Source: a virus (lineage: Duplodnaviria; Caudoviricetes). Taken from it: DNA of 64,000 nucleotides. The translations under genes and the position numbers were made by a program. The notes under the pieces are model-generated. The model had not been told where the DNA came from. It searched no databases and saw only the letters and a program-made list of their open reading frames with translations. Below, in pieces: positions 1 to 64,000 of this stretch (position 1 is its first letter; each line of letters begins with the position of its first letter). Location of the stretch: IMG/VR virus record IMGVR_UViG_3300036958_000333, positions 32,001 through 96,000 of that record; one strand, given 5' to 3'.

Positions 1-39
1 ATATGTATATATTATACTATAGTTAATAAATTAGACATA

Positions 40-333
40 ATGGAAATACATGATTTTATGAATAATCCAAATACTAGAATATTGGGAATATATCACAGTA
101 GATCAAAAATATTTTTAAATGGAAAATTCTCAGATTTTGATTCTCAAAGATACTTAAAATCAAGATATAGACATATAATAAGAGACGCTAATAGAAAAAG
201 AAACCATGGTTTAGAAGTTAAGAGAATATTAGATGAATATCATAGGAATTATTTAAGTGATTTAAACGTTAATGAAAACAAAACTCTTTCTATAGACGAA
301 ATATTTAATCAAAGAAAAAACATGGTAATATGA
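40..333 (+). CDS. hypothetical protein
   Basis: 97-aa ORF with ATGA overlap to the next ORF; no recognisable motif. Confidence 0.6.
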   Translation: MEIHDFMNNPNTRILGIYHSRSKIFLNGKFSDFDSQRYLKSRYRHIIRDANRKRNHGLEVKRILDEYHRNYLSDLNVNENKTLSIDEIFNQRKNMVI

Positions 334-599
334 ATAAATCAATTAAAAGATGTGCCAGAAGATATAAAAATGAAATAATAAAAAGAAAAATTTACTGGTT
401 GATTTATAAAAATTGGTATATAAATCAATCAATAAATGAAAAAAAAATCACTGGAAAATTATTACATACAAGAAAATCATGTAATTGTAATATGTGTAAA
501 AATCCTAGAAAAAGCAAGTTAACAAAAGGAAAAGAAAAATATACTATTCAAGAATTAAAATTTATTGAGGGTTTTAATAAATATGGAAAATATTATTGA
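330..599 (+). CDS. small basic protein with CxCxxC putative Zn-binding motif
   Basis: HTRKSCNCNMCKNPRK motif; overlaps neighbouring ORFs in operon fashion. Confidence 0.6.
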   Translation: MNKSIKRCARRYKNEIIKRKIYWLIYKNWYINQSINEKKITGKLLHTRKSCNCNMCKNPRKSKLTKGKEKYTIQELKFIEGFNKYGKYY

Positions 600-846
600 T
601 AATTTAGACGAACTTATTGAAAATACAAATAAAAATGGATTGGCTTCTTTAATAAAAATTATAAAGGAAAATGACATTGACGAAGCAAGGATCAAAAATT
701 TATTTATTTGTATTTTAACAAAATTAACAACCCATAATTACAAATATGATATAGAAAGTTTAACTAAAAATGCAATAAAATTAGTATCCCCTGGATTAAA
801 AAAAGAAGTTGATTTTAATCTTAAAAATTTATATAAAAAGAAATAA
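565..846 (+). CDS. hypothetical protein (true start probably the ATG at 583)
   Basis: ORF in the same operon; GAGG-like site upstream of the internal ATG. Confidence 0.55.
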   Translation: MRVLINMENIIDNLDELIENTNKNGLASLIKIIKENDIDEARIKNLFICILTKLTTHNYKYDIESLTKNAIKLVSPGLKKEVDFNLKNLYKKK

Positions 847-849
847 TAT

Positions 850-1074
850 ATGCCAATATATATTTATAAATGTAACAAATGTGATAAATTAATTGAAACG
901 ATTCAATCAATTGAATCAAATCCATATAAATTTCATAATGAAATAGAAAATACTAAGTGTAATGGAAATATTGAAAGAATTATATTTCCTCCATCTTTAG
1001 TGTTTAAAGGAACCGGTTTCTATGAAACAGATTATAAAAACAAATCTGAAAATCAAAAAGATAATAAAAAATAA
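850..1074 (+). CDS. FmdB-family zinc-ribbon protein
   Basis: MPIYIYKCNKC start and C-terminal FKGTGFYETDY signature typical of FmdB/CxxC_CxxC_SSSS proteins. Confidence 0.85.
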   Translation: MPIYIYKCNKCDKLIETIQSIESNPYKFHNEIENTKCNGNIERIIFPPSLVFKGTGFYETDYKNKSENQKDNKK

Positions 1075-1122
1075 TTAATAAATATCATATATATATTCGA
1101 CTAATTATTTAGGAGAATAGTT

Positions 1123-1962
1123 ATGCCAATATATAAAAATACTTCTTTTTCACATTTGTTTCTACCGAGAGAAGATGGAAAAGTTCCAGATATATCTTTA
1201 CATCCAAATGATACATTTAATGGATCAGAAGCTTTTTATAAAAGATATGTGGGAAATCCTCATTATTTAATTACAAGACAAGTTGATGGATATAACGCAC
1301 CATGTAGCTTGATCGCTGGTCCAAATTTAAAATCTGACGTAGAAGGATTTATAAAAAGAGATGGAATAATAGCTTCCGATGAAGATGAAAAAAATAATAC
1401 ACAAGTTACATCTGGAACATCATATTCGGCTTTTGGAAAAATAACACTAGATGATGGAACTGGAACACTGTATAGTTTTGATTTTTCTATAACTGGCGAC
1501 GGAGATCATGGTGGAGTAAATGAATCTGTTTTTAATGTATCTGGATCTACACCTGCCGGATCGGCTATTACACCTTTAAAAGATAATTCTAGAATAGATT
1601 GTATAAATGGCTATATAAGTTTTAGACTATCTGGCGCTGGTTCTTTACATCATTCCGTAGAAGTAGTTTATGAAAAATCTGACGTTGGACATCAAGCAGT
1701 AGCGTTTTTAAATCAATTGTTAGATACTTCTAAATTATCATATAGTTATACATATGTAAGCGCCGCATCAGATGTTGGTAGTGAATATTATGTTGCTGGA
1801 TCTGCAAATCAAATAAAAACAGAAAAGATATTTGCAACAGGATCTAAAGTCGGAGATAGAGCTAAAAAGATAACATATTATTACAAAGATTCTGATAACC
1901 CTACAAAATATAGTCATAAGAAAGAAGAATTAGATTTTGTAGAATCTTCAGATCTAGGGTAA
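1123..1962 (+). CDS. putative virion structural protein
   Basis: 279 aa, Gly/Ser/Thr-rich; AGGAG RBS upstream. Confidence 0.5.
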   Translation: MPIYKNTSFSHLFLPREDGKVPDISLHPNDTFNGSEAFYKRYVGNPHYLITRQVDGYNAPCSLIAGPNLKSDVEGFIKRDGIIASDEDEKNNTQVTSGTSYSAFGKITLDDGTGTLYSFDFSITGDGDHGGVNESVFNVSGSTPAGSAITPLKDNSRIDCINGYISFRLSGAGSLHHSVEVVYEKSDVGHQAVAFLNQLLDTSKLSYSYTYVSAASDVGSEYYVAGSANQIKTEKIFATGSKVGDRAKKITYYYKDSDNPTKYSHKKEELDFVESSDLG

Positions 1963-2367
1963 AATAACTGTTTTAAACCAATAATTTACTATATTATTAA
2001 TTGTATTTTTTAATTCTTTTTCAGTATATGGTTTTATTATATAAGAACTTGCTCCAAGTTTATAACTCTTTTCAATATCTTCTTTTGAACCAGAATTAGT
2101 AAATATAATAATTGGAAATGTTGTTTTAAAATTTTTTCTTATTTCTTTTAATGTTTTTAGACCATCTTTCTTTGGCATTTTTATATCTAATAATATAAAA
2201 ACAGATTTTTTTATATTATCTATTAAATATTCTATTAATTCTTTTCCATTTGCTAAATGATGAATTTTTATATTATGTTCTTCTAATAATATATTTTTAA
2301 TTATTTCTACTTCATCAAAATCATCATCTACAACTAAAAAAATATATTTTATATTATTGTTATTCAT
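1954..2367 (-). CDS. single-domain response regulator receiver (CheY/Rcp1-like)
   Basis: LVVDDD acidic pocket, ILLDIKMPKKDG phospho-Asp, IFTNS, GASSYIIKP, NYWF tail. Confidence 0.92.
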   Translation of the reverse strand: MNNNNIKYIFLVVDDDFDEVEIIKNILLEEHNIKIHHLANGKELIEYLIDNIKKSVFILLDIKMPKKDGLKTLKEIRKNFKTTFPIIIFTNSGSKEDIEKSYKLGASSYIIKPYTEKELKNTINNIVNYWFKTVILP

Positions 2368-2379
2368 TTGTTTTATATA

Positions 2380-3837
2380 TTAGTTATAAGATAAAAATTT
2401 ATATTGTTTTATTGGAATTAATATATTTACTGTTGTTCCTTTATTTATTTTACTAAATATATTGATTTTTCCATTATGAAATTCTACTATTTTTTTACAC
2501 ATAAATAAACCTATTCCATTTCCTTGATATAAGCCGTCATGACACTTTTGAAACATTGAAAAAACTTTGTTTCTGAACCTTCCGTCAAAACCTATACCGT
2601 TATCTTTTATTGAAATTTTTACATAATCATCAAGCTTTTTATTTATAGTTATGTTTATTATTAAGTTTTCATTGTCTTTTTTAAATTTCATAGAATTATC
2701 TAAAATATTAACAAACAATTGTTCCAATATATTCTTATCACATTCTATATCAAAATCAATATTATTCTTTATAACTATCTTTGAATTTGTTTCATTTATT
2801 TTTAATGATAATAAATTAATCGAAGAATTTATTATATCATTAATATTATGATATTTAAAATCTATTAAATCTATTGACATTTTACATAATTTTGATATTC
2901 CTTTTATTAAATTTCGTATCTTATCTGCTGAATTTTTTATTAAACCAATGTTTTTTCTAGTTTTTTCATTTATTTCACTACTTTCTGAAATTATTTTATC
3001 AGAAAAAAATAATATTTTTCTCAATGGTTCTTTTAAATCATGAGATATAAAATTAGCAAAACTATATAATTCTTGATTTGATTTTTTTAATTCTTCATAA
3101 TAAACTTTCATTTGTTCATGAAATATTTTTTTTGATGTTATATCTCTTGCTATAGCTATAAACTTATTATGATCATTTGTTTTAAATATATTAAAATTAA
3201 TCCATCTATACGAACCATCAGTGTGTTTTATTCTTGCATCAAATTTTATACTTTTATAAATATTTAATTTATTAAATTCTTCTTCTATTATTTTTTTATC
3301 TAGTTGATGAGATAAGTTTAATATATTCTTATTAATTAAATTTTCTTTAAAAAACCCAAGGATTATTTTTGAACTTCCTGTTGTTTGTTCTATTATTTTT
3401 TCTTTATTAATTCTAAATACCATAAATGTTGGATTATTAAAAATTATTTCTTTTTCTTCATTACTAAATTTAAATGGAGATATATCGGTCAATATTCCAA
3501 AAATTAATGCAACTTTTCTATTATTATCGAATATTGGAGCAACTAGAACAATTGTTCGTATATTTTCTTTATCTTTTGAAAGAAAAACTTTTTCTGAAAC
3601 ATATACGTCTTCTTCTTCATTTTTTATTTTATTTAATCTAATATAAAGATCATCCCAACTACTTTTTGATAAAATATCTTTTAAATGTTTTTTTTTAAGC
3701 TCAGAACTACTATATCTCAATAATTTACAAAAATTTTTATTAAATTTTATTATTTTCCAATTAATATCAATTATTATCATTGATGATGGAAAAGTATTCC
3801 AAAAATTACATACATCAAAATTTATCTTACTAGTCAT
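2380..3837 (-). CDS. cytoplasmic PAS-PAS sensor histidine kinase
   Basis: two PAS-like domains (GILTDIS, DGSYRWI...ARDIT), H-box SHDLKEPLR, N-box NILDNSMKF, DNGIGF, GNGIGL; no TM segment seen. Confidence 0.92.
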   Translation of the reverse strand: MTSKINFDVCNFWNTFPSSMIIIDINWKIIKFNKNFCKLLRYSSSELKKKHLKDILSKSSWDDLYIRLNKIKNEEEDVYVSEKVFLSKDKENIRTIVLVAPIFDNNRKVALIFGILTDISPFKFSNEEKEIIFNNPTFMVFRINKEKIIEQTTGSSKIILGFFKENLINKNILNLSHQLDKKIIEEEFNKLNIYKSIKFDARIKHTDGSYRWINFNIFKTNDHNKFIAIARDITSKKIFHEQMKVYYEELKKSNQELYSFANFISHDLKEPLRKILFFSDKIISESSEINEKTRKNIGLIKNSADKIRNLIKGISKLCKMSIDLIDFKYHNINDIINSSINLLSLKINETNSKIVIKNNIDFDIECDKNILEQLFVNILDNSMKFKKDNENLIINITINKKLDDYVKISIKDNGIGFDGRFRNKVFSMFQKCHDGLYQGNGIGLFMCKKIVEFHNGKINIFSKINKGTTVNILIPIKQYKFLSYN

Positions 3838-4304
3838 TTTATACTTAATAAATTAATTACATTTTTAATAACAACATCTGGTAAAACAAAAACCTTTTCA
3901 TCATAACTCTCATAATCCCATATTAAATATTGATTTTTCCTTAAAAACTTTCTATCTAATAATAAATTTATATTTTCAGGATAACCAAATATATCTGGAT
4001 CTGATTTTCCCCATAAAACTATTCCATACTTCTTTATAAAATGGCAAAAATGAGGGAAAAAATTATCTACAGAAATCCAACAATCACACTCCATAACCTT
4101 TGACTTTAATTCATCAAAAGATTTACCCATAAAATATTCATCTACATTATCAAGTAATTGTTCTCCATTTATTCCAACTTGTATAATATGAAACTCCATT
4201 TGTTTCAATTTTTCTATAACTTGGTCCCAATAAGGATAATCTTTTGCATTCCTTTTATTGTCTTTTAATTTTTTTGAAAACGGCGAAATAATAATTTTTT
4301 TCAT
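3834..4304 (-). CDS. glycosyltransferase family 9-like protein, C-terminal Rossmann half
   Basis: IIISPFS...KDYPYW...IIQVG...ISVDNFFPH...GIVLWG pattern of the heptosyltransferase C-domain. Confidence 0.7.
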   Translation of the reverse strand: MKKIIISPFSKKLKDNKRNAKDYPYWDQVIEKLKQMEFHIIQVGINGEQLLDNVDEYFMGKSFDELKSKVMECDCWISVDNFFPHFCHFIKKYGIVLWGKSDPDIFGYPENINLLLDRKFLRKNQYLIWDYESYDEKVFVLPDVVIKNVINLLSIK

Positions 4305-4306
4305 AT

Positions 4307-7300
4307 TTAATACTCAAAATTTATAAAAAAATCTTTATAAGACTCCACTAAATTTTTCTTTACCTTACTATATTCCATATATCTATATATATTATATTTT
4401 TCAGTATTATTTGTTAAATATAAAGCTTCATCTATATTTATATAATTTATACCAGAAAATTTATAAACATCTTCGTAAAATGATGATACTATAACATCTG
4501 GATGTTCTTTTATTATATCTTTATAAGCATGAATAAATGCAAAATTATCACCAAGTCCCCCTGTTACTAATATCAACTTTGTTTTCCCTGGATATTTATT
4601 CCAAACCTTCATCTTCATATTAAAAACATTTTCATCATGATCCCATAAACTTTTATCACGATAACTCCTTATTCCTCCGCCACTTTCCCTAAAATGCCAT
4701 GTAATTATAGAACTATCTACTATTAATTTCCAACCGCTTCTTTTCATTTCATATGTAAATATAGTTTCCTCTCTATGACCAACTGGAGATAATTTTAAGC
4801 AATATCCGTGTTTTGATGCTTCTTTTCTATATAAAAAAGTACTATATAAATGATCTACTTCGTGTTTTCCTTCGTGTTTAACCCATTGACAATTAGGAAA
4901 AATAGATAAATCATTTATATTATTGTATGTAAAATTTTCTGGAATTCTTATATTTTGTAATGGATCTAATACCAATCCGGCAACTGCCCCAACATCATCT
5001 TTCATTTCTAATAATAATTTTTCTAAAACATTACTTTCAGCTAAATTGTCATCATCTAATCTCCATATATATTTATGTTTAGATATTTCTATTGATTTTT
5101 GATGATTTAAAACTTGACCTTTCTTTTCTCCAAATATAACACGCCACTCTATTCCATTTAAATCAAGATATTTAAATATATTTTCATATAAAGGGTTTTT
5201 TCTTAAATCTTCTTGGTCGCCATCATCAAATATTATTAGTTCTTTAGGTTTAACAGTTTGGTTTGCAATAGAAGTTATTGCTAGTGGTAAAGTCGTATTA
5301 TATCTATTTTTAGTTGAAATCATAGCAGTTACATCTGCATTATTAGTTATTAATTGTATGTTTTTTATGTCATCTTTTCTTTCAAATTTAAAAACTTTAT
5401 TATTATTATAAATAGTTTCCTCTTCTCCTTTTTCGTTTTTTTGTTTTGTATAAAAACTAACATTCCATATTTCTTTGTATCCTAAACTCATTATATAATC
5501 ATATAAATAATTTATTTCATATTTTGTTATTGGAGTTCCATGAATTTCTATAAATATTTTTTTAAATCTTTTTATCATTTTTTCATCACAAGACATTAAT
5601 ATCGGAAATTCAAATCCTTCACAATCAATTTTCAATATAATATCATTGTCATTTCTAAAATAAATGTTTAATATATCTTCTAGTGTAATTGTATAAGATA
5701 ATTTTTTTTCATTATTTATATTATTTATATCAACATTATCTTCTGAAACCATTGTGTTTTTTTCAATTTCTTCTAAATATACTATATTTTTACTTTTATC
5801 TGTAACTGCTACATTTATAGGTATTATGTTATTATATTTTTTTGTATTTTGTAAAAATAATTTGAAAGATTCAATATTAGGTTCTATTGAAACTATTTTA
5901 TTTGAACCATATTCTGCACATAATATAGAAAAAATACCATTATATGCACCTATGTCAAGAACATTTTTTTCAAAAACATCTTCTTTATTTAAAGAATATA
6001 AATTATTTTTAAATTCATCAAACACATAAGAATCTTGTGCTTTTAATTTTTCTATAAAACTTAAATCTAAGTTTAAATTATTAAAAACACCTAAATCATC
6101 TTTTTCTGTCATATTTACAATCCCTTTATCTCCATGTGTTCCAAGAATCTTTTTAACATATTTTGATTTTGTATTTTTAGAACATTCTTTTATAAATTGA
6201 TAATCATGATCAACAAAATTAGATTTTATATCATGTTCCCATTTATATGAAAATTTCTTCGCTAAGCTAGAATCAACCATAAAATTTAAACTATCTATAT
6301 CACCAAAAACAAACTCTCCTTCATTATGAGAAGAAGAAGGTATAATCTTTCCAAGCTCTACGTGTTCTATTTGACAATATGATATTTTATAATCTTTTTC
6401 GTTTATTATTTGAGATAACAACTCCCCAACATAGTTTTCATTAACAGTATTATCATCATCAACAAAACAAACAAATCCATTTTCTGGTATGATTTCTAAT
6501 ATTTTTTGCCTACATTTGCTTCCAAAAGCTCCTTCGTGTTTATCCAAATAATGATATTGAAATTCTATATCTGATTTTTTATTAAACTCATCAATTATAT
6601 GTTTTACCTTTTCATCATATCCATCTGCGCAAATATAAGATATTATATTTCTATATTTTTGTTTATTAATACTGTCTAGTGTTTTTCTTAATTTTAAATA
6701 TCTTTTATATGTTGGAGTTATTATATAAACTTTTTTACCATGTTTTTTAAATAATATTTGTAAATTTCTTTCTGTAATTTTATCCCAATCTTTTAAATCA
6801 AAAACTGTTCCTTCGGCTTTGTGATATATTGGGAAATCTCTACAATTAATATCATCTAATGGAACCTGGATTAATTTATATCCCTTATTTTCTGCTCTTA
6901 TACAAAAATCCATATCCTCGGCAAAACCTGGATTAAATATTTCATCAAGTAATCCTATTTCATCAAATATGTTTTTTTCAATCATGACGCAAAAAAATAA
7001 TAAAAATTTCCTGTTTATAATAGGACATCTTGATGCTAAAGGACCGGTTACTCCAACTTTGTCATTTTCTAAAAATGGTTTTTTGAGTATATTTATCCAT
7101 TGATTTTTTTCTTGATTCCTTAATATAGTATCATTATTAAGTAATATAATATAATTTCCATTAGATTGTTTTATTCCTTCATTTGTTGCTTTTGTATAAC
7201 CTAAAGGATCATCATACCATAACACTTTTATATTTTTTATTTTTTGATTATCGAGATATTCTTTGGTTCTATCTTTACATCCATTAGCAACTATAACTAT

Positions 7301-7405
7301 TTCAGTATCATTTAAATCAGTATATTCTATTATACTATTTAAACATGGAATAAGATTATCTTCTAAATGATTATAAGTAGGGATTATAATAGAATTCTTT
7401 ATCAA
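4307..7405 (-). CDS. multidomain glycosyltransferase: GT2 + GT2 + FkbM methyltransferase + GT2-like + GT9-like N-terminal piece
   Basis: SIIIPTYN...LLNNDT; IITPTYKR...FVDDDN; VLDIGAYNG...IEPN...LKIDCEGFE; IIFDDG...WRLDDDN; C-terminal TGGLGDNF. Confidence 0.88.
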   Translation of the reverse strand: MIKNSIIIPTYNHLEDNLIPCLNSIIEYTDLNDTEIVIVANGCKDRTKEYLDNQKIKNIKVLWYDDPLGYTKATNEGIKQSNGNYIILLNNDTILRNQEKNQWINILKKPFLENDKVGVTGPLASRCPIINRKFLLFFCVMIEKNIFDEIGLLDEIFNPGFAEDMDFCIRAENKGYKLIQVPLDDINCRDFPIYHKAEGTVFDLKDWDKITERNLQILFKKHGKKVYIITPTYKRYLKLRKTLDSINKQKYRNIISYICADGYDEKVKHIIDEFNKKSDIEFQYHYLDKHEGAFGSKCRQKILEIIPENGFVCFVDDDNTVNENYVGELLSQIINEKDYKISYCQIEHVELGKIIPSSSHNEGEFVFGDIDSLNFMVDSSLAKKFSYKWEHDIKSNFVDHDYQFIKECSKNTKSKYVKKILGTHGDKGIVNMTEKDDLGVFNNLNLDLSFIEKLKAQDSYVFDEFKNNLYSLNKEDVFEKNVLDIGAYNGIFSILCAEYGSNKIVSIEPNIESFKLFLQNTKKYNNIIPINVAVTDKSKNIVYLEEIEKNTMVSEDNVDINNINNEKKLSYTITLEDILNIYFRNDNDIILKIDCEGFEFPILMSCDEKMIKRFKKIFIEIHGTPITKYEINYLYDYIMSLGYKEIWNVSFYTKQKNEKGEEETIYNNNKVFKFERKDDIKNIQLITNNADVTAMISTKNRYNTTLPLAITSIANQTVKPKELIIFDDGDQEDLRKNPLYENIFKYLDLNGIEWRVIFGEKKGQVLNHQKSIEISKHKYIWRLDDDNLAESNVLEKLLLEMKDDVGAVAGLVLDPLQNIRIPENFTYNNINDLSIFPNCQWVKHEGKHEVDHLYSTFLYRKEASKHGYCLKLSPVGHREETIFTYEMKRSGWKLIVDSSIITWHFRESGGGIRSYRDKSLWDHDENVFNMKMKVWNKYPGKTKLILVTGGLGDNFAFIHAYKDIIKEHPDVIVSSFYEDVYKFSGINYINIDEALYLTNNTEKYNIYRYMEYSKVKKNLVESYKDFFINFEY

Positions 7406-7446
7406 ATTTAATTTTCCTTTTTATTATATAAAAAAGAAAATTATTA

Positions 7447-9978
7447 TCAAAAATTTCCAAATATTTCATTTTCATCATTTATAGAAATTAACCCATTTGA
7501 TAAGACATAATTTCCACATTTTGTTTTTAAATCATAAGTTTTGCATTCGATATCTATTTTATCATATTTTAGATAGTTATTTAAAAATTTATGATTATCT
7601 GTGCAGATAAAATCATTGTACATTCTACCAGATAATGGATATAATGTTTCCTTACAGTATATATTAATTACTTCTGTTAGAATTTCTTTTCCATCTTTAA
7701 TACCAAAAACAGAATCACCGACTTTAAGATCTTTTATTTTAATTAGATTTCCAGGAAATTTTATTAACGTATTCCCGTCTAGACATTTATTATGTACAAG
7801 AAATCCATTTGCATAAAATGTTTCTGATGGACTTACTTTACTTAAATTATAAGTTTGAACATCACCTAAAACCTTTATCCATCCAATAATTTGTAAATAA
7901 CCATCAACTGTTTTTACATGATTTCCTAACTCTAATTTTTTTATTTCTAATTTTTCATTTCTATAATTTTGTGGATTTATGCTAGCCCATCCGTTATTTG
8001 TCATTATTGGATGTTCATCAGTTACTTTTAAAACTAAATCATTTTCAAATACAATATAGTAATAATGATCTCTAATAGGACTTTCTAAACTTTTAACCGT
8101 TCCGCCAATTACTTTATCTCCAATTATAATATCTTCTATATTTTTACACTCATTGTTTTCCATTAATATTTTTGTTCCAGCCAGAAAACAACATTCATAA
8201 TTTGTAAGAAGTCCATTTGAAAAATATAATTGATGAGCGGTTCCATAAAAATCTTCAAGATATAGATATTGTGAGATTCCAATATTTCCACTAACATCTT
8301 TATATCCAATTTCTGGCTGAATGTATCCGTTTATATATGGAGATGTGAATAAGCCCCAAAATAGTCCCCAGTCTTCCCCAACTCCTGGTTCACTTTCATA
8401 ACCATAAAAAGATGCATCATGTGAATTAATACATATATAAATGTTTCCATTTTTATAATTATAAACAATATCATTGATATAATAATATTCGCCAACGTCC
8501 CAGTCATATCTCCAATTAAAACCTAAACCAGAATATCCTGAATAACCGGATATACCAGAATAGCCGGATTTTCCAGAATAACCTGAAGTTCCTAAATATC
8601 CTGATTTTCCTGAATAACCAGATATACCTGAATATCCTATAAATGAAGATTGTGTTTCCCAAAAAGCCTCTCCAGAAACACCACACGATAATACATATCC
8701 AGAATTTGCTCCATTTGTTATAATTATTTTTTCGGTTCTTGTTGTTCCAAAAACATCACAAGTATATTCTGGATATCTATCTTCTCCAATACCAAAATAT
8801 CCTTCTCCTGTAATATATGCAACAGTTCTTTTGTCGATTTCAATATCACCAGTATAACCAGAATATCCAGACCCACAAGATAATAAAAATTTAAGAGTGG
8901 TTGGACAATTTACGTTTTCTCTACTTGTTCCATACCAATCTTGTTCAGCAGTACATTTTATATCAGCAGCATCTATTAATTTCCCACTGCTATAACTTCC
9001 TCTATATGTAACTGTTCCCAAATCTGTTCCGCTTGTTACTGGCAACATACTTTGATTGTTTCCAAATGTTTTTCCTAAAATAAAAACAGGAAACATTCCC
9101 ACATAACCTGAATTTCCAATTCCACTTTCTGTTCCATGTTGATATATTTGAATACTAGCATATTTAGTTGGATCATTTTGAGAAATAAAAATAGAAGGAT
9201 CTCCACCGCCATACTTATAACCACTTGTTCCTATAATTAATGTATCACTAATATTATTTAAATAAGTTACACCACTTGCTGGTATTCTATTGAAATATTG
9301 TATTCCAGCACCAGAATATCCAGATTTTCCGGAATAACCAAAATATCCTGAAATACCAGAATAACCAGAATATCCAGATATATTTTCTAAAAATAAATCC
9401 CAATAATCATAGTACGATCCTCCAATACCTGGTTCTGATCCAATATTTGATATATGATCTTCAATACAAATATATAAATTATTATTATGACTAATTATAT
9501 CATCAACATAATAATTTATTGATTCTTCCCACAAACTTTTCCATATTAATTTTTTACCAGAATACCCAGAATATCCAGATATACCAGAATAACCTGAATA
9601 TCCAGAAATACCAATTTCACCAGAATAACCAGATATACCAGAATAACCTGAATATCCGGATTCATTTTCATTAGACGATGAACATGTTGTCCATAATATT
9701 CCATTACATGCAAATATTTGTGATAATCCTGATTTGATAGTTGAAATTATATCTTCATTATCGTTTTTTATAATTAAAGAATAAGAAGAAGATGTATTTA
9801 TTATTGTATATTTTAATCCATTACAAGATTCTTCATTTGGTAATATAACATATTTGTCAGAATCTTTAGGTTCTAAAAATAATATTTGCTTATCTGATTC
9901 TAAAATTATTGTTTTATCATCGTTTAATTCTTCGGTAGAAGATTCTTCAAATATATTATTGTATTTTATATAAACCAT
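7447..9978 (-). CDS. SGX collagen-like fibre protein with CBM5/12-like modules and C-terminal tandem Hint domains (copy 1)
   Basis: SGYSGISGY repeats; W..W...Y..DD..S.N..LYIC...H modules; CFLAGT...TDEHP...NGFLVHN followed by CLDGNT...TDNH...NGLISIN. Confidence 0.85.
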   Translation of the reverse strand: MVYIKYNNIFEESSTEELNDDKTIILESDKQILFLEPKDSDKYVILPNEESCNGLKYTIINTSSSYSLIIKNDNEDIISTIKSGLSQIFACNGILWTTCSSSNENESGYSGYSGISGYSGEIGISGYSGYSGISGYSGYSGKKLIWKSLWEESINYYVDDIISHNNNLYICIEDHISNIGSEPGIGGSYYDYWDLFLENISGYSGYSGISGYFGYSGKSGYSGAGIQYFNRIPASGVTYLNNISDTLIIGTSGYKYGGGDPSIFISQNDPTKYASIQIYQHGTESGIGNSGYVGMFPVFILGKTFGNNQSMLPVTSGTDLGTVTYRGSYSSGKLIDAADIKCTAEQDWYGTSRENVNCPTTLKFLLSCGSGYSGYTGDIEIDKRTVAYITGEGYFGIGEDRYPEYTCDVFGTTRTEKIIITNGANSGYVLSCGVSGEAFWETQSSFIGYSGISGYSGKSGYLGTSGYSGKSGYSGISGYSGYSGLGFNWRYDWDVGEYYYINDIVYNYKNGNIYICINSHDASFYGYESEPGVGEDWGLFWGLFTSPYINGYIQPEIGYKDVSGNIGISQYLYLEDFYGTAHQLYFSNGLLTNYECCFLAGTKILMENNECKNIEDIIIGDKVIGGTVKSLESPIRDHYYYIVFENDLVLKVTDEHPIMTNNGWASINPQNYRNEKLEIKKLELGNHVKTVDGYLQIIGWIKVLGDVQTYNLSKVSPSETFYANGFLVHNKCLDGNTLIKFPGNLIKIKDLKVGDSVFGIKDGKEILTEVINIYCKETLYPLSGRMYNDFICTDNHKFLNNYLKYDKIDIECKTYDLKTKCGNYVLSNGLISINDENEIFGNF

Positions 9979-9986
9979 AAGACACC

Positions 9987-12494
9987 TTAAAAATTTCCAA
10001 ATATTTCATTTTCGTCATTTATAGAAATCAATCCATTAAATAACATATAATTCCCACATTTTGTTTTTAAATCATACATTTCTTGTATAATATTTATTTT
10101 ATCATATTTTAAATTATTATTTAAAAATTTATGATTGTCTGTACAAACAAAATCATTATACATTCTACCAGACAATGGATTTAATGTTTCCTTACAATAT
10201 ATATTAATTACTTCTGTTAAAATTTCTTTTCCATTTTTAATACCAAAAACAGAATCACCAACCTTAAGATCTTTTATTTTAACTGAACTTCCTGGAACTT
10301 TTATTAATGTATTTCCATCTAAACATTTATTATGCACAAGAAATCCATTTGCATAAAATGTTTCTGACGGACTTACTTTGCTTAAATTATATGTCTGTAT
10401 ATCACCTAAAACCTTTATCCACCCAATAATTTGCAAATAACCATCAGTTGTTTTCACATAGTTTCCTAATTCTAATTTATTTACTTCTAATTTTTTATCT
10501 TTATAATTTTGTGGATTTATGCTAGCCCAACCATCACTTGTCATTATTGGATGTTCGTCAGTAATTTTTAATACTAAATCATTTTCAAATACAACATAAT
10601 AATAATGATCTCTAATTGGATTTTCTAAACTTTCAACAATTCCACCAATTACTTTATCTCCAACAATTATATCTTCTATATTTTTACATTCATTGTTTTC
10701 CATTAAGATTTTTGTTCCAGCTAAAAAACAACAAGTTGTAGAATAAGCTTTAAAAATGCCATTTGAAAATTTTAAAGTATAAGTTCTATCAAAGCCTCTA
10801 TATGTTATATCTTGTGTTTTTCCAATATTCCCATTAACATCTTTATATCCGCTTTCTGGTTGTATATATCCACCTGTACCCTTAGCTAAAGGACGCCAGT
10901 AATCTTTATTAGTAGGTAATATATATTGAATCGATGATTTAGAAATACAAACATAAGTATTTCCAATATAATATACTACATCTCCAGCTCTATAAATAAA
11001 ACTAGCAACAAATGACCCTCTCCATATTAATTCATTACCACTATAACCGCTTGTTCCAATGCCTGAATAACCTGATTTTCCTGAATATCCTGAATAACCA
11101 GATTTTCCTGAATAACCAGATTTTCCGGAATATCCTGAAGTTCCTGGAAAAGAGTATAATGATTTCCAAGAAGCTTCTCCAGAAACACCACAAGATAATA
11201 CATATCCAGAATTTGCTCCGTTTGTTATGATTATTTTTTCGGTTCTTGTTGTGCCAAAAACATCACATGTATATTCTGGATATTTATCTTTTCCAATACC
11301 AAAATATCCTTCACCTGTAATATATGCTATAGATCTTTTATCATTTTCAATATTTCCAGTATAACCAGAATATCCTGATCCGCAAGTTAACATAAATTTT
11401 ATATGAGACGGAGAATTTATTTTTTCTCCATTAACATTCCAATTTTGAGTAGTTGTACATTTTATATCAGCAGCATCTATTAATTTACCGTTACTATAAC
11501 TTCCTCTATATGAAACAGATCCCAAAGTAGTACCGCTTGTTACTGGTAATAAACTTTGATTATTTCCAAATGTTTTTCCTAGAACAAGAGATGAATATCG
11601 TCCTTTATATCCAGATGTTCCAATTCCACTTTCTGTTCCATGTTGATATACTTGAAAACTAGCATATTCTAATGGATTATTTTGAGAAATAAGAATAGAA
11701 ATATCTCCACCACCATATTTATAACCACTTGTTCCTATAATTAATGTGTCATTGATATTACTCATATATGTTGTTCCGCTTTCTGGTATTCTATCAAAAT
11801 ACTGTATTCCAACTCCAGTATATCCAGATTTTCCTGAATAACCAGAATATCCTGAATATCCTAAAATACCAGAATATCCAGAATATCCAGAATAGTTTTC
11901 TAAAAATATATTCCAATAGTTTTCATATTCTTCACCAACTCCTGGTTCTGAAATATCACTTGAAATATGATCTAAAACACAAACATATAGATTATTATTA
12001 TTACTAACTGTATAGTTAACAAAATAATACGCTGAATTTTTATGCCATGAACCAACCCATATTAATTTTTTACCAGAATACCCAGAATATCCAGATATAC
12101 CAGAATAACCTGAATATCCAGAAATACCAATTTCACCAGAATAACCAGATATACCAGAATAACCTGAATATCCAGATTCACTTTCATTAGATGACGAACA
12201 TGTTGTCCACAATATTCCATTACAGACAAATATTTGCGATAATCTGGCTTTGATAGTTGAAATTATATCTTCATTATCATTTTTTACAATTAAAGAATAA
12301 GAAGAAGATATATTTATTATTGTATATTTCAATCCATTACAATATTCTTCGTTTGGTAATATAACACTTTTATCAGAATCTTTAGGTTCTAAAAACAATA
12401 TTTGTTTATCTGATTCTAAAATTATTGTTTTATCATCGTTTAATTCTTCAGTAGAAGATTCTTCAAATATATTATTGTATTTTATATAAGCCAT
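9987..12494 (-). CDS. SGX collagen-like fibre protein with tandem Hint domains (copy 2)
   Basis: same architecture as 7447-9978; near-identical N-terminus and Hint cassette. Confidence 0.85.
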   Translation of the reverse strand: MAYIKYNNIFEESSTEELNDDKTIILESDKQILFLEPKDSDKSVILPNEEYCNGLKYTIINISSSYSLIVKNDNEDIISTIKARLSQIFVCNGILWTTCSSSNESESGYSGYSGISGYSGEIGISGYSGYSGISGYSGYSGKKLIWVGSWHKNSAYYFVNYTVSNNNNLYVCVLDHISSDISEPGVGEEYENYWNIFLENYSGYSGYSGILGYSGYSGYSGKSGYTGVGIQYFDRIPESGTTYMSNINDTLIIGTSGYKYGGGDISILISQNNPLEYASFQVYQHGTESGIGTSGYKGRYSSLVLGKTFGNNQSLLPVTSGTTLGSVSYRGSYSNGKLIDAADIKCTTTQNWNVNGEKINSPSHIKFMLTCGSGYSGYTGNIENDKRSIAYITGEGYFGIGKDKYPEYTCDVFGTTRTEKIIITNGANSGYVLSCGVSGEASWKSLYSFPGTSGYSGKSGYSGKSGYSGYSGKSGYSGIGTSGYSGNELIWRGSFVASFIYRAGDVVYYIGNTYVCISKSSIQYILPTNKDYWRPLAKGTGGYIQPESGYKDVNGNIGKTQDITYRGFDRTYTLKFSNGIFKAYSTTCCFLAGTKILMENNECKNIEDIIVGDKVIGGIVESLENPIRDHYYYVVFENDLVLKITDEHPIMTSDGWASINPQNYKDKKLEVNKLELGNYVKTTDGYLQIIGWIKVLGDIQTYNLSKVSPSETFYANGFLVHNKCLDGNTLIKVPGSSVKIKDLKVGDSVFGIKNGKEILTEVINIYCKETLNPLSGRMYNDFVCTDNHKFLNNNLKYDKINIIQEMYDLKTKCGNYMLFNGLISINDENEIFGNF

Positions 12495-13729
12495 TAAAAA
12501 TTTCCAAATATTTCATTTTCGTCATTTATAGAAATTAATCCATTAGATAATATATAACTACCACATTTTGTTTTTAGATCATAAGTTTTACAATCAATAT
12601 TTATTTTATCATAATTCAAATTATTATTTAAGAACTTATGATTTTCTGTACAAGCAAAACCATCATATATTCTACCAGGCAATGGATTTAATGTTTCTTT
12701 ACAATATATATTAATCACTTCGGTAATAATTTCTTTTCCATCTTTAATTCCAAATACAGAATCACCAATTTTAATATCTTTTATACATATTGGATTTGCG
12801 GCAGTTTCTATTAATGTATTTCCTTCTAAACATTTATTATGAACTAGAAATCCATTAGCATAAAACGTTTCTGACGGACTTACTTTGCTTAAATTATATG
12901 TTTGTATATCACCTAAAACTTTTATCCATCCAATTATTTGTAGATAACCATCAACTGTTTTTACATGATTTCCTAATTCTAATTTCTTTACTTCTAACTT
13001 TTTACTTTTATATTTTTGTGGGTTTATGCTAGCCCAACCATTGTTTGTCATTATTGGATGTTCATCAGTCATTTTTAAAACTAAATCATTTTCAAATACA
13101 ATATAATAATAATGATCTCTAATTGGATTCTCAAGACTTTCAACTATTCCACCAATTATTTTATCTCCAATTATTATATCTTCTATATTTTTACATTCAT
13201 TGTTTTCCATTAATATTTTTGTTCCAGCAAGAAAACAACATTCTAGCAAATATTGATAATATGTCAAAATTCCATCTTTGAAACCAATTTGATGTAAAGG
13301 TTGTCCAATATCGTCATAAATTGTCATATTATATATTAGTGTTACGCCAGAAGTTCCGTCAGATGATTTATATCCGCCTGTTGGTTTCAAATAACCATCA
13401 ACATATGGAGCAGATGTTCCACTATATCCTGAAATACCAGAATATCCAGAATAACCAGATTTACCAGAATATCCACTATCGCCAGAAATACATTGTAAAA
13501 ATAATTCCCAATAATCATTTTCTCCACCTGATTCTGATCCACCTTCTGTTTCATGAGCAATAATACAGATATAAATTTTACCATTGTATGATACTAAATC
13601 ATTTACTTCATAACTTCCTTCACCATTAAAATAAGGTCCTTTCCAATTCCATGTTATATCTTTGCCAGAATAACCTGAATATCCAGATACAGATTTTCCT
13701 ATAGAATTAAAATTTATTAACGATCCCAT
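12494..13729 (-). CDS. short SGX fibre protein with tandem Hint domains (copy 3)
   Basis: INFNSIGKS N-terminus, one CBM-like module, SGY repeats, same Hint-Hint cassette. Confidence 0.85.
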   Translation of the reverse strand: MGSLINFNSIGKSVSGYSGYSGKDITWNWKGPYFNGEGSYEVNDLVSYNGKIYICIIAHETEGGSESGGENDYWELFLQCISGDSGYSGKSGYSGYSGISGYSGTSAPYVDGYLKPTGGYKSSDGTSGVTLIYNMTIYDDIGQPLHQIGFKDGILTYYQYLLECCFLAGTKILMENNECKNIEDIIIGDKIIGGIVESLENPIRDHYYYIVFENDLVLKMTDEHPIMTNNGWASINPQKYKSKKLEVKKLELGNHVKTVDGYLQIIGWIKVLGDIQTYNLSKVSPSETFYANGFLVHNKCLEGNTLIETAANPICIKDIKIGDSVFGIKDGKEIITEVINIYCKETLNPLPGRIYDGFACTENHKFLNNNLNYDKINIDCKTYDLKTKCGSYILSNGLISINDENEIFGNF

Positions 13730-13753
13730 TTTTAACCTTTATTTCACTACATC

Positions 13754-15448
13754 TTAAAAATTTCTAAATATTTCGTTTTCATCATTTATAGAAATTAACT
13801 CATTAGACAATATATAATTTCCACATTTCGTTTTTAAATCATAAGTATCACATTCAATGTCTATTTTATCATATTTTAAATTATTATTTACAAAAATATG
13901 ATTATCTGTACAAATAAAATTTCTATACATTCTACCAGGTAGTGAATATAATGACTCTTTTTTATAAATATTAATAACTTTTGTAACAACTTCTTTTCCA
14001 TCTTTAATTCCAAATACAGAATCACCGACTTTAATATCTTTTATTTTAATTGGATCTCCAGGAACTTTTATCAATGTATTTCCATCTAAGCATTTGTTAT
14101 GAACTAGAAACCCATTGGCATAAAATGTTTCTGATGGACTTACTTTACTTAAATTATAAGTTTGAACATCACCTAAAACCTTTATCCACCCAATAATTTG
14201 TAAATAACCATCAGTTGTTTTTACATAATTTCCCAATTCTAATTTTTTTACTTCTAATTTTTTACTTTTATATTTTTGTGGGTTTATACTAGACCACCCA
14301 TCTCTTGTCATTATTGGATGTTCATCAGTCATTTTTAAAACTAAATCATTTTCAAATACAATATAATAATAATGATCTCTAATTGGATTTTCTAAACTTT
14401 CAACAATTCCACCAATTACTTTATCTCCAATTATTACATCTTCTATATTTTTACATTCATTGTTTTCCATTAATATTTTTGTTCCAGCAAGAAAACAACA
14501 TTCGGAACCATAATATATCAATAATCCATCAATAAAATTAAACATATGTCTAACGCTATATTCAGGATCAAATATACTTATAACATCAAGTGGCGATACT
14601 CCAGAGTTTCCTGTAGTTGCTTTATATCCACTAAATGGTTGTAAATAACCATCAACATATGGAGCAGATGTTCCGCTGTATCCTGAAATACCACTATAAC
14701 CAGATATACCAGAATACCCACTTGTACCAGCTGCTCCAGAATAACCAGAAATACCAGAATAACCAGAAATACCAGAATAACCACTTGTACCAGCTGCTCC
14801 AGAATAACCAGAAATACCAGAATAACCACTTGTTCCAACAATTCCAGAATAACCAGAAATACCTGAATGACCTGTTTCTCCAGAATATCCAGAAATTCCA
14901 GAATAACCACTTGTACCAGCTGCTCCAGAATAACCAGAAATACCAGAATAACCAGATATATTAGATTCTCCTGAATAACCTGATATTCCACTATAACCAG
15001 ATTCTCCTGAATAACCTGATACTCCACTATAACCAGATTCTCCGGATACGCCAGTTTCTCCTGGTAAACCATCTTTTCCAGAATATCCAGACATTCCAGA
15101 ATAACCAGATTCACCAGAATAACCAGATATGTTTTCTAGAAACAAATCCCAAAATATATATTCTCCGCTACCACCAGGTTCTGTAATATCTGAACCATGA
15201 TCTTCAATACAAATATATAAATTATTATTATGACTAACTATATCATCAATCAAATACATTCCATAACTTGTATTCCAAGATCCTCTCCATTCTAATTTTT
15301 TACCTGAATAACCTGATATTCCACTATAACCAGATTCTCCGGATACGCCAGTTTCTCCTGGTAAACCATCTTTTCCAGAATATCCAGAATATCCTGATTC
15401 AGATTTTCCTATAGAATTAAAATTTATTGCAGATCCAGTTAATACCAT
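13754..15448 (-). CDS. SGX fibre protein with long repeat tract and tandem Hint domains (copy 4)
   Basis: INFNSIGKS N-terminus, about 150 aa of (S-G-X)n, same Hint-Hint cassette. Confidence 0.85.
   Translation of the reverse strand: MVLTGSAINFNSIGKSESGYSGYSGKDGLPGETGVSGESGYSGISGYSGKKLEWRGSWNTSYGMYLIDDIVSHNNNLYICIEDHGSDITEPGGSGEYIFWDLFLENISGYSGESGYSGMSGYSGKDGLPGETGVSGESGYSGVSGYSGESGYSGISGYSGESNISGYSGISGYSGAAGTSGYSGISGYSGETGHSGISGYSGIVGTSGYSGISGYSGAAGTSGYSGISGYSGISGYSGAAGTSGYSGISGYSGISGYSGTSAPYVDGYLQPFSGYKATTGNSGVSPLDVISIFDPEYSVRHMFNFIDGLLIYYGSECCFLAGTKILMENNECKNIEDVIIGDKVIGGIVESLENPIRDHYYYIVFENDLVLKMTDEHPIMTRDGWSSINPQKYKSKKLEVKKLELGNYVKTTDGYLQIIGWIKVLGDVQTYNLSKVSPSETFYANGFLVHNKCLDGNTLIKVPGDPIKIKDIKVGDSVFGIKDGKEVVTKVINIYKKESLYSLPGRMYRNFICTDNHIFVNNNLKYDKIDIECDTYDLKTKCGNYILSNELISINDENEIFRNF
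14660..15130. repeat. imperfect 9-nt-period coding tandem repeat (CCAGAATAA/CCAGAAATA) encoding SGY/SGI
   Basis: directly visible; similar tracts near 8530-8640, 9310-9380, 9560-9660, 11040-11140, 11820-11890 and 12070-12180. Confidence 0.9.
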
Positions 15449-15456
15449 TTCTTACC

Positions 15457-16599
15457 TCACGTAATATTATTATATATAACAATCCATTCTAACTTATAGT
15501 TATTAGAATCTATACTACTAGAAAAAAATACATCAAATCCATTATTTGATTTATTTCTTATTATATATGTATATTGAGATGGATATAAATCAATAGAATT
15601 GCTTAAATTTATATTTATTGAATAATTAGTATCTAAAAAAGAAAAATCAAAATCTACATGAACAAATGAATCACCAATATTAATATCTTTTATTCCATTC
15701 TGAAAACTTTTTAAATAAATAACATGTCCTCTATAATTATGAAAAAACCCAGAAGAACTTGATGTAGAAAAAAATAAAGGCTTAGATACATGATATTCCT
15801 CAGTAGGCTCTGTTAATGTTAATTTTCCATCTTCTTCATCACTAAGATAATAAATTTTTCCACTTGTTAAATCTGATAATCCTGAAATATACCCTTCTGT
15901 TAATAAAATAAATTCATTTTCATTTTTTATCTCTATAACAACTCCAATCACTTCTGAATTTTCTATAGAATCAGCTTTAGATTTTACATAAGAAGTTCCG
16001 TTATGTCTTAAAACATCTAAAACTTCAAATTCATGATCTTCCTGTGTTATTTTTAATAATGTTCCATTAGTATTGGCAGTTTCAGGTATTAAATATCCTC
16101 TAAAATTAAAGAACATACCTGAATTTGAAGAATCAGCTATTAATAATGGCTTAGAAACACGACCTATTTCAGTTGGTTCTATTTCAGTTAACATTCCAGC
16201 ATCAGTATCACTTAAATAGTATACTGTTCCTGGAACTAATGAATATAAAGTTATATCTTGAATTCTTCCTTGTAATAGTAAATAAAAATTATCTTCATCT
16301 ATTACTTTTGTTATTATTCCAATTGCTTCTGAATTATCTTCTGTATCGGCTTTAGCCAATACATATCCATCTACTATATCATATCTTACTATATAACCAA
16401 CCTGTCCAACAGTAAACCCATGACCTGGTTGATATATTTTAAATTTTTCTACAGATCCACCACCGGTTTCTTCAATTTTATCTAAAAATTTTTGAAAATC
16501 AATAAATTGAAGTCCAGTTCCTCTTTTTGCTTTTTGAACTACAATGTAGTCTGGAGGATAATCACAATAATATTCATTTGGCCATTTTCTAATTACCAT
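15457..16599 (-). CDS. putative virion/tail protein with two internal repeats
   Basis: duplicated about 120-aa module (H.F.V...Y..AKAD..ENSE.IG...G..YYLS...G.LT..EPTE...VSKPL); C-terminal fibre-like domain; first gene of the fibre run. Confidence 0.65.
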   Translation of the reverse strand: MVIRKWPNEYYCDYPPDYIVVQKAKRGTGLQFIDFQKFLDKIEETGGGSVEKFKIYQPGHGFTVGQVGYIVRYDIVDGYVLAKADTEDNSEAIGIITKVIDEDNFYLLLQGRIQDITLYSLVPGTVYYLSDTDAGMLTEIEPTEIGRVSKPLLIADSSNSGMFFNFRGYLIPETANTNGTLLKITQEDHEFEVLDVLRHNGTSYVKSKADSIENSEVIGVVIEIKNENEFILLTEGYISGLSDLTSGKIYYLSDEEDGKLTLTEPTEEYHVSKPLFFSTSSSSGFFHNYRGHVIYLKSFQNGIKDINIGDSFVHVDFDFSFLDTNYSININLSNSIDLYPSQYTYIIRNKSNNGFDVFFSSSIDSNNYKLEWIVIYNNIT

Positions 16600-16668
16600 A
16601 CACTTTATTTATGAAAAAGAGGGAAAATATGTGTAAAAATAATCAACTAAAATATATATATTTATTTT

Positions 16669-17016
16669 ATGAAAAACAATCATTTTCAATGTCATAATGT
16701 AGAACATTCTGTTTATAATGGATATTGTGAAGTTATAAATGGACATTCTCATCCAATATTGTGTGTAATAACTATAGATTTTGAAGAATTAAGATATTGG
16801 GTTACAATAGAAATATTTGATATAAATTTAGAAGGAGAAGAGCATTGCCATTCTTGTTTTGTAGAAATATCTAAAATGAAATATTTTATAGAAAAAGAGT
16901 TTATAAATATAGAAACAGAAGAAGATGATACTGGCCATGTACATAAAATTTATATTGATTTAAAAGAAAAACAGGTTCAAACAAATAATCCTATTACAAT
17001 TTTAAACCAAAGGTAA
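16669..17016 (+). CDS. His-rich putative metal-binding protein
   Basis: repeated HxH motifs: GHSH, EHCH, GHVH. Confidence 0.55.
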   Translation: MKNNHFQCHNVEHSVYNGYCEVINGHSHPILCVITIDFEELRYWVTIEIFDINLEGEEHCHSCFVEISKMKYFIEKEFINIETEEDDTGHVHKIYIDLKEKQVQTNNPITILNQR

Positions 17017-17505
17017 TTTTACATAAACTTCAATGAGGTTTTCTATTATTAGTTTGTCTAGTTTAGTTTCATTTATTTTTTTATCTGTCGATTCAATTAT
17101 ATTTTTTATTGCTGAAATTAACAAAGGGTTAAATTCAAATTCTCCAACATTCTCATTAGAATCAATCATTTCAGTTATTTCTTTTACAAGTTCATTATTA
17201 GATTCTCTAATTTCAATTGAAAAATTTTTGTTTATTTCAGTTAATTGATTTTTTTCTTCTTCTGTTAATTTATCAATATCTTTTTGTTTAATTATTAATT
17301 CTTGGTTTTCTTTAATATATTTTTCTTTTATATTTGTATTATTTAGATTTATTTTTTCAAATATATCTATTAATTTATTAAATTTTTCATTATTAATCAT
17401 TTCATAATATAATTTTGTTAATGCGGCTTTATATCCTATTATTTCCTGAACTTCTGCCAATTTTGCTAAAGCAAACATTTCTCTTAATTTTAAACTTATT
17501 TTCAT
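17002..17505 (-). CDS. hypothetical helical protein
   Basis: 167-aa ORF with GGAG RBS. Confidence 0.6.
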   Translation of the reverse strand: MKISLKLREMFALAKLAEVQEIIGYKAALTKLYYEMINNEKFNKLIDIFEKINLNNTNIKEKYIKENQELIIKQKDIDKLTEEEKNQLTEINKNFSIEIRESNNELVKEITEMIDSNENVGEFEFNPLLISAIKNIIESTDKKINETKLDKLIIENLIEVYVKLPLV

Positions 17506-17536
17506 AATTTATTCTCCATATACATAAATATATTTA

Positions 17537-18133
17537 ATGAATAAGACAAAACCAAAACTATCTTTAAATTATATAGTAGGAATTAAAGTTCCTGATTATA
17601 TTAAAGATGAAATAAATTGTTTTATAAAAAATAAATTAAATAATTTTTATAATATATTTGATTGGATTAATATTTATCAGTATCATTTAACATTTGCATA
17701 TCTTGGAAGAATTTCAGAAGATCAAAGAAAAAAATTAATTACAGTATCAGATAAAATACAAATAACTCCATTTTCAGTGAGCGTAAGAGGATTAGGATTT
17801 TATCCTCCTGGTAAAAATCCTAGATATTTAAGATTAGGAATAGACGATGGAAGAGAAAAACTAAGTAGTTTTGCTAAATTTATGAGAAACGAAATAGCTG
17901 AAAAATCAGGAATATTACCAAAAGATGAATTTTATCCTAATATAACAATAGCTAAAATAAAACAATTTAAACATAATGTAAAAGATATATTAAAATTTAT
18001 TAATGAAAATTGGGATTATCCGTTTGGACAATTTAAAATAAATGAATTTCATTTATATAGAATAACTCCTCATGGATATAAAGAAAATCACAAAGTAATA
18101 TTGAAAAAATCAAAATATTTTATTTGGAATTAA
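17537..18133 (+). CDS. 2H phosphoesterase (ThpR/LigT-like); second motif degenerate
   Basis: YHLTFAYLG first HxT motif, GLGFYP, second motif reads FYPNITIAK instead of PHIT. Confidence 0.8.
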   Translation: MNKTKPKLSLNYIVGIKVPDYIKDEINCFIKNKLNNFYNIFDWINIYQYHLTFAYLGRISEDQRKKLITVSDKIQITPFSVSVRGLGFYPPGKNPRYLRLGIDDGREKLSSFAKFMRNEIAEKSGILPKDEFYPNITIAKIKQFKHNVKDILKFINENWDYPFGQFKINEFHLYRITPHGYKENHKVILKKSKYFIWN

Positions 18134-18176
18134 TTTTCGCGTTAAATTTTTTAACAAATTCTTATTTATTATATAA

Positions 18177-18677
18177 GTGAATATACAAAATAAAATAATT
18201 ATAATACAAATAGAAGATGTTATAAGAAAAACTTATAATACCTGGAAAGACTTTTCTGAATTAGAAGAAAATAAAAATATAGATAAATACAAACTTTTTC
18301 AATCAAATGAATGGATATATTATAAGAATTTTATAGTTCCTTTTGAAAACGTAGAACTTAAAATAAACAAATGGTATGATGAAAATAATAAAATAATAAT
18401 TTTAAGCGAATCTGGAAATGAATGTGAATGGTTTAAAAATCATTATATTCCATATGACCTTATATGTAATTGTTTTACATTATATACAATGATAACAAAT
18501 TATGTAATAGGAAATGAAAGCGTATTTGTTATAACAAATAAAATTCAATATTGTATTGATTTTTCAAAACTTAATGTTGTTTATAAGATTTTTTGTTTTA
18601 GAAATAAGTTTGAAATAGAATATCCTATTTCTGAAAAAATAAATCACGTGAATGATTGGATAGAAATAAAAATATAA
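18177..18677 (+). CDS. possible degenerate HAD/5-prime-nucleotidase-fold protein
   Basis: IIIQIEDVIR resembles HAD motif I without the nucleophilic Asp; IIILS; WFKNHYIPYD. Confidence 0.35.
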   Translation: MNIQNKIIIIQIEDVIRKTYNTWKDFSELEENKNIDKYKLFQSNEWIYYKNFIVPFENVELKINKWYDENNKIIILSESGNECEWFKNHYIPYDLICNCFTLYTMITNYVIGNESVFVITNKIQYCIDFSKLNVVYKIFCFRNKFEIEYPISEKINHVNDWIEIKI

Positions 18678-18689
18678 TTTTTAGTCAAC

Positions 18690-19145
18690 ATGCCAATACA
18701 AATAGCAAATAAAATAAAAGCATACAAAAAAGAAATATCTAATTTTGTAAGTTTTATAAATTCAAATAATGATATTCCAGATAAAATATTTTTAAATACT
18801 TTTAATACTCCTTTTGTTTTTGATAGTAATAATAAACCATCTTTCGGTTTATTTTATAAAGATGAAAATGAAAATTTAAGAATAGCTGTAGCCATTAAGA
18901 TAAAAGATTTGGAAAAATTTAAATATAAAGATATTACTTTTAGTCGTCAAGATTGTCTTTATATTATATTAGAAACCATAGCTCATGAGTTTTTACATTA
19001 TATACAATATAAAAATAACAAAAAATTTTATGAAAAAGGATTAGACAATAAAGCATTAAATATGATTAAAAAATATATAGAAACAAATAAATCTATTATA
19101 AGTCTAAAGTATATTAATTCTTCTTTTATGGAAATAAATTTATGA
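18690..19145 (+). CDS. HExxH zinc metallopeptidase-like protein
   Basis: ILETIAHEFLHYIQ motif with downstream Glu. Confidence 0.65.
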   Translation: MPIQIANKIKAYKKEISNFVSFINSNNDIPDKIFLNTFNTPFVFDSNNKPSFGLFYKDENENLRIAVAIKIKDLEKFKYKDITFSRQDCLYIILETIAHEFLHYIQYKNNKKFYEKGLDNKALNMIKKYIETNKSIISLKYINSSFMEINL

Positions 19146-19447
19146 TTAAAAAAAAAGTAGATAAAATTGAATTAATTAAATTAAATATTTGGAGTCAAAC
19201 TGTTGAATTTTCTTATATTTCTGAAAATATAAAAAGAAAATGGAAAGAAAAAATATGGGTTCATGCTTCTAACAAAAAAGAAACTATAAAATTAATAAAT
19301 AAATTTATAGATAGTAAATTAAATGAATTCAAATATTTAGAATTAAATGTAAAACTATATAAAGATTTAAAAAATAGTAAAAAAATATCTAATAGCTTAT
19401 TTCCAAAAGTTTATGGACAAATAATTTATATAGATGATAAAAATTAA
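19142..19447 (+). CDS. hypothetical protein
   Basis: ATGA overlap with the upstream ORF. Confidence 0.55.
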   Translation: MIKKKVDKIELIKLNIWSQTVEFSYISENIKRKWKEKIWVHASNKKETIKLINKFIDSKLNEFKYLELNVKLYKDLKNSKKISNSLFPKVYGQIIYIDDKN

Positions 19448-19479
19448 ACAAAAAGTTAATATATAAATAAGGTGATAAA

Positions 19480-19995
19480 ATGTTAATTTATATTCTCGAT
19501 GATTCGCTATTAGATTCCAATGTATTAAAAGATATAATAGAAAATGGCGATATAGAAAAGAAATTTACAATTAACATAGAAAATAATCCAACTATTGGAA
19601 AGAAATTTATATTAAACAATTATAACAATATAGATTTATTGTTTTTAGATATTCAAATGCCTAAAATAAATGGTATTGATATATTAAGAAACATGATAGA
19701 AAATAATATATCAATACCTACAATAATATATTCTGATTTTATAAATCAATATAAATCTGATATTAATCAATTTAATATATTAAAATCATTAAAAAAAGAA
19801 AATATATTATCAGATAATGAAAATAATCAAAAAATAATAGCCGAAATATTTGTTCAATTAAATTTTTATAAATCATGTATGTTATTAAATAAAACATTAT
19901 CAGATTTTATAAAAAAAAGAAAAAAATACAACGGAGATCTTTATAATATATTAAATGATTTAAAAAAGAATATTGCTAATGGGTATAAAGTTTGA
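19480..19995 (+). CDS. orphan response regulator receiver protein
   Basis: IYILDD, LLFLDIQMPKING, IIYS. Confidence 0.85.
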   Translation: MLIYILDDSLLDSNVLKDIIENGDIEKKFTINIENNPTIGKKFILNNYNNIDLLFLDIQMPKINGIDILRNMIENNISIPTIIYSDFINQYKSDINQFNILKSLKKENILSDNENNQKIIAEIFVQLNFYKSCMLLNKTLSDFIKKRKKYNGDLYNILNDLKKNIANGYKV

Positions 19996-20278
19996 AAAAT
20001 TTTATCTTGTTGATTTTCGTGGAAAAAACGGAAATATAATATTAAGATTTATTCATATTGAAAATGGTAAAAAAATAAAATGTAATACTCATGAAATAAT
20101 AGGAATATTGCAATCTTCTGAAATTCAAATACAAACAAAATTTTCTACAGAAAAAACATTAACAATTATCAAAGATAGTAGAAATTTAAGAAATATAAAT
20201 ATTGGTGATCCAATAAATATATATTATATTCCGGTTTCTATTTCTGAAAATTCAAAATTTTATTATTTAAATTATTAA
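19973..20278 (+). CDS. hypothetical protein
   Basis: ORF in operon context. Confidence 0.5.
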   Translation: MLMGIKFEKFYLVDFRGKNGNIILRFIHIENGKKIKCNTHEIIGILQSSEIQIQTKFSTEKTLTIIKDSRNLRNINIGDPINIYYIPVSISENSKFYYLNY

Positions 20279-20299
20279 TTCAATACATATATATTAAGT

Positions 20300-21358
20300 A
20301 TGTATATTGAAGAATTTAAAACATTTCCTACTAGAACAATAGAAGAAAGATTTAGAGTAGATAAACTAGATTTTGTTGCTAATAATTTTTTTAAATATTT
20401 AGAGGCAACTTATTTAGAAATAGAAGAGTTAGATAAAGAAAAATATTACTGCAAAGATGTTAATTATAATTACGACAATAATGTAACATGGAGATCTAAA
20501 AACGATGATCCAAGTTTTTTAAATAATTTAGAATACATGGAAGATGATTACTTTTTATATATATCAAACAAACAAGATTTCAATTATGGAATATATAAAA
20601 TTAATCGTGTTATTTTTAGAAATGAAGAATTAGAAAAAGAAGAAAAGGAAAAAGGATATAAAAACAAATTCGATATCATAGTAGATACAAGTGGACTATA
20701 TGGAGCCATATCTTATAGAGAAAAAGAAGATATATTTGAAGCTCAAATAATAAAAGGAGAATATAAAAAATTAAGGGATGTTCATTTTATTGATTTGTCA
20801 AATAATAATATATCATATGAATATTACGAACCTTATTTTATAATAGCAGATGTCTCAGATTATGCTGATTATAAATATAATTCTATAACAAATATTGATA
20901 ATGGAATAATAAAATCATCAATCTATAAATTAAGCCCATATCGTTTTGTTTGTAAAGATATAATAAAAGAAAGAAATCAACACAATAAAGATATATTAGT
21001 AATATATTCTAGTAAAGGAGATATTGTTTTAAATGAAGGTATTCATAAGATACACACTTCGTCGGTATATAAATTAGATGGATCTGATTATTGTGATTTG
21101 TGGTTAACTGAACCGTTAAATTATGATGAAGAAAAAACAAACATTATTGCTTCTATAATTGACTTTAGACAAGGAAACTTAATATCTAATCCAAAGAAAT
21201 TACAAGGACGAGGATCAATAAGCATACAATTAGATACAGAATCAGATAAAGTTTATTATAAAATAATCATTAATACAATTCCAACATTCATAAATTGGTC
21301 TTATTATATAATAAACTATCTTTTAACTGGAGTTTATGATAAACTTCCATGGAACTAG
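20300..21358 (+). CDS. putative structural protein, partly paralogous to 22463-23650
   Basis: shares YGIYKINRV...FDIIVDTSGLYG with QGYYIIKSV...FEITIDPTGEYG. Confidence 0.5.
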   Translation: MYIEEFKTFPTRTIEERFRVDKLDFVANNFFKYLEATYLEIEELDKEKYYCKDVNYNYDNNVTWRSKNDDPSFLNNLEYMEDDYFLYISNKQDFNYGIYKINRVIFRNEELEKEEKEKGYKNKFDIIVDTSGLYGAISYREKEDIFEAQIIKGEYKKLRDVHFIDLSNNNISYEYYEPYFIIADVSDYADYKYNSITNIDNGIIKSSIYKLSPYRFVCKDIIKERNQHNKDILVIYSSKGDIVLNEGIHKIHTSSVYKLDGSDYCDLWLTEPLNYDEEKTNIIASIIDFRQGNLISNPKKLQGRGSISIQLDTESDKVYYKIIINTIPTFINWSYYIINYLLTGVYDKLPWN

Positions 21359-21367
21359 GAATTTAAA

Positions 21368-22087
21368 ATGACTATAATTTATAATACTCCATATCAAAAA
21401 ATATTTATAAAAAAACAAAATTTAAATAATTTTTTGTTAAAAATATTAGATCTATTAACATACAAAAAAATAAATTTACCAAAAAATTTAAAAATAAACA
21501 AATTTCATGAAGATAACTATAAAAAAGAAATAAAAGATATAAAAAATATAGATATAATAGAAGATTTAGATAATGAAACCAAAAATCATTATAAATATAT
21601 AAAAAAGTGTTATGAAGATACAAACATAGGAAAAAAACATATTAAAATTTATAAAATTGATAGAGCATTATTTGAAACTAATTGGGAAGAAGATAAATGG
21701 AATGAACATATTGATCTTAAAGGATTAATAGGTATAAAATTTCAAAACTCCGATATTGGATTAAGTCTAATGAATTTATTTAATTTAAGATTTTTAATTG
21801 GATTTAAAATTCAAGATTTATTTGAATTATTTAAAATTATGGAATTTAATGAAAAAATTAGTTCTACGCCAAATAAACCAAATTATATATTTTTATTTAC
21901 AAATATAGATTTATGGCCATATCAAAAAACATGGAGATTAACTATAAGTAGAGGAAATATAGATTCTATAGAATATAATATATTAGCACAAGATCTTATT
22001 TCTGATTATTTTCAAAATACTGGATCTATTTTTGTTCCTAAAATAGATTATATTAAATTTAATGAACAAAAAAATGGAAAAAATTAA
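21368..22087 (+). CDS. hypothetical protein
   Basis: 239-aa ORF with AGGA RBS. Confidence 0.6.
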   Translation: MTIIYNTPYQKIFIKKQNLNNFLLKILDLLTYKKINLPKNLKINKFHEDNYKKEIKDIKNIDIIEDLDNETKNHYKYIKKCYEDTNIGKKHIKIYKIDRALFETNWEEDKWNEHIDLKGLIGIKFQNSDIGLSLMNLFNLRFLIGFKIQDLFELFKIMEFNEKISSTPNKPNYIFLFTNIDLWPYQKTWRLTISRGNIDSIEYNILAQDLISDYFQNTGSIFVPKIDYIKFNEQKNGKN

Positions 22088-22098
22088 TAGGAAAAATT

Positions 22099-22521
22099 AT
22101 GATTAGTTTTTTATCTGGAATACATTTTTATAAGTCTCAATATCCAAAATCTACTGGATTAATAAAAACTAGTAATAATAGAGATTGGATTGACTGTTCT
22201 ATTAATAGTATTGGAATACAAAATGCTTCTTTGTTTTGTATTGGTATTCCAAATAGAAAAATAGAAGATTTCTATGAATATTTTACAAACAATAATATAA
22301 TTTGGTATAAACTATATTTTAATAATGCTGGAAAAATATTTAAAATATTAAAAGTTAATTCTTTTAATTTAAAATCTTCTGATATATTAAATTATAATAA
22401 ACTATATCCTTTATATGAATATAAATTATCTTCATATGTAAGAGACGTAAATTATACGGAAGATGGTGAATATAGTACTTATATTGATTTTAAAATTAAT
22501 TACGGAAATAATTATGAATAA
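22099..22521 (+). CDS. hypothetical protein
   Basis: 140-aa ORF with AGGA RBS. Confidence 0.6.
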   Translation: MISFLSGIHFYKSQYPKSTGLIKTSNNRDWIDCSINSIGIQNASLFCIGIPNRKIEDFYEYFTNNNIIWYKLYFNNAGKIFKILKVNSFNLKSSDILNYNKLYPLYEYKLSSYVRDVNYTEDGEYSTYIDFKINYGNNYE

Positions 22522-23650
22522 ATATCCTATTTCTTTCAAGAATATTTATGAAGGAGTTGTTTGTTCTCAAGATTCTAGAATATCTGTATTTTGGACCGGG
22601 CCATTAGGAGCTCCAGCAGGAACAAAAGATTCTCAATGGTTAATAGAACCTGGAGAAATAAAATTATATAATAATTCATCTGAGCCATATAAAAATATGC
22701 AAAATATTACTTTTATTTGTGAATTTGATTCTGAAACAAATCTTGCCCCTGGGCCAGGTGGATATAATGCAAAACAATCTCCAGGATCTGATCCAAGACC
22801 ATTGTTATTAAAAGAATCTACTGAAATAGTTCCTTCTGATAAGTATATAAGTTATCAACAAAGATCGGATTTTACAGATGGAGAAGTTTTATCTGGTACA
22901 GGAGATGGAACAATATTTTTAACATCAGCTAAATTAGAGATTTGGATACCATTTTGTAATTATCCTCAAGATGAAGAATCAGAACTTGTAGATGAATATA
23001 TTATACCACCAGAAAGAGATGATCCTAATTTTTCTAATTGGGTCGGTGGATCTAATCGCGACGAAGGATTTGTTGATAAATACTATAAAAATCAAATATT
23101 ACATATAAAAACGTCTGGAAATAATCAAGGATATTATATTATTAAAAGTGTTTCATGGAATGGATCAGAATTTGAAATTACAATAGATCCTACTGGAGAA
23201 TATGGAGGATTGTATAAAGAAAATGGATTGTCTGGAAACATATTAGCAAATATGCCAGGATCAAAAAGATTTGAGATAGAATATATAGATGGAATATATT
23301 ATTGTGACGGTTGGGTTGATACTTTAGGAGAAAATACTGATAGACCTGGGTATTATTATTATACAAAACCTAATAATATAACCCAACAAGCCGTAGATAT
23401 TCAAACAGAATTACAAGAAAATGCAAGTTCGTATACGTGTGAGATAATTATAAACCCAGTAGGATCAAATCTTAAAGAATATATACCACTACATATTTTT
23501 CAAATTGTTCCATATTGGCTAATTGAAAGTAAAATTGATTCTAATGATATTATACCGGCATGGAAATTTACATTAAAAAGTATAGTAAGAGAAATAGATA
23601 AATTAAGTTCAAGAATTAAAAATTATTGGGAAAATCTTGATGGATCATAA
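22463..23650 (+). CDS. putative structural protein (true start probably 22514)
   Basis: Gly/Pro-rich acidic protein; shares a motif with 20300-21358. Confidence 0.5.
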   Translation: MVNIVLILILKLITEIIMNKYPISFKNIYEGVVCSQDSRISVFWTGPLGAPAGTKDSQWLIEPGEIKLYNNSSEPYKNMQNITFICEFDSETNLAPGPGGYNAKQSPGSDPRPLLLKESTEIVPSDKYISYQQRSDFTDGEVLSGTGDGTIFLTSAKLEIWIPFCNYPQDEESELVDEYIIPPERDDPNFSNWVGGSNRDEGFVDKYYKNQILHIKTSGNNQGYYIIKSVSWNGSEFEITIDPTGEYGGLYKENGLSGNILANMPGSKRFEIEYIDGIYYCDGWVDTLGENTDRPGYYYYTKPNNITQQAVDIQTELQENASSYTCEIIINPVGSNLKEYIPLHIFQIVPYWLIESKIDSNDIIPAWKFTLKSIVREIDKLSSRIKNYWENLDGS

Positions 23651-25442
23651 TTTTATAAATTTAGAAGAAAATAAAAATAAAATATTATGTTCTTCTGGAT
23701 CTAATTATTTTGTTGTAAAATCTGATGGATCTGTTAATAGATGTTTCAGTGATTTAACTTATCTTGGTGATATGTTAGAATATCCTAGTTTTGTTAAAAA
23801 AAAAGCAACAGAATGTGTTGTTGGATATAAATGCGACGCTTCATGTGATCAAATGTTTTGTACTCAATGGAATAATCCAAGAAAAAGAGATTTCTATGAA
23901 AATAATCCTGTTTGTATAAAATGGAAAGATAATGATCCAAATAATTTAAATTTAAATGGATCTTTTTTTGTAATTTATTTAACAGATAAGTGTAATTTTA
24001 ATTGTCCATATTGTTGTAATTATTATCCAGACGGTATAAAAGAACGGCCAATAAATTATAATGAAAGAACAACGAGCGATTGGATTAAGTTTTTTGATAT
24101 ATTAAAAAATAATTTAAATATTGTTCAATTAAATTTTAATGGAGGAGAACCATTATTAAGAGATGATATAGATATTATATTATTTAATGCTTTAAAAAAT
24201 AATTTTGATTGCTCTTTAGTAACAAATTTTTCTGTATTTAAAAGTTTAGAAAAAATATTAAATAAAGATATTAATAATAAAGAAAATTTACAATTTTCTA
24301 TAACATTGCATCCAATAAATACTATATACAATTTTAATAAAATATTAAAATATATATTATTATTTAAAGAATGTGGATATAAAATAAGGATATCTTTATT
24401 AGGTTGGAAAGAAAACTTAAAATACCATGAAAGATATAAAATAATATTTAATGAAATAGGAATAGATTATTGGTTAAAGTGGTGTGGTGGATATTCGTAT
24501 GATCAAAATACTATTGATTATTTGATAAAAGAAGGTGCCGGAAAATCAACGGCAAAATATTTATATGAAAACAATTTATTAGATAACAATACTAGTAATT
24601 ATAAATGTACTGCTGGAATAGATTATTTTATAATAGATAATGAAGGAATGGCTTATAAATGTTATGGAGTATATCATAATAAAAAAAATATATTATTTAA
24701 TTTAAATAATTATAAAAACTTTAATTTTAATAATTTAAATTCAAATTGTAATAAAATGAATTGTTTTAAAGATTGTGAAGGATATAAAGTAGAAGTATGG
24801 AATAATAAAAATATAAAAATATGGAATAACATTTATTGGAGACCTAGATTAGATTCAATCAAAGATATAAGTTTAGACAATATATTTTTTCAAATAGATA
24901 TGGTATTAGGATGTTTTAATAATTGTCCTTATTGTTTTATCGAAAACAAGAATTGTAGAAATAAAAAAGATATAAAATTTATTGATACAGAAAAATTATT
25001 AAATTTAATAAAACATATTTCAAATATAAAAAAAGGATATAAATTTATTAATATATCTGGATCAGGAGAACAATTAATACATAATGATTTTGTAAAAATA
25101 TGTAATACTTTTACAGAATATGGTTTTAATATTGAATTAATAACTTCTGGACTTTTATATAGTAAAAAATTATTTTTATTAAAAAATAAAGAAAAAATAA
25201 ATATTATAATAAGTTTTCATCCATCTAGTAAAAACTGGAATTATAATAAAATGAATACATTATTATATAATCTAAAAAATGAAAAATTTAGATCATTAAA
25301 TTCTACTTTCGTAAAATATGAAGGAAATATGAGTTTTTATAACGAAATAAAAAACTTAACAAAAAAATACAAAATGTTTATGCACGAAATAGAACATAGA
25401 AAAAAAATCGAATTTATAAAACAACAAAATAATAATTTATAA
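23637..25442 (+). CDS. tandem radical SAM protein: SPASM-like, rSAM, SPASM-like, rSAM
   Basis: CxxxCxxC motifs CNFNCPYC and CFNNCPYC; GGEPLL and GSGEQL; Cys clusters CSSG...DGSVNRC...C and CTAG...EGMAYKC...C. Confidence 0.85.
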   Translation: MMDHNFINLEENKNKILCSSGSNYFVVKSDGSVNRCFSDLTYLGDMLEYPSFVKKKATECVVGYKCDASCDQMFCTQWNNPRKRDFYENNPVCIKWKDNDPNNLNLNGSFFVIYLTDKCNFNCPYCCNYYPDGIKERPINYNERTTSDWIKFFDILKNNLNIVQLNFNGGEPLLRDDIDIILFNALKNNFDCSLVTNFSVFKSLEKILNKDINNKENLQFSITLHPINTIYNFNKILKYILLFKECGYKIRISLLGWKENLKYHERYKIIFNEIGIDYWLKWCGGYSYDQNTIDYLIKEGAGKSTAKYLYENNLLDNNTSNYKCTAGIDYFIIDNEGMAYKCYGVYHNKKNILFNLNNYKNFNFNNLNSNCNKMNCFKDCEGYKVEVWNNKNIKIWNNIYWRPRLDSIKDISLDNIFFQIDMVLGCFNNCPYCFIENKNCRNKKDIKFIDTEKLLNLIKHISNIKKGYKFINISGSGEQLIHNDFVKICNTFTEYGFNIELITSGLLYSKKLFLLKNKEKINIIISFHPSSKNWNYNKMNTLLYNLKNEKFRSLNSTFVKYEGNMSFYNEIKNLTKKYKMFMHEIEHRKKIEFIKQQNNNL

Positions 25443-26327
25443 TTTTTTTATTACATTATAATTTAATTTTATTAAATTAATTGATTTTGAGGAACAAAAA
25501 GTTTCTATTAGGTTTAAATATTTTTTGTTTTCATCATGATCAACAAAATTAATATGATTTATAACTATTTTATTTTTTAATAATGTTTCTATATTTTTTA
25601 TAAAATTATCATGATCAAATAATGGACTCGTTGGATGATAACTAATATTAAAACTAATAAAAGCTAATAAATTCTCGTTATTTAATTTTATTTTATTAAA
25701 ATTATCTGCAAATTTATCTAAATCAACGTTAATAAGAGAAGAAACTATTGTTGTATAAAAATGTAATTCAATGATTTGATTAAAAAATTCATAAAAATTC
25801 GGATGATAAAGAGGCTCCCCCATTCCGCATACTACAGCATGTTTCTCTCCTTTTTTATGATAATTAATAAATTTTAAAAAATTAATACATTTTTCTATAT
25901 TCATAAATTCAATTTTATGTCTATTATTTACAGTATTGTCACAATAAATACAATTATTTATACAACCATTTACAATATCTAATATAACACTATAATGACT
26001 TCTATTTAAATCTTTAAATTCGTTAACGTATCTACATGGATAACAAAACGATGAATTTGAAACCCTTTTTCCGTTTATCCATTGCTGAGTGTTCAACCCG
26101 TCACATTGAGGATTACATGTTCTACAATTGCAAATTGGATTTATATTTAATAAATTTTCATTTAATTCATGATTTATATCAAATATTTTAAGATCATCAT
26201 TATAACTAAAATTATGAGCATTACATTTAAAAACATCTCCATTATATCTTATATAAACATAATCTATTCCTCCAGTACATATTATCTCATCTATATCATA
26301 TAATTTTTTAAACATAAATTTCCTCAT
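25437..26327 (-). CDS. radical SAM protein with N-terminal SPASM-like Cys cluster
   Basis: CTGG...NGDVFKC...CNCRTCNPQC, then CINNCIYC and GMGEPLYHP. Confidence 0.85.
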   Translation of the reverse strand: MRKFMFKKLYDIDEIICTGGIDYVYIRYNGDVFKCNAHNFSYNDDLKIFDINHELNENLLNINPICNCRTCNPQCDGLNTQQWINGKRVSNSSFCYPCRYVNEFKDLNRSHYSVILDIVNGCINNCIYCDNTVNNRHKIEFMNIEKCINFLKFINYHKKGEKHAVVCGMGEPLYHPNFYEFFNQIIELHFYTTIVSSLINVDLDKFADNFNKIKLNNENLLAFISFNISYHPTSPLFDHDNFIKNIETLLKNKIVINHINFVDHDENKKYLNLIETFCSSKSINLIKLNYNVIKKL

Positions 26328-27293
26328 TTTGTAAATGTAACTATCTTGAAATTTTCCATAATAAAAATATATATAAAAAATATAATATGTTTATTTATTA
26401 AAATTATTCAAATATTCAATTGCTTTATGTTTTAGTACATCTTTGCAAAGACAATGATATATTCTTGATTTATGAAAATTATCATTAAAATAATTCAAAC
26501 ATTCTATAAACATAGAAGATTCACTAAACATTATAATATAATTATTTTCAAGAAAGCTTTTATTTATAAGATCGAGCCATTCTGTTGTTTTTATATTATT
26601 TTTATGTAGAAATTTTGAAAAAAATAATGAAATAGTTACTTCTTCGGCCCAATAATATTTAAAAAGATCAATACCAGGACGCTCATGCAAGATTTTAAAA
26701 ACAAAGTCGCTGACTTTATTTTTATTAATTAAAAAGTAATTTAAAATTTCGGTTTTATTTATATCTTTTTTATTTTTAATAAAAATAGTACAAGAATTTA
26801 TCCAAAAAAAATCAATATTATCATATTTTTCAATATTTAAATATCCACTGGGTGAAAACCAATTAAAAACTTTTATTTTATTATAAAAATCATTAAACAT
26901 ATTATAAATTGATGTTATATTATCATTTAACATACAATCCGTATCTACATATAATATACTATCACACCCATAATCATAATAAAATATTGTTTTAATTTTA
27001 TCAATCCATACTCTATAAAACTTTTTCATTTTAACTTGTTTTTCTGTAAAAAGAAAATCATCTCGTAATTTAATATTAAAATTTTTTAATAATTCAAATA
27101 AAACTTTAAATTCTTTATCTTTATAATATCCTCCACTAGTTTTTTCACAAAAAATTCTGTAATCTTCAGTTCCAAGATTAATAATAATATCATTTTGTAA
27201 ATTATGTTTCATTGCACAAACGCAAAAATATATTAATGTATACAAATCCTTTTTTAAATTATTTGTAAATGTAACTATCTTAAAATTTTCCAT
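26328..27293. repeat. 32-bp direct repeat (26328-26359 and 27262-27293), one mismatch
   Basis: TTTGTAAATGTAACTATCTT(G/A)AAATTTTCCAT at both positions. Confidence 0.9.
26391..27293 (-). CDS. putative GT-A fold (GT8/nucleotide-diphospho-sugar transferase-like) protein
   Basis: ILYVDTDC DxD motif, INS, and EE motif placed as in GT8-like enzymes. Confidence 0.55.
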   Translation of the reverse strand: MENFKIVTFTNNLKKDLYTLIYFCVCAMKHNLQNDIIINLGTEDYRIFCEKTSGGYYKDKEFKVLFELLKNFNIKLRDDFLFTEKQVKMKKFYRVWIDKIKTIFYYDYGCDSILYVDTDCMLNDNITSIYNMFNDFYNKIKVFNWFSPSGYLNIEKYDNIDFFWINSCTIFIKNKKDINKTEILNYFLINKNKVSDFVFKILHERPGIDLFKYYWAEEVTISLFFSKFLHKNNIKTTEWLDLINKSFLENNYIIMFSESSMFIECLNYFNDNFHKSRIYHCLCKDVLKHKAIEYLNNFNK

Positions 27294-28177
27294 TATTGAT
27301 CTATTAATTTTGGATAATTATCTTTGAATTTAGTTATGGTTTCATTTATTTTATCAATATATTCAAATTTTTCTAGTATTTTATAAATTATATTGTTTAA
27401 AGAAAAATCAGGATTAACAATATCATTTCTTGCTATTTGACTATTAAATTTACGATCAATATCATTATAAGGTTCTCTTCTAAAACTTTTTAACATATGT
27501 AAATTCATTTTTAATATATCATAAGAAGATTTAATGTTATTTTCTTTGATTTGAATATATTGTTTTAATTCGTCTTTATCCAATTTAAATTCTTCATTAT
27601 CAAAAAAATAATTATACATTTTTAATTCTATTTCATGTCTATTTATTTCATCTAGATCTAAAGATATTTTTCTTGCCCATGAAATGGCCTGATCTAAACA
27701 AGATTTATAATAAGAATGAATTCCGCTAGAAGAATCTTTTGTATTTTTACGTGGTTTTTTAATCCATTTATCTTTTAAAACATCATAAATTCCATTAAAA
27801 ATTTCTTCTGAAGATGTTTTATTTGATATGTAAAAATTTATTTTGTGATCTGTTCCGCTTAATAAATTACCATTAGGAAGTAATTTTCTTATTCTTTCTA
27901 TTCTATCTTTATTTAAAGAAATTTCAATATTAATATCAATATCAGATTGATCATTATACTGATATCCGGCCATAGAACCAACCAGTTTTATAGCATCTGG
28001 TTTTTTATCTATTTTTAAATTTTTCATCCACTCATAAAATATACTTAATATTTTTTCTTTTACAAATGGTTTTAATAATTTATCTTCTTTTCTCCATATA
28101 TCATTACATAAATTATCTCTAACTGGGTCTAAAATAGATTCTTTTAAATAAGAACCATATGTTTTTAATTCAGACAT
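27293..28177 (-). CDS. Pol-beta-like nucleotidyltransferase with capsid-targeting-like N-terminus
   Basis: LVGSMAGYQYNDQSDIDINI (GS...DxD); N-terminus KTYGSYLKE. Confidence 0.8.
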   Translation of the reverse strand: MSELKTYGSYLKESILDPVRDNLCNDIWRKEDKLLKPFVKEKILSIFYEWMKNLKIDKKPDAIKLVGSMAGYQYNDQSDIDINIEISLNKDRIERIRKLLPNGNLLSGTDHKINFYISNKTSSEEIFNGIYDVLKDKWIKKPRKNTKDSSSGIHSYYKSCLDQAISWARKISLDLDEINRHEIELKMYNYFFDNEEFKLDKDELKQYIQIKENNIKSSYDILKMNLHMLKSFRREPYNDIDRKFNSQIARNDIVNPDFSLNNIIYKILEKFEYIDKINETITKFKDNYPKLIDQ

Positions 28178-28371
28178 GATAATTTAATCCTTTCATGTAT
28201 TTTTGGTATAGCGGAAACAATTATGTTTTCACCTTTATATAATATTGAAATATTTGTTTTTTCATTTTCTTTTAATATTCTTAAAAATTGAATAAAATTA
28301 TCCCTTAAATCATAAGGAACGTAATACTCCTTATAAACAAATTTATTTATATATTTATTAAACTTTTTCAT
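28165..28371 (-). CDS. small hypothetical protein
   Basis: TAATG coupling to the upstream gene; MKKFNKYI start. Confidence 0.5.
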   Translation of the reverse strand: MKKFNKYINKFVYKEYYVPYDLRDNFIQFLRILKENEKTNISILYKGENIIVSAIPKIHERIKLSCLN

Positions 28372-29843
28372 TAAAATAAACCTATATCTCTAATATTAGT
28401 TAGTTCAGTTTTTAAACTAGGATGTAAATTTGGTATTAATAATGTAAACATTATCTTATATTCTACTAACATTTTCTGAACTTCCAATGACAAATCTTGA
28501 AAATAATTATATGAAATTTTTTGATGACTATGTATTTTACCTTTTATTTTTAATAATTCTGGTTCGCATTTTATACAATAAAATACAACACCTAGATCAG
28601 GATTACTTATAAAAAATATATTATTAATATTCTGTTTCACTGCTTCATATTGTACGTTTTCAGTTGGATTATTAACATATAATATACACGAACCTTTTTG
28701 TTTAACGTCAGCTAATTGTAATTTTTCAGATGGATTAGGGATATAATATATACAAAATGGTTCTTTCATAACACTTTTCATATATATTTCTTCATATTGT
28801 TCATTATCTTTAAATAAATTATTAATAATATATTGTAAATTTCTTGAATCTTTTTTAATAGCATCAAGCTGTAATTCTTTTGAAGCTTTAGATATATAAT
28901 ATATAAAAGAAGATCTTGTTTTATAACCTTTTAACATAATATCGTTATATATTTTCATTATGTCTTTATCTTTATAAGCATATTTTTTAATATACCAATG
29001 AAAAGTAAATATATCGTTGCTAATATTAATGCTAAGATATATTTTTGTTAGTAATGAAATATTTTTATGATTTTTATTTATATGATTTTTTATTAAATTT
29101 AAAATATAAAGAAATTTTTCTTTATTATTATTGTATTTCATAAAGATAGTAATAAAATATACAAAAACATTTTCAAATAAATTTTTATCTTCATTTGAAA
29201 ACAAATTGTAAAATTTAGAAATGAAACGTTCAGTTATATTATTAAATTTAATTGTACTAATAAATTTAACATTTAGATATTCTTCTGGATTAGATTTAAT
29301 TAAGTCTAAAAATTTATCTTCAAATTCTCTATTTCCGGTATCAGTAATTAAATTATTAATAATAAAATCATGATCATATTTGATATTAACACCATTTCTA
29401 TATTCACTATTAATTTTATCTATAATTTTATCTGGAAAATAAAATTTTTTGTTATAACCTTTTTTTGCATTAAAATCAATTGTTTTTAAGCCTTGATAAT
29501 TTATTTTAATTAAAAAAGTAGAACTATATTTAAAGTTTTTTCCTAGCGTTATATTATAATCTAATATTAATTTATTATCAGAAATTCTATAAACCTTTAC
29601 GTTTAGATCTCCACTATATTTATTTTTTGAAAAAATTACTCCTATTTTTTTTGTTTTAAAATCTTTAAAATAATTATATTCTATTTTATATTTTTCGTTT
29701 ACATTATCATTTAATTTAATTTTACTTGTTTTTGATATACGAGATATAAAATTAATTAATTCATCTCTTCCCAAAATAAAACTATCAGATACTGTTAATT
29801 GATAAGTACCAGTATTACTTTTTTCTAAACCTTCTAATAACAT
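28371..29843 (-). CDS. protein with C-terminal NPSEKLQL-type (DUF4116-like) repeats
   Basis: repeats IPNPSEKLQLA, VNNPTENVQYEA, ISNPD; C-terminus paralogous to 56033-56548. Confidence 0.6.
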   Translation of the reverse strand: MLLEGLEKSNTGTYQLTVSDSFILGRDELINFISRISKTSKIKLNDNVNEKYKIEYNYFKDFKTKKIGVIFSKNKYSGDLNVKVYRISDNKLILDYNITLGKNFKYSSTFLIKINYQGLKTIDFNAKKGYNKKFYFPDKIIDKINSEYRNGVNIKYDHDFIINNLITDTGNREFEDKFLDLIKSNPEEYLNVKFISTIKFNNITERFISKFYNLFSNEDKNLFENVFVYFITIFMKYNNNKEKFLYILNLIKNHINKNHKNISLLTKIYLSINISNDIFTFHWYIKKYAYKDKDIMKIYNDIMLKGYKTRSSFIYYISKASKELQLDAIKKDSRNLQYIINNLFKDNEQYEEIYMKSVMKEPFCIYYIPNPSEKLQLADVKQKGSCILYVNNPTENVQYEAVKQNINNIFFISNPDLGVVFYCIKCEPELLKIKGKIHSHQKISYNYFQDLSLEVQKMLVEYKIMFTLLIPNLHPSLKTELTNIRDIGLF

Positions 29844-29983
29844 ATATTCAGTAAATCTCTTTATTATATTATATTTGCCTCACATTTGTTATATTTATAT
29901 ATATAAAACAAAAAAAAATAAAGTAATAACTATATTATAATTATATAAATTATATAAATTATAAATTATTTATGGAGTAAAAA

Positions 29984-30331
29984 ATGGAAGAATATAAAAA
30001 TAAAGAAGTCAAAGCTAGAATAGTAGATATAAACACTCTTGTCCCATTAAGTATTATTATGGAAGTAGAAGAAAATGATAACAATAAAATAATTTCTGGA
30101 TTATTTTTTCTTGATCAAATTAACAAAGAAATATTTGATATTAATGGTCCAGTAGAAAAAAATATGAAAGAAGCAATACTAGAATGGATAAGAATAAAAA
30201 CACAAGAAGTTAAAAAACAAATGATGAGTCAATTATCATATGCAACACCAGAACAATTAGCTGCAATGGGAATAGATATAAATGATATGAATTTAAATGA
30301 TAATTCTAAGAAAATAATTCTTCCACATTAA
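29984..30331 (+). CDS. hypothetical protein
   Basis: GGAG RBS, 115 aa. Confidence 0.65.
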   Translation: MEEYKNKEVKARIVDINTLVPLSIIMEVEENDNNKIISGLFFLDQINKEIFDINGPVEKNMKEAILEWIRIKTQEVKKQMMSQLSYATPEQLAAMGIDINDMNLNDNSKKIILPH

Positions 30332-30343
30332 TAAATATATAAT

Positions 30344-30697
30344 ATGCCATTAAATATTCCAATAATAATAGATTCTGAAAGTGATTCATATAGCAGTATA
30401 TTACAACAACTTGTATATATAACCAATGAAAATGAATCAATATTTTATATAAGAAACCTAAATAATATAAAAATAACTACTAAAATAGATAGAATACTAA
30501 TTACAATAGCTATATTAAAAAGAGGAGGATATATAAAAGATATATCATCTAATTATTCTGAATCGGATAGTGAAAACACTTATAGTTCTGTATTTCATTA
30601 TTATCTTGACAAAAAGTTTAATATAAGAAATAATGAAGTATTTAATGCAGATTGGAATAGAAGCCAAAGCGGTCATTGGAGCTATATAATAAAATGA
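30344..30697 (+). CDS. hypothetical protein
   Basis: ORF in operon context. Confidence 0.55.
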   Translation: MPLNIPIIIDSESDSYSSILQQLVYITNENESIFYIRNLNNIKITTKIDRILITIAILKRGGYIKDISSNYSESDSENTYSSVFHYYLDKKFNIRNNEVFNADWNRSQSGHWSYIIK

Positions 30698-31128
30698 CAA
30701 ACGTATTTGTTGTTATATCGGCAGCTATACCAAAAGAAGAAAAACTCAATAGTCTTGCTATAAAAGTATCTTCTGTATGTACCAGATCATCTAAAGCCGA
30801 AGAAATAGCTAAAATAATAAAAACAACACACCCATCAGAAGAAATGGTATATGGAATAAATTGTAAAATAATAACATCTGTAATAGATGTTCCAATAACT
30901 GGAGATTTAGATAAAGATCAAGAATTAGTATATGTAATAATAACAGCTGCAATACCAACAAAGATTGGAAGCCATCCAATACAATTAAATGTTCATTCTG
31001 TCCATACTTCTCAAAACAGCGTAGAGCAAACTTTTAAAAAAATTCAATCAAAAGATTCTATTATAGTTAATGGAATAAACTGTGGACAACATGCATCAAT
31101 TATACCAATAAAATTAAATAAATCATGA
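30676..31128 (+). CDS. hypothetical protein with internal duplication
   Basis: VFVVISAAIP...YGINC and VYVIITAAIP...NGINC halves. Confidence 0.65.
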   Translation: MELYNKMTNVFVVISAAIPKEEKLNSLAIKVSSVCTRSSKAEEIAKIIKTTHPSEEMVYGINCKIITSVIDVPITGDLDKDQELVYVIITAAIPTKIGSHPIQLNVHSVHTSQNSVEQTFKKIQSKDSIIVNGINCGQHASIIPIKLNKS

Positions 31129-31787
31129 GTGAAAAAGTTTCTATAATTATAGTTCATCATGACGAACCAGAATATTTAAACATACTTTTGCAATCTATAA
31201 AAGTATGTTCTATAGAAAATGATTATATAATTAATGTAATAGACAATAATTCGAAAGAACAAAAATCTATAAACTTTATAAATAATTTAAAATCAAGAAA
31301 AGATATTAATATAATAGAAAATGATTCAGAAATTAGTTTTAGAGAATGTTTATATAAAGGAATAGAAGAATCAGAAGAATCTGATTATTTTGTTTTTTCT
31401 CATTCTGATAATGTAATATTAAACAAACAATGGTTAGATTATATGATAGGATTATTTATAGATAATAAAAAAATTGGAGCAATATGTGACAGTAAATTAA
31501 TAGAGTTTACGGGTCCAAATTCTCAAACTAATAAAGGACCAAATTATAATTTTTTAATGACTCCAACCGAAATATTTAATGCTGTTGGAAAATTTAAATA
31601 TAATAAATGCAATAATATAGGATTGTTTTTAGGATATCATTTTCAGCTTCAGGTTGTTGGTTTAGAAACAATAGGAGTATATAATGTTATTAATCACTAT
31701 AGTTTAGGTTCAATTTCTCAAGAACAAAAAATAGAAGATATAAAATTATTTAATCAACAATTTGTAGACCATGTTTCTGAAAAATGA
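31125..31787 (+). CDS. GT2-like glycosyltransferase (possibly degenerate)
   Basis: VSIIIVHH...VIDNNS...YFVFSHSDN. Confidence 0.7.
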   Translation: MSEKVSIIIVHHDEPEYLNILLQSIKVCSIENDYIINVIDNNSKEQKSINFINNLKSRKDINIIENDSEISFRECLYKGIEESEESDYFVFSHSDNVILNKQWLDYMIGLFIDNKKIGAICDSKLIEFTGPNSQTNKGPNYNFLMTPTEIFNAVGKFKYNKCNNIGLFLGYHFQLQVVGLETIGVYNVINHYSLGSISQEQKIEDIKLFNQQFVDHVSEK

Positions 31788-32119
31788 AAAAAATATTATT
31801 ATTTATATATTTTATATTTGTATCTGAAACAAAACTTAAATATTGTTTTAAATGCCCATATTTTTCTTTAAATAAAGAATATAAATTTAAAAAATCATTT
31901 AAATATTTTAGATTAAAATATCTAAAATATTTATATTATAAATATTTTAATATATTAAAAGAAGGATATTGCGAAATTACAATAATAAATCCAGTATTTA
32001 AAGATCATATTAATATTATTACAAAAGGTTATGAAAAATGTATTATAAAAGATATAAAAAATGAAATTAAAGATGCTAGAAACATAAAAGATTTTGAAAA
32101 AAAAGATGAAAATGGATAA
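31784..32119 (+). CDS. hypothetical protein
   Basis: ATGA overlap; CxxC motif. Confidence 0.45.
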   Translation: MKKILLFIYFIFVSETKLKYCFKCPYFSLNKEYKFKKSFKYFRLKYLKYLYYKYFNILKEGYCEITIINPVFKDHINIITKGYEKCIIKDIKNEIKDARNIKDFEKKDENG

Positions 32120-32351
32120 AAAAAATAATATAAAAAAAATATTTAACAATATATTTAATAAACCATATAAAGATTTTAATAATATACAAAGAAAATTTTT
32201 TACTATTTTAGATGAAATTACAGATGAAAAAATAATAGATTGTATATTTGAAATTTTTATATTATTTCAAGAAGTAAAAAATAATGAAAAATCAATTATA
32301 ATTAAAGAACTTAAAAAAACATTAAAAGAGCGTGGAATCAATTTAGGGTAA
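32094..32351 (+). CDS. hypothetical protein
   Basis: ORF in operon context. Confidence 0.45.
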   Translation: MKKKMKMDKKNNIKKIFNNIFNKPYKDFNNIQRKFFTILDEITDEKIIDCIFEIFILFQEVKNNEKSIIIKELKKTLKERGINLG

Positions 32352-33314
32352 AAATAAATCATTTTTCATTTGATCAAAAAATAATTTATCATTATATGCT
32401 TTAAGAGATAATTCCTTAACCTCATTTTTATCATAATCTTTAATACATGATTCAATAGCTCTTATGAAATCTTCGTTTCCTTTTTCAAATTCCCATAACT
32501 CATGAGTATAATTTCCAGACAATAACGCCGCATGATTTGAAAATGTTCTTGTAGATACTATTTTTGTTCCACATAATAAACTTTCAAATTGTGCCAATCC
32601 AGAACATTCATTATGAGTAACTACATATGCTACACATTTATTATAAGTTTTAATCATTTCATCTAAAGGCAATGATTTTTCTAAATTTATATCAACCCAA
32701 TTTTCTGAATTATTTTGACTTATTATTTTAATTTCAGGATGATTTTCTTTTATTTTTGGAATACATTCATTTATTATTCTTTTTGCATTATATGGTTCTA
32801 AACTTATATCAAAATCCCAAATTGTATCTATGAATATATATTTTTCTTCTGTTTTTTCTGGAACCATATTTTTAAATTTATCATTAAAAAAACATGGTCC
32901 CCAATATCTATATGCTCTATCGTTCCACCAACCAGTATATTCTCTACTAGCAAAAGCTATTATATGAAATAAGTTTTCTAAATTAAATCCTAATTGTAAT
33001 AACTTAGTTTGTTTATCATTATAAAAATAATATAAATCGGTATATAAAATCTTTTTTCCAATTCCTTCTAAATTAATCATAAAATTACACCAATTTATAT
33101 CTATACTTTGTACCCATGGAAGAAATATAAAATTATAAGAATTTAATTTTATTCTATTAGAATCATTAGCGCAAATATCATATATATCAATTTTTTTATC
33201 TGGAAGATATTTGTTTAAAACTTCTTTTAAATAATATGTTTTAGAACTAGTATAATTTGGATCATCAAGATTTCCTATAATTATTATATCATATTTATCT
33301 ACCGTATCTGTCAT
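32343..33314 (-). CDS. GT-B (GT4-like) glycosyltransferase
   Basis: ECSGLAQFESLLCGTKIV matches the E-x7-E donor-binding motif of GT4. Confidence 0.65.
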   Translation of the reverse strand: MTDTVDKYDIIIIGNLDDPNYTSSKTYYLKEVLNKYLPDKKIDIYDICANDSNRIKLNSYNFIFLPWVQSIDINWCNFMINLEGIGKKILYTDLYYFYNDKQTKLLQLGFNLENLFHIIAFASREYTGWWNDRAYRYWGPCFFNDKFKNMVPEKTEEKYIFIDTIWDFDISLEPYNAKRIINECIPKIKENHPEIKIISQNNSENWVDINLEKSLPLDEMIKTYNKCVAYVVTHNECSGLAQFESLLCGTKIVSTRTFSNHAALLSGNYTHELWEFEKGNEDFIRAIESCIKDYDKNEVKELSLKAYNDKLFFDQMKNDLFLP

Positions 33315-33379
33315 AATTTATTCCTTTTTTTTCTTAATTATAAATATATAATATTAAAGAATATTGATAAGGAAAATAA

Positions 33380-33757
33380 ATGAATTTTTTAACATTTAAA
33401 GATTTTTATATAAATGAAAGAAAATTAGATTCTATATTGTTTCTTCTAAAAAAGAATATATCAGAAGATGTAAATGCAATATTAACATATTTTCAAGATA
33501 ATGATGTAAATGATATGTCAATAAGCGATATACAAGAAAAAATAGGAATTTTTCAAAAAGTAATAAAAGACTATCATGAAGAAATAATTAAAAATATAAG
33601 TAATATAAAAATAAAAAATGAATACATGGTAATGTATGAAAATATAATAGAATCACTAGAACAATTTAATGAACCAACTAGTACAATAACAGAAAATATA
33701 AATGATCTAATAAATATATTAAATGATTTTTATACTTTTATTCAAACAAATTTATAA
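33380..33757 (+). CDS. putative internal head protein
   Basis: N-terminus LTFKDFYINE resembles the T4 capsid-targeting sequence; helical acidic protein. Confidence 0.45.
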   Translation: MNFLTFKDFYINERKLDSILFLLKKNISEDVNAILTYFQDNDVNDMSISDIQEKIGIFQKVIKDYHEEIIKNISNIKIKNEYMVMYENIIESLEQFNEPTSTITENINDLINILNDFYTFIQTNL

Positions 33758-33763
33758 TAAAAA

Positions 33764-33789
33764 AAGGCGGGAAAATTAATCCCCGCCTT
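33764..33789. terminator. intrinsic terminator between convergent genes
   Basis: AAGGCGGG/CCCGCCTT stem; U-tract on the minus strand. Confidence 0.8.
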
Positions 33790-33811
33790 AGCCTTATATT
33801 TTATATTGTTT

Positions 33812-34840
33812 TTAAGACCAAGCAGTAAATGAAATTGCAGTACTATGAAGAATCTCTAAAATACCAGTTTCTGTTAATATTAAAATACCAGCGGTTCCAG
33901 TATTAGCGTTTATTTCATAAAAACCACGAATATTATCTCCGGTATCATAATAAGCATTAGCTGTTGTTCCGTTAACAACGCCACGATTATAATAAATAAT
34001 AGTAGATATTGTATCGGCCGCTTGGCCTCCGCTCCTAGTCCATGTTAACGTTCCAGTAGAGTTTCCAACAAATGTACCAGTTAATTCTGTTAATGCGCCG
34101 CCACATGTATCATCAGTAACAGAAACAGTTAATCCAGAAACAACAAATCCACCAATAAAATCTTTGTTTTCAGAATCATCGTGATATACAAATGTTCCCC
34201 AAGCAGTATAACCTTTATTTAATGTTAACAATTTTCCAAAAATAGGATTAGCAACATCAGCTTCTGTAGCTATTTTTCCATTATATTCTGGATACTTCTC
34301 AGTTAATGTAAATTGTCTATCAGCTCCACCACCACCATTTAGCGCGCCTGGAGCAAAACTTTCAACATCTGGAGAAGCAATTATTGAAGCTTTCATCATT
34401 CCTAAATAACGAGTATCTACTTGTCTTGCGATTGTATCTAAAGAAGTATCAAACCCAATACGTCTTAATCTAAGAGCATCATTTGGAACTTCTTGTACAC
34501 CATTATTATCCACATCTCCATAACCAGCCACTATATTAGATGGATTTTTTCCTGGATCTCCCCATCTAAGACCAAGAGTTGGTTTCCAACCCTGAGATGG
34601 TCTAACCGCCATATTCTCTTCTTCTATTATAGCTGATGGCGCAGCGTTTAATATTACATTAGGATCAAGGTCTCCTATTCTTTGCAACAATACATTTTCT
34701 CCGGTTTGATATTTGCTTGTGTATCTTTCAAAATAATTAGATAGACCGCTTTTAGTAGCTCCAGCTTCAATAGTTACTGGTAATCCAAATTCATCTGTAA
34801 CAATTAATTTTGCTCCAGTAAGATTTTTAAAACTAGCCAT
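33812..34840 (-). CDS. putative virion structural protein
   Basis: Gly/Thr/Ala-rich, higher GC, strong AGGAGG RBS. Confidence 0.55.
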   Translation of the reverse strand: MASFKNLTGAKLIVTDEFGLPVTIEAGATKSGLSNYFERYTSKYQTGENVLLQRIGDLDPNVILNAAPSAIIEEENMAVRPSQGWKPTLGLRWGDPGKNPSNIVAGYGDVDNNGVQEVPNDALRLRRIGFDTSLDTIARQVDTRYLGMMKASIIASPDVESFAPGALNGGGGADRQFTLTEKYPEYNGKIATEADVANPIFGKLLTLNKGYTAWGTFVYHDDSENKDFIGGFVVSGLTVSVTDDTCGGALTELTGTFVGNSTGTLTWTRSGGQAADTISTIIYYNRGVVNGTTANAYYDTGDNIRGFYEINANTGTAGILILTETGILEILHSTAISFTAWS

Positions 34841-34917
34841 ATATTTCCTCCTAAAAATTAATTATTGTAATAGTTTTTATACAAAAAAAATTACAACCTT
34901 TAGTATTATATATTATT

Positions 34918-36342
34918 ATGGAAATAAATTTATTAAAAAATTTTATAATATGTAATTTATTTAATAAATCAAATAAGCTAAATTCATCGAAGTTAAATAA
35001 AAATTGGTTTATTAATAACAATTATATTGAATACTATAATGAAATAATTAATATTACATTGTTTTTAAATCATGATTGCAAATTATCAGAAAGAATTTAT
35101 TGTATATTTAACAATATAAACAATAAAAAGTCTTGTAAAACATGTAAGAATGATGTTAAGTTTTTAGGATTACGTTATGGATATAGAAAATGTTGTAATG
35201 ATTGTGTTCAAAAAAACATTCGAGAAAAAGCAATTAAAACATGTTTATATAAATATGGTGTAAATAATCCATGGAAATCTCAAGAAATTAAAAATAAAAT
35301 TAAACAACATAATATTAAAAAATATGGTGTAGAATATTATTTTCAATCAAATGATTATAAAGAAAAGAACAAAAAAACATTAATTAAAAAATATGGCGTA
35401 AGTAATATTAATCAAGTAAAAGAAATTAGAGATAAAATAAAAAAAACAAGTTTATTAAAATATGGCGTAGACAATCCATCTAAAAAATTAGATTTATATT
35501 ATTCTAAAGAAACAATTGATAAATTAAATGATATAGAATTTTTAAAAAAATTACATTATATAGAAAAAAAATCAATAAAAGAAATAGCAAAAGAAATAGG
35601 AATAGCACCAAGCACTATGAGATTATATTTTAAAAAATATAATATAAATATTAACAATCATTATAATTCATCTATATTTGAAAAAGAAATAATAGAATTT
35701 ATTAATATTGATAATATAATACTTAATAACAATTCTATTATACCTCCATATGAATTAGATATATATTTGCCAGATTATAAACTAGCTATAGAGTTTGATG
35801 GGATTTACTGGCATAAAAATAAAAACAAAAATTACCATTTAAATAAAACAAATATGTGTAATCAAAAAGGAGTTGAATTATTTCATATATTTGAAAACGA
35901 ATGGATTGAAAAAAAAGATATTTGGAAATCATTAATTAATTTAAAACTAAAAAGAAATAAAATAATATATTATAATGAATGTATTTTGAATAATATAAAC
36001 GAAGATACAGCTAGAGATTTTATTAATAAAAATAATATTTTAAATTATATTAACAGTTCTATTAATTATGGTTTATTATATAATAACGAACTGGTTTGTA
36101 TTATGTCTATGTTTGATAATAAAATTGTTAGATTATGTTATAAAAACTATTATTTTATTAAAGAGGGATATAACCATATATTTAATAATTGTTTTGATAA
36201 AAATATTTCAATATTATTAGATAAAAGATTTTGTATTAATGATATTATTAACGAGTTAAATCTTAAAGAGATCGAAATAATAGAACCAAAATTTAATAAA
36301 TTATGGGATTGTGGTATTGGAATATTTAAACGATTTTATTAA
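34918..36342 (+). CDS. Hef-like/Vsr-type putative homing endonuclease with KYGV repeats
   Basis: KYGV repeats, HTH, ELDIYLPDYKLAIEFDGIYWH, HIFENEW, WDCG tail. Confidence 0.75.
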   Translation: MEINLLKNFIICNLFNKSNKLNSSKLNKNWFINNNYIEYYNEIINITLFLNHDCKLSERIYCIFNNINNKKSCKTCKNDVKFLGLRYGYRKCCNDCVQKNIREKAIKTCLYKYGVNNPWKSQEIKNKIKQHNIKKYGVEYYFQSNDYKEKNKKTLIKKYGVSNINQVKEIRDKIKKTSLLKYGVDNPSKKLDLYYSKETIDKLNDIEFLKKLHYIEKKSIKEIAKEIGIAPSTMRLYFKKYNININNHYNSSIFEKEIIEFINIDNIILNNNSIIPPYELDIYLPDYKLAIEFDGIYWHKNKNKNYHLNKTNMCNQKGVELFHIFENEWIEKKDIWKSLINLKLKRNKIIYYNECILNNINEDTARDFINKNNILNYINSSINYGLLYNNELVCIMSMFDNKIVRLCYKNYYFIKEGYNHIFNNCFDKNISILLDKRFCINDIINELNLKEIEIIEPKFNKLWDCGIGIFKRFY

Positions 36343-37279
36343 TTGATTTTTCTAATATACATCTTGCTGTTTTAAAATCTAATTTTCTTCTTCTAATTCC
36401 ATTTTTATTATTATTTTTAAATGCCGCTAATAATAAATCAAAAGTTTCTTTTCTCCAATTTTCTAGAATATTATTAGATGTTTTTATCAATGTAGGTATT
36501 AAACTATTATCAATTTCTACATTTATTATTGTTAAAGATCTAGAAGATATATTTATATTATTTTTAATTTCATTTGGAAAACAAAATCTAATTCTATTAT
36601 TTATTTCGCATCCATCTATAGCTCTAAGTCCTATATTTCCATTTTTATCATTAAACTTAATTTTTATTTTATTTTCACATGACATTTTAAATAAATTTAA
36701 TTCTGATATTTTCATGATAAAATCATTATTTTTATATAATAATGTATCATTTTTTTTGGTTTTATCTAGACATATTATACAAACTGGATGTTGTGTATTT
36801 AAAAACGGGTTTTCTTCCAATATTGTTATGCTTTCTGTAAAATCTAAAAATTTATTAGAAAGAATAAATGTCTCTGGAACTATTGCGACTATTTTATCAT
36901 GATATTCTAAACATTTAAATAAAGCTATTTGATATATGTCATTATAAGAATTATTATTAAAGTATTTAATCATATTATTTACATTTAATCTTTTGGCAAT
37001 ATTTTTTGCTAAAAAAGGAGGATTAGTTATTATTAATCTGTTTGTTTTTTCAATGTTTATCAAGCTATCATTTATTTTCCATTTAAATTTTTTATCTATA
37101 TCATACCCTAATATGTTATTAATATTAAGTTCTTTTCGACATGTTTCCAACAAATCTCCATTTCCAGCAAATGGATCTAAAATTCCATTTATAGAGCTTT
37201 TTAATATAAAATTTTTAATATGATCTTTCAACCATATATTTTTTATTGTAAAAAATTGGCATAATGATTTGTTATACAT
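36326..37279 (-). CDS. orphan N6-adenine DNA methyltransferase (gamma class)
   Basis: motif I LDPFAGNGDL precedes motif IV ITNPPF. Confidence 0.8.
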   Translation of the reverse strand: MYNKSLCQFFTIKNIWLKDHIKNFILKSSINGILDPFAGNGDLLETCRKELNINNILGYDIDKKFKWKINDSLINIEKTNRLIITNPPFLAKNIAKRLNVNNMIKYFNNNSYNDIYQIALFKCLEYHDKIVAIVPETFILSNKFLDFTESITILEENPFLNTQHPVCIICLDKTKKNDTLLYKNNDFIMKISELNLFKMSCENKIKIKFNDKNGNIGLRAIDGCEINNRIRFCFPNEIKNNINISSRSLTIINVEIDNSLIPTLIKTSNNILENWRKETFDLLLAAFKNNNKNGIRRRKLDFKTARCILEKSINKIV

Positions 37280-37285
37280 GGTTTT

Positions 37286-37313
37286 AATTTAATTTTTTAT
37301 AAAATTTCGCCAA
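37286..37313 (-). promoter_or_regulatory. GCG-class promoter TTGGCG-N16-TAAATT, leaderless methyltransferase gene
   Basis: motif shared by eight gene starts; ATG 6 nt after the -10 element. Confidence 0.6.
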
Positions 37314-37341
37314 AATATAATTTATATTCTATAATATATTT

Positions 37342-37797
37342 ATGGAAGATTTAAAATTAAAACAATTAATAATAGATTTAATAAATAGGGGTTATTCACG
37401 TACCCAAATAGCAAAAAATTTACATATGAGAAACTCTAAATTAGAAAAAATATGTTTAGATAATAATATAAAATTACCAAAAAAACAATCTAGAACATTT
37501 ATTATAGATACTATATCTGGAACATATAAAGTAAAGGGAATAGATGTTCCTTTTCATAATTCTTGTCAATTATATTATTTGATATATTATGACAGAGACG
37601 ATAGTGTTTATAGAGTTTCTCAGTTTGGAGATACATATAAAGTAATAAAAAAAATCAATAATGACAATATTTATTATATAGAAAATATTGATAAAAAAAA
37701 CAAAGCCACAATGTCTATGATATATGATGCCGTTAATAACAAAAAAATAATATTTTTTAATTCATATTTTAATAATAAATTTAATATAAAAATATAA
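37342..37797 (+). CDS. protein with N-terminal HTH
   Basis: RGYSRTQIAKNLHM; TATAAT 6 nt before the ATG. Confidence 0.55.
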   Translation: MEDLKLKQLIIDLINRGYSRTQIAKNLHMRNSKLEKICLDNNIKLPKKQSRTFIIDTISGTYKVKGIDVPFHNSCQLYYLIYYDRDDSVYRVSQFGDTYKVIKKINNDNIYYIENIDKKNKATMSMIYDAVNNKKIIFFNSYFNNKFNIKI

Positions 37798-37840
37798 AAT
37801 TTCTATTTTAATCTCTTAAAAAATTATCTATAATATATTA

Positions 37841-38443
37841 ATGAATGATGAAGTTAAAATAGACGATATAATAGACGATTTTGAAAAAAGGAATTATAAA
37901 AAAAAATTTAATTCAAAAAAAAAGGGAAGTCGTGGAGAGCTTAAAATATGTAAAATACTTTCAAATCATTTTCATAAAAATTTTAATAGAGTTCCTCATT
38001 CTGGTGCATTTGGAACAACTCATTCTTTAGAACAAAATGCGAGAAATGTTTTGTCTGGGGACATAATTTGTCCAGAAAATTTTTTATTTACAATTGAAGC
38101 GAAATCGGGATATAATATAGATTTATTTAATATATTTAATTTTAAAAATAATTGGGATAAAAAGCTTGTTATGGAATTTATTAATCAATCTATAGTTGCA
38201 GCGGACAGGTGTAAATCTATTCCAATGGTAATTTATAATAAAGATAGAAGACCATGTGTTGCTATTGTTCCAATATCTGGTTATAAAGAATCAGAAGTAA
38301 TAATTAATAATTTATATAAATTTTCTAAGTATATGATATTAAATTATAAATTATTAAATTATTTATGGGATTCGTGGATTATTGTTAATTTAGAAGAATT
38401 TTTAAGCATTATTCCAGAACAATTCTTTTATAAAGCGAAATAA
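37841..38443 (+). CDS. Holliday junction resolvase (Hjc/T5 D14-like PD-(D/E)xK)
   Basis: SKKKGSRGE, RVPHSGA, GDIICP, TIEAK. Confidence 0.8.
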   Translation: MNDEVKIDDIIDDFEKRNYKKKFNSKKKGSRGELKICKILSNHFHKNFNRVPHSGAFGTTHSLEQNARNVLSGDIICPENFLFTIEAKSGYNIDLFNIFNFKNNWDKKLVMEFINQSIVAADRCKSIPMVIYNKDRRPCVAIVPISGYKESEVIINNLYKFSKYMILNYKLLNYLWDSWIIVNLEEFLSIIPEQFFYKAK

Positions 38444-38459
38444 TTTTTAATATTATTGT
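38432..38459 (+). promoter_or_regulatory. GCG-class promoter AAAGCG-N16-TATTGT upstream of the PolA-like gene
   Basis: motif match; ATG at 38466 lies 6 nt after the -10 element. Confidence 0.5.
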
Positions 38460-39788
38460 TTGTTTATGCCAATAAAAATAGAATCATTAGATTATTTTCT
38501 TAAATGGCAAAAAGATAAAAACATAATTGTTTTTTCTTTTGAGTCTAAAAGTTTTAATTACTTAGAAGATGTTGTAGATGAAATATCATTTTATTCTCCT
38601 GGAAGCGATCAATTTCTAATAAAATGCCCTATTATAAAAAAAGACAACCAAATTTTTTTAAGAATTATTAGAAAATGTTTATTTGAAATGAATAAAAAGA
38701 TATTAATTTCAGATAGAGTAAAAGAATTTTTAAATTTTATTCCTGGAAAATTTATTAATGTATCTGAAATTTATGATTTAACATTATTAAATTCTATAAA
38801 TGGAATTATTTATAAAAGAAATAAAGAAAATTTAAAATCTTTATTAATAGATTTTAAAAAAATTATAAAATCTATTTCACAAAAACAATTAGATTTTTAT
38901 TTAGAGATTTTAGAAAATCTTATATTATGTTATTCTGAAATTGAAAAACATGGTTTAATTTCAAATAACGGTTGTAAATTATATTCTTATTATGATTTAT
39001 GTGGGTCTGTTACTGGAAGATTAACTAATAGTTCTTTTGATAGTAATAAATTCATTAATCCTCTGAATTTACCAAAAGATATGAGAAATATAATTAAAAG
39101 TAAAGAAAATCACAATTTAATAATATCAGATTATAACGCAATGGAAATGAGAATATTATCTTATATTTCTCAAGATGAAAATCTGATCAGTATATTTGAT
39201 TCTGGTAAAGATGTATATACACTAATAGCAAAAGATTTATTTAATATTATTGACATTGATTATAAGAAACGACAAGAAGTAAAAGATTTGTGTTTTCATA
39301 TTATTTATGGAGGAACAGAATACGGTTTATCTAAACAAAACAATTATGAATTATCTTATTCTAAAAATTTAATAGATAATTTTTTTAATATGTTTCCAAA
39401 AGTTAAAAAATTTATTGATAACATTCATTTAGATATAATTTCTAAATCTTATTGTGAAAACTTATTTGGTAGGAAAAGAATTTTTAATAATATAAATAAA
39501 AATAATCTAAGGTTGATTTTGAGACAAGGTCAAAATTTTCTTATACAAAGCTGTGCAAATGACATATGTATGTCTGCATTATTAGAATTAAATAAAGAAT
39601 TAGATGACGATTCTCATATAATAATTCATGTTCATGATTCAATAGTTGTAGATAGCCCAATAGAAAAGACAAAGAAAAATATAGAATTAATTAAAAATAT
39701 TATGACAAATCCAAATAAAATTAAGAAATTTGGAATAAATAATATAAAGCTAAATTCAAATATAAAGATTTCTACTGTTTGGGAGTAA
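38460..39788 (+). CDS. short family A DNA polymerase
   Basis: TGRL, motif A SDYNAMEMR, motif B RQEVKDLCFHIIYG, FGRKR, NFLIQS, motif C VHDS. Confidence 0.85.
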   Translation: MFMPIKIESLDYFLKWQKDKNIIVFSFESKSFNYLEDVVDEISFYSPGSDQFLIKCPIIKKDNQIFLRIIRKCLFEMNKKILISDRVKEFLNFIPGKFINVSEIYDLTLLNSINGIIYKRNKENLKSLLIDFKKIIKSISQKQLDFYLEILENLILCYSEIEKHGLISNNGCKLYSYYDLCGSVTGRLTNSSFDSNKFINPLNLPKDMRNIIKSKENHNLIISDYNAMEMRILSYISQDENLISIFDSGKDVYTLIAKDLFNIIDIDYKKRQEVKDLCFHIIYGGTEYGLSKQNNYELSYSKNLIDNFFNMFPKVKKFIDNIHLDIISKSYCENLFGRKRIFNNINKNNLRLILRQGQNFLIQSCANDICMSALLELNKELDDDSHIIIHVHDSIVVDSPIEKTKKNIELIKNIMTNPNKIKKFGINNIKLNSNIKISTVWE

Positions 39789-40063
39789 ATATGGAAATTG
39801 TAACTGAATTTAATATTGGAGATATAGTATATATTTTAGAAGATGCAAACAAAGGAAATCTTGTCCCAGTTATCATAGAAAAAATAATATTAAGCGTCGA
39901 ACGAGAAAATCTTATTATTACAAGTTATCAAGTTAGTAGCACTAATAAATTTCATAATACTGTGTTTTATGAAAATCAATTAACAACATTTGAAAACGCA
40001 AAAGTAATAGTAAACACAAAAATTAATGAAGAAATTAAAGAATTAGAGCGAAAAAAAATATAA
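39779..40063 (+). CDS. small SH3/KOW-like protein (true start probably 39791)
   Basis: TEFNIGDIVY; GGAG RBS before the ATG at 39791. Confidence 0.5.
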   Translation: MGVNMEIVTEFNIGDIVYILEDANKGNLVPVIIEKIILSVERENLIITSYQVSSTNKFHNTVFYENQLTTFENAKVIVNTKINEEIKELERKKI

Positions 40064-40072
40064 TTATAATAT
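40045..40072 (+). promoter_or_regulatory. GCG-class promoter AGAGCG-N16-TAATAT upstream of the sigma-like gene
   Basis: motif match followed by a GGAGG RBS. Confidence 0.5.
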
Positions 40073-40103
40073 TCAAATATAATTTTCTTAAAATGGAGGA
40101 AAA

Positions 40104-40949
40104 ATGTTTGATTATTCCGAACCAGATAAATCTTTGTATATTCAAAAAAGATTTCCTATATCAGATAAAGAATATAAAAAGCTAGAAGAAAAGTACGGAA
40201 AATTATGTTGGTATGCTGCTTCTCAACTTATGTTAAGTAATAAAAAGTCTTATGAGGATTTACAAGATTATCATTCAGAAATTTCAATAGGAATGTTTAG
40301 AGCTGCTTCTTATTATAAAAGACAAACTTTTATAGAAAATGTATTTAATTTTTTTAGCAACAGCGATATATTACAAAATGATGATTTAATTAAGTTTAAT
40401 AAATTAAAAAAAAAGTGGGAAAAAAAATCTTCTTTTTTAGAACCAGATGAAGATAGTTTAATTGATATATTAGAAAAATACAAAAATTATTGCCCAAATG
40501 CTCCAAATTATAATTCACCTTTGAAATTTGATAATAAATTCAATATATATTGTAAAGCGATAATTTGGAATACTTCAAAATCTTTAGGTCAACATATTTC
40601 AAAAGAAAATAAACATAAAAATAGAGAAATCTCATTAGACGAATGGAAATTTCTAGAAGGAGGAGATTTCGTTAGTAATTCTGAAAATAATATTTCTTAT
40701 ACTCCAAATAATTGTTCTTATGATTTTGAATATATAAGAAATAAAATAAATGATCAAAAAACAATTGATGCATTTGATATAATTACAGATTCATGTAATT
40801 ATGATAGTATATTTAAAAAAAGTAAAAAATGTAAAAACAATAATATTAAAATGAATGTTATAAGAAAATCAACTAAAATGTCATATCCAACCATCAAGAA
40901 AAAAATTAAAGATATAAAAAAAATAATAAAAGAAGAGTTTAAAGACTAA
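40104..40949 (+). CDS. phage-encoded sigma70-family-like factor
   Basis: region 2.1 LEEKYGKLCWYAASQL, 2.2 QDYHSEISIGMFRAASYY, 2.3 KFNIYCKAIIWN, EISLDE, C-terminal HTH MSYPTIKKKIKDIKKIIK. Confidence 0.6.
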   Translation: MFDYSEPDKSLYIQKRFPISDKEYKKLEEKYGKLCWYAASQLMLSNKKSYEDLQDYHSEISIGMFRAASYYKRQTFIENVFNFFSNSDILQNDDLIKFNKLKKKWEKKSSFLEPDEDSLIDILEKYKNYCPNAPNYNSPLKFDNKFNIYCKAIIWNTSKSLGQHISKENKHKNREISLDEWKFLEGGDFVSNSENNISYTPNNCSYDFEYIRNKINDQKTIDAFDIITDSCNYDSIFKKSKKCKNNNIKMNVIRKSTKMSYPTIKKKIKDIKKIIKEEFKD

Positions 40950-40951
40950 AA

Positions 40952-42367
40952 ATGTCTTTTGATATATCAAAAATAGAAAATTCTATATTAGAAGAAGAAG
41001 ATTTATTTGATGATAATAAATCAGATAAATTTAATCTTACTATAGATTTGCAAAGAGATTTATTAAATTTAATTCTTACCGATAGAAATTTTTTAATTAA
41101 CTCTTTGAGTTTAGTAAAACAAGAATATTTCGAAGACATAGTTCATAGAATAATATGTCAAAAGTGTTTTGAATATTTTGAAAAATATAATTCTCCAATA
41201 ACATTAGATTTATTAATACAAGAAATAAAATCAAAATATTCAAATCACATACAATTACCAAGAATATTAACTGAAATAGATATTATATCAGAGAGAACTG
41301 AAAATGCATATAAAGAAAAATCGTATTTAGAAAAAGAAGCATTAAGTTTTGCTAAACAACAAGCTGTTAAATTGGCGATATTAAAATCAGTTGAATTATT
41401 AGATCAAGGAAAATTTGATGAAATAGAAAAAAATATAAAAGAAGCCTTATTGGTTGCTCCAGAACAATCATTTGGAACCGATATATTTAAAGATATTAAA
41501 AAAGTGTATCAAAGATTAATGGCTGAATATGAAGGAGAAAAATTTACTACTGGATGGCCAACTATAGACAAAGAATTATGTGGTGGTATGGGTAAAAAAG
41601 AAATTGGAATGATATTCTCAAATTCCGGAGTTGGAAAATCGTTATGGTTATGTAAAGTTGCTGCTGAAAATTTAATAAGAGGTAAAAAAGTATTATATAT
41701 ATCATGCGAAATGTCTGAAGAAAGAATAGCAATGAGAATACACTCTATGTTATCTCTAATACCAATAGATGATATAATAACTAATATACCAGAATTAGAA
41801 AGAAAAATGCAAATAATAGAAAGTAAAGTATCCGGTTTACTAAAAATAAAAGAATTTCCGGCTGGAGAAGGAACAATAAATGATTTTAGAGCATATACAA
41901 ACAAACTTTATAATCATACAGGATTTCAGCCAGATTTAATATTATTAGATTATATAGATGAAGTAAAATGTAGTAATTCTAGATTAAATACTTATGAAGG
42001 TCAATATCATACTACAAGAGAATTTAGAGGATGGATGCAAGCTGAAAACTTATGCGGAATGACGGCTACTCAGGCAAATAGAATAGGAAGACAAGTCAGA
42101 ACTATAACTGAAGGAGAAATAGGAGATTCTTATGCTAAAATTAGAGTAGTAGATTGTTTATGGTCATTAAATGAAACAGATGAAGAAAAGAACAAATATT
42201 TATCTAGATTATTTGTTGTAAAACATAGAAATGGTAAAAGTAAATTTACTGTATGGGTTAAAAGAGATCCAGATACATTAAGAATGAAAGAAATAGATGA
42301 AACAGAATATGAAAGTATATTAGGATCTTCTCCTCCAGTTTCTGTATGTGGAGAAGATGAAATTTAA
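40952..42367 (+). CDS. dnaB: DnaB-like replicative helicase (T4 gp41-like)
   Basis: TTGWPTID, Walker A SNSGVGKS, SCEMS, LLDYID, TATQANR, KHRNG. Confidence 0.92.
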   Translation: MSFDISKIENSILEEEDLFDDNKSDKFNLTIDLQRDLLNLILTDRNFLINSLSLVKQEYFEDIVHRIICQKCFEYFEKYNSPITLDLLIQEIKSKYSNHIQLPRILTEIDIISERTENAYKEKSYLEKEALSFAKQQAVKLAILKSVELLDQGKFDEIEKNIKEALLVAPEQSFGTDIFKDIKKVYQRLMAEYEGEKFTTGWPTIDKELCGGMGKKEIGMIFSNSGVGKSLWLCKVAAENLIRGKKVLYISCEMSEERIAMRIHSMLSLIPIDDIITNIPELERKMQIIESKVSGLLKIKEFPAGEGTINDFRAYTNKLYNHTGFQPDLILLDYIDEVKCSNSRLNTYEGQYHTTREFRGWMQAENLCGMTATQANRIGRQVRTITEGEIGDSYAKIRVVDCLWSLNETDEEKNKYLSRLFVVKHRNGKSKFTVWVKRDPDTLRMKEIDETEYESILGSSPPVSVCGEDEI

Positions 42368-42417
42368 GTTAAAATTTTTAATAAACATTTTCTTTTTTAT
42401 AATTAAAGGAGAATAAA

Positions 42418-42729
42418 ATGCCAAAAACAATAAAACACGTAGAACCATTTATGTTATGTAAACCTATTTCTTTTCAACAAAAAGTTGGAGAGATAATAAT
42501 TCCAGGAACAGAAAATAAAAAATGTGCTTTAAAAAAAGTAATAAAAGCATCTTCTACAGCAAACTCAAGAGGAATAAATGAAGGAGATATAATAGTAACC
42601 AAACAATCATTATATCTATCAATGCCAGTACAGCTCACAGAAAATGATGAATTTCCATTTGAAACAAAAGATATTGAAACAATTGAGCTTATAGATCCAG
42701 CACAAGTTATAGCAAAATATTCTGATTAA
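42418..42729 (+). CDS. GroES/Cpn10-like co-chaperonin
   Basis: VGEIIIP mobile-loop-like segment, EGDIIV, QVIAK tail. Confidence 0.55.
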   Translation: MPKTIKHVEPFMLCKPISFQQKVGEIIIPGTENKKCALKKVIKASSTANSRGINEGDIIVTKQSLYLSMPVQLTENDEFPFETKDIETIELIDPAQVIAKYSD

Positions 42730-42741
42730 AAGAGGTTATAT

Positions 42742-43242
42742 ATGCAAAAGATACCTGAAATGAGTATTTCTATTAATGTTAATGAAAACGATAAATTTTC
42801 AAGAAATATAAGTGATGATTTACTAATCAGTACTGAAAATTTAGATGAATGTTTAGAAAAACAAGCAGCTTTATATGCTTATTATTGTATGAAACATCAA
42901 CAGTTATGTTCAATGAAAGATAGATTAGATTTTGAATATGATAAAATTTATAACCAGGCTATGCAAATAGCAAGAAGATCATTAATGGAAAGTGGATCTA
43001 GAGTTACAGATAAACAAATACACTCTGTTGTTTCATGTGATGAAAATGTTTTAGCTGCTAAAGAAAAATATTTAGACATAAGCGCAAAAAAAGATCAGTT
43101 ATATGCTTTAGTTAAAGCATTAGAACAAAAAAAAGATATGATTTATTCCATAGTAACAAGAAGAAAATATGAAATAGATGCTATTAGAGGTAGTAGTATT
43201 TTTTTAAGTAAAATTCCTAAATCTGGCATAGAAGATGAATAA
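42742..43242 (+). CDS. UvsY-like recombination mediator
   Basis: helical; QAALYAYY...VTDKQI...VKALEQKKDM; lies in the gp41/gp32/UvsX cluster. Confidence 0.6.
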   Translation: MQKIPEMSISINVNENDKFSRNISDDLLISTENLDECLEKQAALYAYYCMKHQQLCSMKDRLDFEYDKIYNQAMQIARRSLMESGSRVTDKQIHSVVSCDENVLAAKEKYLDISAKKDQLYALVKALEQKKDMIYSIVTRRKYEIDAIRGSSIFLSKIPKSGIEDE

Positions 43243-43483
43243 AAATATACAAAAAAAAATAGCAAGATCAGATATTATTTCATTTATAGAATCTTTACCA
43301 GAAAATTATCCTGTTCAATTAAAATCTGATACTTGTATTCAATTAAAACCATCTCAAATAATAGAAAATATAGAAAATAAAACAAAAATAGGAAAATCAT
43401 ATTATATTCAAATAGGAAAATATTTACAATCAAAAAGAGAAGTTAAAAAGGAAATAAATAAAAATTTAACAACTATAATTTAA
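43235..43483 (+). CDS. hypothetical protein
   Basis: overlap-coupled ORF. Confidence 0.55.
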   Translation: MNKNIQKKIARSDIISFIESLPENYPVQLKSDTCIQLKPSQIIENIENKTKIGKSYYIQIGKYLQSKREVKKEINKNLTTII

Positions 43484-43493
43484 GGAAATTAAA

Positions 43494-44198
43494 ATGGGAT
43501 ATTTGTTAAAGATATTTTATCATCCTAAAATAGATGATAAAGAATTTAAATTCGATACAGATATTAAAAAAGAAAAAACATATAAAATTGGTAAAAAAGA
43601 AGAAAATATTGAAGCTTCTAAGTTAGCTTCTGTAATAATGCAACAATTATCTAGAAGAGATATTTTAGTATGTGATATTGAAGTAGAACAATTTGTTAAA
43701 AAAACAATTAAAGTAAGAGAAACAAAAAATGGAATAATAATAGGAAATGAAAAATTTACTTTCAACGATTCATTATTACAGGAAAATAAAAATATAGAAA
43801 TAGAAGATTTAGATAAAAATATGAATGTAATACAAAATAATAATTTATTTATTCCAAACAATATAAAAGAAGATTTTATTAAAGAAGAATATTTCGAACC
43901 TGATCCATTACAAATTCATTTAAAAGATAAATTTAAATTAAGTGGTTTAACTATTGGGAAAAAATACAAAATAGTTAAAGAAATAGGGCCTTCAAAAGAC
44001 ATGATAACTCATTATATGATAATCAATGATTTTAATAAAACATTAAGTGTTCCAATTTCTAATTTTTCTGCAGTTCCTTACGTAGAACAAAAAGAAGAAG
44101 AGTCTATAAGTACAGATATAGAACTTGGTTATCCTGGAGAAGTTAAAGGTTCAATGATAGACCTTAGACCTGGTCTAAATCAAAGGAAAATAACATAA
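43494..44198 (+). CDS. hypothetical protein
   Basis: 234 aa with AAGGA RBS. Confidence 0.6.
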   Translation: MGYLLKIFYHPKIDDKEFKFDTDIKKEKTYKIGKKEENIEASKLASVIMQQLSRRDILVCDIEVEQFVKKTIKVRETKNGIIIGNEKFTFNDSLLQENKNIEIEDLDKNMNVIQNNNLFIPNNIKEDFIKEEYFEPDPLQIHLKDKFKLSGLTIGKKYKIVKEIGPSKDMITHYMIINDFNKTLSVPISNFSAVPYVEQKEEESISTDIELGYPGEVKGSMIDLRPGLNQRKIT

Positions 44199-44495
44199 AT
44201 GAAAAAAAACGAGAAAATAAACAAAAAAAAAGAAGCGATAAGAAATAAAAAAAATAAAATAAAATTACTAAATAAAAAAAAAGCCAACAGAATCATTAAA
44301 AAAAATGAAAAAGAAGAACAATATTTAGAAAAAAAAAGAATACAATTTGAAGGAACCAACTTGGACAAACAGTATATATCAAAAAAGTTTCCAAGACCTA
44401 ACGAACAATGTTATTGCGGAAGTGGTAAAAAATTTAAAAAATGTCACATGAAAATTTTATATGATGAATTTATAAAAACTATGGATAAAGAATAA
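44199..44495 (+). CDS. SEC-C motif protein
   Basis: PNEQCYCGSGKKFKKCH. Confidence 0.85.
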   Translation: MKKNEKINKKKEAIRNKKNKIKLLNKKKANRIIKKNEKEEQYLEKKRIQFEGTNLDKQYISKKFPRPNEQCYCGSGKKFKKCHMKILYDEFIKTMDKE

Positions 44496-44522
44496 TATAT
44501 TTTTAATTTTTAATATATATTA

Positions 44523-44547
44523 TTTAGGTCTTTTTTAAAGACCTAAA
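44523..44547. promoter_or_regulatory. 11-bp hairpin upstream of the ssDNA-binding protein gene
   Basis: TTTAGGTCTTT-ttt-AAAGACCTAAA. Confidence 0.55.
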
Positions 44548-44583
44548 CAATAAAGTACATTAGTACTAACTGGAGGAACTGTT

Positions 44584-45447
44584 ATGGACACAAGCACTAT
44601 TAACGTTGCTGTTCTAAGAGCTAAACTGGAAGAACTTAAAACTGGTAAAAAAACTGAAAACAATGAATTTCTTGCAAAATTTTATAACCCACCTTATTTT
44701 GATTCAAATTATCAACAAAGATCAGTTATAAGAATACTTCCTGGAATTGTAAATGAAAATGGAGAAACGTTACCTTTTTTTACCGAAACATCTCTTCATA
44801 AAGTCTCTGGTAAAAACATTCATTGTATTAGAAAATCTGGAAAAGTATGTCCTATATGTGAATTCATCAAACCAATGTGGGATTCAAATATAGACACAGC
44901 CAGACAATTAAAAGCGAGAAAAAGATTTTATATGAATGTAATTGCTAGAGAAAGAATCACTAAAAACTTTGAAACTGGAAAAGAAGAAATTAAACAAAAT
45001 GATGGACCTCTAATCTATAGCTGTGGAATAAAAATATTCCAAAAAATACTAGGACAAATGCTAGAAGTAGTTGAAGAAACTGGAGTCGATATTACAGACT
45101 TAAAAAATGGATTTGATTTTAGAATCAAAAAAGAAATGCAAACATCTGGATATCCTAGTTATGATGAATCAAAAGTTTCTAGAACACCATCTCCTGCTGG
45201 AACTGATGAAGAAATAGACAATTGGATCAAAAACCTTCATGATCTTAATAGTCTAATTAAATATTCAACATATGAAGAGTTACTAAAAGAAGTTGAAATA
45301 TTAAAAAGTTCCAAAGAATACGATATTAATGCTAATAAAAAACAACCCGATAAGACAAATCCAGTTCAGGAACTAGAAAGTGATTATGAAGATGATGATA
45401 AAGAACTAGAAGCTGAATTAGAAAAAATCAGAAAAGGAATTAGATAA
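44584..45447 (+). CDS. T4 gp32-like ssDNA-binding protein
   Basis: VIRILP, H...C..CPIC Zn site, RKRFYMNV, GFDFRIKK, YPSYDES, acidic C-terminal tail. Confidence 0.85.
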   Translation: MDTSTINVAVLRAKLEELKTGKKTENNEFLAKFYNPPYFDSNYQQRSVIRILPGIVNENGETLPFFTETSLHKVSGKNIHCIRKSGKVCPICEFIKPMWDSNIDTARQLKARKRFYMNVIARERITKNFETGKEEIKQNDGPLIYSCGIKIFQKILGQMLEVVEETGVDITDLKNGFDFRIKKEMQTSGYPSYDESKVSRTPSPAGTDEEIDNWIKNLHDLNSLIKYSTYEELLKEVEILKSSKEYDINANKKQPDKTNPVQELESDYEDDDKELEAELEKIRKGIR

Positions 45448-45461
45448 TTTGAAAACAACCA

Positions 45462-45495
45462 ATCCTACAGGTGAAAATAAATTCACCTGTAGGAT
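45462..45495. terminator. perfect 14-bp hairpin between the gp32-like and UvsX genes
   Basis: ATCCTACAGGTGAA-aataaa-TTCACCTGTAGGAT followed by a T-rich run. Confidence 0.75.
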
Positions 45496-45518
45496 GAATT
45501 TTTTATTAGGAGAGTTTA

Positions 45519-46655
45519 ATGGGTAAAAAAAATAAAAGTAATGAAACTGAAAAAGAAAATAAAAATTTGTCAAATATGCAAATTATTGAAGATATATGCA
45601 AAAACATAGAAAATGCAGAAGTACTTGATTCTGATGATGTTGCTAATATTAGATTTGTAAGTACTGGAAATCTTGCAATGGATTTTGTAAGTTCTGGTAA
45701 ATTCTGGGGTGGAGGAATACCTTTAGGAAGAATAACAGAAATATATGGAGAATCATCTACAGGAAAAACCGTAATAGGAACTCATATATTACAAAATATA
45801 CAAAAAATTGGCGGAATAGGAGTATTAATAGACAGCGAATCAGCATATTCGGTTCCATTTGCAAAAAATCTTGGAATTGATACTCAACAATTAATATATT
45901 TACAACCAGATTGTTTAGAAGATTGTTTTATAAAAATTAAAAAAATAATAAATTATATAAGATCCAACAGCACAGACATGAGACCAGTAGCTATTGTATA
46001 TGATTCAATAGCAGCATCTCCGTCAAGAAAAGAAATAGAAAAAATGAAAAACGAATCAGACCTTGGATCGTTAATGGGCCACAGAGCATTAGTATGTTCT
46101 GATTACTTGAGAAATATGGTTCAATTAATAAAAAAACAACAAGTTGCTATAATAATTATAAATCAAGTAAGAAGTAAAATAGGGGTTATGTTTGGAGATA
46201 AGGATACTACCGCTGGGGGAGGAAGGTCGCTAGCTTATTATGCGGCTATAAGAAATCGTTGTATGGGAACAAAGAAAATATTAGATAGTAGAAAAATACC
46301 TATTGGTGTATTTATGAAAATAAAGAACACAAAAAATAAAATCTCTAATCCATTTAGAGAAACAGAAAATATAGAATTGATATTTGATAAGGGTATTAAT
46401 CCATTATCTGGATTATTAAGTTTATTAGAAATAGAAGGAAAAGTAAAAAGATCTGGAGCTTGGTATCAATTAGATAATGGAAATAAGTTTCAGGAAAAAG
46501 GATTTAAAGATATTTTAATTAATAATCCAGAATTAATTGATGCTAAAAAATCAGAAGATATAGTTAAATTTCTAGAAATTAATAGTCAGTCATTAAATTA
46601 TTTAGATGATAAAGAAATTATATTAGAAGATATAGAAATTTCAGAAGATGTATGA
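45519..46655 (+). CDS. uvsX: RecA/UvsX recombinase
   Basis: STGNLAMD, GGIPLGRITEIYGESSTGKT, IDSE, YDSIAA, INQVR, GGRSLAYYA, KNKI, SGAWY. Confidence 0.92.
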   Translation: MGKKNKSNETEKENKNLSNMQIIEDICKNIENAEVLDSDDVANIRFVSTGNLAMDFVSSGKFWGGGIPLGRITEIYGESSTGKTVIGTHILQNIQKIGGIGVLIDSESAYSVPFAKNLGIDTQQLIYLQPDCLEDCFIKIKKIINYIRSNSTDMRPVAIVYDSIAASPSRKEIEKMKNESDLGSLMGHRALVCSDYLRNMVQLIKKQQVAIIIINQVRSKIGVMFGDKDTTAGGGRSLAYYAAIRNRCMGTKKILDSRKIPIGVFMKIKNTKNKISNPFRETENIELIFDKGINPLSGLLSLLEIEGKVKRSGAWYQLDNGNKFQEKGFKDILINNPELIDAKKSEDIVKFLEINSQSLNYLDDKEIILEDIEISEDV

Positions 46656-48216
46656 TTGGATAAGAGAAAACTTATTTAATAAAAATGGTAATATTAAATG
46701 GAATTATGCCAGTATTATTAAAAATACTGGCGCAATTGATTTTATATTAGAAAAAACATCATTTTTAGATTTTGATTTAAAGTTATTAGAAAGAATATAT
46801 TGTATTTATAATGATATTAAATACAAAAAAGTATGTAAAATTTGTAAATCAAATGTAAGATTTATAAATTTTTCATCAGGATATTCTAATTATTGTTCTA
46901 ATAAATGTATTAATTCCGACAATGATGTTAAAATAAAAATTTCTAATTCTATCAAAAAAAATAATATTAGAAAATACGGAGTAGAAAATGTTTATCAAAA
47001 TGAAAAAATTAAAAATAAAATAAAACATAATAATCTAATTAAATATGGTGTTGATAATGTGTTTAAATCTAGTGTTATAAAAGAAAAAATCAAAAATGTT
47101 ATTATAAAAAAATATGGAGTAGACCATATATCTAAATCTGATTATTTTAAAGATAAATTAAAAAATATATCTCAAAATAAATATGGAACAAATTATTTTT
47201 TACAAGCTGACGAAATAAAAGAAAAAATTAAACAAACAAATTTAAAAAGATATAATGTTAATTATATTCTAGAATTAAAAGATAAAAAAGAACAAGGAAT
47301 GTTAAATAAATTTGGAGTAAAAAATATTTCTCAATTACATATATCGAAAAACTCATTAGAGTGTTTATTAAATAAAAACTGGATGATAGAAAAATATAAA
47401 CATAGTTCTGTTAATGAAATAGCATTAGAATTAAACGTAGATAAAAGAACTGTTATTAATTATTTAAGTAAATATAATATAATTAAATATCGTTCTTACA
47501 AATCATTAGCCGAAAAAGAAATAATTGATTTTATAGGTAAAAATATTAAAATAACAATAAATTCTAGAAAAATAATATCTCCATATGAATTAGATATTTA
47601 TATTCCTGATTATAATTTAGCTATAGAATTTAATGGATTGTATTATCATTCAAGGTATGATAAAGATTATCATTTAAATAAAACTAAATTATGTTTTAAT
47701 AAAGGAATTAAACTATTACATATATTTGAAAATGAATGGATTAATAAAACAAATGTATGGAAATCTATTATAAATTATTATTTAAATAGAAATACATTTA
47801 TAGATTTTAAAAACTGTACTACTAATAATGTTAATGATATAGAAAGTTTTGTTTTTAATAATTCTTTAAAAGAATGTATTAATGGATATAATTTAGGTTT
47901 ATTTTATAACAATGATTTAATAGCATTAATGATTTGTAATAATAAAGAATTAAGATTATATATAAAAAACTATTTTAACATAAATTTTAATGATTTTTTT
48001 AATTATTTTATTAATTATTATAATATAAAATGTTTAAATATGATTTTAGATAGAAGATATGAATATTATAAATACAATGGTTTTAAATTAAAGAAATATA
48101 CTAAATGTAATTGTTATTATTATAAATTGCCTGATATAACTTTATTTAATAATAAAATAAATGGTTATGAAAGAATATATGATTGTGGAAATATTATATA
48201 TGAATGGAAAAAATGA
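46648..48216 (+). CDS. Hef-like putative homing endonuclease with KYGV repeats
   Basis: KYGV repeats, HTH, ELDIYIPDYNLAIEFNGLYYH, YDCG tail. Confidence 0.75.
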   Translation: MYDWIRENLFNKNGNIKWNYASIIKNTGAIDFILEKTSFLDFDLKLLERIYCIYNDIKYKKVCKICKSNVRFINFSSGYSNYCSNKCINSDNDVKIKISNSIKKNNIRKYGVENVYQNEKIKNKIKHNNLIKYGVDNVFKSSVIKEKIKNVIIKKYGVDHISKSDYFKDKLKNISQNKYGTNYFLQADEIKEKIKQTNLKRYNVNYILELKDKKEQGMLNKFGVKNISQLHISKNSLECLLNKNWMIEKYKHSSVNEIALELNVDKRTVINYLSKYNIIKYRSYKSLAEKEIIDFIGKNIKITINSRKIISPYELDIYIPDYNLAIEFNGLYYHSRYDKDYHLNKTKLCFNKGIKLLHIFENEWINKTNVWKSIINYYLNRNTFIDFKNCTTNNVNDIESFVFNNSLKECINGYNLGLFYNNDLIALMICNNKELRLYIKNYFNINFNDFFNYFINYYNIKCLNMILDRRYEYYKYNGFKLKKYTKCNCYYYKLPDITLFNNKINGYERIYDCGNIIYEWKK

Positions 48217-48225
48217 TAAACAATT

Positions 48226-48253
48226 TAAGCGAATAACACTATATTTTTATAAT
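48226..48253 (+). promoter_or_regulatory. GCG-class promoter TAAGCG-N16-TATAAT
   Basis: motif match followed by an AGGAG RBS. Confidence 0.65.
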
Positions 48254-48287
48254 AAATTAAGTTTAAATAATTTTAGGAGAAAATATT

Positions 48288-49340
48288 ATGTTTGAAAAAG
48301 AATTATCTCAATTATCTGATAAAGAATGGTTAGAAAAAAATTATATAAAGGAAAAAAAATCTTCTAGAGAAATTTCTAAAGAATTAGGTATTTCTCATTC
48401 TATTGTTGCTAATTATTTACATAAATATAATATAATAAATAATAATTGTTTTGTATCTATTTGTGAAAATGAAATAATAGATTTTATAGGTAAAAATATA
48501 AAATTAGATATTAATACAAGTTCTGTTATATCTCCATATAATTTAAATGTTTATATTGAAGATTATAATTTAGCTATAGAATTTGATGGACTAATTGAAC
48601 ATTCATATAATGAAATGGAATTAAAAACAGAAAAAGAGTTTCATTTATATAAAACAAAACTATGTGCCGAAAAAGGAATTCAACTCCTTCACATATTTGA
48701 AAATGAATGGGTTGATCCATACAAACAAGATATTTGGAAATCTATGATTAATACCAAACTAAATAGAAATAAAATAATATATGCAAGAGAATGTAAGGTT
48801 CAAGATGTTTCTGATAGTAAATTAATAAAAAATTTTATAAAAGAAAATCATTTACAAGGATTTATTGGAAGTAAAATAAAAATAGGATTATTTTTTAAAG
48901 ATGAACTTGTAAGTATTATGACGTTTAGTAAACCTAGATATAATAAGAAATATGAATTAGAAATTACTAGATATTGTAATAAAAAGTATACTAATGTTGT
49001 AGGTGGTCCTAGTAAAATATTTAATTATCTATTGTCCAATTATAACCCCAAATCAATTATAACATATGCTGATAAAAGATATTCTAGTGGAAATTTATAT
49101 AACAAATTAGGTTTTACGTCTTTAGGTAGTAGTTATTGTAATTATTATTATTTTTTGCCAGAAGAATTAAAACTATATCCAAGAATAAAATTTCAAAAAC
49201 ATAAATTGCAAAATGTATTAAAAAACTTTGATAAAACATTGTCTGAATCACTAAATGTATTTAATAATGGATATAGAAGAATATGGGATTGTGGAAACTT
49301 AATTTATGAATGGAAAAAAGATGAAACTAAAAGCAATTAG
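48288..49340 (+). CDS. Hef-like putative endonuclease without KYGV repeats
   Basis: HTH, LAIEFDG, HIFENEW, NHLQG, YADKRYSSG, RIWDCG. Confidence 0.75.
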   Translation: MFEKELSQLSDKEWLEKNYIKEKKSSREISKELGISHSIVANYLHKYNIINNNCFVSICENEIIDFIGKNIKLDINTSSVISPYNLNVYIEDYNLAIEFDGLIEHSYNEMELKTEKEFHLYKTKLCAEKGIQLLHIFENEWVDPYKQDIWKSMINTKLNRNKIIYARECKVQDVSDSKLIKNFIKENHLQGFIGSKIKIGLFFKDELVSIMTFSKPRYNKKYELEITRYCNKKYTNVVGGPSKIFNYLLSNYNPKSIITYADKRYSSGNLYNKLGFTSLGSSYCNYYYFLPEELKLYPRIKFQKHKLQNVLKNFDKTLSESLNVFNNGYRRIWDCGNLIYEWKKDETKSN

Positions 49341-49665
49341 TATTAAACAACCATGGATTGATTTAATTATTAATGGTAAAAAAACAATAGAAACTAGGAA
49401 ATGGAAAACTTCTTATAGAGGTCCTCTTTTATTAGTTTCTAGTAAAAAACCACAAATTGGACTTGCAGGATATGCACTAGGAATAGCTGATTTAATAAAT
49501 TGTAAAAAAATGGTAAAAGATGATGAAATTATGTCATGTTGTAAATTGTATCCAAAAGCAAACTCATGGTTTTTAAAAAATATAAAAAAAATAAAGCCGT
49601 TTAAAGTAAACGGCAAACTTGGAATATATGAAATTGAAGTAGATAAAATAGAAATTATTAATTAA
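49306..49665 (+). CDS. ASCH-domain protein (true start probably 49321)
   Basis: AISIKQPW...NGKKTIETRKW...YRGPL...GKLG. Confidence 0.9.
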   Translation: MNGKKMKLKAISIKQPWIDLIINGKKTIETRKWKTSYRGPLLLVSSKKPQIGLAGYALGIADLINCKKMVKDDEIMSCCKLYPKANSWFLKNIKKIKPFKVNGKLGIYEIEVDKIEIIN

Positions 49666-50342
49666 AGTCGTGGTATATAATAATGTGCACCTGTTTCGCC
49701 TGCAGGATATCTTTCACCTTGATTTTCTTGTCCGGTTTGGTTTGCTGTAGCTTGAGTTGGAACCGCTTCATTTTGATCCGGTTTGTTTTCAGTTATAATT
49801 CCTGATAGTTTTATTTCCACATTACGACCATCTGGAAGTACTATTGATCCAAAATCAATATCTTTAAACTGATTAAATTTTCCTGTTGTAAATGCATTTT
49901 TAATGGCAGTATTAATATAATTAGTTATAGCATTTATTACCATTTTAGATGTAGTAAAAGGTTTGTCTTTTTCTTTTCCTTGTAAATAAGAACTTTTAAA
50001 TGCCTGACTGGCATTTTTGGCTCCTCTAAACATACCGCCAGCCGCTTTTGCAATTCCTTTTCCTACTACTCCAGCTGCAGCCCCAATTCCTTTAGCTACA
50101 TTTCCAAGAAATCCTTCAGAATATAATTTAATTGATTTAATAGAGTCATATGAAAGAAATTCATTAGCATTATATTCCATGATTTCCATAATTGGATAAC
50201 TACTTTCAGCAAGAATCACAGAATCTTTATAATTTACATTAAATAATAATCCACAAACTTCTACCAAAATTGGATTTCCACCAAAATAAGAAATTCTTAT
50301 TTTATCTTCATAAGGATCAAAACTTTCTTTAAATATTTTCAT
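49662..50342 (-). CDS. hypothetical protein, possibly processed and head-associated
   Basis: internal LYSE-GFLGNVAKG followed by a Gly/Ala-rich amphipathic stretch; AGGAG RBS. Confidence 0.5.
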   Translation of the reverse strand: MKIFKESFDPYEDKIRISYFGGNPILVEVCGLLFNVNYKDSVILAESSYPIMEIMEYNANEFLSYDSIKSIKLYSEGFLGNVAKGIGAAAGVVGKGIAKAAGGMFRGAKNASQAFKSSYLQGKEKDKPFTTSKMVINAITNYINTAIKNAFTTGKFNQFKDIDFGSIVLPDGRNVEIKLSGIITENKPDQNEAVPTQATANQTGQENQGERYPAGETGAHYYIPRL

Positions 50343-50357
50343 ATATAATCTCCTAAT

Positions 50358-50510
50358 TTATTTATTATCAATATTATCATTAATTATTTTTTTCTTAGTT
50401 ATATCTATATCTTCTTCTAAAATAGGAAAAACAGATATTCCTTCTCCGGTTTCTGTATATTCAGTAATAATCATTTTTTTATTTTCATCTATATAGTCTA
50501 ATTTTTCCAT
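50358..50510 (-). CDS. small ORF (50 aa) missing from the ORF track
   Basis: MEKLDYIDENKKMIITEYTETGEGISVFP...; AAGGAG RBS upstream. Confidence 0.6.
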   Translation of the reverse strand: MEKLDYIDENKKMIITEYTETGEGISVFPILEEDIDITKKKIINDNIDNK

Positions 50511-50567
50511 AAATATTCTCCTTAATTATATATTTATTAATATTTATTAATTTTTATTTAAAATTTT

Positions 50568-51227
50568 TTAATTATTTAAATTTATACTATCATTTTTTAA
50601 TTTTAATATATAATTTAAAACAGTTTCTTTATCATTTTCAATATAATATTGATTCCAATCTTTATAATTATTAGGAGGTTCAATTTTTATACATTTAATT
50701 TTATTTTTATTTAAATTATTTATCGCATTAAAAGTTCCAATTCTACCACAACTATCATTATCAAATCCTATTATAACATTTTTAAATTGTTTTAGATATT
50801 CTATATAGTAATTAGATAAAAATGATCCTTGTACTGAACATGAATTTAAACCAATATCTATTAATGAAATAACATCTAATATTCCTTCAGTAACAATAAT
50901 TTCATTATATTCTTTAATATTTCCTGAAAATATTGTTTCTTCTAATTTTATAAAACTATATTCAATAATTTCTGATATATTTATGTATCTACGTTCATGA
51001 TTTAAAAACGATCTAGCGGTCCAATATATTAAATTATTATTATTATAAATTGGTATTATTATTCTTCCATAACATATTCCTTTGTCACAATATCCAATTT
51101 TCCATTTTATAGGATCAATTTTTCTTTTTATACAATATTCTAATTCTTTTAAGTTAAACTCATCTTTTGAATCTATAGTTATAAATTTAAACGAATGTGG
51201 AAATTCAACTATATATTTTTTTTCCAT
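50568..51227 (-). CDS. truncated primase paralog (RNAP/TOPRIM part only)
   Basis: GRIIIP, WTAR, VTEGILD, GFDND, KDWN; no Zn-binding domain. Confidence 0.8.
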   Translation of the reverse strand: MEKKYIVEFPHSFKFITIDSKDEFNLKELEYCIKRKIDPIKWKIGYCDKGICYGRIIIPIYNNNNLIYWTARSFLNHERRYINISEIIEYSFIKLEETIFSGNIKEYNEIIVTEGILDVISLIDIGLNSCSVQGSFLSNYYIEYLKQFKNVIIGFDNDSCGRIGTFNAINNLNKNKIKCIKIEPPNNYKDWNQYYIENDKETVLNYILKLKNDSINLNN

Positions 51228-51240
51228 ATCAAGTTAATTA

Positions 51241-52248
51241 TTAATTATTCTTAAAAATTTTTAATTTTATTTGATCTAAAAATATATTATTTTGATTATT
51301 TTTTGATTCTAATATATAATTTAAAACATCTTCTTTTCCATTTTCAATATAATATTGATTCCAGTCCTTATAATTATTTTTAGGTTTAATATATATACAT
51401 TTAATTCCATTGCTATTTAAAATATTTATTGCATTAAAAGCCGCTTCTTTTCCTGAATTATCATTATCAAATCCTATAATAACATTTTTAAATTGTCTTA
51501 AATATTCTATATGATAATCAGATAATGATTTTCCTTGTATTGAACATGAATTAATTCCAATATCTATTAATGAGATAGCATCTAGTATTCCTTCTACTAC
51601 AATAATTTCATCATATTTTTTTATATTTCCAGTAAACATTATTTCTTCTTTTTTTATAGAATTAAATTCATTTATTGGTGGATTTAAATATTTAGGTTCA
51701 TGGTTTAAGAATGTTCTAGCTGTCCAGTACAATAATTCATTATTACTATAAAATGGTATTATTATTCTTCCACAATATGTTCCTTTATCACAATATCCAA
51801 TTTTCCATTTCATAGGATCAATTTTTCTTTTTATACAATATTTTAATGCTTTTAAATTGAATTTATTTTTAGATTCTATTGTTATTGGTTGAAATGAATA
51901 TGGTAATTCGATATGTTTTTTTATTGTTTTATTTTCTTTTTCTATTTTATATTTTTTTAATAACTCAATTTTAGTTTCAAAATCTTCTATTGTATTTATT
52001 TTTGTTTTATATACTAAATCTATTGATTCTTGTTTTGAACATTTATTAATAATTTGAACTAATTTCCAAATAGGACCAGATTCATCTGATTTCCAACAAT
52101 GATAACATTTTTTTGATGGAGATATTGATAATTTAAATTTTTTATCTGGTTTAAAAGGACTATTAACAAGATAATTCCCTTTATATTTTTTATAAGAATG
52201 AAAATTTAATAATATCCAATTTTCTAATTTATTTATATCAATAATCAT
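51241..52248 (-). CDS. DnaG-like DNA primase
   Basis: N-terminal degenerate Zn-binding region (SPF...YHCW), GRIIIP, PKYLN, VVEGILD, GFDND, KDWN. Confidence 0.85.
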   Translation of the reverse strand: MIIDINKLENWILLNFHSYKKYKGNYLVNSPFKPDKKFKLSISPSKKCYHCWKSDESGPIWKLVQIINKCSKQESIDLVYKTKINTIEDFETKIELLKKYKIEKENKTIKKHIELPYSFQPITIESKNKFNLKALKYCIKRKIDPMKWKIGYCDKGTYCGRIIIPFYSNNELLYWTARTFLNHEPKYLNPPINEFNSIKKEEIMFTGNIKKYDEIIVVEGILDAISLIDIGINSCSIQGKSLSDYHIEYLRQFKNVIIGFDNDNSGKEAAFNAINILNSNGIKCIYIKPKNNYKDWNQYYIENGKEDVLNYILESKNNQNNIFLDQIKLKIFKNN

Positions 52249-52254
52249 ATTTAA

Positions 52255-52282
52255 ATATTAATATTTAATTTATTTTCGCTTA
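52255..52282 (-). promoter_or_regulatory. GCG-class promoter TAAGCG-N16-TAATAT, leaderless primase gene
   Basis: motif match; ATG 6 nt after the -10 element. Confidence 0.6.
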
Positions 52283-52320
52283 TTTTTACTATAATTATTA
52301 AAGAAGAAAGGAGTTTTTTT

Positions 52321-53055
52321 TTGATAATTAATAATATTTCACATAGTAGGATAGAATTATTTAAACAATGTCAATATAAATATAGATTATTATACCATGA
52401 TAAAATAAAATCACCACTTCCAGAAGAACAACATTTTGTATTTGGAAAATTTATTCATAAAATGCTAGAACTTATTGTAAAAGATAAGCTAACAAATGAA
52501 ATTGCTATAAATAAATCATTAGAAATGTTTTCAAATTTGGATAGATCTTACTTAGAAAAACTTCCTAACATTATTAGACATTTTGACTATTTTCAGAAAC
52601 AAATTTATAATGAAGATTTTTTAAAAGAAACAACAGAAGAGACATTTGAATTGCCAGTATTTGATGGAGAATTTGTATTTAAAGGTGTTATAGATAGAAA
52701 AATATTTTATAAAAACGGAAAAGTATTAATTATTGATTATAAAACAAGCCAAAAGAAAAATCAAATAAAAAAAGAATTGGCCAATCAAAATCCTCAACTT
52801 ATTATTTATACTTGGGCATCAAATCTAACAGAAAAAATAGATATAGATAATATACATAGTATGTTGTTTTATCTTAATAGTGGAAATACAATATTTGCAA
52901 ATCCAAATAAAAAAACAATAGAATTATGTATAAATGATATATGTAAAACAGCTATGGAAATTAAAAATTTAATACCAGAATTAGCAAAACCAAATCCTGG
53001 ACCTTTATGTAATTACTGTGAATATAGAACTATTTGTAAATATTTTAAATTTTAA
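52321..53055 (+). CDS. PD-(D/E)XK RecB/AddB/Cas4-like exonuclease with Fe-S staple
   Basis: SHSRIELFKQC, FGKFIH, GVIDR, IIDYKT, QLIIY, CNYCEYRTIC. Confidence 0.88.
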   Translation: MIINNISHSRIELFKQCQYKYRLLYHDKIKSPLPEEQHFVFGKFIHKMLELIVKDKLTNEIAINKSLEMFSNLDRSYLEKLPNIIRHFDYFQKQIYNEDFLKETTEETFELPVFDGEFVFKGVIDRKIFYKNGKVLIIDYKTSQKKNQIKKELANQNPQLIIYTWASNLTEKIDIDNIHSMLFYLNSGNTIFANPNKKTIELCINDICKTAMEIKNLIPELAKPNPGPLCNYCEYRTICKYFKF

Positions 53056-53067
53056 AAGAGGTAAAAT

Positions 53068-53547
53068 ATGCTATCAAGTTATTTAGATACTGATTTAGAT
53101 GATATAAATAGATATTATAGATATAAAATGATAAATATCATAACTGTTCCTACAATATATAGTCCAGTCGATGTTTCGATTGTTCCAAAATTATTTTCAG
53201 GTATATTCTTAAGAGCAACTGAAGTAGGAATATGGATATTGTCAACAAACGAGAATAAAAATAAACGAAATTTTTTCTATCATGATAAAATAATAAAAAT
53301 AGAAGAAGTTGATTTTATAGATATAAATTCATTAGAAAAAAATCAAAAAGAAATAATAGAATCTAACATAAAAACATATGAAGATAATAGACAAAAAGAA
53401 ATAAAAGAAATACAAAAAAATATAACTAATTCTCCAGATGTTATAGATCCAACTGATTATAATAAAGTTAATGAAATGATTAATAAAGTATCTCAAATGG
53501 TTTTAGAAAAAAAGAAAAAAGATGAGGAAAATTTTTTAAGTAGATAG
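53068..53547 (+). CDS. hypothetical protein (possible Sm-like fold)
   Basis: GIFLRATEVGIWI...FFYHDKIIKI; GAGG RBS. Confidence 0.45.
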   Translation: MLSSYLDTDLDDINRYYRYKMINIITVPTIYSPVDVSIVPKLFSGIFLRATEVGIWILSTNENKNKRNFFYHDKIIKIEEVDFIDINSLEKNQKEIIESNIKTYEDNRQKEIKEIQKNITNSPDVIDPTDYNKVNEMINKVSQMVLEKKKKDEENFLSR

Positions 53548-54009
53548 TTTTAATTGTTTTATATATTCTACAAGACCTATTCCTAAAAATTTATCTAATA
53601 TAGCGATAATTAAACTAATTATAATAAAAATTAATGATTTATATAAAATTTGCTTATATTTTCTTTCTTCATCTTTTACTTCTTTAATATGATTTTCAAT
53701 TTTAGTATTTAATTCTTCTCTAATTTCTTTTATTTGAATATTTATTTCTTTTCTAAAATCTTCACATTTTAAACTCATTTCATTTAATTTTTTATCTATT
53801 TGTTCTATTAGAATTTTGCAATATGATGATTGTTTTAAAATAAGACTTTCTGCTCTTTGATCTATTATTGAAGACATATTTAGTTTTAATTCGTTAATAG
53901 CATTCTTTATATTTTCTATGCTATCGTCTTCTTTAAGATCCTTTTTAAAAAGTTCAAATAAATGGTCTAATTTATCATTTATTATACCAATTTGTTTCTT
54001 ATCTAGCAT
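53536..54009 (-). CDS. coiled-coil protein with C-terminal transmembrane segment
   Basis: heptad-rich N-terminus; LIFIIISLIIAIL hydrophobic run. Confidence 0.65.
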   Translation of the reverse strand: MLDKKQIGIINDKLDHLFELFKKDLKEDDSIENIKNAINELKLNMSSIIDQRAESLILKQSSYCKILIEQIDKKLNEMSLKCEDFRKEINIQIKEIREELNTKIENHIKEVKDEERKYKQILYKSLIFIIISLIIAILDKFLGIGLVEYIKQLKLST

Positions 54010-54029
54010 AATAAATATATATATTTAAT

Positions 54030-54332
54030 TTATCTTACAATTTCTACTATTTTTTTTGCTAGATTCCAATTTAATCTCTTTGCATCAGGAAGTTCTAATT
54101 CTTTAGATATATCTGATTGTAATTGTTCTATATTTCCTTCTACAATATGTGCCTGATTAACGTTTTTCATAATCTCACAAAACTGAGAACCTATGAGATT
54201 ATAATAATTTTGTAAAGTACTTACATGCCTAGATAATATAACAACATGTTCATCTGATAATTTATATTGATTTTGATTAATTGAATCATCTACTTTTTGA
54301 TTAGATTCTACATTCATTTCTTTTTCTTCCAT
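54030..54332 (-). CDS. hypothetical protein
   Basis: AAGGAG RBS, 100 aa. Confidence 0.6.
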   Translation of the reverse strand: MEEKEMNVESNQKVDDSINQNQYKLSDEHVVILSRHVSTLQNYYNLIGSQFCEIMKNVNQAHIVEGNIEQLQSDISKELELPDAKRLNWNLAKKIVEIVR

Positions 54333-54345
54333 ATTTTTCTCCTTT

Positions 54346-54591
54346 TTACTTGCTATCAGGCATCTTTTTTAAACTCATTAAACAATTATCATATTCCTGA
54401 AAAACAGAATTTGTAAATTCTATTTGAAGTTGTATAAAATCATCTTGTTCTGACTCTAAAACTTTAAAATCAAAAGATCTTCCTCTTTTACATAAAACCT
54501 CATATCCTCTCATTTTACAAAAAGCAGATACACCCAAATCATTTACAGTCATAGTTACATAATTTTCTTTATCATTTTTCCTTTCAATCAT
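54346..54591 (-). CDS. DUF5659-like small protein
   Basis: VNDLGVSAFCKMRGY...FDF pattern. Confidence 0.5.
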   Translation of the reverse strand: MIERKNDKENYVTMTVNDLGVSAFCKMRGYEVLCKRGRSFDFKVLESEQDDFIQLQIEFTNSVFQEYDNCLMSLKKMPDSK

Positions 54592-54692
54592 TCCTTCTCC
54601 TTTATCTACTTTAATATTAATAATATAAAAAATATAGAATAAATATATACAATATTTTAAAATATTTTATAATTATTAAAATTAATAATAAT

Positions 54693-55706
54693 CTACTTAT
54701 CTTGATGAGCCTCCGCTGCAACCAAAGCTCCATTTGCAACCGCATATAAAGGATCTGACGCAGCTCTTATTTCTCTTACTTCTATTGGAAACGTATTTTT
54801 GTTAAATGTTTTAATAAAAAAATCAACAAATCCTTTTGCAGTAGAGGTTCCACCTGCAACAACTATATCAATTGGTTTTCCTGGATTTGCTTTTGTCCCA
54901 GCTTTAATAATTCCTTCTCTTATACCCTTTAATGAATTTTCTATCATGATCTCATAATGATATTGAATTGCTCTTTCTATTGAATTTTGTGGATCTTTTG
55001 ATAAATCAATTTTTTCTTTCTCAGAATTAATATATGCCGATGTTTCTCCACAAGATTGAGCAGCCGAATCATCTACATAATCTCCAGCATTAGTTAAAGA
55101 AAATTGTACTACTGGAACAGAATATAATGAAAAACATGTATTTACCATTCCTGCTCCAAAACTTATTGCAATACCAGTATATTGTTGTTCTGCCAATTCT
55201 GACATTATTATACAAAGAGCTTCATTTATAGGAAATGCTTTAATTGTTTTATTATCTATTATATATTTATCTAATATTGATTGTATTACTTTTGTATGAT
55301 ATTGAACATTTGTTTTAGTATTAATAGCATCTGCTGGTATTGAATAATAAACTATTGTATTATCTGCTTCAAGTTTTCCTATCATCGATCTTATCATTAC
55401 GGCCAATATGTTAAAAGCATCTTTTTCATTTATAGAAAGTATTCCATTTTTCATAGGTCTTTGAAATTCTTTTCCCATTGACAAAGCTAAATCTATTGCA
55501 TTTTTTCCAAGAACATATATAAATCCTCCAACCTCTATCATTGGAGCCCCTGCTTTTTTTAACATATTTACCATAAAATTGTTTTCTATTGGTATTGTAA
55601 AAAATGCATTTATTTCTCTTTTTATTTCAACTTTATTATCCTCGTTTCTTTTAGCAAGACACAAATTATAAGTTCCAACATCGATTCCATATGTTTTTAT
55701 AGACAT
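54693..55706 (-). CDS. actin-fold ATPase (volactin/MreB-like)
   Basis: phosphate1 GIDVGT, RPM, connect1 INEA, phosphate2 ISFGAGMVN, AGDYVD, adenosine VAGGTS, AVANGAL. Confidence 0.85.
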   Translation of the reverse strand: MSIKTYGIDVGTYNLCLAKRNEDNKVEIKREINAFFTIPIENNFMVNMLKKAGAPMIEVGGFIYVLGKNAIDLALSMGKEFQRPMKNGILSINEKDAFNILAVMIRSMIGKLEADNTIVYYSIPADAINTKTNVQYHTKVIQSILDKYIIDNKTIKAFPINEALCIIMSELAEQQYTGIAISFGAGMVNTCFSLYSVPVVQFSLTNAGDYVDDSAAQSCGETSAYINSEKEKIDLSKDPQNSIERAIQYHYEIMIENSLKGIREGIIKAGTKANPGKPIDIVVAGGTSTAKGFVDFFIKTFNKNTFPIEVREIRAASDPLYAVANGALVAAEAHQDK

Positions 55707-55799
55707 TTATAACTCCATTTAAAATTTTTCATATATATTATAAAAGAAAAAGAATAAATTTTATTATATTATATATTATTTAAAATGAAAAAATTATTA

Positions 55800-56024
55800 T
55801 TAATTTCCAAAATTATCTAGTAACGGTAAATTTGTGAAATTTTCTTCTGGTATAAATTCTTGATTTGTATTTTCTGTTTGTTTATTTTCTTTATTACTAT
55901 TTACATCTATTTTTATATCATTTCCTTCTAAAGAAATTGTAAGATGTAAATGTATTGTTATTTCTCCATTTTGAGTTGTAATATTTTGTATAATTGATTC
56001 TTGTTGTTTGTTAATTTTTGGCAT
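55800..56024 (-). CDS. small hypothetical protein upstream of the actin-like gene
   Basis: 74 aa with alternating beta pattern ITIHLHLTISL. Confidence 0.55.
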   Translation of the reverse strand: MPKINKQQESIIQNITTQNGEITIHLHLTISLEGNDIKIDVNSNKENKQTENTNQEFIPEENFTNLPLLDNFGN

Positions 56025-56032
56025 AATATAAA

Positions 56033-56548
56033 TTAGATATAATTAGATATATTTTTATATTTTTCCTTTAATATAGGATTTAAATTTTTTATTAAATAAA
56101 CAAAATTAATATTATTTTCTATTAATTTACTTTGAACATTATATGAAAGATTATTAAAATAATCTATAGGTAATTTTCTATTAGTTTTATCATAATTAGA
56201 TTTCATTATCCATGGAAATTTTAATAATGTGTTAATAACTATATTTTCATCTGGATTTTTGATATAAAAAATTGTATATATTTTTTTATTTATAGCTATT
56301 TCTTGTATTTTTTTTGTAGGATTGTCTATATATTTTATAGACCATATGTTTTTATTTATAGCTATTTCTTGTATTTCTTCGGATTGATTTTTTATATATT
56401 TTATTAAATATGGATATTTCTTGATAGCCAATTCTTGAGATTTTATAGAGGGATTTTTTATATATTTTATATTATATGGATTTAACTTTATTAATTTTAT
56501 TTGTTCTTTTTCAGATAAATTATCATATTTATCTTCAACTTTTGTCAT
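56033..56548 (-). CDS. DUF4116-like repeat protein
   Basis: IKYIKNPS..QE.AI repeats; C-terminus paralogous to 28371-29843. Confidence 0.7.
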   Translation of the reverse strand: MTKVEDKYDNLSEKEQIKLIKLNPYNIKYIKNPSIKSQELAIKKYPYLIKYIKNQSEEIQEIAINKNIWSIKYIDNPTKKIQEIAINKKIYTIFYIKNPDENIVINTLLKFPWIMKSNYDKTNRKLPIDYFNNLSYNVQSKLIENNINFVYLIKNLNPILKEKYKNISNYI

Positions 56549-57135
56549 CTTCTAAAAAGATCTCTCTCTGCATTTCTTCTTCTTGTAAGACCAGGTAATA
56601 CTCTTCCACCAGCCCTATTCCATCTTAAGAATTCATCTGCTGCATTATCATAATTTCCTCTGTTTAACTCTCTCAACAGCGTGCTTCTTCTAAAACTACC
56701 AGGACCAACGTTGTAGATAAAACTAGTTAAAGCATCTCTTTGATTTTGATTAAGAGGAACTGTTACTAATTCATCAACATATGGCATATATTGATTTAAT
56801 AATATATCTCTTAATAATTGATCTGCTCTTTGTCTTGTTATAGTTGAATTTTCATTTAAATCCGGTATATCATCTCTTGTAAATCCATATCCTATAGATA
56901 ATGTACCACCAGGATCTCTATGAGCTCTTGAACGAAATCCTTCGAAATTTCTTACTAATGTTAACAAATTAGTTGTTATTTCATCAGATTGTGTGGTTGT
57001 TTGAGATATTGTTGTAGGAGTATCTTCTTGAGTAGCATTAATCTTTGGAGATCGTGATAATGCTAACCCAGTTGCTGCTAATGTTAATAGTTTTTTTCCA
57101 AAACCTTCGTTTAAATAATTATTAAAAGTTCTCAT
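56545..57135 (-). CDS. GH24 phage lysozyme with N-terminal extension
   Basis: FEG...D...SIGYG catalytic region, LNQNQRDALTSFIYNVG, STLLR, RWNRAGG, GLTRRRNAE. Confidence 0.92.
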   Translation of the reverse strand: MRTFNNYLNEGFGKKLLTLAATGLALSRSPKINATQEDTPTTISQTTTQSDEITTNLLTLVRNFEGFRSRAHRDPGGTLSIGYGFTRDDIPDLNENSTITRQRADQLLRDILLNQYMPYVDELVTVPLNQNQRDALTSFIYNVGPGSFRRSTLLRELNRGNYDNAADEFLRWNRAGGRVLPGLTRRRNAERDLFRR

Positions 57136-57140
57136 AATTT

Positions 57141-57180
57141 ATATATATTACCTCCATTATATATATATTACCTCCATTAT
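57141..57180. repeat. exact 20-bp tandem duplication containing GGAGG
   Basis: ATATATATTACCTCCATTAT twice. Confidence 0.9.
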
Positions 57181-58238
57181 ATATATTTAAATTTATTTTT
57201 ATATAAACTTAAATATATATAATTGTCTTTTTCTTTTTGTTTACATGAATTTAATTCTAAAAAATTATTTATTTCATAATGATTTCTAAGAATATAATAA
57301 TTATCATTAATATGTTCTACAAATGCTATAGCATCTATATTATAATTTCCAGAACCAAAAACAGAACTTTCTAATCTTTTTATTATAGATTCATATTTAT
57401 TTTTACTTAAATATATTCCAATATAATCATGTTCGTTCTTTTTTAATTTAAATGATGTAATATCTATTTTAATATTATTATTTATTACATCATATGAATC
57501 TGGACCATTTATTTTAAACATGAAATCAAGATCTACTGGAATCATATATGCATTATAATACGCTAATTCATTTAATTTTCCTTTATATGCATGTTTTAAT
57601 GTATCCAATGTTTTTTCACTAAATTCTTTACATTTATTAATATATTCTTGTTTTATATCACTGTGATTTATAATATAGATATTATTATCATTTTGATATA
57701 ACAAAACATCGTTGTTTTTTTTCTTATATAAACAATCAATAAATATTTTGTAAAACATTTTTCCATTTTTACATTCATATGATCTTATTTCTTTATTGTT
57801 TATATATTTTAATAATATTTCCCCAATATAATAATATAAATTATTTTCTTTATCTACATATACTAACCTTAAAGAATCTTTATAAAACTCTTCTTTATAA
57901 GGAATACTAATGCTTATACTATTAGATTCATGATTTATTTTATTAATATAACAACTAGTTACTTTTGATCCATTTATTTTACAATTATCTACTTTTTTAA
58001 CATCAAATGTTTCATATATATTTTCATCCTCATTTAAAATTAAATGTAATGCTAATTTTTTCTTAAATCCATCTAATGTATTATCTAATATTTTTTCTAG
58101 ACTTCTATTTTGTTTATCATTTATTTTAATCTTTTCTGACATTAATTTTGATATATCTGTTATTATATGTTTTCTTATTTCTACTTCTTCAAATGATATA
58201 TATTTAAAATAATCACTAAGATTTAATTGATTAGTCAT
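57177..58238 (-). CDS. hypothetical protein
   Basis: 353 aa; possible nuclease-like C-terminus (GKLNE...D...D) not established. Confidence 0.55.
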   Translation of the reverse strand: MTNQLNLSDYFKYISFEEVEIRKHIITDISKLMSEKIKINDKQNRSLEKILDNTLDGFKKKLALHLILNEDENIYETFDVKKVDNCKINGSKVTSCYINKINHESNSISISIPYKEEFYKDSLRLVYVDKENNLYYYIGEILLKYINNKEIRSYECKNGKMFYKIFIDCLYKKKNNDVLLYQNDNNIYIINHSDIKQEYINKCKEFSEKTLDTLKHAYKGKLNELAYYNAYMIPVDLDFMFKINGPDSYDVINNNIKIDITSFKLKKNEHDYIGIYLSKNKYESIIKRLESSVFGSGNYNIDAIAFVEHINDNYYILRNHYEINNFLELNSCKQKEKDNYIYLSLYKNKFKYI

Positions 58239-58245
58239 ATTGTAT

Positions 58246-58273
58246 ATTATATATTTTATTTAAAAATCGCCAA
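58246..58273 (-). promoter_or_regulatory. GCG-class promoter TTGGCG-N16-TATAAT, leaderless
   Basis: best match to the motif; ATG 7 nt after the -10 element. Confidence 0.7.
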
Positions 58274-58277
58274 CAAA

Positions 58278-58436
58278 TTAATATGATCCTAGATTAGATA
58301 CAGACATATTTGCTTGAGCCGACAATACAGAACTATCATCTATATTTGATGGAACAAACCATTTATTATCTTTTTTTTCTCTTTTTTTCTTCTTTTTTAT
58401 ATTAAAATCATATATGTATTTTTTAAATGTTTTCAA
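58278..58436 (-). CDS. small basic ORF (52 aa, TTG start) missing from the ORF track
   Basis: MKTFKKYIYDFNIKKKKK...WFVPS; fills the intergenic gap; AGGA upstream. Confidence 0.5.
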   Translation of the reverse strand: MKTFKKYIYDFNIKKKKKREKKDNKWFVPSNIDDSSVLSAQANMSVSNLGSY

Positions 58437-58441
58437 TTATA

Positions 58442-58783
58442 TTATCCTAATACATAATTATTACTAGAAGGACAACCCCACACCGTTATTTTATCTGGTT
58501 TTTTATATATAAATTTTTTGCTTCCAGGAACTCTTTGTCTTATATATCTCGTGTCATATCTGCATTTAAATATTGGAGAAAGCATTTTTTCACACTCTGA
58601 TTGTCTTTCAAATAATATATTAAAATATTTTTCATCTTCAAAATTATTAGTCTCTTTCATTCTATGAAACAAATAATTAGAAAAAGCATACATTTTTTTT
58701 CCACTTAATGATTTGGATTTTGCTATTCTTTTAGCTTTTTCCCATTTTTTCTCGTCTTTTTTTGTTTTTACAAATCCAGGCAT
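58442..58783 (-). CDS. basic hypothetical protein
   Basis: 113 aa; DEKKWEKAK N-terminal helix. Confidence 0.55.
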   Translation of the reverse strand: MPGFVKTKKDEKKWEKAKRIAKSKSLSGKKMYAFSNYLFHRMKETNNFEDEKYFNILFERQSECEKMLSPIFKCRYDTRYIRQRVPGSKKFIYKKPDKITVWGCPSSNNYVLG

Positions 58784-59376
58784 TTATAATATACTGTATT
58801 TTTATTTTTCTTTAATTCTTCTTTTTTAATTATAGAAGCCAAATATACTGAAAACATCGTTTCTTTATCCCATCCATTCTTAACGGCAAGATATAATATA
58901 TCATTTTCAGATACATTTAATATATCACAAATATATTCTAATTTTTCTTTTTCTTTTGATGTTAAGCTGTTTCTTAAATCATTAATATCAGGTAACAATG
59001 ATCGATCTTTTTTAAATGCACTATTTAAAGAATAGTGACTTCCAAAAGTTGTTTTTCCAGAACCAGGTTGTTGATATGAAGATTTCCTAGACAAATTAGA
59101 TCCTGATGGTTTTGTAGACCAAGAAGATCCTTTTGGATAATCGGAACTTTCTTTTATTATTCTATATTTTCTATTATTTTTTTTATCATCTTTTGTATAT
59201 TTTTTCATAAAACTTTTAAAATTTAATTTCTTAAATTTTAAAATATCTTCCATATCATAATTATTTTTATTATATATATAATTTTTTTTAATAAGATTCA
59301 TTCCATTAGATTCATCATCTGGATCATGTATAGGATAATCTTCTAAGTACTCTTTGTTCATTTTTATCTCCATCAA
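58768..59376 (-). CDS. hypothetical protein, possibly head-associated
   Basis: internal NFKSFM...IIKE-S motif; Ser/Gly-rich middle. Confidence 0.5.
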   Translation of the reverse strand: MMEIKMNKEYLEDYPIHDPDDESNGMNLIKKNYIYNKNNYDMEDILKFKKLNFKSFMKKYTKDDKKNNRKYRIIKESSDYPKGSSWSTKPSGSNLSRKSSYQQPGSGKTTFGSHYSLNSAFKKDRSLLPDINDLRNSLTSKEKEKLEYICDILNVSENDILYLAVKNGWDKETMFSVYLASIIKKEELKKNKNTVYYKCLDL

Positions 59377-59406
59377 ATAATATATTTTATAATTTATATA
59401 TATTAA

Positions 59407-59844
59407 TTAAATATAAAAATTTTTAGTCTTTATTAATGCCTTTGTTGTTACTTTATTTAATTTATCAATTGCTTCTTCTAAATATACCCATTTAAAATAA
59501 TCTATTTCTGGTTTTGATTTATTTTTTCCTTCTTTTATTAAGGATTTACATGTTAATTTGTCTTTTGTTAAATCTTCTTCTGAAAGAAATAAAAATATTG
59601 TTAATTTTTTATCTATTTTATCATACTCATATGTGCCCAAATATAATATTTTTCCTTTTTTTTTGTTTATATCTATATCAGTTTCTTCTTTTACTTCTCT
59701 AATAGCTGTGTCAATATTTGATTCTGATTCTTCTTTTTTTCCTTTTGGTATAGTCCAAGATCCATTTTTCCATGACGATCCATAAGGATGACATATCAAA
59801 TACTTATTCATAGATTTTATAATAAACCCACAAGAATGTTTCAT
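59407..59844 (-). CDS. Nudix hydrolase
   Basis: SCGFII, WTIPKG...AIREVKEET Nudix box, PEID; start taken at the internal ATG (MKHSCG). Confidence 0.9.
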   Translation of the reverse strand: MKHSCGFIIKSMNKYLICHPYGSSWKNGSWTIPKGKKEESESNIDTAIREVKEETDIDINKKKGKILYLGTYEYDKIDKKLTIFLFLSEEDLTKDKLTCKSLIKEGKNKSKPEIDYFKWVYLEEAIDKLNKVTTKALIKTKNFYI

Positions 59845-59939
59845 AATATAATTATTTATAAAAAAATAAAAAATTTTTATATATATTATATATAGTTTTA
59901 TATATATTTGTATAAAATAAGATCTAAAGGAGATATAAT

Positions 59940-60512
59940 ATGTCATTAGTAAATTTTAAAGATTATATGTTATTAAATGAAATGTCAGCCGAAGTAAAAA
60001 GAGCTCTTCTTTCTGGAGAACCTCAGAGATTTGAAGCGGCTCTTATTGGTGATTATGGTAAATTAGAAACTCAATTAAAACATCCTCCAAAAACTTCATA
60101 CGCCGTACAAAATGCATCTAACTTTGTTACAAACAGAGAAGAAGGGGATAAATGGATGTCTTTAAGATTTGACGTAGAAGTTGATGGAGAAATAAAACAT
60201 GTTAAAGTTGGAGTTCCAAACGAAGAAATAAGTAATATAAAAAATTATGTATTTACAGTTAATGGTAAAGAAGTAAAATTTAAAACTACAACAAACATTC
60301 CAGGAAAACAAACAGGAAACATTGAATCTGCTATATCTTATATGCTTTATGGAGTTCATAAAGCAGTTTATGGAGATAAAAAAAGAGGAGGAAACAAAGT
60401 AGATAAAATTACCGACAGTATTAAAGATATGTCCAAAGAAGAACTTAGAAAACTTAAACAGCAAATCGAAGAATTAGAAGAAGAAGATTCTGAAAATACA
60501 TCTGAAGAATAA
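59940..60512 (+). CDS. putative internal head protein
   Basis: AAGGAG RBS; N-terminus VNFKDYMLLNE resembles a capsid-targeting sequence. Confidence 0.5.
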   Translation: MSLVNFKDYMLLNEMSAEVKRALLSGEPQRFEAALIGDYGKLETQLKHPPKTSYAVQNASNFVTNREEGDKWMSLRFDVEVDGEIKHVKVGVPNEEISNIKNYVFTVNGKEVKFKTTTNIPGKQTGNIESAISYMLYGVHKAVYGDKKRGGNKVDKITDSIKDMSKEELRKLKQQIEELEEEDSENTSEE

Positions 60513-60533
60513 TTATAAATTATAATTTTATTT

Positions 60534-60568
60534 AAACGGATATTATATTATAAAAATAATATCCGTTT
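60534..60568. terminator. bidirectional hairpin between convergent genes
   Basis: AAACGGATATTAT/ATAATATCCGTTT 13-bp stem. Confidence 0.75.
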
Positions 60569-61656
60569 TATTTTTTTATTGATTTAACATAATACGGATA
60601 TGTTTCTTCATTTATCGGTATATTATTTAATATTTCTTTTAACTTTTCTGATATATATTTAGGAGTTTCAATTCTACAAATAATATATTGATCTCCTTTT
60701 ATATAATTATTATTATAATCTGGTAATCCAACTCCTGAACAAATTATTCTTTGTTCTTCTTGTATTCCTTGTGGTATATTTATTTCCTTAATTCCATATA
60801 ATGTAGGTATTTCTATTTTTCCACCAATTATAGCTTTATGCAATGGAATTGGCATTTGTATTAAAACATCATTATCATTAATTCTATGATAAAAAGGATC
60901 GTCTTTTGTGTATACATTAATTATAAGATCTCCATATCTTTCTTTTTCATATTCATTTCCTAATCCTCTAAGTAATACTCTAAATCCATCTGGACATCCT
61001 TGTGGTATTTGGACATTTGTTTTTTCTTTTTTACTTATAAACCCATATCCATTACAATTTTTGCATTTTTTTGTTATTATTTTACCTATTCCTTTACAAT
61101 TTTGACATACTACTTGAACAGATATTCCAAATCTTTTATTAATTAATAAAATTCCTTTTCCGTTACACTTCTTGCAATTTTCAATATCTTTTTCACTTTC
61201 AGCTTTCAGTCCATTACACTTATTACATATTGTTTTTCTATCATAATTAACCAAAATATTAGATTCTTTTATAAGTAATCTTATATCTATTTCTACTTTT
61301 AAAATAATATTTTTTTGTCTATTTTCTTTTCTATTTTCAGAAAACATGCTTGAAAACATTCCTTCTCCAAACATGCTTTTAAATAATGAATCAAATGATC
61401 CAAAATCAAAATTCGAATAATCATCTGAACTTCCATATTTTAATTTATAATCATAATTTTGTTTTAATTTTGGATCTGATAAAACTTGATATGCTGCTGA
61501 GATTTCTTTAAATTTTTCTTCTATTTCCTTATAATTTTCTTTTTTTATATTTTTATCTGGATGATATTTTAATGCAAGTTTTCTATATGCTTTTTTTATT
61601 TCTTCTTGTGAAGAAGATTCATTTATACCTAATATTTCATATAAATTTTTATTCAT
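60568..61656 (-). CDS. dnaJ: DnaJ chaperone (class A)
   Basis: J domain with HPD, G/F region, four CxxCxGxG-type repeats, C-terminal substrate-binding domains. Confidence 0.95.
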
Positions 61657-61668
61657 ATTTATAAAAAA

Positions 61669-61706
61669 TTTCTCCCATTAAATTATAGAAATAACAATGG
61701 GAGAAA
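61669..61706 (-). terminator. hairpin with U-tract immediately upstream of dnaJ; TATAAT in the loop
   Basis: TTTCTCCCATT/AATGGGAGAAA 11-bp stem then TTTTTT on the minus strand. Confidence 0.65.
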
Positions 61707-61721
61707 AAGTATTTTTTTAAA

Positions 61722-62015
61722 TCATTTTATAAAGCTAGCCACAAGTTTTTCGTTTCTATTTTTATCCCATCCTATATTAATTTTAATCTTTTTGGTATTT
61801 TTAATAAGATCAACTGATTCTTTATACGATCTTGTATTTACGGTTCCTAGCTCTGATCGTCCATTTTCAATTGTAAGAATAGTTTTACATTTTTCTCCAT
61901 CGCGTGTTTTTGAACTCAAATTTGGTTTATTAAGAACAATTTCCCTATTTTTGTTTTCTCTAATTCTTTTTATTAAAGAATTCATTTTTTTAGATTTTAC
62001 TACTTTTTCATTCAT
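61722..62015 (-). CDS. hypothetical basic protein
   Basis: AAGGAG RBS; GCG-class promoter upstream. Confidence 0.6.
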   Translation of the reverse strand: MNEKVVKSKKMNSLIKRIRENKNREIVLNKPNLSSKTRDGEKCKTILTIENGRSELGTVNTRSYKESVDLIKNTKKIKINIGWDKNRNEKLVASFIK

Positions 62016-62044
62016 TTTAAATCTCCTTAAAAAATATTTAATTT

Positions 62045-62072
62045 ATAATAATTTAATTTAATATTTCGCTTA
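62045..62072 (-). promoter_or_regulatory. GCG-class promoter TAAGCG-N16-TATTAT
   Basis: motif match. Confidence 0.65.
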
Positions 62073-62624
62073 AATTAATTTAAATATTCCCGACCTTTTT
62101 GATACCAATGTTATTTTGGGATTTTTCTTTTTAATTTCATTAAAATACATTTTATCTATAGTTCCGGCATTTGTATCATTTGGATAAATACTGCTTGTTA
62201 TTATATAATTCATCCCCCAATGATGAGATCCAATTACTTCAAATAATATATTCATAACAATATTTCTTGTATATTTTGTAATATCACCATATATTTTATA
62301 ATAACTTTCAGGTAAATAATAATAAGAACCAGTAAATTTATGAGGTGGTGAAAATAAAAACTTAGATATTTTTAACACTTCTCTTAAATCAATATTATTA
62401 TTAAATCCAACACTTTTTCTTTTAGACATACTCGATTTTATAAAAAGTCTTAGGTCTTCATTTTTTTTAATTAAAAAATTATTTAAGTCTAATAAGATAT
62501 TTGATCTCAATTGTTCATAATTATCTAAAAATATATTTTTTGGTTTTTTTATTAATAATATTTTATTAATAATTAACTCTAAAACGCATGGTTTTATAAA
62601 TATTTCTTTGTTATTATAACTCAT
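62070..62624 (-). CDS. hypothetical protein
   Basis: overlap-coupled ORF. Confidence 0.55.
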   Translation of the reverse strand: MSYNNKEIFIKPCVLELIINKILLIKKPKNIFLDNYEQLRSNILLDLNNFLIKKNEDLRLFIKSSMSKRKSVGFNNNIDLREVLKISKFLFSPPHKFTGSYYYLPESYYKIYGDITKYTRNIVMNILFEVIGSHHWGMNYIITSSIYPNDTNAGTIDKMYFNEIKKKNPKITLVSKRSGIFKLI

Positions 62625-63228
62625 TTGATTTTATATTCTTTTTCATTTTAATCATATATAAAAACCTATTTCCAAACTCTTTTATAGCAATATTATTAAT
62701 ATCCCATTGAGAAAATGGATTTTCTGAATTCCATATTTTAAATATTTGTGATGGCACACATAAAGTTGTTTTATGCCAATACTCTTTTTTAGATAATAAA
62801 AAAAATGATTTTTTCTTTAAAACATAATAAGTCAAATGTTCTTTTAATAAATATTTATTATTATCATCATTATTAATAAAAATCTTGTTAATACAAAATT
62901 TTCTTATATTTGGAATAGAAAATATTAATCTAGAATCTGATTTCATAGACCAAACTATACATTTCAATATAGATTGTCTGTTATTATTTTTTATATTATA
63001 AATTGCATCTGGACATATTACAACATCAAAAAAATTCATATAACTAGATGGATGAAGTGTTATTGTTCTAAAATCACCTGGATTACAATATGTTAATGTA
63101 AATGACATTTTCATTCTATCTAAGTTGTTATAAATAAACATATCATCATCTATTATAAGTATATTTTCATTAGATAATATTGAAGAAAAATTAATTAATT
63201 CATTTTTATTATATCTTAATATTGACAT
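62614..63228 (-). CDS. possible degenerate class I methyltransferase-fold protein
   Basis: FFDVVIC...MKSDSRLIFSIPN resembles the MTase C-terminal half; no GxG motif. Confidence 0.35.
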   Translation of the reverse strand: MSILRYNKNELINFSSILSNENILIIDDDMFIYNNLDRMKMSFTLTYCNPGDFRTITLHPSSYMNFFDVVICPDAIYNIKNNNRQSILKCIVWSMKSDSRLIFSIPNIRKFCINKIFINNDDNNKYLLKEHLTYYVLKKKSFFLLSKKEYWHKTTLCVPSQIFKIWNSENPFSQWDINNIAIKEFGNRFLYMIKMKKNIKSNEL

Positions 63229-63935
63229 TGATTTTTTATCCTTATGTATTCTCTAAAAACATTTCTGAGATCATTGATCATTTCATCTATAGTTCTATGA
63301 ACTCCTATTACTCTTGGTGATGGATGATATAATATAGAAATAAGATATTTTTTATTCCAATTATATATTTTTCCTATCATGTTTTTAATTGAAAAACATT
63401 CTTCTTGTAATTTAGATATTTTTCCTAATGTTTCATAAGCTGTTTTTCCCAATGTTATTATTAATTTTGGATCAACTATTTCTATTTGTTTCTCTAAAAA
63501 ATATAATGATTTATTTATTTCTTCTTCTGTTGGTTTGTCATTATTTCCATTTATGTCTGTTGGATTCCATAAAAAAGCATTAGTAATAAAAATATCTTTT
63601 CTTCCTATTTTTCCAAAAGAAGCTTTATTTAATATATTTTCAAAATTATCTCCAGATGGATCACCATAAATTGGTATTTTTGTTCTTTCAGCTCCATTTC
63701 TTCCAGGAGCTTCAGCTATAAACATAATCTCAGAATCTAAATTTCCACAAGAAATTTCTAAAACACATTTTTTGTTTTTACATCTTTCAGATGGACAAAA
63801 ATTATTAGATTCCTTTATTAATGATAAAAACTTATCTATTTTATATTTATTGGCATTCCAATTAAACAATTCTTTATATATATTATTTAATTCTTCTTGT
63901 GTTTCTCTCCTATTTGATATAAATAATTTTTCCAT
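63216..63935 (-). CDS. uracil-DNA glycosylase family 4-like
   Basis: IMFIAEAPG, ITNA, KPTEEEI, ITLGKTA, YHPS. Confidence 0.88.
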   Translation of the reverse strand: MEKLFISNRRETQEELNNIYKELFNWNANKYKIDKFLSLIKESNNFCPSERCKNKKCVLEISCGNLDSEIMFIAEAPGRNGAERTKIPIYGDPSGDNFENILNKASFGKIGRKDIFITNAFLWNPTDINGNNDKPTEEEINKSLYFLEKQIEIVDPKLIITLGKTAYETLGKISKLQEECFSIKNMIGKIYNWNKKYLISILYHPSPRVIGVHRTIDEMINDLRNVFREYIRIKNQCQY

Positions 63936-63944
63936 AACAAATTA

Positions 63945-63973
63945 ATAATAATTAAAAAAATAAATTTCGCCTA
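63945..63973 (-). promoter_or_regulatory. GCG-class promoter TAGGCG-N17-TATTAT upstream of UDG
   Basis: motif match; ATG 9 nt after the -10 element with no SD. Confidence 0.6.
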
Positions 63974-64000
63974 ATATATATTTAATATATATTTTGTTTG

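What the first reader, a model, noticed from the sequence alone, without database searches (positions are those of the whole stretch)
7447..15448. Four tandem collagen-like fibre genes, each capped by a double-Hint autoprocessing cassette (main candidate novel system)
Seen: all four proteins end in the same 248-aa cassette. It comprises C-CFLAGT...TDEHP...YNL...ANGFLVHN (a complete 134-aa Hint with Cys1, block-B TxxH and terminal His-Asn), a single Lys, then CL(D/E)GNT...T(D/E)NH...YDL...N(G/E)LISIN (a minimal 103-aa second Hint with Cys1, TxxH and terminal Asn but no penultimate His), and a 9-aa tail. Upstream are Gly-every-third-residue SGX tracts and CBM5/12-like Trp modules. Known: Hint domains (inteins, BILs, Hedgehog) form a thioester at Cys1, and splicing needs C/S/T at +1; the +1 residues here are Lys and Asp, so canonical splicing is not expected. 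Inference: the cassette may be a self-cleaving folding/trimerisation propeptide in the role peptidase-S74 chaperones play in other fibres. Alternatively it may be a Hedgehog-like ligase that attaches a nucleophile (amine, sugar, lipid or another virion protein) to the fibre C-terminus. I do not know of a described phage fibre array with back-to-back Hints.
Basis: partly seen in the sequence, partly recalled or inferred. Interest (0 to 1): 0.88.

Follow-up and report, generated by a model that had tools for sequence, protein, structure and literature searches.

The report
Phage fibres capped by two Hints
Four neighbouring collagen-like fibre genes of an uncultured giant phage each end in two back-to-back intein-like (Hint) self-processing domains, which most likely cut themselves off the finished fibre, and their closest studied relative instead links its cargo to lysines.

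Summary
Four co-oriented, tightly packed minus-strand ORFs (843, 835, 411 and 564 aa) carry Gly-X-Y tracts and CBM5/12-like modules. Each ends in Cys, a 134-aa Hint1, one Lys, a 103-aa Hint2 and a 9-aa tail.

Hint1 is a type-A bacterial intein-like (BIL) domain. Its closest solved relatives are Tetrahymena BUBL BIL2 (6TMM/6Y75) and C. thermocellum BIL (2LWY). Hint2 models confidently as a minimal Hint fold. It keeps Cys1 and T-x-N-H in all relatives, but its terminal Asn is not conserved.

Both domains are under purifying selection, and the cassette is the most conserved part of each paralog.

The +1 Lys is a family hallmark (K/R in 82–95% of copies). Tandem Hints of this family are common in archaeal MAGs and in at least 267 viral contigs. 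The Hint1-K-Hint2 unit itself is rare (11 clusters found), always C-terminal and always on long fibrous proteins.

Homologous CBM5/12-collagen fibres carry a Peptidase_S74 chaperone in the same position. The best reading is therefore a self-removing C-terminal cap, with Lys-directed ligation as the interesting alternative.

I found no paper describing this. The scan has noted single-Hint fibre ends on other DNA. I rate it a new variant of a known kind.

The parts
7447..9978 (-). Fibre gene F843 (843 aa): N-terminal domain, 3 Gly-X-Y tracts (33 triplets), CBM5/12-like modules, central domain, pre-Hint module, double-Hint cassette
   Evidence: ORF; Pfam Collagen and CBM_5_12 above cut-off; tracts
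8191..8328 (-). F843 pre-Hint module (aa 551-596): conserved anchors GYIQP..GYK..G..G and F.NGLL around a variable core; ends in Cys(-1)
   Evidence: also conserved in the other double-cassette proteins
7789..8190 (-). F843 Hint1 (aa 597-730), type-A BIL: Cys1, TDEH, terminal His-Asn
7786..7788 (-). F843 +1 Lys (aa 731), the only linker residue between the two Hints
   Evidence: family statistics
7450..7785 (-). F843 Hint2 (aa 732-834: Cys1, TDNH, YDL, ...SIN) plus 9-aa tail DENEIFGNF
9987..12494 (-). Fibre gene F835 (835 aa), paralog of F843 (72% aa identity upstream of the cassette); its start overlaps the stop of F411 by one base
10731..10871 (-). F835 pre-Hint module (aa 542-588)
10329..10730 (-). 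F835 Hint1 (aa 589-722)
10326..10328 (-). F835 +1 Lys (aa 723)
9990..10325 (-). F835 Hint2 (aa 724-826) plus tail
12494..13729 (-). Fibre gene F411 (411 aa): short N-terminus, CBM5/12-like module, one Gly-X-Y tract (8 triplets), pre-Hint module, cassette
13238..13396 (-). F411 pre-Hint module (aa 112-164)
12836..13237 (-). F411 Hint1 (aa 165-298)
12833..12835 (-). F411 +1 Lys (aa 299)
12497..12832 (-). F411 Hint2 (aa 300-402) plus tail; this is the copy that was modelled
13754..15448 (-). Fibre gene F564 (564 aa): 61 Gly-X-Y triplets, CBM5/12-like region, pre-Hint module, cassette
   Evidence: (Collagen E 8e-27)
14498..14650 (-). F564 pre-Hint module (aa 267-317)
14096..14497 (-). F564 Hint1 (aa 318-451)
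14093..14095 (-). F564 +1 Lys (aa 452)
13757..14092 (-). F564 Hint2 (aa 453-555) plus tail DENEIFRNF

Best explanation
The four genes encode paralogous trimeric collagen-like fibres of a giant (about 273 kb) uncultured phage. Each is made as a precursor whose C-terminus carries a self-removing cap of about 27 kDa, built from two Hint domains.

Hint1 is a type-A bacterial intein-like (BIL) domain. Its Cys1, assisted by the T-D-E-H block, converts the fibre-Cys1 peptide bond into a thioester. Its terminal Asn, assisted by the penultimate His, cyclises and breaks the Asn|Lys bond. As in characterised type-A BILs, the thioester is then mostly hydrolysed, which releases the fibre. In a fraction of molecules it is instead attacked by the freed amino group of the +1 Lys, joining the fibre to Lys-Hint2.

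Hint2 is a truncated Hint that keeps only the N-terminal chemistry (Cys1 and T-x-N-H). It then activates and cuts the Lys-Cys bond. By either route, the mature fibre loses both Hints and exposes its variable pre-Hint tip, ending in ...Cys or ...Cys-Lys.

The cap occupies the position held by the self-cleaving Peptidase_S74 intramolecular chaperone in homologous fibres. It probably serves the same purpose: assisting or checking C-terminal folding and chain registration, then leaving.

Shown here: the domain identities, the conserved catalytic residues, purifying selection and the positional equivalence. Inferred: that cleavage happens, the order of steps, and the chaperone role.
For: 1. Hint1 belongs to the type-A BIL group. 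The profile of A2 hits BUBL BIL2 (6TMM/6Y75) at E 2e-20 and CthBIL (2LWY) at E 2e-13. Foldseek's top hit is 6y75, with TM (target) 0.80 and rmsd 2.0 A.
2. Catalytic residues are conserved across the family. Among database representatives: Cys1 255/255, His-Asn 243/255, +1 Lys 189 and Arg 19 of 255. Among viral copies: Cys1 91/91, His-Asn 90/91, Lys 66 and Arg 20 of 91.
3. Hint2 is a Hint fold. The model has pLDDT 86.5. All top 29 hits of an aligner independent of Foldseek are inteins, BIL or Hog domains, with Z up to 10.5 and rmsd 1.3-2.1 A. Its sequence profile hits 2LWY at E 2.5e-5.
4. In Hint2, Cys1 and the N-H of the T-x-N-H block are invariant in all 12 copies and its Thr is kept in at least 90%, whereas the terminal Asn is not conserved and two proteins stop before it.
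5. Selection: dN/dS is 0.09-0.19 for Hint1 and 0.15-0.46 for Hint2, at dS 0.3-0.8. The cassette is 85-87% identical between paralogs, against 41-72% upstream.
6. Homologous CBM5/12 -> collagen fibres end in Peptidase_S74 directly after the collagen tract.
7. Type-A BIL chemistry (thioester, Asn cyclisation, cleavage dominant, amino-group attack possible) is established in PMC4031507.
Against: No experiment or proteomic data exist for these proteins, so cleavage is inferred from sequence alone. If Hint1 simply cleaved, Hint2 would need no catalytic residues. Their strict conservation suggests that the Lys-Cys thioester has a purpose beyond clean-up. The near-universal +1 Lys/Arg, kept even where the protein ends in ...HNK-stop (13 viral proteins), also hints at a productive acyl transfer rather than plain hydrolysis. 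There is no sequence similarity to Peptidase_S74, and there is no evidence that Hint domains promote trimerisation.
Confidence: 0.55

Rival explanations
1. Productive acyl transfer (self-ligation). The Hint-generated thioesters are not wasted by hydrolysis. The fibre C-terminus is transferred to the +1 Lys, on either its alpha- or epsilon-amine. Hint2 then re-activates that Lys carboxyl as a second thioester, which is captured by an amine. The amine could be the freed Lys amine of a neighbouring chain, which would covalently staple the three chains of the trimer. It could also be a Lys of another virion protein, which would anchor or branch the fibre.
For: The closest solved relative, BUBL BIL2, is reported to form K(epsilon-NH2)-C-terminus isopeptide bonds and to conjugate its upstream domain to other proteins (PMC8616854). 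The +1 residue is Lys in 73-74% of family members and is retained as the very last residue of 13 viral proteins. Hint2's Cys1 and N-H (T-x-N-H block) are invariant, its Thr is nearly so, and the domain is under purifying selection, although plain removal of the cap would not need them. With a one-residue linker, both active centres must lie next to each other; this follows from Hint topology and is an inference. F411 and F564 have almost no N-terminal attachment domain.
Against: Arg replaces Lys in 7-22% of copies, which an epsilon-amine nucleophile cannot explain, although an alpha-amine mechanism tolerates it. Characterised type-A BILs mostly cleave (PMC4031507, PMC7664689). Hint2 is not followed by any adduct-recognition region such as the one in Hedgehog. 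No acceptor has been identified.
Confidence: 0.22
2. Neutral or selfish passenger plus recombination anchor. BIL-type Hints spread by tandem duplication and persist at gene ends because they excise themselves. In this phage the constant cassette mainly serves, at the DNA level, as a conserved 3' anchor that lets the variable fibre tips be exchanged between paralogs.
For: Arrays of 2-7 tandem copies are common in this family. BILs are described as residing in hypervariable regions of non-conserved proteins and as contributing to variability (PMC7765530). In three of four paralog pairs the cassette has a lower dS (0.34-0.44) than the upstream region (0.60-0.84), which is compatible with some gene conversion. 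The variable pre-Hint core lies between conserved anchors.
Against: Strong purifying selection acts at the protein level on both domains. The specific Hint1-K-Hint2 unit is conserved at 37-49% identity across unrelated fibrous proteins, always in the same terminal position. That argues for a selected protein function and not just tolerance.
Confidence: 0.13
3. Non-catalytic structural knob. The two Hint folds stay on the fibre as its distal head (for example a receptor-binding domain), and the catalytic-looking residues are kept for structural or metal-binding reasons.
For: Hint folds have been recruited to non-catalytic roles (AXH domains score against the same profile). BUBL BIL2 binds Zn through His residues.
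Against: The full catalytic set is conserved family-wide (Cys1, T-x-x-H, His-Asn in Hint1; Cys1, T-x-N-H in Hint2). A receptor-binding head would be expected to vary between paralogs, yet the cassette is the least variable part.
Confidence: 0.1

Closest known systems
Type-A bacterial intein-like (BIL) domains (Amitai 2003; Dassa 2004; CthBIL4 structure 2LWY)
   Same: Hint fold, Cys1, block-B T-x-x-H, terminal His-Asn, no +1 nucleophile, and residence in variable non-housekeeping proteins. The profile hits 2LWY at E 2e-13.
   Different: Here the BIL sits at the extreme C-terminus of phage collagen-like fibres. It has a near-invariant +1 Lys and is followed directly by a second, truncated Hint rather than by host protein.
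BIL2 of the Tetrahymena thermophila BUBL1 polyubiquitin-like locus (PDB 6TMM/6Y75; Chiarini et al. 2021)
   Same: It is the best sequence match (E 2e-20) and the best structural match (TM 0.80) to Hint1. It lacks a +1 nucleophile, and it is an autoprocessing domain placed after a cargo domain.
   Different: BUBL BIL2 lies between two ubiquitin-like domains in a eukaryote and is reported to conjugate the upstream one to lysines. Here the cargo is a fibre, the downstream partner is another Hint, and no conjugation has been shown.
Peptidase_S74 intramolecular chaperone domains of phage tail fibres and endosialidases (PF13884)
   Same: They hold the same position: a C-terminal self-cleaving module immediately after the collagen tract in homologous CBM5/12-collagen fibres (P0032, P0035, P0037). 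The presumed role is the same, a cap that is discarded after folding.
   Different: The fold and chemistry are unrelated (a Ser-Lys dyad against a Cys thioester plus Asn cyclisation). Pfam finds no S74 match in the window proteins.
Pretoxin-HINT (PF07591) autopeptidases of polymorphic toxins
   Same: A Hint domain near the C-terminus of long filamentous or tail-fibre-repeat proteins, predicted to release what follows it (PMC3482391). PF07591 hits many family members.
   Different: No toxin domain or immunity gene follows. The downstream domain is itself a Hint fold, and PF07591 does not reach significance on the window proteins.
Hedgehog/Hog C-terminal autoprocessing domains
   Same: Hint2, like Hog, conserves only the N-terminal chemistry (Cys1 and T-x-x-H), with no conserved C-terminal Asn. 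1AT0 gives Z 8.0 against Hint2.
   Different: No sterol- or adduct-recognition region follows Hint2; there are only 0-9 residues in most relatives. Sequence similarity is closer to BILs than to Hog.

Membership tests
Type-A BIL domain (Hint1) | Hint (Hedgehog/intein) fold | tested here: met
   The model has pLDDT 82. Foldseek's top hits are 6y75, 6tmm, gp41-1 intein and 2lwy, with TM (target) 0.76-0.86.
Type-A BIL domain (Hint1) | N-terminal Cys/Ser nucleophile and block-B T-x-x-H | tested here: met
   CFLAGT and TDEH are present in all four copies. Cys1 is present in 255/255 family copies.
Type-A BIL domain (Hint1) | C-terminal His-Asn | tested here: met
   All four copies end in VHN. His-Asn is present in 243/255 family copies.
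Type-A BIL domain (Hint1) | No nucleophilic residue at +1 | tested here: met
   The +1 residue is Lys in all four copies. In the family it is Lys/Arg in 208 of 255 copies and Cys/Ser/Thr in only 16 of 255.
Type-A BIL domain (Hint1) | Significant sequence similarity to characterised A-type BILs | tested here: met
   2LWY at E 1.9e-13; BUBL BIL2 at E 2.4e-20.
Type-A BIL domain (Hint1) | Autocatalytic N- and C-terminal cleavage | not testable with these tools
   Needs expression and mass spectrometry.
Canonical (class 1) intein | Cys/Ser/Thr at +1, allowing a branched intermediate and extein ligation | tested here: not met
   The +1 residue is Lys after Hint1 and Asp after Hint2.
Canonical (class 1) intein | Insertion inside a conserved host protein whose sequence continues after the intein | tested here: not met
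   Nothing but another Hint and a 9-aa tail follows. The Hint2-type module is terminal in all 11 clusters found.
Hint fold (Hint2) | Fold match to solved Hint domains over most of the domain | tested here: met
   With VIA-align the top 29 hits are all Hint domains, Z 10.5-4.7, 66-76 residues at rmsd 1.3-2.1 A, spanning model residues 1-105. Foldseek gives E 2.6e-5 to 6tmm.
Type-B BIL / Pfam Hint_2 (Hint2) | Match to PF13403 above the gathering score | tested here: inconclusive
   The score is 28.3 bits against a cut-off of 28.4, and only over the first ~36 residues. The structure-based identity is highest to the A-type BIL 2LWY (30%).
Hedgehog/Hog domain (Hint2) | Hint followed by a sterol/adduct-recognition region | tested here: not met
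   Only a 9-aa tail follows, and relatives have 0-17 residues, except one with about 50.
Peptidase_S74 intramolecular chaperone | Match to PF13884 | tested here: not met
   No hit in any of the four proteins at E <= 0.01. It is present in homologous fibres at the equivalent position.
Polymorphic toxin with pretoxin-HINT | C-terminal toxin domain after the Hint and an adjacent immunity gene | tested here: not met
   The domain after Hint1 is a Hint fold. The next gene is another fibre paralog or a glycosyltransferase.
Collagen-like phage fibre | Uninterrupted Gly-X-Y tracts matching PF01391 | tested here: met
   The four proteins hold 8-61 triplets, and PF01391 is above its cut-off in three of them. 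PHROG tail-fibre families reach E 1.5e-34, largely through the repeats.

The most novel reading that the evidence does not exclude
The Hint1-Lys-Hint2 unit is a two-stage protein ligase. Hint1 moves the fibre's C-terminus onto the conserved Lys, and Hint2 turns that Lys into a second thioester. Each chain then offers one free amine and one activated carboxyl at the same point. The three chains of the fibre are stapled together through a small lysine ring, or the fibre is covalently welded to another virion protein. This would be an ATP-independent, enzyme-free covalent cross-link not known in phage assembly.
Probability: 0.2. Interest if true: 0.85.

Novelty: new variant of a known kind. Interest (0 to 1): 0.58.

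Why it matters
Self-cleaving C-terminal caps of phage fibres are so far known mainly as Peptidase_S74 chaperones. This locus shows a chemically different, thioester-based cap in the same place, used four times in one phage. It belongs to a very large family of lysine-followed BIL domains in viruses and archaea that has hardly been studied. If the thioesters are used productively, this would be a natural system for site-specific, ATP-free protein ligation at a fibre tip. That would bear on virion assembly and could be useful as a protein-engineering tool. The 411-aa paralog is a small, directly testable model.

Tried and rejected
- Homotrimer prediction of the cassette (3 copies of A2): no verdict, score 0.34 against a mark of 0.42. 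This is not evidence either way.
- Search of deposited phage genomes with the cassette: only weak matches to an intein region in S16-like UvsW helicases. With the fibre body there was no match.
- Scan of genome contigs. With the P0063 cassette it found no relative.
- Word-based search for Hint2 in longer proteins found only the window's own paralog. The profile of 12 cassettes added one protein, P0203.
- No whole genome is held for this window, so other copies elsewhere in the phage could not be sought.
- P0017, which lies on a contig of similar size, turned out to be cellular and not a related phage.
- Cluster look-up gave no organism names for the double-cassette proteins.
- NCBIfam gave only sub-threshold intein N/C-terminal hits.
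- Literature searches for BIL or Hint domains with collagen-like phage proteins returned nothing. The search combining Hint domain with tail fiber gave only unrelated inteins and polymorphic-toxin work.
- The idea that the +2 Cys (Cys1 of Hint2) acts as the splice nucleophile of Hint1 was rejected as a family-wide mechanism. Linkers after His-Asn-Lys vary from 1 to 6 residues in tandem arrays.

Full report
**What is there**

The window has about 22% G+C. It encodes family-A DNA polymerase, DnaB-like and RecA/UvsX-like proteins. The exact 411-aa fibre protein is on record on a contig of 272,848 bp. RecA is at most 37% identical to that of any deposited phage, so this is an uncultured giant phage with no close relative in the collection. 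No whole genome is held for it.

Between 7447 and 15448 lie four co-oriented minus-strand ORFs of 843, 835, 411 and 564 aa. They are separated by 8, -1 and 24 nt. A 380-aa ORF precedes them after an 8-nt gap, and a 1032-aa multi-glycosyltransferase/methyltransferase follows them after a 41-nt gap. This layout is consistent with a single operon, which is my inference.

All four proteins contain uninterrupted Gly-X-Y tracts, mostly G-Y-S, of 8 to 61 triplets. Pfam Collagen reaches E 8e-27. CBM5/12-like modules are above Pfam's cut-off in two proteins.

**The cassette**

Each protein ends in the following order:
- a Cys at position -1;
- Hint1, 134 aa (CFLAGT...TDEHP...YNL...ANGFLVHN);
- a single Lys;
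- Hint2, 103 aa (CL[D/E]GNT...T[D/E]NH...YDL...LISIN);
- the tail DENEIF[G/R]NF.

HMMs of each half find only these four copies in the six-frame translation of the window.

**Hint1 is a type-A BIL domain**

Pfam gives only sub-threshold Hint-family hits on the window proteins. A profile built from 30 relatives (A2) is much clearer. It hits the BIL2 domain of the Tetrahymena BUBL1 locus (6TMM/6Y75) at E 2e-20. It hits the C. thermocellum BIL domain 2LWY at E 2e-13, and mini-inteins more weakly.

The AlphaFold model of the cassette has mean pLDDT 82. Its best Foldseek match is again 6y75, with TM 0.80 over the target and rmsd 2.0 A.

An exhaustive search of 1.84 billion representative proteins found 2,456 relatives at E <= 1e-3 and 660 at E <= 1e-10. 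Across 255 full-length copies in the best 150-odd proteins:
- Cys1 is invariant;
- His-Asn ends 243 copies;
- the next residue is Lys in 189 and Arg in 19, against Cys/Ser/Thr in only 16.

The same holds in 73 distinct proteins from viral contigs: Cys1 91/91, His-Asn 90/91, Lys 66 and Arg 20. Thirteen of those proteins end exactly in ...HNK-stop.

**Tandem Hints are common**

Many family members carry 2 to 7 back-to-back copies joined by linkers of 1-6 residues (K, KC, KG, KGG, KGS...). The longest arrays carry source names from Thermoplasmata and Nanoarchaeota MAGs.

At least 267 IMG/VR contigs encode a relative. Recurrent viral layouts include:
- an N-terminal domain of about 470 aa followed by 1-3 Hints;
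- a BIL followed by a different second Hint (CFLAGT...GSH...) and a helical tail.

**Hint2**

Modelled alone from 12 sequences, Hint2 reaches pLDDT 86.5. Foldseek's best hits are BUBL BIL2 and 2LWY, at E 3e-5.

An aligner that does not depend on Foldseek ranks 29 Hint-fold structures first. These are inteins, BIL, Vint and Hedgehog domains, with Z 10.5 to 4.7 and rmsd 1.3-2.1 A over 66-76 residues. The unrelated small beta-barrels below them score Z <= 3.6. The Hint2 sequence profile also finds 2LWY, at E 2.5e-5. So Hint2 is a genuine, minimal Hint.

A local HMM separates a discrete Hint2 subfamily. Eleven clusters, including the window's, score 82-158 bits, and the next best scores 33. In every one:
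- it directly follows ...HN-K (one case has HN-A-K);
- it is the last domain of the protein;
- the protein is a long fibrous protein, most with signal-peptide-like N-termini.

Their contigs are phage-like or mobile-element-like in some cases: P0071 lies next to an SU10-type adaptor, and P0081 lies among small ORFans with a weak Zot match. Others are cellular, such as P0063 on a 265-kb contig with metabolic genes.

Across the 12 aligned copies, Cys1, a G-D pair, the N-H of the T-x-N-H block and a Y-D pair are invariant, and the Thr is kept in at least 90%. The terminal Asn of the window copies is replaced by Cys, Phe, Glu, Gly or Ala elsewhere. Two proteins stop right after the Y-D-F strand. 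Hint2 therefore conserves only the chemistry of the N-terminal junction.

**Selection**

Between the four paralogs, synonymous divergence is substantial (dS 0.3-0.8). dN/dS is 0.09-0.19 for Hint1 and 0.15-0.46 for Hint2. The cassette is the best-conserved part of each protein, at 85-87% amino-acid identity against 41-72% upstream.

For the F843/F835 pair, dS is the same in both parts (0.44 and 0.46). This fits whole-gene duplication and not recent invasion. In the other pairs the cassette has a somewhat lower dS, so some gene conversion is possible.

**The pre-Hint module**

The roughly 50 residues before Cys1 are also shared with the other double-cassette proteins. The pattern is GY-x-P/S..G..G-[IV]-[ST]...variable...F-x-[DN]-G-L-[LI]. 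Within the phage, the core between these anchors varies strongly. After removal of the cassette, this module would be the extreme C-terminal tip of the fibre.

**Positional equivalence to Peptidase_S74**

Relatives of the N-terminal part of the 411-aa protein (CBM5/12, then collagen) end in a Peptidase_S74 intramolecular chaperone directly after the collagen tract (P0032, P0035, P0037). The window's proteins have no S74 match. Two unrelated self-cleaving modules thus occupy the same place in homologous fibres.

**How it most likely works**

Type-A BILs form a thioester at their N-terminus and cleave their C-terminus by Asn cyclisation. Cleavage products dominate, and the freed amino group can attack the thioester to ligate the flanks (PMC4031507; PMC7664689).

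Applied here, Hint1 releases the fibre, or in a fraction of molecules joins it to Lys-Hint2. Hint2 then activates and cuts the Lys-Cys bond. Either way the 27-kDa cap leaves.

A basic +1 residue (Lys or Arg) would lower the pKa of the new alpha-amine. That is my inference for why both residues are tolerated.

The strict conservation of Hint2's catalytic residues, and of the Lys even at protein ends, is not fully explained by plain removal. The closest solved relative is reported to make Lys-epsilon isopeptide bonds and to conjugate its cargo to other proteins (PMC8616854). I therefore keep productive ligation as the main rival, either stapling of the trimer or welding to another virion protein.

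**Novelty**

I found no paper on Hint or BIL domains at the ends of phage collagen-like fibres. Polymorphic-toxin work describes Hint autopeptidases after tail-fibre-type repeats, but those precede toxin domains (PMC3482391).

The scan's own earlier notes report single BIL-type Hints ending phage and giant-virus fibres on other DNA, with the same lysine observation. I re-derived that statistic independently here.

The specific Hint1-Lys-Hint2 unit, its rarity and its four-fold use in one phage are new. The kind of element (BIL autoprocessing domains) is known.

**Verdict**

- Observation: confirmed.
- Class: new variant of a known kind.
- Interest: 0.58.

Noticed in passing
window 4307-7405 (-): A 1032-aa protein lies directly downstream of the fibre genes and is co-oriented with them. 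It has three glycosyltransferase family-2 regions and an FkbM-type methyltransferase domain, and is a candidate fibre-glycosylating enzyme.
   Followed up: partly
window 2380-3837 (-): A phage-encoded sensor histidine kinase (two PAS domains, HisKA, HATPase_c) lies at the end of the same gene string.
   Followed up: no
window 15457-16599 (-): A 380-aa ORF lies immediately upstream of the first fibre gene. By eye it has an internal duplication (two copies of ...YYLSD..G.LT..P......SKPL...S.SG.F.N.RG). It matches only PHROG 22645, of unknown function.
   Followed up: partly
window 8191-8328, 10731-10871, 13238-13396, 14498-14650 (-): The ~50-aa pre-Hint module has conserved anchors around a strongly variable core. 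It would become the fibre's C-terminal tip after processing, so it is a possible receptor-binding determinant.
   Followed up: partly
window 34918-36342 (+) and 46648-48216 (+): Two DUF7487 proteins sit among the replication genes, one with a weak MTES_1575 restriction-endonuclease-like region. They are possibly homing-type nucleases.
   Followed up: no
window 38460-39788 (+): The family-A DNA polymerase ORF (442 aa) matches only positions 101-379 of the Pfam model, so the polymerase may be split or have an unusual N-terminus.
   Followed up: no
window 23637-25442 (+): A 601-aa radical SAM protein.
   Followed up: no
L015:214-2958, L043:4573-6900, L037:1888-3795, L060:4582-6459 and about 10 more viral loci: A conserved N-terminal domain of about 470 aa with no Pfam or PHROG match (starts MKGT.FSADF..D..G.L.LLE.NTDT, which looks ATP-grasp-like by eye). 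It is followed by one to three BIL Hints, and the protein ends exactly in ...VHNK-stop.
   Followed up: partly
L025:4789-6879, L057:4795-6870, L052:838-2904, L055, L076, L011, L073, L030, L031: A second recurrent viral double cassette. It consists of a type-A BIL ending in HN-K, a short or poly-Gly linker, a different second Hint (CFLAGT...GSH...NRRI.IN) and a helical tail. Some of the proteins have Gly-rich or Gly-X-Y regions.
   Followed up: partly
P0060, P0197, P0198, P0061 (database proteins): Proteins from Thermoplasmata and Nanoarchaeota MAGs carry up to seven back-to-back BIL domains joined by K, KG, KGG or KC linkers. What such arrays are for is unexplained.
   Followed up: partly

Follow-up and report, generated by a model that had tools for sequence, protein, structure and literature searches.

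How does a gene of an extremely AT-rich phage come to encode a lysozyme that is nearly devoid of lysine, when the proteins encoded around it are rich in this residue? The window, by which we mean the whole 64,000-nucleotide stretch of DNA analyzed here, has a GC content of 22.8%. Its 77 open reading frames (ORFs) of at least 80 aa contain on average 10.9% Lys and 2.6% Arg, corresponding to a K/(K+R) of approximately 0.8. An earlier note on this DNA had pointed to the Lys-rich neighbours and to a long Lys-free run in the lysozyme, and our counts confirmed both. Lys occurs in the lysozyme only at positions 14, 15 and 31, and the 165 residues that follow contain no Lys and no Cys, together with 22 of the 24 Arg residues of the protein.

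The window encodes phage-type proteins, including a UvsX-like recombinase, a DnaB-type helicase, a primase and pieces of a polymerase, all recognized by matches to phage families, as well as Hint-capped fibres. Among the top matches listed, the UvsX-like protein was only 31–37% identical to proteins of cultured phages, and a megablast search with 14 kb of the window returned no cultured-phage match. An identical lysozyme is recorded from 9 contigs, the longest of which is 272,848 bp. The public sequencing runs containing this stretch came mostly from wastewater and activated sludge, with some from soil, digesters and biofilms. The Mimivirus-type early promoter motif AAAATTGA was not enriched in the window, and UvsX, primase and polymerase gave PHROG matches; together, these results favour a phage over a giant virus of eukaryotes as the source.

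The lysozyme gene is an ORF on the minus strand (56545..57135; 196 aa plus stop). The protein matched the Pfam family PF00959 over residues 63–190 and profile positions 2–125 of 125 (E = 6e-43; 146.6 bits against a cut-off of 22.3), and its best matches in the PDB were muramidases of Acinetobacter prophages and phages (E = 1e-31). An AlphaFold model built from an input alignment of 50 sequences showed a pLDDT of 93–98 for residues 51–196, with residues 1–50 unstructured. Foldseek aligned this model with a probability of 1.00 to 9KBQ (TM-score of 0.90 on the target), 6ET6, 2ANV and 3HDE, and the top matches comprised Acinetobacter endolysins (9KBQ, 6ET6, 8APP), the P22 lysozyme and R21. Of the catalytic triad Glu-x8-Asp/Cys-x5-Thr, Glu65 is shared with all 119 homologs that we aligned and Asp74 with 89 of them (the other 30 have Cys), whereas the third position is Ser80 in place of the Thr present in 119 of 119. 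The conserved C-terminal helix GLxxRRxxE is present. The gene product is most likely the endolysin of this phage.

The protein can be divided into four parts. Codons 1–15 (57091..57135, minus strand) encode an N-terminal tail with Arg2, Lys14 and Lys15 that is predicted to be cytoplasmic. Next, codons 16–27 (57055..57090, minus strand) encode the hydrophobic Ala/Gly/Thr/Leu segment LLTLAATGLALS, detected by a hydropathy scan in which the best 11-residue Kyte-Doolittle window, starting at residue 16, scored 2.05. From its sequence, this segment is read as either the core of a signal peptide or a short SAR-like anchor, the two being equally possible. Codons 28–55 (56971..57054, minus strand) form a linker that segment counts show to be rich in Thr, Gln and acidic residues; its pLDDT is 52–60, and it carries Arg28 as well as Lys31, the last Lys of the protein. 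The remainder, codons 56–196 (56548..56970, minus strand), is the GH24 catalytic domain, which lacks Lys and contains 22 Arg.

A 15-bp motif containing GGAGG immediately precedes the start codon in two copies 20 bases apart (57147..57181, minus strand), and no further exact copies were found elsewhere in the 64-kb window. The stop codon overlaps through ATGA with a downstream gene on the same strand (56033..56548; 171 aa). This neighbour, regarded as co-transcribed, encodes 28 Lys and 1 Arg and thus provides an internal contrast to the lysozyme. Of the two genes adjoining the lysozyme, one had no Pfam match and the other matched DUF4116 only weakly. A hydropathy scan of the whole window, covering ORFs of at least 40 aa, revealed no pinholin, releasin or spanin partner adjacent to the lysozyme; the three proteins that it flagged (22463-23650, 51241-52248 and 53536-54009) all lie away from it.

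To what extent is this composition unusual within its own genome? Calculating K/(K+R) for every window protein, as the earlier note had proposed, placed the lysozyme lowest at 0.11 (0 in its catalytic domain), followed by ORFs with 0.39 and 0.48, and its Arg fraction exceeded the window mean by 4.7 standard deviations. The naive probability of 165 consecutive residues without Lys is 0.891^165 = 5e-9, slightly below the 3e-8 estimated earlier. A second Lys-free stretch had been noted in the structural protein at 33812-34840. Its last 116 aa indeed contain no Lys, but this tail is Gly/Thr-rich and low in charge, in a protein that has 3.5% Lys as a whole. Because the tail has only 3 Arg, it does not represent the Lys-to-Arg replacement seen in the lysozyme and is not the same phenomenon.

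One possible cause lies in translation. Lys codons might be avoided on account of scarce or cleaved tRNA-Lys, or of A-rich sites that are slippery or sensitive to nucleases, and the demand on tRNA-Lys is certainly heavy, since Lys accounts for 11% of the proteome and AAA for 92% of the Lys codons in the window. Nevertheless, the first 31 codons of the lysozyme gene include three Lys codons, and a run of seven A lies within this region as part of them, so that translation of the gene still needs tRNA-Lys. Furthermore, AAA triplets are frequent out of frame (7 and 12), and the avoidance therefore acts at the level of the codon or protein and not of the nucleotide sequence. In the lysozyme and the two relatives described below, the boundary of Lys usage also follows the membrane segment and not the codon number. 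We consider such a cause highly improbable.

Codon usage bears on whether the gene is a recent arrival. The GC3 of the lysozyme gene is 0.112 compared with 0.106 for the window (sd = 0.029; z = 0.2). Its Arg residues are encoded by 21 AGA, 1 AGG, 1 CGA and 1 CGT, giving an AGA share of 87.5%, close to the 85% of the remaining window. The nearest proteins among 5.8 billion clusters were only 54–56% identical, and in the GH24 family tree the lysozyme stood at the tip of a long branch (0.83 changes per column) without a supported sister. According to the earlier note, Lys-poor nearest homologs combined with codon signs of recent transfer would speak against selection. The former were partly found, several of the nearer homologs having only 2–4 Lys; the latter were absent. 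Because the codon usage of the lysozyme is native, we reject recent transfer from a GC-rich donor.

An older inheritance deserves more weight. The lysozyme may descend from a Lys-poor, Arg-rich ancestor in a GC-richer genome, with Arg subsequently kept by purifying selection for salt bridges, for binding to anionic peptidoglycan or membranes, or for stability in a protein already optimized around Arg; Lys itself would then be harmless, and its complete absence would be the tail of a low starting point. The family provides some basis for this. The homologs are Arg-rich overall (median K/(K+R) of approximately 0.38), and several of the nearer ones have 2–4 K and 16–19 R. About 10 of the Arg sites of the lysozyme are Arg in most homologs, including positions 186 and 187, which are Arg in 100%. 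In addition, some near structural matches identified by Foldseek are hydrolases labelled thermostable.

We estimated the expected number of Lys residues with a site-aware model based on the sequence-weighted column frequencies of the 119 homologs, optionally multiplied by the amino-acid bias of the phage; like the other probability models used for the absence of Lys, it assumes independent sites. Family preferences alone gave 6.0 expected Lys and P(0 K) = 1e-3, which would be compatible with the low starting point just described. Including the composition bias of the phage raised the expectation to 14.2 Lys and lowered P(0 K) to 6e-9. This expectation agrees with real cases, since GH24 relatives in viral contigs of 31–32% GC have 11–15 K and 7–9 R. 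Across the 119 homologs, the aligned region contained 6.5 Lys on average, and none was Lys-free.

The distribution of Arg along the protein points in the same direction. The earlier note had singled out STLLRELNRG and WNRAGGRVL as stretches with Arg at positions that are commonly Lys in GH24 enzymes, and the solved structures 6ET6, 9KBQ and 9KBS do carry Lys there, the exchanges following the patterns STLL(K/R)xLN(K/R)G and WN(K/R)AGG(K/R)V. Position 62 is Arg in the lysozyme and Lys in 61% of the homologs, and Arg also occupies the mostly non-basic family sites 103, 133, 150, 159, 195 and 196. At the 22 Arg sites of the lysozyme, Lys-rich relatives keep Arg at 6–7 and have Lys at 5–7. Given approximately 15 exchangeable basic sites and the Arg share of basic codons in the window (0.19), the probability that all of them would be Arg is about 1e-11, again with sites treated as independent.

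A comparison between loci led to a similar result. Over 18 loci, the K/(K+R) of the lysozyme tracked that of the flanking genes (r = 0.74). This trend predicts a value of 0.70 ± 0.10 here, and the observed value of 0 lies 7 residual standard deviations below it. These figures also bear on chance. Approximately 250,000 windows were scanned, the models assume independence between sites, and some extreme compositions are expected from such a scan. However, probabilities of about 6e-9 to 1e-11 under several models, the distance from the locus trend, and the recurrence of the pattern in P0121 and P0123, in regions irrelevant to their retrieval, make chance an extremely improbable explanation.

The two distant relatives that share the pattern were recovered when 1.84 billion representatives were searched exhaustively with HMMER, a search that yielded nearer relatives than the word index did; word-index searches with P0121 and P0123 returned distant relatives only. 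Twelve relatives from the HMMER search have the motif GYGFTRxDIPxL in common, and relatives carry a Gly/Ala-rich segment of 14–22 residues at the same place as the lysozyme. P0121 (317 aa) and P0123 (309 aa), whose domains are 55–56% identical to that of the lysozyme, consist of an N-terminal tail, a Gly/Ala-rich membrane segment of 19–22 residues, a long linker and a GH24 domain. P0121 has an AT-type composition (FYMIN 0.28, GAP 0.15).

In all three proteins, Lys is concentrated ahead of the membrane segment. After the segment, the lysozyme (Lys at 14, 15 and 31) has 169 aa with 1 K and 23 R, P0121 (Lys at 5, 29, 35 and 182) has 263 aa with 1 K and 27 R, and P0123 (Lys at 10 and 12) has 229 aa with 0 K and 26 R. 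Pooled, the three N-terminal tails contain 7 K and 4 R, a ratio that differs from that of the predicted ectodomains (Fisher p = 1.6e-6; p = 0.007–0.025 per protein); the topology and the limits of each segment were set by visual inspection of hydropathy once the data were known. The final Lys of the tail abuts the membrane segment in the lysozyme (Lys15) and in P0121 (Lys35). The linkers are mutually unalignable and include some charged stretches rich in Arg, Glu and Gln, and they are Lys-free except for Lys31 of the lysozyme. Because phmmer credits Arg–Arg matches, Arg-rich relatives rank higher in such searches; nevertheless, the shared pattern of tails and linkers is not an artefact of ranking, since these regions add nothing to the search score.

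In a tree with K and R merged, the lysozyme fell into a clade of 17 sequences (support 98/97) that are mostly Lys-rich, with 10–20 Lys, and whose inner order was not resolved. Common descent of the three Lys-free members, all of which are singletons, was neither established nor rejected (AU p = 0.24), and the trait may represent one evolutionary event. Scans of IMG/VR with the volactin-like protein, P0001, P0125, P0121 and alignment A1, and of JGI metagenomes with alignment A1, detected no further Lys-free members that are AT-rich.

These relatives also weigh on inheritance from a GC-richer ancestor. The synonymous sites of the lysozyme gene are fully equilibrated and its branch is long, leaving ample time for AGA to change to AAA, and 5–7 of the 22 Arg sites accept Lys in Lys-rich relatives. 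The clade defined with K and R merged is mostly Lys-rich. Entrenchment at specific sites would explain neither why the fast-evolving and non-homologous linkers in P0121 and P0123 lack Lys nor why the tails of these proteins contain it, and a need for Arg leaves the lack of Lys at non-basic surface sites unexplained in a phage whose proteome contains 11% Lys. We therefore regard this inheritance as unlikely, although it retains an appreciable probability. The proposal of the earlier note that selection has acted against Lys, as opposed to composition or transfer, is supported by the native codons, the long branch, the Lys-rich AT-rich relatives and the two repeats of the pattern.

On what would such selection act? 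Lys is present before the membrane segment and excluded after it, within the same gene and under the same mutation pressure, which argues for selection on the exported part as defined by the predicted topology. The explanation that we prefer, and hold at about an even chance, is selection against Lys in the envelope-exposed part of an exported GH24 muramidase. The basic tail and the weakly hydrophobic segment would hold the muramidase at the inner membrane or carry it across, and the linker and catalytic domain would stay in the periplasm until lysis. Selection would clear Lys from this envelope-exposed part, leaving Arg to provide all of its positive charge, and Lys would be tolerated only on the cytoplasmic side and beside the membrane. 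The loss would run against very strong AT pressure, which favours the one-step change from AGA to AAA.

The benefit of this arrangement may be that a pre-positioned enzyme without side-chain amines evades a Lys-directed activity of the host envelope, which would act on the waiting enzyme throughout the latent period. SAR endolysins are likewise exported early and wait in the periplasm (PMC9239132). Candidate agents would be Lys-specific proteolysis and the inadvertent transfer of acyl groups to Lys by transpeptidases acting on peptidoglycan. Proteases cleaving after Lys are a known kind of activity, and a Lys-specific protease, one of the agents suggested by the earlier note, could be responsible. 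As for acyl transfer, peptidoglycan L,D-transpeptidases join protein Lys to the wall, as in the case of Braun's lipoprotein (bioRxiv 10.1101/2021.02.21.432140; PMC10653827). Any such agent must be particular to the host or the phage, given that other anchored relatives are rich in Lys. More broadly, it is conceivable, though rather doubtful, that some envelopes hold a Lys-directed activity that disables periplasmic endolysins, and that a rare anchored GH24 lineage has answered with Lys-free ectodomains. Such an activity may even serve as an anti-lysis defence.

Three further candidates were considered and rejected. Lys31 might have been the one site at which a Lys-specific protease activates the enzyme, but P0123 lacks Lys altogether beyond its anchor. 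Export in general does not select against Lys, as the 28 anchored GH24 proteins have a higher mean K/(K+R) than the others (0.49 versus 0.37). A general extracellular or alkaline adaptation is contradicted by the fibre-like proteins of the window, with K/(K+R) values of 0.70–0.94, and by the wastewater and sludge habitat.

The earlier note had also suggested escape from Lys-directed conjugation or acylation, such as ubiquitin-like antiphage systems and pupylation, or from attack on Hint thioesters. Lysine deserts have been tied to escape from ubiquitin and Pup tagging and proposed as such for Mycobacterium phages (PMC10665810, PMC13696103), and this phage does encode Hint-capped fibres whose thioesters could be concerned. 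These proposals agree poorly with the predicted topology. Conjugation and acylation, acetylation included, act in the cytoplasm, where they need ATP or acyl donors, whereas the lysozyme retains Lys on its predicted cytoplasmic side and lacks it in nearly all of the exported part; the same mismatch of compartments applies to the Hint thioesters. Every other window protein is Lys-rich, including cytoplasmic enzymes and fibres, and the scanned window proteins included no recognizable conjugation system. Evasion of this kind is accordingly highly improbable.

The desert offers a directly testable case of selected Lys loss, given the extreme AT bias, the control within the same protein (cytoplasmic tail versus exported part) and the Lys-rich sisters. 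An envelope activity directed at Lys, by attack or by capture, would if it is the cause be an unrecognised constraint on the staging of phage lysis. It would also open a new axis of phage–host conflict and make this the first lysine desert with an extracytoplasmic hazard as its cause, and a Lys-to-Arg rule might help in designing longer-lasting therapeutic endolysins. Should the cause be only the stability conferred by Arg, the finding would amount to a modest note on protein composition.

Finally, we compared the lysozyme with known systems. The solved GH24 muramidases of the lambda/P22/R21 type (6ET6 from an Acinetobacter baumannii prophage, PHAb10 9KBQ, AbLys1 8APP and the P22 lysozyme 2ANV) have the same fold and the same catalytic Glu and Asp, with 38–42% identity to the lysozyme. 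In contrast to these enzymes, which carry Lys at several sites, the phage lysozyme has Arg there and a Lys-free domain, together with Ser80 and an N-terminal anchor and linker. Closer in layout are the metagenomic proteins P0125, P0124 and P0154, which belong to the same clade in the tree with K and R merged and share the GYGFTRxDIPxL motif and the anchor–linker–GH24 arrangement. They differ in that their domains contain 10–18 Lys and that Lys is found both before and after the anchor. P0125 is Lys-rich even though it opens with MRT, as the lysozyme does, and its short tail is similar.

The SAR endolysins, such as R of phage 21 (3HDE), Lyz of P1 (1XJT) and gp22 of Mu, resemble the lysozyme in its predicted order of a basic tail, a weak Ala/Gly segment and a periplasmic muramidase. 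Their typical pattern is an N-terminal tail with two to three basic residues followed by a weak membrane segment (PMC9239132). Enzymes of this class are exported through Sec, stay tethered to the membrane in an inactive state and are set free when the proton motive force collapses. Their membrane segment carries no charge and is rich in Gly/Ala/Ser/Thr, which the composition of the lysozyme segment fits. In the lysozyme, by comparison, the segment has only 12 residues, a Thr/Gln-rich linker is inserted, and the absence of Cys means that there is no disulfide caging. A full-text literature search for lysine-free endolysins returned no description of a SAR endolysin whose ectodomain lacks Lys.

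Lysine deserts have been defined by a continuous Lys-free region that either reaches 150 aa or, in proteins of 150 aa and longer, covers half of the sequence or more (Szulc et al. 2023; PMC10665810), and the lysozyme qualifies on both counts with 165 aa and 84% of 196 aa. Arg compensates for the missing Lys in the lysozyme as in known deserts. The known or proposed cases concern cytosolic ubiquitin or Pup tagging, whereas the desert of the lysozyme is confined to the predicted exported part. For the deserts of Actinobacteria and their phages, high GC is a confounding factor, which a 2026 review treats as the main open problem for bacterial and phage deserts (PMC13696103); in contrast, the desert described here occurs in a phage of 23% GC, against the mutation bias.

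A parallel may be drawn with the digestive lysozymes of ruminants and bivalves, in which the content of basic residues matches the proteases and the chemistry at the site of action, as may hold for the phage enzyme; those of oysters have fewer Arg and fewer trypsin sites than the defensive lysozyme (PMC3020801). The analogy crosses enzyme families and kingdoms, and Arg is the depleted residue there, whereas it is Lys here. The phage lysozyme is a known type of enzyme with an undescribed compositional adaptation that is bound to its predicted topology.

The lysozyme, a GH24 muramidase and putative endolysin encoded at 56545-57135 (-), departs from its family at the third catalytic position. In the alignment, this position falls on codon 80 (56896-56898, -), which encodes Ser, whereas Thr occupies it in all 119 aligned GH24 homologs. 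Unlike the lysozyme, the two distant relatives that are likewise nearly Lys-free, P0121 and P0123, have retained Thr at this site.

We further analyzed the start region of the gene. Two copies of a 15-bp motif, TATAATGGAGGTAAT, are located immediately 5' of the lysozyme start (57147-57181, -), spaced 20 bases apart, with the first copy overlapping the stop of the upstream gene. No further exact copies were found elsewhere in the 64-kb window, and the pair may represent a duplicated ribosome-binding or promoter element. Within the coding sequence, two of the three Lys codons sit inside an A7 run (GGA AAA AAA; 57091-57097, -) that spans codons 13-15. Reading the sequence by eye, a hypothetical -1 slip at this run would lead to a stop once two more codons had been read.

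Besides the lysozyme, the sole Arg-rich outlier of the window was a 97-aa ORF at 40-333 (+), which is also His-rich, contains 11.3% Arg, has a Lys share of basic residues, K/(K+R), of 0.39 and had no match in a Pfam search. Two Gly/Thr-rich proteins were low in Lys, one at 33812-34840 (-) with 3.5% Lys and no match in Pfam and PHROG searches, and the other at 1123-1962 (+) with 6.8% Lys. Their N-terminal stretches are similar, and judged from sequence the two look like paralogs; the protein at 33812-34840 had been described as structural in the initial note. The window also contains a histidine kinase with a PAS-PAS-HisKA-HATPase architecture (2380-3837, -), adjoined by a small gene (1954-2367, -). 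Separately, the phage encodes an archaeal-type actin homolog, an actin-fold protein at 54693-55706 (-) that matches Pfam Volactin (PF25216) over its full length (E 3.6e-67).

Outside this phage, a scan of JGI metagenomes identified GH24 domains carrying the GYGFTR motif, which is related to that of the lysozyme, on four contigs of 29-31% GC (L030, 5448-5804; L031, 10001-10426; L033, 4739-5095; L036, 9583-9987). These domains contain 5-10 Lys residues and form the C-termini of proteins of 1142-1377 aa, which look like virion-associated lysins.
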